The notes beneath the pieces were generated by a model that was given only the letters and a program-made list of their open reading frames with translations, ran no database searches and was not told the DNA's origin. A program made the translations under genes and the position numbers. Below are positions 1 to 32,000 of a stretch of DNA of 32,000 nt, piece after piece; the stretch's first letter is position 1; every line of letters starts with the position of its first letter. Origin of the DNA: Pseudodesulfovibrio piezophilus C1TLV30 (GTDB lineage: Bacteria; Desulfobacterota; Desulfovibrionia; Desulfovibrionales; Desulfovibrionaceae); assembly GCF_000341895.1 (NCBI RefSeq), contig NC_020409.1, forward strand, positions 1,200,001 to 1,232,000, written 5' to 3'.

Positions 1-545
1 AAAGTCTCAAGCAGTGAGCGGTGAAGAAAGCGACTCGCTGTAGAAGGCTCTTTAAAAACTTTTTTGCCTCTCAAATGAGGCAGAAGTTTCACGACAAATG
101 CATGGTCACCAAGAAAGAATTGCCACGCAAGTTACTTCAAGGCGGCTCCGCCCCGATCCTAGCGTACGCAAAATTTCGGTATTCTCTTTGCGGTGTCTTT
201 CGGGTTTCGCCAAACTAAGCCAATATCCAACCCGTATGAAGCCAGTCTGGTATTTGATTTGTCCCGAACAAGCCACCAGCTTAGGCGGTTACCGATCCAT
301 CAGCTTTGATGACCGAGGCCACAATTGTCTAATTTTTCTACTCAATATTGTTTTATGGAATCAGCCTACTAGAATATCAACAAATCAAGCATGTTAAATA
401 TTCTGAAATAGAAAAGCCCCCTCTCTTGATACCCACCTGAGCACACGTCCCATGACCGAAGCCATACTTTGAGCCAATTCATCAATGCTACAGATTCACA
501 ACACACACCCTTTAAGTAGCATTTATTTGACTTTAGTAGCACACT

Positions 546-2180
546 ATGAGAATCAATCGAAAAATAATACTCGGAGAAGCCATGCCAACTAAGAAAATGT
601 ATTCATCCATTGTGTATTCGGCTATCATCGCTACATTGGTACTCGTGACAGGGGCTGTTCCTGCCTTTGCAGCAAAAGAGACGCTTGTACTCGCCGTGGG
701 AGGCGAAAACGAAGAAGGCTACGACCCCTTGCTTGGCTGGGGAACATACGGCAACCCCTTGTTCCAGAGTACACTGCTGAAACGTGACGCAAATCTGAAC
801 ATCATTCCAGACCTGGCCACAAACTGGACACTCTCCAAAGATCGTACCGTGTGGACTGTGACCATCAGAAGTGACGCTCTCTTTTCGGATGGCTCCTCCC
901 TGACCGCTAAGGATGTGGCCTTTACTTTTAACAAGGGGCTGAAGGCCGGGGGAAAAATCGACCTGACTCCTCTTGAAAAAGCAGAAGCTCCAAACGCGAC
1001 CACAGTCAAGTTGACGCTCAAGAAACCGGATATCACATTTATCCAACACCTTATTACACAAGGTATTGTCCCAGAAAATCTCTATGGCCCGAATTACGGC
1101 CGGCATCCGATAGGTTCGGGGCCATACAAACTCATACGCTGGGATGAAGGCCAGCAAATGGTCGTGGAAGCCAATGAATTGTATTATGGCGCTCAACCTC
1201 AGATCAAAAGACTGGTCTTCCTTTTCTCAGATGAAGATGCCGCACTGGCCGCAGCCCGAGCTGGAGAGGTTGACGTACTCGGCGTTCCATCCAATCTCGC
1301 CAGGCAGGACATCCCAGGGATGAAATTGCATGTGGTTAAAAGCGTTGATAATCGAGGGCTCATGTTTCCAACCGTTCCGAGCGAAGGGAAGACAACACCT
1401 CATGGCGTGCCTATTGGCAACACCGTCACTGCGGATATCGCTCTCCGAAAGGCAATTAACTACGCCATCGATCGCAAGGCTCTTGTTGCCGGAGTACTTG
1501 ATGGGTATGGGCGCCCGGCTTTTGGCGTGGTGGACGATCTTCCCTGGGATAATCCGGCAATCCGATTCAAGGACAATGCCCTCCAGAAGGCCAAAACAAT
1601 CCTCAAGGAAGCAGGTTGGGTCGATACTGATGGAGACGGCGTACGCGAGAAGAACGGTTTAAAGGCCGAATTCTCCATTGTATACAATGCAAAAGACTCT
1701 CTAAGGCAGGGACTGGCTCTAGCAGTTTCCGACATGCTGAAACCTGTCGGCATCAACGCCATTCCACGTGGAGAAAACTGGGATCGCATCAAGACACAGC
1801 TTACACATACCAACGTCGTTGTATATGGTTTTGGAGACCACAGCCCCCTGGAAATGTATAAGCTCTACCACACCCCCGGTTCCGAGCCTCTGTACTGGAA
1901 TGCAGGCTTTTATTCCAACCCCGTTGTTGATGAATACCTTGACAAAGCCAAGGCTGCCAAATCCATTGAAGCCTCACTTCCCTTCTGGAAAAAAGCCCAG
2001 TGGGATGGAAAAACAGGGTTCACCACATCCGGCGATGCAGCCTGGGCCTGGATGGTCAACCTCGATCATACCTACTTCCTGAACAATTGCCTTGATGTCG
2101 GCACTTCCCAGATGGAGCCGCATGGACATGGCTGGCCCATCACCGCCAACATTCAGGAGTGGAAGTGGATTTGCAAATAG
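546..2180 (+). CDS. ABC transporter substrate-binding protein, family 5 (peptide/nickel/opine type, DppA/NikA-like)
   Basis: 544-aa ORF with an N-terminal signal peptide (IIATLVLVTGAVPAFA followed by AKE). Its size and character fit SBP family 5. It heads a co-directional permease-permease-ATPase-ATPase operon. Alternative in-frame ATGs lie at 582 and 597. Confidence 0.85.
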   Translation: MRINRKIILGEAMPTKKMYSSIVYSAIIATLVLVTGAVPAFAAKETLVLAVGGENEEGYDPLLGWGTYGNPLFQSTLLKRDANLNIIPDLATNWTLSKDRTVWTVTIRSDALFSDGSSLTAKDVAFTFNKGLKAGGKIDLTPLEKAEAPNATTVKLTLKKPDITFIQHLITQGIVPENLYGPNYGRHPIGSGPYKLIRWDEGQQMVVEANELYYGAQPQIKRLVFLFSDEDAALAAARAGEVDVLGVPSNLARQDIPGMKLHVVKSVDNRGLMFPTVPSEGKTTPHGVPIGNTVTADIALRKAINYAIDRKALVAGVLDGYGRPAFGVVDDLPWDNPAIRFKDNALQKAKTILKEAGWVDTDGDGVREKNGLKAEFSIVYNAKDSLRQGLALAVSDMLKPVGINAIPRGENWDRIKTQLTHTNVVVYGFGDHSPLEMYKLYHTPGSEPLYWNAGFYSNPVVDEYLDKAKAAKSIEASLPFWKKAQWDGKTGFTTSGDAAWAWMVNLDHTYFLNNCLDVGTSQMEPHGHGWPITANIQEWKWICK

Positions 2181-2251
2181 ATTCCACCTATGATGGGACC
2201 GAGAGCTCATCCAGCCCTCGGCCACCTTCATCGTATTCACTCCTGCTGACC

Positions 2252-3250
2252 ATGATAAAATTCCTTGGACGCAAAACCACCCGACTCATACTGCTGATGG
2301 TCTCGGTCGCGACTATTTCGTTCGTGTTGGTAAGCCTTTCCCCTGTTGATCCGATCGATGCCTATTTGGGACCAGCCATCCTCAAGGTATCTCCAGAGCA
2401 ACGAGAGGTCATCGCCCATCGCTGGGGATTGGACAAGCCACCTGTCGAAAGATTCGGCAAGTGGGCGGGGAATTTGCTCTCAGGCGACTTCGGCATCTCC
2501 ACCATCTATAACGAACCGGTTCTTTCGGTTATCGGGAAACGCTTCGCAACTTCATTCTGGTTGATGGTGTTGGCATGGACTTTATCCGGAATTCTGGGCT
2601 TTGCCATGGGAGTTTTTGCCGGGGCATGCAAATCTACCATCGTGGACCGCAGTATCAGCACCTATGCATACACCATGGCATCCACGCCAACATTCTGGGT
2701 CGGCATGGTCATGCTCACGGTCTTTTCAATCCAGTTGGGCTGGACCCCTGTCTGTTGCGCGGGGCCCATAGGCATGGAGCCGGGACAAGTGAGTCTTCTG
2801 CAACGACTGCATCACCTCGTCCTGCCCGCCCTCACCCTCTCACTCGTCGGTGTTGCGCAAATAACCCTGCATACCAGAGAAAAAACCGTTGACGCATTAA
2901 ACAGCGATTATGCTGTTTTTGCCATGGCTCAGGGAGAGTCTCGTCTGGGTGTCGCCTTCCGAAGCGCTCTTCGTAATGTGGCCCTCCCTGCCATTACACT
3001 CCAGTTCGCTTCACTGGGAGAACTCTTCGGTGGTGCCGTGCTGGCAGAACAGGTCTTTGCATACCCAGGTCTGGGCAAGGCGACCGTTGAGGCTGGATTC
3101 CGGGGAGATATCCCATTGCTGCTTGGTATTGTACTGTTCAGCACAATCTTCGTCTACATAGGCAATACAACTGCCGACCTTCTTTATCTGCTGATCGATC
3201 CTCGCATGCGCCAAAGCCACGGCAAAAGTCACATGAGGAGGTCTCACTGA
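2252..3250 (+). CDS. ABC transporter permease (DppB/NikB-like)
   Basis: Polytopic membrane ORF. I moved the start from the track ATG 2159, which overlaps the SBP gene, to ATG 2252 (MIKFLGRK..., a typical N-terminus for this permease family). Confidence 0.85.
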   Translation: MIKFLGRKTTRLILLMVSVATISFVLVSLSPVDPIDAYLGPAILKVSPEQREVIAHRWGLDKPPVERFGKWAGNLLSGDFGISTIYNEPVLSVIGKRFATSFWLMVLAWTLSGILGFAMGVFAGACKSTIVDRSISTYAYTMASTPTFWVGMVMLTVFSIQLGWTPVCCAGPIGMEPGQVSLLQRLHHLVLPALTLSLVGVAQITLHTREKTVDALNSDYAVFAMAQGESRLGVAFRSALRNVALPAITLQFASLGELFGGAVLAEQVFAYPGLGKATVEAGFRGDIPLLLGIVLFSTIFVYIGNTTADLLYLLIDPRMRQSHGKSHMRRSH

Positions 3251-4080
3251 TGCCCATTCCACATCTCGACAGAAGATCTACAACGCTGCTGACCATAACC
3301 GGCTGCCTGCTGCTTTTCAGCGCGATATTTATCGGTGCGTGGCTCTACGGCGAACAAGGAGAACTGACACACCTTATGCTCCGCAAATTACCACCGTCCT
3401 TCGACCATCCCTTCGGTACGGACTGGCTGGGCCGTGACATGCTTGCCAGAACCCTAAAAGGACTTCGAATCAGCCTTTTCGTCGGCCTCTCTGCCGCCGG
3501 CTGCTCTTCGATCATCGCCTTGCTTCTGGGACTCGCTGCCGCCACCATGGGAAAAACCGTCGACACCGTTGTCACATGGCTGGTGGATGTGACCATCGCC
3601 ACTCCGCATCTCGTGCTGCTCATTCTCATTTCCTTTGCCTTGGGCGGAGGGATCAAAGGAGTAATTATCGCTGTGGCAGTATCGCACTGGCCCGCCCTGA
3701 CGCGCATTATCCGAGCAGAGGTAATGCAACTGCAAACCGCTGAATATGTGCAACTTTCACAACAATTGGGCAAAGGAACGCTTTTCATAGCCCGTCATCA
3801 CATGCTGCCCCATGTCATACCCCAGTTCACCGTTGGCCTACTGCTTTTGTTCCCGCATGCGATCCTGCATGCGGCCGCACTGACTTTTCTTGGGTTTGGC
3901 ATGTCGCCGCACACTCCGGCGGTCGGGGTGCTTCTGGCCGAATCCATGCGCTCTCTCTCCATGGGCCTCTGGTGGCTTGCTGTAGCGCCTGGCATAGCTT
4001 TGGTGATCACGGTCAAGGCTTTCGATATACTCGGTATGAATGTTCGCACTATACTTGACCCCCGAACATGCAGGGAATGA
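3250..4080 (+). CDS. ABC transporter permease (DppC/NikC-like)
   Basis: 276-aa polytopic ORF. The ATG overlaps the upstream stop (TGATG) and GAGGAGG lies just upstream, which indicates translational coupling. Confidence 0.85.
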   Translation: MPIPHLDRRSTTLLTITGCLLLFSAIFIGAWLYGEQGELTHLMLRKLPPSFDHPFGTDWLGRDMLARTLKGLRISLFVGLSAAGCSSIIALLLGLAAATMGKTVDTVVTWLVDVTIATPHLVLLILISFALGGGIKGVIIAVAVSHWPALTRIIRAEVMQLQTAEYVQLSQQLGKGTLFIARHHMLPHVIPQFTVGLLLLFPHAILHAAALTFLGFGMSPHTPAVGVLLAESMRSLSMGLWWLAVAPGIALVITVKAFDILGMNVRTILDPRTCRE

Positions 4081-4087
4081 GGTAACC

Positions 4088-5035
4088 ATGCTTGAAATCT
4101 CCAACATGTCAGTAAAATTCAGCAGCTACTCAAAGGGACTAAAACGACGAACCGTTCCCGTTATTCGGAGTCTGGATCTCTCTGCTCACGCTGGAGAGAT
4201 CGTCGCCATCGTCGGGCAATCAGGAGCAGGCAAGAGCCTATTGGCACATGCCGTCCTGGGGATACTCCCCAGAAACTCGAATCTTTCCGGCGAAATCCAT
4301 TTCAAGGGTGCAGAATTGACTCCAAAACGAATTCGTCAGCTTCGGGGCCGGGAAATAGCTCTCATTCCCCAATCTGTTTCCTTTCTGAACCCACTTTTGA
4401 AGGTTGGCACGCAGATCGCCCGTGCGGGTCGACTCAATGGACTTTCCCTTCAAAAAGCCCGTGAAACATCGCGAAAAGCTCTTCATCGATACGGATTGCC
4501 ACCCAAGGTCTCCCGTTGGTTTCCGTTCCAACTTTCCGGCGGTATGACACGACGAGTACTCACAGCGACAGCGACCATCGGAACCGCAGACCTTCTGCTG
4601 GCGGATGAACCAACCAACGGGTTGGACATGCAGACCGCACGGGAGACCTTGCGTCACCTAAGAGAACTGGCGGACACAGGAAAGGCCGTGGTTCTCATCA
4701 CACATGATATAGAATTAGCGCTGGAAGTCGCTGACAAGGTATCGATATTTTGTGGCGGAGTGACGGTGGAAGAGGCACATGTCTGCGACTTCAGTAACTC
4801 CGTCCAGGATATGAACACTGGCTCAAGTGGCCTGCGTCATCCATATTCCCAGACACTCTGGATGGCGCTTCCCCAAAACCAATTTACCCAGGTTGCTCTC
4901 GACCACGGCGCACATTTATCTCACAAAGGATGCACGTTCAACGCCTTTTGCGACCGCGCAGATGACAACTGTCGATGCAACCTTCCCAGGCTCACTCCGC
5001 TCAACTCGGGAAAGGTACGGTGTTGGCGTGCTTGA
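4088..5035 (+). CDS. ABC transporter ATP-binding protein (DppD/NikD-like) with Cys-rich C-terminal extension
   Basis: Walker A GQSGAGKS, signature LSGGMTRR and Walker B LLLADEPTNGLD are present. I set the start at ATG 4088 (MLEISNMSVKF), 8 nt after the permease stop and preceded by GAGGT. The C-terminus carries CTFNAFCDRADDNCRC. Confidence 0.85.
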   Translation: MLEISNMSVKFSSYSKGLKRRTVPVIRSLDLSAHAGEIVAIVGQSGAGKSLLAHAVLGILPRNSNLSGEIHFKGAELTPKRIRQLRGREIALIPQSVSFLNPLLKVGTQIARAGRLNGLSLQKARETSRKALHRYGLPPKVSRWFPFQLSGGMTRRVLTATATIGTADLLLADEPTNGLDMQTARETLRHLRELADTGKAVVLITHDIELALEVADKVSIFCGGVTVEEAHVCDFSNSVQDMNTGSSGLRHPYSQTLWMALPQNQFTQVALDHGAHLSHKGCTFNAFCDRADDNCRCNLPRLTPLNSGKVRCWRA

Positions 5036-5687
5036 GGGCAAGAATCTGTCATTTCGATATGGCAAGCGGCAAGAATGGATTTTTCAAGCCCTGGATATAT
5101 GTATTGCTCCGGGGGAGCGAGTAGGCCTCCCCGGTCCCAGCGGCCGAGGAAAATCAACCCTTTCAAAGGTTCTCGCCGGTTACCTTGTACCACAAGAAGG
5201 CATTGTCACCATTGATGACCACCCTAAAAATGACAAAAGATTTAACCCTGTACAAAGACTTTTCCAGCACCCTGAATTGGCGGTCAACCCACGCTGGAAG
5301 ATACGTGATATCCTAAAAGAAACCGGTACACCTTCTGACGAGATAATGCACACTCTGCAAGTCGACCAATCATGGCTTGATCGATACCCCCATGAACTTT
5401 CCGGCGGTGAACTACAACGAATTTGTCTGGTACGGGCGCTGGACTCAAGAACAAAATACCTTCTCTGCGATGAAATGACCTCCATGCTTGACGCACTGAC
5501 CCAAGCATCCATCTGGAAGGCCGTGCTGAATATCGCGGAAGCGAGAAATCTCGGTTTATTGGTCATCAGCCATGATACATCACTCCTCAAGCGAATCTGT
5601 GAACGTTCTCTTTCGTATTTCGAAATGGCATGCCAAGAGTCATGTATCAAATCCGATCTCCCAACTTTCAACCGGCAAGAAAATTAA
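5028..5687 (+). CDS. ABC transporter ATP-binding protein (short, NikE/DppF-like)
   Basis: Walker A GPSGRGKST, signature LSGGELQR and Walker B YLLCDEMTSMLD are present. The ATPase fold begins at LEGKNLSF, so I prefer GTG 5028 (8-nt overlap with the upstream stop) over the track ATG 4827. Confidence 0.75.
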   Translation: MLEGKNLSFRYGKRQEWIFQALDICIAPGERVGLPGPSGRGKSTLSKVLAGYLVPQEGIVTIDDHPKNDKRFNPVQRLFQHPELAVNPRWKIRDILKETGTPSDEIMHTLQVDQSWLDRYPHELSGGELQRICLVRALDSRTKYLLCDEMTSMLDALTQASIWKAVLNIAEARNLGLLVISHDTSLLKRICERSLSYFEMACQESCIKSDLPTFNRQEN

Positions 5688-6016
5688 TCCGACCAACAGA
5701 ATGTATACAAAAAAACATTTCTTGCCTTATGTCAGAAACACAACATCGCACACGACCAGGAACTGAGGGACCTATGGCCATCATCTGTCTTGAAAACGAT
5801 AGAACGACTCGGTCCTTTGTCTATGATATACAAAGGCTTAAAGCGCATAAAGCTGCTCAAGAACACTTTCAGATAAACAGTTCACAAGAACCAAAACCGC
5901 CTATCCAAGCCACTATTCGTTATGCGAAGTCTTCAGCCTCTGCATGAGTGCCTGTCGAATATTCCTTTTCAAAAAAGGGTCATGTGCTTCTTTAAAATGA
6001 AAAAATCGGACTTGTT

Positions 6017-6946
6017 TTATTCGTTGAAGGCTTCGACAATTTTTTTGAGACCACCGAAAACGGCGGTATCAAGCTTGAGGTCGAGAGGAAGCGGATATTC
6101 TCGTCCTGTATTTTCATACTTTGGTTGCCCCATTCTGTGATACTCGAGAATTTCAAATTCAACTTTATCGCCAGGTAGGCCAGAGAGGAAATCAATGATT
6201 TCGTGCACATCCTCCTCAGTATCGTTGAATCCGGGGATGATCGGTGTGCGAACCCGCACCTGAAGAGAAGGAAAATCTTCTCGAATCCGCTTCAGATTTT
6301 CAAGAGGACGTTCATTGGACATTCCGGTGTAAGCCTTATGCTTTTCCGGATTCATTGATTTGATGTCGAACATGAGGGTGTTAACAAATGGGAGTGCTTT
6401 CTTCATTTCGTCATAGTCAGTCACGCCGCACGTTTCGACTGCGGTGTCCAAATGACGATGCCGTGCCTCACGCAACAGGGCCGTGGCAAACTCGGGCTGC
6501 TGAAACGGTTCTCCGCCGGACAGAGTCAGCCCACCACCCGATCGGGCATAAAACATTTCATCCTCTTCCACGCGCTTCAGAGCGGCATCCACTGTCATCT
6601 CTTCACCGTAGGTGATCAATGCGCCCGCAGGACACGCTTCGGCACAGTCGAGGCACTGTGCGCAGAGTTCTCGATCGATGTCGATCTTACCGTCCTCACC
6701 CTCAGTAATCGCACCGATGGCGCACACTTCTGTACAGCGAACACATTTATCCAAGCCGAGGCATTTATTACGGTTATAGGCTAGTTCAGGCTTGAACGCC
6801 TGGGATTCCGGATTACTGCACCACTTACAGCGCAAAGGACACCCTTTGAGAAAGACGATGGTGCGAATACCTGGACCGTCATGGACAGAATATTTCTGGA
6901 TTGAAAAAACAGTACCGGTTGTTTTCTTGTCAATAAGGGAGCTCAT
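6017..6946 (-). CDS. islB: glycyl-radical enzyme activating enzyme (radical SAM, IslB/IseH-like)
   Basis: 309 aa. The radical-SAM CX3CX2C motif (GCPLRCKWCSNPES) follows the GRE-activase N-terminal motif VHDGPGIRT. A Cys-rich ferredoxin-like insert follows (CLGLDKCVRCTEVC, CAQCLDCAEACP). The gene lies immediately downstream of the GRE gene. Confidence 0.85.
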   Translation of the reverse strand: MSSLIDKKTTGTVFSIQKYSVHDGPGIRTIVFLKGCPLRCKWCSNPESQAFKPELAYNRNKCLGLDKCVRCTEVCAIGAITEGEDGKIDIDRELCAQCLDCAEACPAGALITYGEEMTVDAALKRVEEDEMFYARSGGGLTLSGGEPFQQPEFATALLREARHRHLDTAVETCGVTDYDEMKKALPFVNTLMFDIKSMNPEKHKAYTGMSNERPLENLKRIREDFPSLQVRVRTPIIPGFNDTEEDVHEIIDFLSGLPGDKVEFEILEYHRMGQPKYENTGREYPLPLDLKLDTAVFGGLKKIVEAFNE

Positions 6947-6983
6947 TCATTTACCTTTGCACGGTTGGAGCGGGAAAGAGAGG

Positions 6984-7014
6984 GACAGGAGCGGCTTTTA
7001 TAGCCGCCCCTGTC
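6984..7014 (-). other. intercistronic stem-loop between GRE and activase genes
   Basis: GACAGGAGCGGC-TTTTATA-GCCGCCCCTGTC forms about 11 bp with one mismatch. No U-tract follows it on the coding (minus) strand. Confidence 0.5.
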
Positions 7015-7048
7015 GGCTTCATCAAGGATTAGGAGGCCTTGCTATGCA

Positions 7049-9544
7049 CTAGATTGTTTCGTGAGCGGTCCGACGGATCAGATCGTCCTGCAGGTCTTTG
7101 GACAGATCGCAGAAGTATGCGGAGTAACCAGCGATACGCACGATCAGGTTACGGTACTTCTCCGGCTCCTGCTGAGCAGCCTTCAATGTCTCGGCGTTAA
7201 TAACATTGAACTGAATGTGCCAGAGACGCAGGTCGCAGAAGGTACGGATAAAATCCACAAGCTTCTTAGTGCCTTCAGCGCCTTCCACGCACTTGGGGGT
7301 AAACTTGATGTTTACCAGACGAGCGGCACGCTCACGGAAGTTGAAGTTCTTGGTTGTATAGTTCGACAGCATAACTGCGGTGGGACCGTTCTTGTCTGCG
7401 CCATGGGAAGCGGAGGAACCGTCCGACAGAGGTGTCCATGCCTGACGTCCATTCGGAGTGGCGGAAACGACCTTACCGAAGGGAACATGCGATGTGAACG
7501 GCACATAACGAACATCGAGGTGAACACCCAATTCCTGCTGATACTTGTTGGCAAAGTCCACGCAGGTATGGTCAAGATCCTTGGCAATCGAATCGACGTA
7601 TGGATCATTATTTCCGAAGCAAGGAACATTTTGCAGCATGGCACGAACATCTTCCTTGCCCTCGAAGTTATTCCGGCAAGCTTCGATAACTTCTTCCATA
7701 GTCAGCTTTTTTTCTTCAAAAACCAACTTCTTGATGGCAGACAGGGAGTCTACAACAGTACCGACACCCATGAACTCAAAATAACCGAGGTCAATGCCTT
7801 CGGGGACTTTGGGCTGGTGCAAATCCACAGCATGTTTCATGCACAGGTCATGCATGGCGGAGCCAAATGGCGTCGCAAAATGATTTTTGCGATTATTGAT
7901 AACATGATACTGCTGAGTAAAGGCAGTCTTCAGGAAGTGAATCTGCTGGGTTTTGAAGGCAGTATAAAACTCTTCCCACGTTTCAAAGGAAGTAGGGTCC
8001 CCAGTTTCGATGGAGAGGAGTTGATCGCCGTACTTCTGCATCCGGCCATTATACATGGCCATCTCCAGGGCTGCGGCAAAGTTGATGTATGCATTACCGG
8101 ATGTATAAGTATCGCGATTGGGCATACGGATCTCGGCACAACCGGAAACGGCGTAATCATAAATCTCTTCGAACTTGGCTCCCTTGGACAGATGCAGGGG
8201 AATGACCTCTTCATCGTTAATAAGTTTCGGGAAACCAGAGCCTTCCTTGATGGTTTCAGCAACTTCGGCAAGAAAACGTTCAGGAGAGCGGGCATGAATA
8301 CGGGCGGCAAGGTCCGGGTAATGGTGTGGGAACTCCCGCTTGGACCGCAGGAAAAGGTAGGTCAGTTCATTGGTGGCGTCGATGCCATCCTTGGTCTGTC
8401 CACCGACAGTGACAGCCTCCCAGTGGGCGTATCCTTCGTTGAAGGCACCACCTTGAGGAGATATATAGAGGTCTATGAACTGAGCCATGCCAACATACAT
8501 GCACTCAATTAATTCAATGGCCTGGTCATCGGTCAGGATTCCGGCTTCAACATCCTGCACGTAGTAGGGATAGAAGTACTGGTCCATTCGTCCATTGGAA
8601 ATAATGGTACCGGTTTTTTGCTCAATGCGGGAAAACATCTGGGTGATCCACTGAGACTGTACAGCCTCGCGGAAGTTACACGCGGGGTGCTCGGGAACGC
8701 GACGGCAGTTGGCAGCAATCATTTCCAACTCGGCCTTGCGGGTCGGGTCAGATTCTTCGGAGGCCAGTTTTTCAGCCAGATCGGCATGACGGTTCGCCCA
8801 CAGGATGACGGCATTGCAAACGCGAACAATAGCCTCGTAGAAAGGCTTTTTCTCTGCGTTATCTGTAGGAGACATGGGATCAAGGGCATCCAGGTGTTCC
8901 TGGGCCTCATCACGAATACCACCGAAGCCACGCTTCAGAATCTTTTCGTAATCGTGTACCCACTGCAAAGAGGAACGGAAGGAAGATGTCTCATTAACGA
9001 TGAAACGGGAATTCAGCCCGTCAGGGTCATCGTAGGTCAACTTGTGAATTTCTTCCGGCAGCGCAACATTGAGGGCTTCGTGATATGTCTTCCCCTTCCA
9101 GAATGGAGCAATCTCCTCAACAACAATGCGCGTGTCTTCTTCGGTAATGGAGAAGGGAGAACCTTCGCGTTTGGGCAATTCTTCGACTGCCATATCCAGA
9201 AAATCGCCGTCCAGCTCGGGGTACAGAATACCATAACGCCCCTGGTAACCAGCGCGACCGGCCAGCAGCTGATCATCATCAATGTAGACAGTGATATTCG
9301 CGGCAACGTGCTCCATGGCCTTGGCCCAACGAAGAATGAGCGATTCGCCTTCGGTTTCCTTCATGGACTGGGTGAAATACAGGGCGCGCTCAACGTCGAT
9401 CTGCGGCTTCAGATTTTCGATACGATCGAGAATCCTGAAGACGCGGGCATGATTCTTGCGGAACTTGTCCTCTTTGCCCTCTATACGATCCTGCAGGCGC
9501 TGTTCATGCGGGGTCATGGTCTCGCAGCAATGCACATTCAACAT
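7049..9544 (-). CDS. islA: glycyl radical enzyme, isethionate sulfite-lyase-like C-S lyase (IslA/IseG family)
   Basis: 831 aa. The C-terminal glycyl-radical motif is [10 protein letters not shown] (G806) and the Cys loop is SGCAE (C469, E471). R190, Q194 and R679, plus W375, V681 and F683, sit exactly one residue offset from the numbering I recall for IslA/IseG. AAGGAG lies 8 nt upstream of ATG 9544. The generic GRE call is very confident. The substrate call is moderate. Confidence 0.8.
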
Positions 9545-9635
9545 TGATCCTACTCCTTGTGTGTTCTATGTGGGTGCTTTCACGATGGGAAAGCTCTGTT
9601 GCAACCCTTCGCCATCCGGCGACAACTCTCTACTG

Positions 9636-9650
9636 GCAAAGGGTGTGCCA
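9636..9650 (-). promoter_or_regulatory. sigma54 (-24/-12) promoter of the GRE-activase operon
   Basis: The minus strand reads TGGCAC-ACCCT-TTGC, an exact match to the TGGCAC-N5-TTGC consensus, about 90 nt upstream of the GRE start codon. Confidence 0.8.
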
Positions 9651-9758
9651 AACTCCACAAATACAACAAAATCCACATAAGTAGCTAGAATCAAAAACTT
9701 AAAATCAAATCGCCACCACACAACCAAATCATGTGTCAAGGCTGGACCACATCCTCAA

Positions 9759-9774
9759 GATGCAGTTTTGCATC
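9759..9774. promoter_or_regulatory. candidate enhancer (UAS) box GATGCAGTTTTGCATC
   Basis: A 6-4-6 inverted repeat about 115 bp upstream of the sigma54 promoter. It belongs to the TGCA-N4-TGCA box family also found at 9828, 9846, 13363 and 13441. Confidence 0.5.
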
Positions 9775-9825
9775 GTGCCACCTCAGCAATAGAGATTTCC
9801 AATAATTTCAGATTAGTATAAAAAC

Positions 9826-9859
9826 GGTGCACAATTGCATCGTGATGCAATTGTGCACC
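9826..9859. repeat. 34-bp perfect palindrome; candidate UAS and/or terminator of the regulator gene
   Basis: GGTGCACAATTGCATC-GT-GATGCAATTGTGCACC. Each arm contains a TGCA-N4-TGCA box. On the minus strand it is followed by GTTTTTAT and sits about 80 nt after the regulator stop codon. Confidence 0.6.
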
Positions 9860-9939
9860 ACCCACCATCTCTCACCCAAAAGAAAAGGCCGTCCTGTCAA
9901 ACAGGGCGGCCTTCGAACACAACAGTGTTAACTCAAAAA

Positions 9940-11385
9940 TCAGTTTTCACGCTCATCGCCGGACAAACCAACCTTCTTGAGTTTTCGAAAGATTGTTGTC
10001 CGATTGATTTTGAGCCGCTCAGCGGCTTCGGTCATCGAACCGTACCGTTCAATGGCGTGCAATAAATACTGAGCTTCCACCTCCGCCATAATCGTTTTGA
10101 AATCCTTTCCCTGCTCATTCTCGATATCAAATCCGATCTGCCCCGGTTCACACTGCATGGCAGAGGAATCAAGCATCCGCATAGGGAGGTGCCGCAACTC
10201 CACACGCTCATCATGGGTGGTGACAGCCAGGCTATGCATCAAGTTCTCCATCTCGCGGATATTCCCATCCCAGCGATAATTGAGCATGGCCTCCTCCACC
10301 TTGGCCGAGAGCTTGAGGTTACGCTTGTATTTGGTATTGAACTGTTTGCGAAAGTAGAAGAGCATGGCATGGATATCCTCACCACGCTCACGCAAAGGGG
10401 GTATACGTATAACCGCCACATGGAGACGGTAAAAAAGATCACTCCGAAAATTTCCCTGCCGGACCTCTTCCTCCAGATCTCTGTTGGTAGCCGCGATGAT
10501 GCGCACATCGATCTGGCGTGCCCTCGTTGCTCCGACCCGCTGTATTTCACTATTCTGAAGCACCCGAAGAAGCTTGCTCTGCATGGAGAGTGGCAACTCA
10601 CCTATCTCGTCGAGGAACAAAGTCCCCTTATCCGCCATCTCAAACATCCCGGCCTTGCCTCGAGAATCTGCGCCGGAAAATGCTCCGGGCGCATAACCAA
10701 ACAGCTCTGATTCAATGAGATTCTCCGGGATTGATGTACAGTCGACCTTGAGAAATGGTTGTCCCTTGCGCGTGCTCTTCTCATGCACCTCGCGAGCCAT
10801 GACATCCTTTCCCACGCCGGTCTCGCCGAGAAACAAAATGGTGGCATCAGTCCTTGCCACCCGTCTCACCTGATCATAGAGGTCCACCATAACGGAACTG
10901 GAAGGCTGATACAGACTCTCATTATGCTGTTGGATCTCATGTTTATACTTATTGATGAGCTGTTTTTGGGCGACCACCTGCTCCTTGAGCTGGGAGATCA
11001 ACGCAATATCGCGCACAAATGTGACAACCAACTCCACATCCTCGTCATAATCAAAAATGGGATGAGCCATGAGGACGACCTTGCGCCCTTTATTGGTCAT
11101 TTGCACTGCGGTGGCTGCCTTCTTGGTCTGCACCACCTTGGCGTTCAGAGCGAGATCAAAGACCCCACTCTCAACAAGGTCTTTGACGTTCTTGCCAACA
11201 ATATCCTCGGACTTCAGGCCGGTCAGATTTTCGTACATTTCGTTGACAGTCAGGGTTTCGCCTTTGTTGTCTGTAATATACAAACCGTCCCGCATAGTAT
11301 CAAAGACCTGACACAGATAGCTGGAAATCAAATATTTGTTCTTTGATGCAATGCGGCGAGACCGCTTTCCCGTATTATTCTTCAT
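9940..11385 (-). CDS. sigma54-dependent transcriptional activator (PAS sensor, AAA+, Fis-type HTH)
   Basis: N-terminal PAS-like segment ([29 protein letters not shown]). Walker A GETGVGKD, sigma54-contact loop GAFSGA and Walker [11 protein letters not shown] are present. The C-terminal HTH is [25 protein letters not shown] lies 6 nt upstream of the ATG. Confidence 0.9.
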
Positions 11386-11416
11386 GTGCGTCCTTTCCGA
11401 CTCGGGAGTTCTTTCA

Positions 11417-12145
11417 TCAGAAACAGGAGAGTATCACTGATACCCCGGCGGTCATGATCACGACCAGAATGATTTTTCGGTATACCGCCTGTGTGACACA
11501 TCGTGAAGCCAGTATCCCCACACCCCCGCCCACAAGGGTTGCGGGAATTCCCATGGCCGAATAGTTCAGAGTCTCCATAGTCTCTGAGCCGGTGAGAATC
11601 TGCCCTACCAATAGAGTAATGCCTGATAACACAAAGCAAGCCCCCAACATTCCTTTAGCTGTTTTCTGTTCCCAACCGCCCATGGAAACATAAACCGCAA
11701 GCGGCGGGCCATTAAAGCTGAACAACGCTCCAAGCATGGTAGAGAAAAACCCCGCAACGACTCCCCATCGGCCATACGACCGCCCCTGAACCACAATGCG
11801 TTGTCGCAACAAAGAATCAATGCCGTAGAACACGAGAAACAGGCCCATGGCTAATCGGAGCCATTCATCCGGTATGGACTGCATTATCAGCATCCCCGCC
11901 GCCACACCGAGCACGCCACCCGAAGCGACAAAGCGCATGGCTCGCCATGGGATGTGATGACGGTACACCCAGGCCATCTGGAGATTGAGCATAATGATAA
12001 TGGGCATGGCGCTGACCACCGCCGTCTCCATGGGAAGGACTGTTGTCACCACGGGCATGGCGACCATTGCAGCACCGAATCCGGCAAGATTATTGACCAC
12101 TCCGGCAGCGAACCAGGCAGCACAAAAGATGACTGTATCGAACAT
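11417..12145 (-). CDS. TauE/SafE (DUF81) family membrane anion transporter, putative sulfite or sulfonate transporter
   Basis: 242-aa polytopic protein with two Gly-rich repeat halves typical of DUF81 (NNLAGFGAAMVAMPVV ... GIPATLVGGGVG). Only 31 nt separate it from the downstream regulator gene. Confidence 0.75.
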   Translation of the reverse strand: MFDTVIFCAAWFAAGVVNNLAGFGAAMVAMPVVTTVLPMETAVVSAMPIIIMLNLQMAWVYRHHIPWRAMRFVASGGVLGVAAGMLIMQSIPDEWLRLAMGLFLVFYGIDSLLRQRIVVQGRSYGRWGVVAGFFSTMLGALFSFNGPPLAVYVSMGGWEQKTAKGMLGACFVLSGITLLVGQILTGSETMETLNYSAMGIPATLVGGGVGILASRCVTQAVYRKIILVVIMTAGVSVILSCF

Positions 12146-12157
12146 GGTTTTAAACTA

Positions 12158-12172
12158 GCAAATTACCTGCCA
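12158..12172 (-). promoter_or_regulatory. sigma54-type promoter in front of the tauE-like/regulator operon
   Basis: The minus strand reads TGGCAG-GTAAT-TTGC with correct GG/GC spacing. The -12 element ends only 12 nt before the ATG. Confidence 0.55.
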
Positions 12173-12226
12173 TGTTCTGTTGCGCGATGCAATCGGATAA
12201 AAGGAAAGAGCTTCGAATCAAATGCA

Positions 12227-12241
12227 TGGTATGGACCTTGC
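12227..12241 (+). promoter_or_regulatory. sigma54-type promoter of the amidohydrolase gene
   Basis: TGGTAT-GGACC-TTGC(T) with correct GG/GC spacing, 47 nt upstream of ATG 12289. Confidence 0.6.
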
Positions 12242-12288
12242 TTTATCTGGGTGCGCAAACGCGCAGCCAACCATAAGGAGTTATTTCA

Positions 12289-13125
12289 ATGAAGGTTATT
12301 GATTTCAGATTCAGGCCCAATACCCCAGAAGTCATCACCGGCATCGCCAACAGCGCCATGTTCAAGGACTTGTGTGAAGCTATCGATTTCCACAAACAAA
12401 AAGCAGAACCGTTTGACCAGATTATCGAAGGACTTGATAAACATAACGTGGTCAAAGCCGTCATTACCGGCCGCGATTGCGAGACCACATACGCATCCAT
12501 GGCCAACGGCAATAGTGCCGTGCTCGACTTCTGCACGAAAGCACCTGAAAAATACTTTGGATTCTGGGGTATTGATCCACACAAGGGTATGGACGCCATT
12601 TACGACCTGCAACAGGCCGTGACCGAGAATGAAACCATCAACGGAGCTGCCATAGACCCGTACCTGGCTAAGATTTATCCCAATGACGCCAAATATTATC
12701 CCGTCTACGCCAAGTGCTGTGAACTCGACATTCCCATCATTTTCACCACCGGTACTGCCAGCTTCGTACCGGGCGCGGTCATCGACCATGTGGCCCCACG
12801 CTACATCGACTTTGTTGCCCGCGACTTCCCTGATCTCAAAATCATCATGAGCCACGGAGGGTATCCGTGGGTCAATGAATCCATTATCGTGGCTCAGCGC
12901 AACAAGAACGTGTTCATTGAATTCTCCGAATATGAGCTGTGGCCCATGGGTCATGTCTATGTCGAAGCAGCTAATACCACCATTCCAGACAAGATCATGT
13001 ATGCCAGCGCCCACCCATTCATCGATTACCGTGAGCAGTTGGGAAAGTATGCGGCACTCCCATTTGCGGACGATGTCAGAGAGAAAGTGATGTACGGCAA
13101 TGCTGCCAGAATTCTCGGACTGTAA
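12289..13125 (+). CDS. amidohydrolase-2 (TIM-barrel, COG2159-like) family protein with non-canonical active-site motifs
   Basis: 278 aa with family-like strand motifs (MKVIDFRFRP, IIMSHGGYPW, MYASAHPF, YGNAARILGL). AAGGAG lies upstream of the ATG. Confidence 0.75.
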   Translation: MKVIDFRFRPNTPEVITGIANSAMFKDLCEAIDFHKQKAEPFDQIIEGLDKHNVVKAVITGRDCETTYASMANGNSAVLDFCTKAPEKYFGFWGIDPHKGMDAIYDLQQAVTENETINGAAIDPYLAKIYPNDAKYYPVYAKCCELDIPIIFTTGTASFVPGAVIDHVAPRYIDFVARDFPDLKIIMSHGGYPWVNESIIVAQRNKNVFIEFSEYELWPMGHVYVEAANTTIPDKIMYASAHPFIDYREQLGKYAALPFADDVREKVMYGNAARILGL

Positions 13126-13169
13126 AACTTTGCTTGCCCTCAGGCTAAACGGCATATGCAGTTAGGCCA

Positions 13170-13205
13170 ATGCCTTGGTCGAAAGGCTCGGCCAAGGCAT
13201 CTTTT
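13170..13205 (+). terminator. rho-independent terminator after the amidohydrolase gene
   Basis: ATGCCTTGG-(13 nt)-CCAAGGCAT forms a 9-bp stem followed by CTTTT. Confidence 0.6.
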
Positions 13206-13362
13206 AAGAGCCAATATCCTTGTTTTCCTGACTCGTAAAAGCTCATTAAACCACTCCCTCTCCCATGGCCGCCAGCGAATAAAAAGCTTAGTGCCTTCCT
13301 GTCTGACCACAAAATATTTTTCTTACCCACCAAAAGACAGACGATGCAAAAACGCACCATGT

Positions 13363-13374
13363 TGCAACTTTGCA
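13363..13374. promoter_or_regulatory. candidate UAS box TGCAACTTTGCA
   Basis: With flanks it reads GTTGCAACTTTGCATC, which matches the 9759 box at 13 of 16 positions. It lies about 270 bp upstream of the TRAP sigma54 promoter. Confidence 0.45.
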
Positions 13375-13440
13375 TCAAGTTTAAAACTTGTGTAAATTAA
13401 AGTATTTAATCGAGATGCTACAAAAATGTATCGTGACCAA

Positions 13441-13452
13441 TGCAGGTTTGCA
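13441..13452. promoter_or_regulatory. candidate UAS box TGCAGGTTTGCA
   Basis: Same TGCA-NN-TTTGCA family, about 190 bp upstream of the TRAP sigma54 promoter. Confidence 0.45.
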
Positions 13453-13461
13453 ACGTCCGAC

Positions 13462-13569
13462 GGTTATTGATACGTCTTATCCACTGCACCGGGATCACAT
13501 AGTCTTCACCAATCGCCCTCTCCCTACTACCGCTTGTTTTCATTTAACTTTACCCGGTATTGATACGTC
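13462..13569 (+). repeat. two direct copies of GGT(T)ATTGATACGTC
   Basis: Copies lie at 13462-13476 and 13556-13569, about 94 bp apart, between the TGCA boxes and the sigma54 promoter. Confidence 0.6.
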
Positions 13570-13632
13570 ATCTAAAAAATCATGACTGTTTTAGTCAGAT
13601 TTTTTCACTGATAATGAATTGTTTCACAAAGC

Positions 13633-13647
13633 TGGCACATCATTTGC
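13633..13647 (+). promoter_or_regulatory. sigma54 (-24/-12) promoter of the TRAP transporter operon
   Basis: TGGCAC-ATCAT-TTGC(T) is an exact consensus match, 60 nt upstream of the dctP-like start. Confidence 0.85.
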
Positions 13648-13665
13648 TCAAATGGGGTTAGGTAA

Positions 13666-14730
<1,065 letters not shown>

Positions 14731-14760
14731 GCTGGTCCCGAAAGACATAAGGAATATCTC

Positions 14761-16644
14761 ATGGAACACGTAATACCGCCGACACATACTACCGAAGAAG
14801 CGCCAAAAAAAGGGCTAATCAGCTGGATCGACGAGAATATCGAGAAGCCCTTCCTTTTTATCGGGTTACTCTCCATCATCCTGATCATCACCTTTCAAAC
14901 CTTTTACCGCTACGTCATCACACAATTCACCGATGGCGCGGGGTCCGCAGTCTGGACCGAAGAGCTTGCACGGTTCATTTTCATCTGGATCTCATATCTG
15001 GCAGCTTCCATTGCTATCAAACGCCGTGAGAATATCCGCGTCGATTTCATTTATGACAGGCTACCCAAGAGCTGGCAGCCAACGTTCTGGATCGTCAATG
15101 ACCTCTGCTATCTGGTGTTGGGCATCGTGGTTTTGGTCATGGGAACCGACCTTGTCAGCTTCCAAATCCGCTTCCCGCAGATCGCCCCGGCCCTTCAGAT
15201 CCCCTACTACATCCCCTATATGATCCTGCCTATCGGGTTTGGTCTCATGAGTATCCGGCTCGTGCAGGATATCATGAAGGAGATCAAGACTGCTGGCATC
15301 AAATCCCTCGGAGCTGCCATCGTGATCACTGCGGCCATCTTCGCCCCTGTGATCCTCGGCATTGACATCGCTACCACCACCATTCTCTTCGGCTACTTCG
15401 CCCTCTTCCTGGTAGTCGGCGTCCCCATCGGCATCAGCCTCGGCTTGGCTTCCCTGGTCACCCTGATCGGCTCCGGCACGCTGCCCATCGATTACATAGC
15501 CCAGGTTTCCTTTACTTCGATTGATTCATTCCCGATCATGGCGATCCCGTTCTTCATCGCCGCGGGTATCTTCATGGGGTCCGGAGGACTGTCCACCAGA
15601 CTACTGAATCTGGCCGACGAATTGCTCGGCCCCCTGCCCGGTGGCATGGCTCTCGCAACCATCGCTACCTGCATGTTCTTCGCGGCCATATCCGGCTCCG
15701 GCCCGGCCACTGTCGCGGCCATCGGTTCGCTGACTATCCCGGCCATGATCGAGCGTGGATATGACAAGTACTTTGCCTGCGCGATTGTTGCCGCAGCTGG
15801 TGCTATCGGGGTCATGATCCCGCCTTCCAATCCGTTCGTCATTTACGGTGTCGCCTCCCAAAGTTCCATCGGCAAACTGTTCATCGCCGGTGTCGTTCCC
15901 GGTGTACTCACCGGACTTGTTCTGATGGGCTTCAGCTATTGGTACTCAAAGAAAAAAGGATGGATGGGCGAAGCCAAAGAACGTTCCGTCACCTCCATCT
16001 CCAAGGCTTTTTGGGATGCCAAACTTGCGCTGATGGTTCCGGTCATCGTTCTCGGTGGCATCTATGGCGGCTTGATGACTCCCACCGAGGCTGCCGCCGT
16101 TGCAGCCTTCTATGGCCTGATCGTCGGTCTCTTCGTCTACAAGGGGCTCAACATGGGCAACATAGTGGACGCCTTCATGGAAGTCTGCTCAACCTCGGCC
16201 ATCGTCATCATCCTCATGGCCATGGCAACCGTGTTCGGCTACGTTATGACCGTTGAGCAGGTTCCAGCCAAGATCGCATCCTTCATCCTTGGTGTCACGG
16301 AAAGCAAGATCGTCATCCTGCTGCTCATCAACGTCCTGCTGCTCATCATCGGCACCTTCATGGAGGCTCTGGCCGCCATCGTCATTCTCGTACCGATCCT
16401 GCTTCCAATCGTGACCAAGGTCGGTGTCGATCCTGTCCACTTCGGTATCATCATGGTCGTCAACCTTGCCATTGGATTCGTGACCCCACCAGTCGGCGTC
16501 AACCTATTCGTGGCCTCAAGTGTCGCCAAAGTGAAGCTGGAGGATATCTCCAAACAGATTCTGCCGATCCTCGGATTGATGATCCTTGTCTTGCTGGCGG
16601 TCACCTACATCCCGGAAATATCGTTGATATTCGTCGGCGACTAG
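14761..16644 (+). CDS. TRAP transporter fused small/large permease (DctQ-DctM fusion)
   Basis: 627-aa polytopic ORF. The N-terminal ~190 aa are DctQ-like, followed by a ~430-aa DctM-like domain. AAGGAA lies upstream of the ATG. Confidence 0.9.
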   Translation: MEHVIPPTHTTEEAPKKGLISWIDENIEKPFLFIGLLSIILIITFQTFYRYVITQFTDGAGSAVWTEELARFIFIWISYLAASIAIKRRENIRVDFIYDRLPKSWQPTFWIVNDLCYLVLGIVVLVMGTDLVSFQIRFPQIAPALQIPYYIPYMILPIGFGLMSIRLVQDIMKEIKTAGIKSLGAAIVITAAIFAPVILGIDIATTTILFGYFALFLVVGVPIGISLGLASLVTLIGSGTLPIDYIAQVSFTSIDSFPIMAIPFFIAAGIFMGSGGLSTRLLNLADELLGPLPGGMALATIATCMFFAAISGSGPATVAAIGSLTIPAMIERGYDKYFACAIVAAAGAIGVMIPPSNPFVIYGVASQSSIGKLFIAGVVPGVLTGLVLMGFSYWYSKKKGWMGEAKERSVTSISKAFWDAKLALMVPVIVLGGIYGGLMTPTEAAAVAAFYGLIVGLFVYKGLNMGNIVDAFMEVCSTSAIVIILMAMATVFGYVMTVEQVPAKIASFILGVTESKIVILLLINVLLLIIGTFMEALAAIVILVPILLPIVTKVGVDPVHFGIIMVVNLAIGFVTPPVGVNLFVASSVAKVKLEDISKQILPILGLMILVLLAVTYIPEISLIFVGD

Positions 16645-16973
16645 CGATTCACAAACTCACTCATGCCCTCCGTACAGGAACTGTTCGGGGGGCTTCTTAT
16701 GCGGCCCCACGTCAAGGAGGATGGACCTCGTTGTCCATCTCAATGGAGGTCATGGCAAAACTGAAACAAGCAAGAACTCATGTTCCTTTCCAAGAAAAAA
16801 TCCTTATTGCAACGTATATCCAAAAAACCAAAACAGACAGCCCTCCCCAATATATTGGACATAAGTTCCCACAGACCTCTTGCCTCGTCCAACCTTCTTT
16901 CCAACACAGGCCCTCCTTCGAAAGAAGTTGAATTATCCACAAAGAAATATTCCGTTCTTGACAAGCAAAACAC

Positions 16974-16989
16974 TTGGCAGTATTGCCAA
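16974..16989. promoter_or_regulatory. palindromic operator candidate TTGGCA-GTAT-TGCCAA at the arsR-1 promoter
   Basis: A 6-4-6 inverted repeat that overlaps a TTGACA (16958-16963), 17-nt spacer, TATTGC arrangement and ends 4 nt before ATG 16994. Confidence 0.45.
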
Positions 16990-16993
16990 ATGA

Positions 16994-17299
16994 ATGCACA
17001 CGGATATTGTCATAACAAAACAATTCAAGGAACGCGCGAAGATCATGAAGGCCATGGCACACCCTTCACGACTCATGATGGTTGATGCTCTCTCCCACGG
17101 AGAAAAGTGCGTGTGTGACCTGCGGGAACTTGTTGGATCGGACATGTCAACCGTCTCCAAGCATCTCTCTGTCTTGAAAAAGGCTGGCATCGTGGAGGAT
17201 GACCGTCGCGGGAAGCAAGTTTATTATCGTCTACGAGTTCCCTGCATTTTAAATTTTTTCCATTGTATTGAGTCTGTTCTGGACGCAAATAAGCAATAA
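16994..17299 (+). CDS. arsR: ArsR/SmtB-family metalloregulator
   Basis: 101 aa with a winged-helix core (AHPSRLMMVDAL ... CVCDL ... STVSKHLSVLKKAGIV). The CVC metalloid-binding motif sits in helix 3. An alternative start is at ATG 17045. Confidence 0.85.
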   Translation: MHTDIVITKQFKERAKIMKAMAHPSRLMMVDALSHGEKCVCDLRELVGSDMSTVSKHLSVLKKAGIVEDDRRGKQVYYRLRVPCILNFFHCIESVLDANKQ

Positions 17300-17332
17300 T
17301 TTTTTTAGCTAAACACTTGGCGGAATAACCAA

Positions 17333-18430
17333 ATGAAAGATGTGAAGACTCCATCAAACAAGACAAATGAAGCGGAACAAAACGTCGAACCAGAAATAGC
17401 AATCAAAGGGAGCGGGATAATGCTCCAGCTTGCACTCGGGGGTATCGCAGTTGCTGTATGGTATGGAATATACAGTCAACTACTGCCTTTTGCCAATTGG
17501 TTCGCATATTCCCTCCTGGGTCTTTCTCCCCAAAGCCATCTGGGCTCCGCTATTCAATTTTTCGTTTACGACACGCCAAAAGTACTCATGCTCCTTTTGT
17601 TGGTGGTCTTTTTCGTTGGCATTGTGCGCTCATTTGTGACGGTCGACTGGACGCGACGGATACTTGCAGGAAAGAAGAAATCTATTGGTAATATTCTCGC
17701 AGCGCTCCTTGGGGTTGTCACACCATTTTGTTCCTGCTCGGCTGTCCCCCTGTTCATCGGATTCATGACTGCCGGAGTGCCACTTGGCGTTACCTTTTCC
17801 TTTCTCATCTCAGCTCCAATGGTTAATGAAATTGCTCTTGTCCTGCTTTATGGTTTGCTTGGGTGGAAGGTTGCCGCGCTGTATTTTGTCACAGGCATCA
17901 GCGTGGCCATCGTTGCTGGCTGGGTGATGGGGCGCATGAAGTTGGAAGCTCATGTCGAAGATTGGGTCATGGCTATCCGTGCGGGAGAAAGTGGCCTTGA
18001 TGATCAACAGATGACTTGGAAGCAACGATTTCATTCTGCGCTTGATTCGGTCAGGGACATCGTCGGACGAGTGTGGAAATTTGTCGTCATTGGTATCGCC
18101 GTTGGAGCTGGTATCCACGGCTATGTACCGGAAGGGTATCTGGCAGGTATCATGGGCGATTCAACATGGTGGTCGGTGCCACTTTCAGTCGTCATAGGCA
18201 TCCCGATGTACACCAATGCCGCAGGAGTCATTCCCGTGGTAGAAGCATTGCTCGGCAAGGGGGCGGCCCTCGGCACTGTCTTAGCCTTCATGATGAGCGT
18301 CATTGCGCTGTCTTTCCCGGAAATGGTCATCCTTCGCAAGGTACTAAAACCTCGTCTCATCGCCATCTTCATTGGCGTTGTGGGCTGTGGCATATTGTTT
18401 GTCGGCTACCTGTTCAACGCTATAATTTAA
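17333..18430 (+). CDS. COG0701/DUF318 permease, ArsP-like
   Basis: 365-aa polytopic protein with an intramembrane TPFCSCSAVP motif (a Cys-x-Cys pair). It has the usual arsR / permease / small thioredoxin-like protein synteny. Confidence 0.75.
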   Translation: MKDVKTPSNKTNEAEQNVEPEIAIKGSGIMLQLALGGIAVAVWYGIYSQLLPFANWFAYSLLGLSPQSHLGSAIQFFVYDTPKVLMLLLLVVFFVGIVRSFVTVDWTRRILAGKKKSIGNILAALLGVVTPFCSCSAVPLFIGFMTAGVPLGVTFSFLISAPMVNEIALVLLYGLLGWKVAALYFVTGISVAIVAGWVMGRMKLEAHVEDWVMAIRAGESGLDDQQMTWKQRFHSALDSVRDIVGRVWKFVVIGIAVGAGIHGYVPEGYLAGIMGDSTWWSVPLSVVIGIPMYTNAAGVIPVVEALLGKGAALGTVLAFMMSVIALSFPEMVILRKVLKPRLIAIFIGVVGCGILFVGYLFNAII

Positions 18431-18452
18431 ATAAAGAACAAAGGAGATTATT

Positions 18453-18683
18453 ATGAAAATTCAAGTCATGGGACCAGGGTGCCCGAAATGCGCTGAAGCG
18501 GAAAAGAACGTCAAAGAGGCTGTCGCAGAAAGCGGTCTTGAAGCAGAAGTCGTGAAGGTCTCTGATTTTCAGGAAATAGCTTCCTTCGGCGTCTTCTCCA
18601 CACCTGCCGTGGCAATCGATGGTCAAGTCAAGGTCGTTGGCAAAGCTCCCAGTAAAAAAGAAGTGCTGGAGTGGCTGAAATAA
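18453..18683 (+). CDS. small thioredoxin-fold protein (redox-active disulfide protein 2 type)
   Basis: 76 aa, MKIQVMGPGCPKC..., with a CPKC redox motif. AAGGAG lies 7 nt upstream. Confidence 0.85.
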   Translation: MKIQVMGPGCPKCAEAEKNVKEAVAESGLEAEVVKVSDFQEIASFGVFSTPAVAIDGQVKVVGKAPSKKEVLEWLK

Positions 18684-18969
18684 TTCATCAACAAGACAGA
18701 CTTGTGTTCTTTCGGACAAAATCTGCGCTCATGCCTGCACAAAGTTCATCGTCGCCTCTCCGAAGACTGCCGACATGAGCGAACTTCCCGAGAGAACCGA
18801 CTGGCGGCGACTCGGTAGCACACTCAGATGACCGGTTTCGTCAGAGCTGGAGAAATATCTAAAAAAAACAATAAAACTGTCGGATTAAGAGTGACAAAAA
18901 ACCATTCTTGATAGCCAGAAAAACTCTCCCACAGAGAACCTTTTACCATCTCCAAGGAGACAATTCGTT

Positions 18970-19389
18970 TTGCAAAAAATCATTTCTCTCACTCTCAGCC
19001 TCATGCTGCTGGGAGTATTTCTTGTTGCCTGCTCCCAGGAAACACCCATACCGGAAAAGGAGGTCTCATCATCTGACCTGATTTCGGGCAAACCACAGGA
19101 CCTGCCGGTTCAAGGGATGGTTACCATGGTAGACATCGGTGCTCATGAGTGTATCCCATGCAAGATGATGACACCGATAATCGAAGAGCTATCCCAGCAA
19201 TATGAAGGAAAGGCGGTAATCGCATTCATTGATGTCTGGGAACATCGTACGGAAGGCTCAAAGTACGGCATCAGCTCAATCCCCACGCAAATATTCTATG
19301 ATGCTCAAGGCAAAGAACGCTTTCGCCACGTCGGCTTTCTGGATAAAGACAGTATCGTGAAAAAACTGGCTGAACTGGGCGTTAAGTAG
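18970..19389 (+). CDS. thioredoxin-family lipoprotein (extracytoplasmic, CIPC active site)
   Basis: TTG start with AAGGAG 10 nt upstream. Lipobox LVAC is present. The thioredoxin fold carries HECIPCK, and PT follows later (SIPTQIFYD, the cis-Pro region). Confidence 0.8.
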   Translation: MQKIISLTLSLMLLGVFLVACSQETPIPEKEVSSSDLISGKPQDLPVQGMVTMVDIGAHECIPCKMMTPIIEELSQQYEGKAVIAFIDVWEHRTEGSKYGISSIPTQIFYDAQGKERFRHVGFLDKDSIVKKLAELGVK

Positions 19390-19396
19390 GTCCACA

Positions 19397-20095
19397 GTGG
19401 ATCATATATTCGTTCTCATCAATCAATGGATGACATCCGGGATTCTGCTCGGAGCATTGGGGTGCTTTCTTTGGGGCATGGTCAGTGTTCTGTTCAGCCC
19501 CTGTCATCTGGCTTCAATTCCACTTATCGTCAGCTATGTGGCAGGACAAGACAAGGTCATTGAGGGACGCCAGGCCACAATGTACGCTCTCCTCTTCACC
19601 AGCGGCCTGTTCATCACAATCGCGTCCATAGGCATAATCTGCTCCCTCCTTGGTCGTATGCTGGGTGATGTGGGGTCCTCCTGGACTCTCGTCGTCGGCC
19701 TGATACTCCTGTGGGTATCTCTGGACATGCTTGGCGTGTCCAAGTGCTCCATGTCCGGCGGAATGATGTCCAAGTTGAAAGTGAAGGGAATGCTTGGCGC
19801 TTTCATCATCGGACTCGCCTACGGAATCCTTTCGGGTTCATGCACATTCGGCTTCATCGCCCCTATCCTGGCTGTCATCACGGTACAGGGAAAGATTCTT
19901 ACGGGACTCACCTTTATTCTTCTCTTCGGCATAGGCCATTGCATCCCTATTGCTGTGGCGGGAAGTTCCACAGCCATGGTCAAAAAACTCCTTGCCAATA
20001 CAGCATGGCAACGAGGCGGTTTGCTGTTTCGACGCATCGCAGGCACGACAATTGGCTTCTTGGGGATATATTTCATAGCCCAACCTTTTTTCTAG
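19397..20095 (+). CDS. ccdA: CcdA/DsbD-type thiol:disulfide electron-transfer membrane protein
   Basis: 232-aa six-helix protein with the two intramembrane Cys motifs (LFSPCHLASIPL and SGSCTFGFIAPIL). GTG start lies 5 nt after the thioredoxin stop. Confidence 0.8.
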   Translation: MDHIFVLINQWMTSGILLGALGCFLWGMVSVLFSPCHLASIPLIVSYVAGQDKVIEGRQATMYALLFTSGLFITIASIGIICSLLGRMLGDVGSSWTLVVGLILLWVSLDMLGVSKCSMSGGMMSKLKVKGMLGAFIIGLAYGILSGSCTFGFIAPILAVITVQGKILTGLTFILLFGIGHCIPIAVAGSSTAMVKKLLANTAWQRGGLLFRRIAGTTIGFLGIYFIAQPFF

Positions 20096-20391
20096 GAGTC
20101 ACGAGCGAACCTTTTGATTCTGGGAGTATATTTCAGACAACAACATTTTTGATTCAATGAATAAATTGTCAAGGAAAGGGGAAAAAATCGCTCCCAAAAC
20201 ATCTTTCATGCTCACGCGACAAGCTCCGTCTTCATAAATGCAACAGGCCACCGCCCCATGGCTTTCACCTGCCAAAGCAGCAGGCCATGACCGGCCCTCC
20301 ATATGAATATTTCTTGAAAACAGAATAAAATCATACTCGCTTCCCTTTCGTTTCTGAAAATATCAACCACTCAACATTTTACCTATTGACA

Positions 20392-20409
20392 TATCCGCAT
20401 ATGCGGATA
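20392..20409. promoter_or_regulatory. 18-bp perfect palindrome, ArsR operator candidate
   Basis: TATCCGCAT|ATGCGGATA lies directly after a TTGACA -35 hexamer (20386-20391) and overlaps a TACGAT -10 candidate (20408-20413). Confidence 0.6.
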
Positions 20410-20411
20410 CG

Positions 20412-20768
20412 ATGCATCTCATGGAACAACTTGCTGAACGCCTCAAAGGTCTTTCCGACCCAACCCGTCTTCGTTTACTGGCTCTGCTTGATTGTGGAGA
20501 ACTCTGCATATGCGACCTGATGGAAGCCTTGAGCCTCCCGCAATCCAAGGTGTCGAGGCATATGTCATTTCTGAAAAAAAGTGGATGGGTGACCAGTCAT
20601 CGAAAAGGAAAGTGGGTATATTACACACTCGCCGATCCTGACGACCAACTTCAAGTCGCCATATTGACGACTCTGCGAGAATACCTTCCCAACCTTGCGG
20701 TAGGGGCTGAAGACCATGAACGCCTGAAACAATACTTAAAAATCAAGAACGCCGACTCGTGCGGCTAA
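20412..20768 (+). CDS. arsR: ArsR-family arsenic-responsive repressor
   Basis: [13 protein letters not shown] ... ELCICDL ... [17 protein letters not shown] is a canonical ArsR core with a CxC site. An alternative start is at ATG 20421. Confidence 0.9.
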
Positions 20769-20785
20769 CCAATCAAGGAAAAATC

Positions 20786-21889
20786 ATGTCCGAATCGGTT
20801 GTAAAACGGCTTTCCTTTTTGGATCGTTATCTGACACTCTGGATATTTTTGGCAATGTTCATCGGCGTTGGAGGCGGCTTTCTTTATCCTGACATCAAAA
20901 ATGTTATCAACTCATTCCAGATCGGTACAACCAATATCCCCATAGCCATCGGTCTCATCCTGATGATGTACCCACCACTGGCCAAGGTAAAGTACGAACA
21001 GTTGGGAAAGGTCTTCCGAAATTACAAAGTCCTGGCTCTCTCCCTGGTCCAAAACTGGATCATAGGTCCGGTGCTCATGTTCGGTCTCGCCATAACGCTC
21101 CTCTCGGGGTACCATGAATATATGGTTGGCCTGATTCTCATCGGTCTCGCACGGTGCATCGCCATGGTCATTGTCTGGAACGACCTTGCCAAAGGCGACA
21201 GCGAATACTGCGCAGGCTTGGTCGCATTCAACTCAATTTTCCAGGTTCTGTTTTTCTCTCTCTACGCCTATGTTTTCATCACTATCCTCCCAGGCTGGTT
21301 CGGCCTCAAAGGTGTTGTGGTAGACATATCAATGGTCCAAATAGCCGAAAGTGTTTTTATTTATCTTGGCATTCCCTTCCTTGCTGGCATGATCTCCCGG
21401 TTCATCGGCATCAAGCTCAAAGGCAGGGAATGGTATGAAACAGTCTTTATCCCGAAGATTAGCCCGCTGACGCTCGTTTTCCTGCTTTTTACCATCTTCG
21501 TAATGTTTTCTCTCAAGGGAGATAAAGTCGTCCAACTGCCGTTCGACGTAATCCGTATCGCGCTGCCTCTGGCAATCTACTTCCTGCTCATGTTCCTTGT
21601 TTCCTTCTATCTGTCCTACAAGGCGGACGCGACCTATGAGCAGGCCACGACGCTGAGTTTCACGGCTGCATCCAACAACTTCGAACTCGCCATTGCTGTC
21701 GCCATTGCCGTCTTTGGCATCAACTCGGGTGAGGCATTCGCGGCCGTGATAGGACCACTTGTCGAAGTCCCGGTCCTGATCGCCTTGGTTAATGTCGCCA
21801 TCTACTTCAAGAAGAAATTCTTCCCTCATGCAATTGAAACGATCAATGGCGTGTGTCATGTCAAATGCGAAACCTCGGTCATAAAATAG
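20786..21889 (+). CDS. acr3: arsenite efflux transporter, Acr3 family
   Basis: I moved the start to ATG 20786 (AAGGAA upstream). Family hallmarks are [13 protein letters not shown] and GLARCIAMV, which contains the conserved Cys. Confidence 0.9.
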
Positions 21890-21898
21890 GAGCCTGTC

Positions 21899-22357
21899 AT
21901 GGAAAAGGTATTGTTCATTTGCGTCCACAACAGCGCACGCAGCCAAATGGCGGAGGCATTTCTCAAAAAGCATGCAAACAAAGACGAAATCGAAGTTGAA
22001 AGCGCCGGCTTTGAACCCACAGAGATCAACCCTTTTGTCGTCGAAGTCATGCAAGAGGTCGGAATAGACCTCTCCGAAAAGAAGACACAGTCGGTTTTCG
22101 ACTTGTTCAAAGCAGGCAAAATCTACTCTTTTGTGATGACGGTTTGCGGTGAAGGAGACGGTCAATGCCCTGTTTTTCCCGGAATGGTTCACAGACTGCA
22201 TCTCCCCTTCCCTGATCCTGCCGCAGTCGAGGGGACGAAAGAGGAAAAGCTGGCACAAATTCGACTCATTCGAGATGATATTGAACGAAATATTATCCAC
22301 TTTATTGAATGGAGCAGGTCTGGGATGCAGAATCCTTTGGACCTTGTCGGGAATTAA
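21899..22357 (+). CDS. arsC: LMW-PTP-fold arsenate reductase paralog (CVHNSARS P-loop)
   Basis: 152 aa with P-loop C8-X5-R14 and a distal Cys pair (VCGEGDGQCP). AGGAG lies upstream. Confidence 0.75.
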   Translation: MEKVLFICVHNSARSQMAEAFLKKHANKDEIEVESAGFEPTEINPFVVEVMQEVGIDLSEKKTQSVFDLFKAGKIYSFVMTVCGEGDGQCPVFPGMVHRLHLPFPDPAAVEGTKEEKLAQIRLIRDDIERNIIHFIEWSRSGMQNPLDLVGN

Positions 22358-22378
22358 AAAGCCGAAAAAGGACATACC

Positions 22379-22804
22379 ATGAATATTCTCTTTTTATGCA
22401 CTGGCAATTCATGCAGAAGCCAGATGGCTGAAGGTTGGGCAAAGAAACTCAAGGACGAGAGCTTTCATGCTTATTCAGCCGGAGTCGAAACGCACGGCCT
22501 GAATGAAAGAGCTGTTACTGTCATGAAGGAAAGTGGGGTCGATATATCCGACAACAAGTCCAAGCTGGTCTCCGACCTGCCGAACGATATCGAATTTGAC
22601 TACGTTGTGACTGTCTGCGGGAATGCCAAGGAGACATGCCCATTCTTTCCGGCCAAGAGCAAGGTTGTTCATGTCGGTTTTGACGATCCGCCTTCACAGA
22701 CCAAAAGCATGAAGAACGAAAATGAGATTCTCGATGTTTACCGCCGTGTTCGTGACGAAATCAAGGAGTTCATCCTGACATTGCCCAGTGCACTCATGGA
22801 ATAA
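22379..22804 (+). CDS. arsC: thioredoxin-coupled arsenate reductase (LMW-PTP type)
   Basis: 141 aa with the CTGNSCRSQMAEGW P-loop and VCGNAKETCP distal Cys pair, the classic Staphylococcus/Bacillus-type ArsC pattern. Confidence 0.9.
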   Translation: MNILFLCTGNSCRSQMAEGWAKKLKDESFHAYSAGVETHGLNERAVTVMKESGVDISDNKSKLVSDLPNDIEFDYVVTVCGNAKETCPFFPAKSKVVHVGFDDPPSQTKSMKNENEILDVYRRVRDEIKEFILTLPSALME

Positions 22805-23036
22805 GAAAAAAGCTGCCCTCGCAAGGGGCCCATACTCACGGACTCACAGTCAACAAAACGGCCCTGCTTTTCATCGCACACTCTGAGAATGGGAGAATAT
22901 TGCTCAAAACATAATTGTCCGGCTGAAGACCTCACTATATTGAGACATACAAAGCCCCACGAATGTATTCATAAAATTCAGCCCTCCTCTTTGATATTCT
23001 CTTTACATTCAAAAAATCATCAACATTACCCACTCT

Positions 23037-23075
23037 GAGAAAAAACATTTGTCCAAATGGCAAATGTTTTTTCTC
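23037..23075. terminator. 15-bp perfect-stem hairpin with flanking A/T tracts (bidirectional terminator-like)
   Basis: GAGAAAAAACATTTG-tccaaatgg-CAAATGTTTTTTCTC. It lies 232 nt after the arsC stop and about 320 nt before the Mo-enzyme operon. Confidence 0.5.
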
Positions 23076-23397
23076 TTTCCCCACCCTTCCAAAACGTATC
23101 AGCCAACAAGCCCCAACACTTTTCTTCCCTGCAGATGCATTCTCCCTGAGACTCTCTCCACAGCCGAAGCCCCCATAAAAAGGCTGTTTATAATAGTGCT
23201 CAAATCCAGAGAGTTTATTGTATGCTTAACATGTCATAGGCATCATCGGATAGGTAATAAAACAAGAGAGTTAGAATCAGTTGATCTCTTTCATGAATAG
23301 GACTTCCAGGAGTAACAGGAGTCCTCTCGGCATAAAACGCATGGCAACCGCTTGTCGAATTGTCATATTTATCAATGAATAGCATAAGGGAGGTCTG

Positions 23398-23850
23398 ATG
23401 ATTTCATTACATGTCAATGGGAAAGTCCATGAAGTAGACGTCGAGCCTGATACCCCTCTGTTGTGGGTTCTGCGCGATAACCTGGGCATCACCAGCGTCA
23501 AGTATGGCTGCGGCGAGGGAATATGTGGTATATGCACGGTTCTCATCGATGATGCGGCCGAGCGGTCATGCTCCATCTCCGTGGAAAGCGCGGCAGGGAG
23601 CAAGATTCTGACCATAGAAGGCCTGCCCGAAGACCATCCTGTCAAGGTAGCCTGGACTGAAAAGCAAGTCCCACAGTGCGGCTACTGTCAACCGGGTATG
23701 ATGCTGCAAGCGGTAGACATACTCTCGAAAAACACGGCCATATCAGAAAAGGAAATGGCCTTGGCCATGGACGACTTCACCTGTCGCTGTGGCTCCCATC
23801 CGAGGGTAGTCCCAGCCATGAAACAGGCTGCCAAGTCTATGAAAAAATAG
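23398..23850 (+). CDS. (2Fe-2S)-binding small subunit of a xanthine-oxidase-family molybdo-hydroxylase (IorA-like)
   Basis: 150 aa with both cluster motifs (GCGEGICGICTV and QCGYCQPG). GGGAGG lies upstream. Confidence 0.9.
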   Translation: MISLHVNGKVHEVDVEPDTPLLWVLRDNLGITSVKYGCGEGICGICTVLIDDAAERSCSISVESAAGSKILTIEGLPEDHPVKVAWTEKQVPQCGYCQPGMMLQAVDILSKNTAISEKEMALAMDDFTCRCGSHPRVVPAMKQAAKSMKK

Positions 23851-23859
23851 GAGAAAATC

Positions 23860-26022
23860 ATGACAGAAAATATAACCAGACGGAATTTTCTGAAGAAAAG
23901 TTTCCTTGTCTTGGCCGTTGCAGCCACACCGGGTGCCATGGCCCTCATGAATCTTTCTCCTGCATTTGCCAAGGATGCCACACCATTCAAACCCCATGCC
24001 TTTCTCGAAATAGCACCGGACGGCGGTATAACAATCTGGGTGGGCCAAACCAATCTGGGACAAGGTACACACACCGGAATCGCCATGATCATTGCAGATG
24101 AGTTGGATGCGGACTGGGCTGATGTCAAAGTCCGCATGGCTTTGGCCTCGGACGCCTTCAAAGACCCACTGTGGGGTATTCAGTTAACTGCCGGAAGTAC
24201 CAGTATTCGAAACCGTTGGGACCTACTTCGCACTGTTGGAGCGGCTGCCCGGCTCATGCTCATTCAGGCTGCGGCGACCAAATGGGGAATTCCGGCTCAG
24301 GACTGCACGGCTCGCTCAGGTAAAATCGTCGCTCCTGACGGCCGCATTCTCGGATACGGCGAGTTGACCGAAGAAGCCGCCAAACTTGATATTCCAGCCA
24401 AACCGGCCTTCAAGACCGTTGACGAGTACTCCATCATGGGCACCTATCGCCAACGTCTCGATATGGAAGACAAGGTGCAGGGGCGAACGATTTTCGGGTT
24501 GGACATTCAGATCCCGGACATGCTCATTGCTGTCCTGGCTCGCCCTCCCAGATATGGAGCAACGCCTGAATCCTTTGATGAAAAAGCGGCCATGGCAGTC
24601 AAAGGTGTGGAAAAAGTCCTGCCATTGGATGACAAGGTCGCGGTTTTTGCAACCACGACCTATGCCGCAATCAAGGGACGTGATGCCTTGGCCGTCCAAT
24701 GGTCACGAGGCTCTCACCCGGACCTAAACGATGCATCCATTGCAGCTCTGTTCCGCCAAAAGATGGCCTCTCCCGGAGCCATTGCCGAAGCCCTCGGCGA
24801 TACGGAAAAAGCTTTGTCCGGGGCTGCCGCGACAGTAGAGGCTGCGTATTCCGTCCCCTGGGTCGCTCACGCCCAATTGGAGCCGAATAACTGTACTGCC
24901 CATGTGGAAGCAGACCGTTGCCGCATCTGGGCCCCAACCCAAGGGCAGACGGCTGCCTTGGATGCTGCCAGAGAGGTGACAGGACTCCCCCTGAGCAAAA
25001 TAGAGCTGATGACCACCTATTGTGGCGGTGGTTTTGGGCGCAGAATTGAAGCAGACTATGTCACGGAGGCGGTCGCCCTGTCCAAGGCCGCCAACAGGCC
25101 GGTCAAAGTCATGTGGACCCGTGAGGACGACTTCGCAGATGACGTGTATCGCCCGGCCAGCACCTGCGAAATCAAGGGAGGTCTGGATGCAGACGGCAAC
25201 CTCGTTGCCTGGCGTCACAAGATTGCGTCGCAATCCATCTTTTCAAGAGTACAGCCGGATTCCGTGAAGGATGGCATAGACAGCTCATCTCTACAGGGAC
25301 TCCCGGACATGCCCTACAGCCTGCCTAACCGTTTAATTGAATACTCCCTCATCGACCTCCCCATGCGTGTGGGTTGGTTTCGATCCGTGGCTTATTCCTA
25401 CAATACCTTCTTTGTCGAAAGTTTCATGGATGAACTGGCCCTGAAGGCAGGCAAGGACCCGGTTGAGTTTCGCCTGGCCCGACTGGAAAAAGGGTCACGG
25501 CCATACAATGCTCTGATGACCCTCACTGAAAAAGGTGGCTGGGAAAGCCCACTCCCCGCAAACCGGGGGCGTGGCGTGGCTTTATGCAGCTGCTTCGAAA
25601 GCGTGGCTGCACATATGGCCGAGGTTTCTGTTGACCCCGTCAATGGGCAGGTAACCGTCCATCGACTGGTCGCCGTCGTCGACTGTGGCACTTCGGTTTA
25701 TCCCGATGGCATCACGGCCCAGATGGAAGGCGGAGCAGTCATCGGCATGAGCCTGGCATTCAACGAAGCCATGCGATTCGCTGACGGTGGAGTCGGCACA
25801 TATAACTACAGCGATTACCCATTACTCAGCATGACCCAAGTACCTGAAATTGAAATATTCATTGAGGATAGCGGAGCCAAAGCTGGTGGCATAGGCGAGC
25901 CTTCCGTTCCTTCCGTAGCCCCAGCTATCGCCAATGCGATCTTTGCGGCCACGGGTATTCGTTTGCGAGACCTCCCGTTCAAGACAGACATCCTAAAAAA
26001 GACAGATGCATCCATGTCCTGA
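23860..26022 (+). CDS. molybdopterin-binding large subunit (IorB / membrane-bound aldehyde dehydrogenase-like) with Tat signal
   Basis: 720 aa with twin-arginine signal TRRNFLKKSFLVLAVAATPGAMA...AFA. The overall pattern fits IorB-type subunits. AGGAG lies upstream. Confidence 0.9.
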   Translation: MTENITRRNFLKKSFLVLAVAATPGAMALMNLSPAFAKDATPFKPHAFLEIAPDGGITIWVGQTNLGQGTHTGIAMIIADELDADWADVKVRMALASDAFKDPLWGIQLTAGSTSIRNRWDLLRTVGAAARLMLIQAAATKWGIPAQDCTARSGKIVAPDGRILGYGELTEEAAKLDIPAKPAFKTVDEYSIMGTYRQRLDMEDKVQGRTIFGLDIQIPDMLIAVLARPPRYGATPESFDEKAAMAVKGVEKVLPLDDKVAVFATTTYAAIKGRDALAVQWSRGSHPDLNDASIAALFRQKMASPGAIAEALGDTEKALSGAAATVEAAYSVPWVAHAQLEPNNCTAHVEADRCRIWAPTQGQTAALDAAREVTGLPLSKIELMTTYCGGGFGRRIEADYVTEAVALSKAANRPVKVMWTREDDFADDVYRPASTCEIKGGLDADGNLVAWRHKIASQSIFSRVQPDSVKDGIDSSSLQGLPDMPYSLPNRLIEYSLIDLPMRVGWFRSVAYSYNTFFVESFMDELALKAGKDPVEFRLARLEKGSRPYNALMTLTEKGGWESPLPANRGRGVALCSCFESVAAHMAEVSVDPVNGQVTVHRLVAVVDCGTSVYPDGITAQMEGGAVIGMSLAFNEAMRFADGGVGTYNYSDYPLLSMTQVPEIEIFIEDSGAKAGGIGEPSVPSVAPAIANAIFAATGIRLRDLPFKTDILKKTDASMS

Positions 26023-26043
26023 TCCGCCCAACCACATCTCTCG

Positions 26044-26070
26044 CCCCCCTCCGAGCCTCTTGGAGGGGGG
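26044..26070 (+). terminator. GC-rich hairpin after the Mo-enzyme operon
   Basis: CCCCCCTCC-(9 nt)-GGAGGGGGG forms a 9-bp stem 22 nt after the stop. No clean U-tract follows. A weaker CCCC...GGGG-ATTTTT element lies at about 26085-26116. Confidence 0.5.
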
Positions 26071-26249
26071 ACTGGTTCCGACTCCTTGTAGCCCCCCTCA
26101 AACCGGGGATTTTTCAAATTGCACGGACACCGTCACAAGCATGGCCAAACAGAGGACGAGGAATTAAAAATTTCATAAAGAAGACCTCAACGATCTTTCA
26201 TTGCTCATGTGAGGTTTTCATTGATCACCCTCCATGATATCTCTCGTTC

Positions 26250-27464
26250 ATGAATGATACGATGACAAGGACTTCCCCACCTTCTGATCCGGGGGGCGTG
26301 GTTGAAGCATTCAGGGATACCATTTATTATACCGACACCTGCGGAAAAGTCCTTGAAGCCACAGGTGCCCGAATCAGCTATCTCCCCGCAATAGAGCCAA
26401 AAGGTATTCCTTTCTGGAAAATTCTGGACATAAAAGCAACTTCGCTTGCCGACGCCCTGCACAAATACCCACCGCTCAAAATCCACGAAATAACCGCTTG
26501 TGAGGGCAATAGTTTTTTACTCAGAATCATCCCTCTTCCTTTCACACACGGTTCACAGACAGGGTATATTGTCATCGCCACTGACAACCGCCCCATGGAA
26601 GCGCTTTATGAAAGCTATGAAGAACGACTCGAAGATAACATCACAGCATGGGCAGACTCCATAACCTTGTTCAATGCTTTTTTCGACACATCGCTCAATG
26701 CAACATTCCTGATCGATGATCATGGTATCATCATCGCAGCCAATACGGCTGCTCAAAAACAACATACCCGATCAGAGAATAACCTTGCCGGGGAAAACTT
26801 CCAGTGCCTGCTCGGGAAGCGGTTTCACTCTGGACTTCGCAACGCCATGTATACCATTCAGAATAAAGAGGAATGGAAGCAGAATGTCGTTGCTATTGAT
26901 GGTGAGAATGAAGGTTTTCCCGCAGAGGCCACGCTGCGGAAAATCACTTTTACCGAATACTCGCTTTACCAACTCATTCTCCATGACCTGACGGAGCAGG
27001 AGGAACTCAAAGAGGACCTCCAGGATCAAAAAGACGAGGTAAAAGAAAAAGAAATAGCACTCAGGCAGGTCATCAAATCAGTCGAAGAAGATCGCAAAAA
27101 AATGCAGAAACAATTGACCAGTCAAGTCAAGAAACAGATGCTCCCAGCTTTGGAACGCATTACCACTTCAAATACACCGGAAATTCGCGAAGGATACAAA
27201 AACCTAATTGAAGACCAACTTGTCGACCTGGCCAACGACTCCTCCGGCGAATTCGACTCCGAACTGTTGCGCCTCTCCCCACGGGAAATGGAAGTATGCC
27301 AACTCATTCAACTGGGACGGAGTGGAAAGGAAATAGCACACCTCCTCAACATGGCCTTTGAAACAGTGCAAACGCACAGAAAAAACATACGCAAAAAAGT
27401 GGGCCTTCGAGGAAGAAAAGCCTCCCTTTATACATACCTACGCCAGAAACCTTCCCTCTCCTAA
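26250..27464 (+). CDS. PAS-domain LuxR-family transcriptional regulator
   Basis: 404 aa. The C-terminal LuxR HTH is LSPREMEVCQLIQLGRSGKEIAHLLNMAFETVQTHRKNIRKKVGL. A charged coiled-coil segment sits centrally and PAS-like regions lie N-terminal. Confidence 0.8.
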   Translation: MNDTMTRTSPPSDPGGVVEAFRDTIYYTDTCGKVLEATGARISYLPAIEPKGIPFWKILDIKATSLADALHKYPPLKIHEITACEGNSFLLRIIPLPFTHGSQTGYIVIATDNRPMEALYESYEERLEDNITAWADSITLFNAFFDTSLNATFLIDDHGIIIAANTAAQKQHTRSENNLAGENFQCLLGKRFHSGLRNAMYTIQNKEEWKQNVVAIDGENEGFPAEATLRKITFTEYSLYQLILHDLTEQEELKEDLQDQKDEVKEKEIALRQVIKSVEEDRKKMQKQLTSQVKKQMLPALERITTSNTPEIREGYKNLIEDQLVDLANDSSGEFDSELLRLSPREMEVCQLIQLGRSGKEIAHLLNMAFETVQTHRKNIRKKVGLRGRKASLYTYLRQKPSLS

Positions 27465-27860
27465 ATCAGGCATACCTGAATACCCGAAACATACCCGTCT
27501 TCCCCCCTTGTTGAGAGTATTGGAAGCTGTTTGAATGATGCCGTAAAGCAAATTCTAACCTTGCTCGTGCATCAACAATGCAATTTTTATCCATGAAACA
27601 CAAATGCAGTACAACGAAGAAAGTCATTTTCATTGTACCAATTCTAGCAGTCTTATTTCTAGCATTCATTGTCTCACTTCATAATGAGACTCTCAGTGCA
27701 AATTCCCAACTGGAAAATGCGCAGTTCATAATTATGCCGAGAAACTGCTACCTCAAAGTCCCCTAGGAGTCAGAACAAACCGGATTCATATACTCCTGGC
27801 CGTTCTCGCGGTCACGCTCTTCTTGATTGTGCGGCTGGCCGTTCTGAAGAGAGCACGGAC

Positions 27861-27965
27861 TCACTTGTCCGAGTCAAAGAAGCGGGAAAAATCAACCTCG
27901 GTACGAGTGAAAGCTCTCATTCATTCATTTTTTACAACAGCAGCAATGAGTTAATGGAGTTCTAA
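27861..27965 (+). pseudogene. relic of a family-3 (polar amino acid) solute-binding domain
   Basis: The translation SLVRVKEAGKINLGTSESSHSFIFYNSSNELMEF* resembles the N-terminal L.RIK..GKL.VGT....PPF.F.D..G...GFD motif of SBP_bac_3 proteins. It is truncated by a stop, and no start or remaining domain is present. Confidence 0.5.
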
Positions 27966-28089
27966 CGTTCTTCAGACCGGTTCTCTTACTCCTGCTTTGC
28001 AGTGCAACATCCGGCAACAATTTTCGCCCTGTCAAATCATGGCTCAATGTCGAGGAAACTGTCGTTCAACTGGGGAGACTCAATCCGAT

Positions 28090-28287
28090 ACAAAAAGCTC
28101 GGGACAAAAAAAGACTGAAGAAGGGGAAAGTCCCCCCCTGTCTTGGCCCCTAAGACCGTGCTTATTCACACATGAAATGGGATTTGCCTGCAAAATCGCT
28201 GAGACTGTGCCCTTCATGAACGAAGGAGTAATCCTGAAGAAGGAGATCCCATCGAACGAACTCAAGCCCGGACTCGTAAATTCCTGA
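28090..28287 (+). pseudogene. relic of a GlnQ-type amino-acid ABC ATPase (C-terminal fragment with internal deletions)
   Basis: THEMGFACKIAETVPFMNEGVILKKE matches the conserved THEMGFA...V.FMD.G.I.E.G block. A degraded signature (SSGQKK) lies upstream. Walker A and Walker B are missing. Confidence 0.6.
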
Positions 28288-28314
28288 GCCAGATATTTTA
28301 ACCAAGGAGATACA

Positions 28315-29628
28315 TTGCAAATATTCAACGAACACCAACGGGAAGTCGCAGAGACCTTACGTGAATCCGCATCCAAGTCGGATTGGACTGATTGGAAATG
28401 GCACATCCGCAATTCAATCAAATCCGTCAATGAAATCGAACGAGTTCTCGGAATCAATTTTTCTGAAGAAAAGAAGAAAACCCTTGAGCAGACAATCAAC
28501 AAATTCCCTATGTCTGTAACTCCTTATTATCTTTCTCTCATTGATGTTGAGGACTATGAAAACGATCCGGTCTTCCTACAATCCGTCCCTTCACCCGAGG
28601 AACTGAGAATTGAAAGGCATGACATGGCAGACCCACTACACGAAGATGAAGATAGTCCTGCTCCCGGAATTACTCACCGCTACCCCGATCGGGTTCTCTT
28701 TCACATCAGTAACACCTGCTCCATGTACTGCCGACACTGTACGCGAAAGCGCAAGGTCGGCGATGTTGATTCCATTCCCTGCTCAGATGATTTGGAACAG
28801 GCTCTGGAATACATCCGCAAGACGCCGCAAATTCGAGATGTCCTGTTGTCTGGCGGTGATCCATTTATGCTCTCCGACAAAAAGCTGGACTGGATACTCA
28901 CCAAAGTCCAAGAGATTGAGCATGTTGAGGTCGTTCGCATAGGAACTCGCATGCCTGTTGTTCTCCCGTACCGCATTACGGATGAACTCGTGAACATGCT
29001 GAAGAAGCATCATCCGATTTGGATCAACACCCATTTCAACCACCCCCGCGAGTTAACCACATCTTCACGCCGCGCACTGCAAAAAATGGCTGACGCAGGT
29101 ATTCCACTCGGTAACCAGAGTGTCCTCCTGGCCGGAGTGAACGACTGCCAGCGCCTCATCAAAACGCTCAACCACAAGCTCGTGAAAAACAGGGTTCGTC
29201 CATACTATCTTTACCAGTGCGATCTCTCCGAAGGACTGACACATTTTCGGACACCCATCGGAAAGGGAATCGAAATCATAGAAAGCCTCCGGGGACACAC
29301 CAGCGGATTTTCCGTCCCCACGTACGTGGTGGATGCACCGGGCGGTGGAGGGAAAATCCCGGTCATGCCCAATTATATAGTTTCCTGGGGACCAAACAAA
29401 GTGGTGCTCAGAAACTATGAAGGTGTTATCACGACATATAATGAACCGACTTCATACGAATCGAATTTCTGTGACCGTGAATGTTCCAACTGCAATCTTC
29501 AGCTCATGGAAGATGATGCGGAAGAAAAGGCGATCGGGATCGAAAAGCTCCTATCAGACTGGGATGATACCACAAGCCTCACCCCGAAGAACAATGAACG
29601 CATCAAGAGGAGAGACGATGCAGCCTGA
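28315..29628 (+). CDS. ablA: lysine 2,3-aminomutase (radical SAM, AblA/KamA)
   Basis: 437 aa. TTG start with AAGGAG 5 nt upstream. [13 protein letters not shown] is the radical-SAM motif. Family blocks include DVLLSGGDP and PYYLYQCD. Confidence 0.9.
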
Positions 29629-30457
29629 TGAAATCATACACCTGGGAGAATCAACAATTCAACACGGGCCTGCCAATGATCGAGTTTATCTGATGAAACT
29701 CGCTTCGGCAGACCTGCCCAACATCGTCAACGACATCTATGAACTGGGGAGACAACACGGCTACACCAAACTGTTTGCCAAAGTTCCTGCCCAGGATGTT
29801 GCTCACTTTGCCGCACTGGGCTTTATCGATGAAGCACGGGTTCCCTTCATGCATAAGGGGGAAACTGCCGGATATTTCATGAGCAAGTACATGGATCAGC
29901 GTCGTGGCATACCGCAAAATATCGAACGAATCTCCGAGGTGCTGGAGCTGGCGGACCAAAAGGCAGGGACACACTCAAGTCATATTTCAGACAACAGGAT
30001 CATTCGACTCCGTCTTGAACATGCTGACGAGCTGGCCGAACTCTATGGCAAGGTTTTCACAACCTACCCGTTCCCTGTCAGTGATGCTGCTTTCATTGAA
30101 GAATCCATGAAGGAGAACACTGTCTTCTTCGGCATCATCTCACAGGGGCGGCTGGTGGCTGCCGCTTCCATGGAGATTGACACAGAGTGGCAGTGTGCGG
30201 AAATGACAGATTTCGCAACGCTCCCGCAACACAGAGGCACAGGAGCAGCGGGGGCACTCTTGCTTGCCATGGAATATGCGGCCAAAGATCTCACCCTCAA
30301 AACACTCTTCACCATAGCGAGAGCTGAAAGTTTTGGCATGAACATAGTTTTTGCCCGTGCAGGCTACCTCTTTGGCGGAACCCTGCACAACAACACACAA
30401 ATAGCAGGCAAGTTGGAGAGCATGAATGTCTGGCACAAGCAGATCCTACCTCGGTAA
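29618..30457 (+). CDS. ablB: beta-lysine N6-acetyltransferase (GNAT, AblB)
   Basis: I moved the start to ATG 29618 (GAGGAG upstream, 11-nt overlap with ablA). It has a GNAT core ([14 protein letters not shown]) and the characteristic C-terminus [11 protein letters not shown]. Confidence 0.85.
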
Positions 30458-31322
30458 AGGACCAACCTTTACAGTTAATATAGCATACACTGTCTGGTGG
30501 AACCTGTTGCTCATAACCGTAGGTGGCTTCATTGCCACCATCGGTATAAAAAGCATTGCGGTTCCACACGAGCTTGTTCCCGGCGGAATCTTCGGGTTGA
30601 GTTCGCTGCTGTATTATACGACCGGGAAACTGAATCCCGGCTGGATAAACCTCTTGTTGAATATTCCACTCTTCCTGTTCGCATGGTTCAAAGTCAGCCG
30701 CAGGTTCTTCCTATACAGCCTCTATGCAACACTTATCACCACCCTGTTTTATGAATTCATATCAATTTCTATTCCGATTCAGAACCAACTTTACGCAGCT
30801 GTCGCCAGTGGAGTAGTCACGGGATTCGGAGCAGGGATTGTTCTTCGATCCCTCGGCTCCAATGGAGGGTTGGACGTTGTAGCCGTCTACCTCTTCCAAC
30901 GATTCAACATGGGAATAGGGAGGGTGTATCTCGTCTTCAACACACTTCTCTATTTCGGCAGCCTCATGCGACTTCAACTTGATGTCATCATCGCTTCACT
31001 CATCATGGTCTTCATTACCGGAATGATCATTGACCAGACCCTCTCCTTGTTCAGCCAACGCAAAGTCGTCTTTATCATTTCGAATTTTGCCAATGAGATA
31101 AGCAACGACATCCTGACTCAACTCAAACAGAGCGCGACATTCCTCAAGGGCTTTGGCGCATATTCGAGAAAGGAAAAAAACGTTCTGATGACAGTTGTCA
31201 ACAACGTCCAGCTCAAAAAATTGGAAGAGATAACATTTACCCATGATGACGAGGCACTCTTCATAGTTGAAAACACCTTCTCTGTTACCGGCTCAAGCTT
31301 CTCGCGCAGAAAGATATACTGA
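30426..31322 (+). CDS. YitT-family membrane protein (DUF161 repeats plus C-terminal DUF2179-like domain)
   Basis: 298 aa with a polytopic N-terminal part and a soluble C-terminal domain (NVLMTVVNNVQLKKLEEI...FIVENTFSVTG). The ATG overlaps the ablB 3' end by 32 nt, and GGAGAG lies 7 nt upstream. Confidence 0.8.
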   Translation: MSGTSRSYLGKGPTFTVNIAYTVWWNLLLITVGGFIATIGIKSIAVPHELVPGGIFGLSSLLYYTTGKLNPGWINLLLNIPLFLFAWFKVSRRFFLYSLYATLITTLFYEFISISIPIQNQLYAAVASGVVTGFGAGIVLRSLGSNGGLDVVAVYLFQRFNMGIGRVYLVFNTLLYFGSLMRLQLDVIIASLIMVFITGMIIDQTLSLFSQRKVVFIISNFANEISNDILTQLKQSATFLKGFGAYSRKEKNVLMTVVNNVQLKKLEEITFTHDDEALFIVENTFSVTGSSFSRRKIY

Positions 31323-31586
31323 GAAACAGACGAATGATTGCAATCAACAAAGATCATCTCACAGAAAGCACCACACACCCGACAAAACATCAACTGACCA
31401 TGCATGTTCCACCAAACTCTCCACATGGACCCCACGGAAGGAGGTGCACGGTAAGAGGTGAGATCCCTGACACCATATGAATGGACAGCGATAATTCGCG
31501 AGAACTTTTATCATCTTTTTTACAGAGCAATATTACCGGGTCGCTGGCAATACACCCAATGCAACTCGTTCCGAATCAGCATTGAC

Positions 31587-31621
31587 AAAAGGGGGAGGAG
31601 CGGATGCCCCCCCCTTTTTTA
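31587..31621. terminator. bidirectional rho-independent terminator
   Basis: AAAAGGGGGAGG-agcggat-GCCCCCCCCTTTTTT has an A-tract, G/C stem and T-tract. It lies 18 nt downstream of the minus-strand gene stop at 31639. Confidence 0.6.
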
Positions 31622-31638
31622 TGACAGAATTTGAGTCG

Positions 31639-32000
31639 TCAATACAGAGCACCCATGTTGGCCGCAGTATGGATAGTATCGACAAAGAATCCGGCCCGCC
31701 CCGCCAGTTCGCCAAAGAGGACAAGGATAGGGAGCCACACAGGAATGGTTCTGGTTTTCACCATCACGGCAAGAGAAACCACCAGCACACCCACATGGGT
31801 CCAATACAGGCCCGATGCAAACCAGGCCTGCCCGGTCAAACGCATGACTTTTCCACCAGAAAGCCAGACACACGGCGCGACAAGATACAAAACCACCCCG
31901 ACAACAAGCCCTGTCGTAAAAATACGCGCCAGAAGCGGCTGACGCTCTCCCCCGGCAAACCAGCTGGCGAATCCCGCGCCCAGAATTACGGCAGTCGTCA
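31639..32000 (-). CDS. integral membrane protein, C-terminal part (5' end outside the window); possibly a DmsC/NrfD-like anchor
   Basis: My hand translation shows the minus frame open from the window edge (TTAVILGAGFASWF...) to the stop at 31639. It is hydrophobic throughout. The functional guess rests only on the C-terminal ELAGRAGFF motif and is weak. Confidence 0.55.
   Translation of the reverse strand, partial: TTAVILGAGFASWFAGGERQPLLARIFTTGLVVGVVLYLVAPCVWLSGGKVMRLTGQAWFASGLYWTHVGVLVVSLAVMVKTRTIPVWLPILVLFGELAGRAGFFVDTIHTAANMGALY

Follow-up and report, generated by a model that had tools for sequence, protein, structure and literature searches.

Amidohydrolase-fold proteins with arginines at the former metal site, probable accessories of isethionate sulfite-lyase

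The gene considered here has been conserved together with the IslAB isethionate sulfite-lyase microcompartment, and it has never so far been explained. In the window (the whole stretch of 32,000 nucleotides of Pseudodesulfovibrio piezophilus C1TLV30 that we analyzed), it lies at 12289..13125 on the plus strand and encodes 278 amino acids. We argue that its product, an amidohydrolase barrel that has exchanged all four of its metal ligands for other residues, is very probably an accessory of IslAB, and we think it reasonably likely, with less assurance, that the protein handles sulfonate or sulfite species. In other words, what does an amidohydrolase do once its metal ligands have gone, and why does it keep company with an enzyme that yields sulfite?

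The fold is the simplest part of the problem: the protein is a well-folded (beta/alpha)8 barrel of the PF04909 amidohydrolase family. A preliminary description of this DNA, made from the letters alone, had suggested a family HMM search and a structure prediction; the first gives a confident match to PF04909 (Amidohydro_2, E=1.6e-33, 117 bits against a cutoff of 26.4), and the second, with AF2, gives a well-folded TIM barrel (pLDDT 95, pTM 0.92) whose Foldseek matches are all PF04909 structures, the best of them 3IRS at a TM of 0.83. A search of the same 278 residues against NCBIfam produced no meaningful match and no curated name. On the model, DSSP calls strands at residues 3-5, 54-60, 89-94, 117-122, 150-153, 185-188 and 208-211, and the eighth strand, around residues 236-241, is our own assignment outside those calls.

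Metal-dependent members of PF04909/cog2159 (ACMSD, the gamma-resorcylate and 2,3-DHBA decarboxylases, LigW, the LigJ hydratase and LigY) have the same fold and the same strand-6 histidine, and they are the next-best Foldseek matches (TM 0.65-0.73). They hold Zn or Mn through a strand-1 His/His (or Glu), a strand-5 His and a strand-8 Asp, whereas in the window protein, whose key motifs read MKVIDFRFRP, MSHGGYPW and MYASAHPF, every one of these ligands is replaced. Arginines stand at the strand-1 HxH site in D5-F-R7-F-R9-P10 (codons 12301..12318, plus strand); the equivalence of R7/R9 with HxH comes from our own alignment of 121 representatives, the stretch was examined by codon check, column statistics and covariation, and it is invariant in the diverse alignment that we call A1. 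In profile alignments with solved PF04909 enzymes, T153 (12745..12747, plus), within 'viTtG', falls on the His of 'IYLHPA/LYIHPA' and so takes the place of the strand-5 ligand, an assignment that covariation also backs. A241 (13009..13011, plus) falls on the catalytic and ligand Asp of strand 8 in FSTDWPF (gamma-resorcylate decarboxylase), YAMDYPY (LigW) and YAADYPY (3NUR). H189 (12853..12855, plus), a candidate general base, falls on the His of 'GHMG/GHWG', and its column holds His in 115 of the 121 representatives. After the published ACMSD and LigW structures, we take the T153 column to be the strand-5 ligand and the H189 column to be a strand-6 position that does not bind metal.

These alignments bear out the preliminary description where it saw HxH become RFR and the strand-8 Asp become Ala. 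They divide its further statement that the strand-5/6 His region was kept: the motif MSHGGYPW is indeed retained, but a ligand role is not, since H189 is the strand-6 non-ligand and the ligand His of strand 5 has been lost as well. The loss is more complete than had been stated, that is, four ligands rather than three. Could the HxH simply have slipped to another place in the chain? The seven histidines lie at 35, 52, 98, 167, 189, 222 and 242, no HxH occurs anywhere in the 278 residues, and with the alignments in agreement a shifted motif is ruled out.

Nor is the replacement an accident of one genome. Across 121 full-length representatives (50% identity), arginine occupies both 7 and 9 in about 72; 63 of these have Ala, Gly or Ser at 241 and only one has Asp, and most have Thr at 153 and Arg at 62. 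The proteins with His at both positions keep D241 in 14 of 16 cases, and all of the His/His rows listed have His at 153. At the level of sequence, it is thus confirmed that the four-ligand replacement did not arise by chance, because the changes covary across a large clade. A third arginine, R62, followed by D63 at the end of strand 2 (codons 12472..12477, plus; placed by alignment A1 and the DSSP strand limits), is invariant in A1 and recurs in about 91% of the clade as sampled, and the clade alignment also shows D63, D96, D/E123, D133, H189 and E197 to be conserved. All of these lie at or just past the C-terminal ends of the barrel strands, where amidohydrolase active sites are found, which suggests a site that still functions, not one in decay.

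For convenience we call this the RxR clade, defined in our analysis by D-x-R-x-R-P on strand 1, R62, T/S153, H189 and A/G/S241. The window protein has every one of these features (with Thr at 153 and Ala at 241), and a neighbor-joining tree makes the clade monophyletic. As read from its sequences, it is a large clade in which the ligands have become Arg, Arg, Thr/Ser and Ala/Gly/Ser, and it contains PDB 3IRS. That structure (also 3K4W) is BB4693 of Bordetella bronchiseptica, an 'uncharacterized TIM-barrel protein' that matches the window protein over residues 2-276 by phmmer (E=1e-29) and the clade profile at E=5e-68. Its motifs are KIIDFRLRP, SHGNWPW and FGTAYP, with the same Arg/Arg, the same kept His and the same change of Asp to Ala; at about 27% identity, it gives us the fold and no chemistry. 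BB4693 comes from an aerobe, and we know of no IslAB context for it. The preliminary description had allowed that such a subfamily might already have an unrelated function assigned to it; our literature search found no published function for the RxR family and no paper on BB4693, 3IRS or 3K4W, its only solved member. Some plasmid matches proved to lie outside the clade and form no part of our argument, namely those in Sphaerotilus and Acidovorax (H-x-Y, with the Asp kept) and those in Paracoccaceae and Pseudosulfitobacter, where Pro takes the place of His.

The window itself contains an IslAB locus. The glycyl radical enzyme IslA/IseG (7049..9544, minus strand) matches PDB 5YMR at 1382 bits and 7KQ3 at 1360 bits, and its R190/Q194/R679 are the counterparts of Arg187/Gln191/Arg676, the sulfonate ligands of IseG. 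Pfam identifies four further neighbors: IslB/IseH, the radical-SAM activating enzyme (6017..6946, minus); a PAS, sigma54 AAA+ and HTH enhancer-binding protein (9940..11385, minus), likely the regulator of the locus and of a type that recurs beside orthologues of our gene; a divergently transcribed TauE/SafE-family anion (sulfite) exporter (11417..12145, minus); and a TRAP transporter (13708..16644, plus) made of a DctP-type binding protein (13708-14730) and a fused DctQM (14761-16644). A pattern search finds four sigma54-type -24/-12 sites, all consensus matches only, one each before islA (9650-9635, minus), tauE (12172-12157, minus), the amidohydrolase-fold gene (TGGTATGGACCTTGCT, 12227..12242, plus, 47 nt 5' of the ATG) and dctP (TGGCACATCATTTGCT, 13633-13648, plus). 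We looked for shell genes in the window and found none. Recombinant IseG is active in vitro without the amidohydrolase-fold protein (PMC6453916).

How general is this neighborhood? Orthologue loci were gathered by a genome scan with a close alignment, A2 (A1 was too divergent for the purpose), and in 81 of 85 of them an IslA/IslB-like enzyme and/or microcompartment genes lie within 10 kb. Pseudodesulfovibrio, Desulfobaculum and Moorella all have the orthologue in IslAB loci, the linkage extends across Desulfobacterota, Bacillota and others with the gene orders rearranged, and relatives at 42-45% identity still adjoin glycyl radical enzymes of the IslA/HpsG type. The reciprocal survey, seeded with IslA, found the gene in 19 of the 24 metagenome loci whose flanks reach at least 6 kb on each side; it is absent within 10 kb from the other five of these well-flanked loci and so is not universal. 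The preliminary description had supposed a linkage to sulfonate genes and had proposed a survey of the subfamily's distribution and surroundings; the linkage proves strong and recurrent, and the RxR clade proves wide, with IslAB and ssu/msu/sfn clusters returning as its neighbors.

A skeptic might answer that we are looking at an ordinary PF04909 enzyme with no role in sulfonate metabolism, possibly one that binds metal through D5, D63, D96, D133 and H189 (conserved acidic residues that could in principle hold Mg2+ or Ca2+), and that the clustering is mere co-inheritance. RxR members do occur without obvious sulfonate context, in Caballeronia (beside MR/MLE, FAH and MFS genes), Hydrogenophaga (a TTT binding protein) and Desulfolutivibrio (TRAP only), and elsewhere in the clade the arginines may simply bind carboxylates. 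We nonetheless find co-inheritance very hard to believe, given a linkage that holds over Desulfobacterota, Bacillota and others, through rearranged gene orders and down to 42% identity, a second orthogroup that is also linked in unrelated aerobes, and a C-terminal tail whose gain and loss track shell genes.

The second orthogroup deserves a closer look. In all seven of the distinct contexts that we read, it lies inside FMNH2-dependent desulfonation clusters, among Bac_luciferase genes of the SsuD/MsuD/SfnG kind, FMN reductase, ACAD-like genes and an SsuA-type transporter. In Methylobacterium nodulans, the gene adjoins TauE, formate dehydrogenase and a four-component Rieske oxygenase, whose alpha subunit carries CxH-X26-CxxH, the published signature of MsmA (PMC4433239). 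The msm link appears in one of three plasmid-borne msm-like clusters, those of Burkholderia and Paraburkholderia being without the gene. In the neighbor-joining tree, the Isl-linked and Ssu-linked groups are not sisters, a relationship that would have made a shared function more convincing. What do a glycyl radical lyase, the flavin-dependent monooxygenases and a Rieske oxygenase have in common? Unrelated in mechanism, these three classes meet only in aldehyde plus sulfite, or in the preceding 1-hydroxysulfonate, and it is this that leads us to think of adducts.

Adducts of aldehydes with bisulfite are thermodynamically tight, and at neutral pH they dissociate slowly, in a base-catalyzed reaction that passes through the alkoxide. 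From gene context, we tentatively propose, at somewhat less than even confidence, that the protein is a metal-independent lyase that equilibrates 1-hydroxyalkanesulfonates, that is, these same adducts. As IslA yields equimolar acetaldehyde and sulfite, the two must form 1-hydroxyethane-1-sulfonate, an isomer of isethionate that is also the tight adduct of acetaldehyde with bisulfite, and the enzyme would catalyze, reversibly and without metal, 1-hydroxyethane-1-sulfonate <-> acetaldehyde + sulfite. The arginine triad R7/R9/R62 in the former metal site would bind the -SO3(-) or sulfite group, and H189 or a neighboring carboxylate would serve as general base. Such a lyase would keep acetaldehyde free for aldehyde dehydrogenase and sulfite free for Dsr or TauE, and the ssu/msu/sfn/msm orthogroup would do the same job on hydroxymethane- and 1-hydroxyalkane-sulfonates. 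Since a lyase can only speed an equilibrium, any benefit would hang on kinetics.

To our knowledge, schemes of the IslA, SsuD/MsuD/SfnG and MsmABCD routes always show the 1-hydroxysulfonate breaking down, or the products separating, spontaneously. A bolder and still more tentative suggestion is that the RxR clade comprises the first enzymes known to cleave alpha-hydroxysulfonates, supplying the missing last step common to these desulfonations, with an arginine triad in place of the metal and, in the isethionate microcompartments of gut sulfide producers such as Bilophila, with a peptide that targets them as cargo.

Might the protein act earlier, before IslA? The preliminary description had suggested a screen on sulfonated esters, amides, lactones and carboxylates; in that spirit, the enzyme might work on a sulfonated precursor, splitting an ester or amide of isethionate or taurine, for example, or carrying out a step of the lactonase, decarboxylase or hydratase type from which the sulfonate substrate results. 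PF04909 does include lactonases, decarboxylases, hydratases and C-C hydrolases, a sulfonate would offer the arginines a fitting handle, and the sigma54-type matches before both the gene and the transporter can be read as co-regulation. We doubt it all the same, since an IseG-associated TRAP binding protein takes isethionate itself (Kd 0.5 uM, PMC6453916) and thereby makes a precursor needless, and since the ssu, msu and msm clusters import simple alkanesulfonates that need no prior hydrolysis. Moreover, the general-base Asp for hydrolysis is missing, and packaging with IslA in a microcompartment points to a step at IslA itself or later.

That packaging is itself a prediction, drawn from the orthologues. 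A C-terminal tail of the encapsulation type is present in all 58 of the 58 shell-gene loci and in none of the 17 short forms, and it consists of a linker rich in Ala, Ser and Pro and then an amphipathic helix (the maximum hydrophobic moment averages 0.60, and 0.45 in shuffled tails); on a long-form orthologue, AF2 places the helix at 288-306 after a low-confidence linker. Like the N- or C-terminal encapsulation peptides of cargo such as EutC, PduD and PduP, the orthologues carry an amphipathic helix of about 15 residues behind a flexible linker, as in DLVGDIVREVMARLGR or IIESVIKELAKRG, and targeting by this means is predicted for them. The window protein is a short form that ends in ...ARILGL at residue 278, without a tail and so without this feature of microcompartment cargo.

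Tails and sites bear also on the thought that the protein catalyzes nothing, and only binds isethionate, sulfite or their adduct as a lumenal sulfite buffer or chaperone, as a cargo scaffold or as a ligand-sensing partner of the sigma54 activator. To lose all four metal ligands, and with them the catalytic Asp of strand 8, is what pseudoenzymes typically do, and in both orthogroups the gene often adjoins a sigma54 activator. Yet H189, D63, D96, D/E123, D133 and E197 are kept at the mouth of the barrel across a deep clade, which suggests catalysis; a protein with predicted targeting to the microcompartment lumen ill fits a partner of a DNA-binding regulator; and a stoichiometric buffer would be too slow for catabolic flux. 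We consider a binder without catalysis unlikely.

Sulfite also does damage, and the protein might undo it, acting on S-sulfonated thiols (S-sulfo-CoA or S-sulfocysteine) or on sulfite adducts of NAD+, flavin or PLP. Sulfite is the common product of all of the linked systems (IslAB, ssu/msu/sfn and msm), microcompartment lumens rich in cofactors would be vulnerable, and the gene's neighbors in Aliarcobacter include cysteine synthase and cysteine transport genes. Against repair stand the few disulfides of strict anaerobes, the weakness of NAD+ and free-flavin sulfite adducts and the expectation that no other species comes near the aldehyde adduct in tightness or abundance; we judge repair quite improbable.

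Is there precedent for the lyase that we prefer? LigI and the cog3618 lactonases show that metal-free catalysis on an amidohydrolase fold is possible. Lactonases of the LigI type keep the His/His/His/Asp set and use the Asp as base, whereas the window protein lacks that set and fills the site with arginines; a cog3618 relative, PDB 4I6K, is a distant structural match at Foldseek rank 48. Hydroxynitrile lyases offer a chemical parallel: a base deprotonates the alpha-hydroxyl and a stabilized anion, CN-, leaves the aldehyde adduct, in a reversible reaction that in most classes needs no metal. The analogy is one of mechanism only, with sulfite in place of CN-; the folds are unrelated, and we found no relation in sequence or structure.

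Should the protein indeed resolve adducts, it would give the isethionate pathway a new enzyme activity and a step that drugs could target, and it would explain how a compartment that concentrates aldehyde and sulfite together keeps both from being locked into a dead-end isomer of its own substrate. The 'spontaneous decomposition' written for SsuD, MsuD, TauD-type and methanesulfonate monooxygenases would need revision, which would matter for sulfur cycling in the sea and the atmosphere, where hydroxymethanesulfonate itself occurs in abundance. Enzymologists would gain a clear example of guanidinium groups taking the place of a metal site in the amidohydrolase superfamily, an idea for whose testing the 3IRS crystal structure is already at hand.

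Much intestinal H2S arises by a main route in which Bilophila and Desulfovibrio respire isethionate and taurine. Gut colonization requires the IslAB microcompartment (PMC12125255), and a gene at the end of its cluster, beside a PduS-like gene, has been listed and not studied (PMC8667426); that table entry is all that we found in literature joining an amidohydrolase with isethionate, microcompartments or alkanesulfonate monooxygenase, and the supplement of PMC8667426 makes no mention of the cluster's amidohydrolase gene. Transposon mutants of WCP94_002051 are depleted in the mouse gut (PMC12125255), with log fold changes of -5.6 to -15.7 in five of six conditions (PMC12125255 Supplementary Data 1), a phenotype that may be polar because the gene sits at one end of the operon. 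WCP94_002051 is matched to the window protein by name and position only, and unlike the IslAB microcompartment cluster, the window has a short form in a locus without shell genes. Bilophila also has a family of metallo bile-salt hydrolases (PMC13081902), which are Amidohydro_3 proteins (PF07969) with a dinuclear metal centre; the window protein has no match to PF07969 and does not belong with them.

The gene's own expression signals are simple. A ribosome-binding site, AAGGAG, is read from the sequence at 12275..12280 (plus), and RNA folding gives a terminator-like hairpin (13170..13208, plus) with a 13-bp stem (13170-13200) followed by CUUUU / CUUUUAAG. The preliminary description had credited the gene with its own sigma54 promoter and terminator: the promoter stands, as the consensus match TGGTATGGACCTTGCT, and the hairpin folds, but a stricter consensus terminator scan does not call a terminator at 13170-13200. 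On the opposite strand, a 289-residue ORF (12286..13155, minus) spans the entire amidohydrolase-fold gene, and we regard it as a shadow ORF.

What kind of active site is left when an amidohydrolase gives up its metal ligands? The 278-aa protein encoded at 12289..13125 (+), with AAGGAG 8 nt upstream, is by fold and HMM a member of PF04909 (Amidohydro_2). Its Pfam match (E=1.6e-33) is local and begins only at residue 41, and a search of NCBIfam with it gave no model; PDB 3IRS/3K4W, "uncharacterized protein BB4693" from Bordetella bronchiseptica, matches full length (residues 2-276, E=1e-29), covers the N-terminus and also reads KIIDFRLRP...SHGNWPW...FGTAYP. An AlphaFold2 model from a 30-sequence alignment (pLDDT 95, pTM 0.92) alternates strands and helices as in a (beta/alpha)8 barrel, and Foldseek ranks 3IRS first (TM 0.83), followed by LigJ hydratase and PF04909 decarboxylases. 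The closest characterised object is 3IRS, a structure without a function. A 289-aa ORF (12286-13155, -) lies antisense across the entire gene and was treated as a shadow ORF. One homologue (P0021, 436 aa) has an internal tandem duplication of ~160 residues, with FLGFWGIDPHKG...ANVYMDLS present twice, which probably reflects recent duplication or an error of assembly.

For column assignment, we aligned a clade profile to solved PF04909 enzymes. The strand-8 Asp (FSTDWPF in gamma-resorcylate decarboxylase, YAADYPY in 3NUR, YAMDYPY in LigW) falls at A241, the His of IYLHPA/LYIHPA at T153 and the His of GHMG/GHWG at H189; from published ACMSD and LigW structures, we take the T153 column to be the strand-5 metal ligand and the H189 column to be the nonligand His of strand 6. 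HxH, sought throughout the protein, is absent. Given these columns and a total of seven histidines without an HxH, the alignment has all four metal ligands replaced (R7, R9, T153 and A241) and only the nonligand His kept. Loss of the canonical ligands, as the preliminary description had it, is thus borne out by R7/R9 and A241 and by the missing HxH; its "retained strand-5/6 His" holds for strand-6 H189 and fails for strand 5, where Thr has replaced the ligand. Of the four ligand features by which metal-dependent PF04909 enzymes are defined, the protein lacks three, and it is distinct from the metal-free LigI type as well, where the ligand residues are kept.

The substitutions are real and complete, and not chance. 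Searched exhaustively with HMMER, 1.84 billion cluster representatives yielded 3760 relatives, and among the best 150 of these, 121 full-length sequences were aligned. About 72 of the 121 have R/R at 7 and 9; at position 241, 63 of these carry A, G or S and a single one carries Asp, with position 153 mostly T and position 62 mostly R. In the same alignment, D241 is kept in 14 of 16 H/H proteins and H153 in all H/H rows listed. In a neighbour-joining tree, the "RR-T-A/G/S" sequences form a monophyletic clade, set apart from a mixed, intermediate group and from an HHHD outgroup. Among 30 sequences sampled from this clade, D5, R7, R9, R62, T153, H189, S213 and P243 are among the positions that never vary, and D96, D123, D133, E197 and R204 are near-invariant; these residues map to, or just past, the C-terminal ends of the DSSP-assigned barrel strands. 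Amidohydrolase active sites lie at just these strand ends, and because the conserved residues cluster there, the active site looks rebuilt rather than decayed.

The surrounding genes, assigned by domain search, are those of isethionate breakdown. On the minus strand are a radical-SAM activase (IslB, 6017-6946), a glycyl radical enzyme (IslA, 7049-9544), a PAS-sigma54-HTH activator (9940-11385) and a TauE/SafE exporter (11417-12145); on the plus strand, a DctP-type TRAP binding protein (13708-14730) and a fused DctQM (14761-16644) follow. The top structures for the glycyl radical enzyme are isethionate sulfite-lyases (5YMR, 1382 bits; 7KQ3, 1360 bits), ahead of HpsG (6LON, 1186 bits), and its R190, Q194 and R679 correspond to Arg187, Gln191 and Arg676, the sulfonate ligands of IseG (PMC6453916). 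Pattern matches of the sigma54 -24/-12 type precede islA (9650-9635, -), tauE (12172-12157, -), the amidohydrolase gene (12227-12242, +) and dctP (13633-13648, +; a perfect TGGCAC-N5-TTGCT). With its own such match and, 3' of its stop codon, a 13-bp hairpin followed by CUUUU, the amidohydrolase gene looks like its own transcription unit inside one sigma54 regulon, in keeping with the promoter and terminator first proposed for it. The tauE site ends just 12 nt upstream of the annotated ATG (12145), which leaves the transcript almost without a leader unless translation in fact starts at a codon further downstream.

How general is this linkage? A 90%-clustered database holds 1336 homologues, in Desulfovibrionales, Desulfobacterales, Moorella, Peptococcaceae, Desulfosporosinus and others. 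Regulator, amidohydrolase gene, TRAP transporter and glycyl radical enzyme occur together in all three fully read loci (Pseudodesulfovibrio, Desulfobaculum and Moorella), the Moorella locus additionally holding a full microcompartment gene set. Scanning one genome per species found a relative in 220 species; among 85 neighbourhoods (the 80 best loci and 5 earlier ones), 81 encode an IslA/IslB-like enzyme or contain microcompartment genes no more than 10 kb away, and relatives of just 42-45% identity still adjoin IslA/HpsG-type enzymes. Reciprocally, metagenome contigs queried with IslA gave 24 loci with at least 6 kb of flank on each side; 19 carry the amidohydrolase gene (53-91% identity) and 5 do not, which makes it a frequent but not obligatory partner of IslA and upholds the suggested fit with a sulfonate context. 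In the IslAB microcompartment cluster of B. wadsworthia, the gene is tabulated, without discussion, as "hypothetical protein, predicted amidohydrolase" (PMC8667426); the association has been noted by annotators and never explained. In Desulfitobacterium sp. Sab5 (2994-19335), three ORFs the size of glycyl radical enzymes (3997-6492, 13318-15765 and 16855-19335), one IslA-like (70% identity) and another just 44% identical to IslA, and two activase-sized ORFs are all found no further than 20 kb from the amidohydrolase gene.

Many orthologues are longer (302-323 aa) by ~30 C-terminal residues: an Ala/Ser/Pro-rich linker, then an amphipathic segment such as DLVGDIVREVMARLGR or IIESVIKELAKRGM. Across the 85 loci, the tail is present in 58 of 58 with shell genes within 10 kb, all 17 short forms (278-287 aa) lack shell genes nearby, and 10 loci have the tail and an available flank without shell genes. 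The window protein is a short form, and no shell genes occur in the window. Maximum hydrophobic moments average 0.60 for the tails vs 0.45 for shuffled tails, and AF2 on a long form predicts a helix (288-306) behind a linker of low confidence. Microcompartment encapsulation peptides are built in this way, those of EutC and PduD being similar, and the tail implies that the long form acts inside the compartment with IslA, hence at or after the lyase step.

Fold, ligand replacement, residue conservation, gene linkage and the tail are observed; as to ligand, chemistry and physiological role, we infer the following. Aldehydes combine with bisulfite at very high affinity to give 1-hydroxysulfonates, whose dissociation at neutral pH is slow and base-catalysed via the alkoxide. 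Because IslA sets free equimolar acetaldehyde and sulfite within a compartment that retains aldehyde, the adduct 1-hydroxyethanesulfonate, an isomer of isethionate, should form and tie up both products. R7, R9 and R62, at the former metal position, could hold the -SO3 group and stabilise sulfite as it leaves, while H189 or a nearby carboxylate (D63, D96, D123 or E211) takes the hydroxyl proton, so that the RxR enzyme (named for R7/R9) would equilibrate adduct with aldehyde and sulfite, chemistry analogous to that of hydroxynitrile lyase. Against the need for such a lyase, recombinant IseG works without the amidohydrolase (PMC6453916). The proposal is specific, testable and potentially far-reaching.

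A second, distant orthogroup of the RxR clade points to the same chemistry. By tblastn of plasmids, a member (IIDLRSRPA, VVGRD, YHGSYPF, FATSYPF) was found inside an ssu operon of Aliarcobacter cibarius, beside a sulfonate ABC transporter and ssuD; its orthogroup has 1197 hits, many from methylotrophs. The neighbours are a sigma54 activator, FMN reductase, two Bac_luciferase and two ACAD-like genes in Methylospira mobilis; Bac_luciferase, FMN reductase, a sigma54 activator with an SsuA-like domain and an ACAD-like gene in Azospirillum cavernae; Bac_luciferase, an ACAD-like gene and an SsuA-type ABC transporter in Methylophilaceae; FMN reductase, an SsuA-type binding protein, Bac_luciferase, an ABC transporter and an ACAD-like gene on two near-identical metagenome contigs; sfnG, msuE, ssuD and an ACAD-like gene in Azospirillum sp. 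B510; and a sigma54 regulator, sfnG, ssuD, an ACAD-like gene, ribB and msuE in Methylocystis iwaonis. Each of these seven distinct contexts is a cluster for FMNH2-dependent desulfonation. The radical (IslA), flavin (SsuD/MsuD) and Rieske (MSAMO) enzymes have no mechanism in common; their common output is aldehyde and sulfite, and the accepted mechanism of the SsuD/MsuD and MSAMO oxygenases runs via a 1-hydroxyalkanesulfonate. Counting against shared chemistry, however, the two sulfonate-linked orthogroups are not sisters in the neighbour-joining tree.

On Methylobacterium nodulans pMNOD01, an RxR member adjoins TauE, formate dehydrogenase and a four-component Rieske oxygenase whose alpha subunit has CxH-X26-CxxH, the published MsmA signature of methanesulfonate monooxygenase (PMC4433239). 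Two msm-like four-component Rieske clusters, on plasmids of Burkholderia sp. RPE67 and Paraburkholderia graminis (L184, L185), have a sigma54/Fis regulator, MFS and TSUP/TauE-like transporters and aldehyde dehydrogenases; the RxR amidohydrolase was not found in them. The P. graminis cluster has dmpG and an acetylating acetaldehyde dehydrogenase nearby, a hint that its substrate is a C2 or C3 sulfonate and not methanesulfonate. In one Azospirillum locus (L090, 5736-7844), the sigma54 activator beside the Ssu-type amidohydrolase bears a sulfonate-binding domain that is SsuA/NMT1-like; its positional counterpart in another (L180, 4652-6829; ~725 aa), annotated just as a sulfonate ABC binding protein, is probably a regulator of this kind as well. 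Other RxR members neighbour TTT or MFS carboxylate-type transporters and aromatic-acid genes, and the clade overall probably binds various anions. Plasmid p1 of Desulfolutivibrio sulfoxidireducens (3550-9882) carries an RxR member (IIDCRIRPP), a sigma54 regulator, a three-gene TRAP transporter and a YdhR-family protein, with no glycyl radical enzyme at this locus; it may be another anion-processing module of the clade.

Transposon mutants of B. wadsworthia WCP94_002051, which by name and position only we take to be the orthologue, gave log fold changes in the mouse gut, alone and with the SIHUMI consortium, of 0 and -15.7 in small intestine, -6.6 and -7.5 in colon and -6.4 and -5.6 in stool, values resembling those of other isethionate microcompartment genes (PMC12125255 Supplementary Data 1). 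Since the gene sits at one cluster end, polar effects are possible.

Elsewhere in the window, a possible island for resistance to arsenic or organoarsenicals comes directly after the TRAP genes, with an ArsP-type permease (17333-18430), a DsbD-like membrane protein (19397-20095) and an SBF/ACR3-type transporter (20759-21889). At 23398-26022 and 26250-27464, 2Fe-2S and molybdopterin-binding subunits of the xanthine-dehydrogenase/aldehyde-oxidoreductase family, possibly linked to aldehyde handling, are followed by a PAS-LuxR regulator. At 28315-30457, a lysine 2,3-aminomutase (LAM_C + radical SAM) and a GNAT acetyltransferase, their ORFs as called overlapping by ~200 nt, resemble ablA/ablB of N-epsilon-acetyl-beta-lysine osmolyte synthesis, which fits a marine or halotolerant host.
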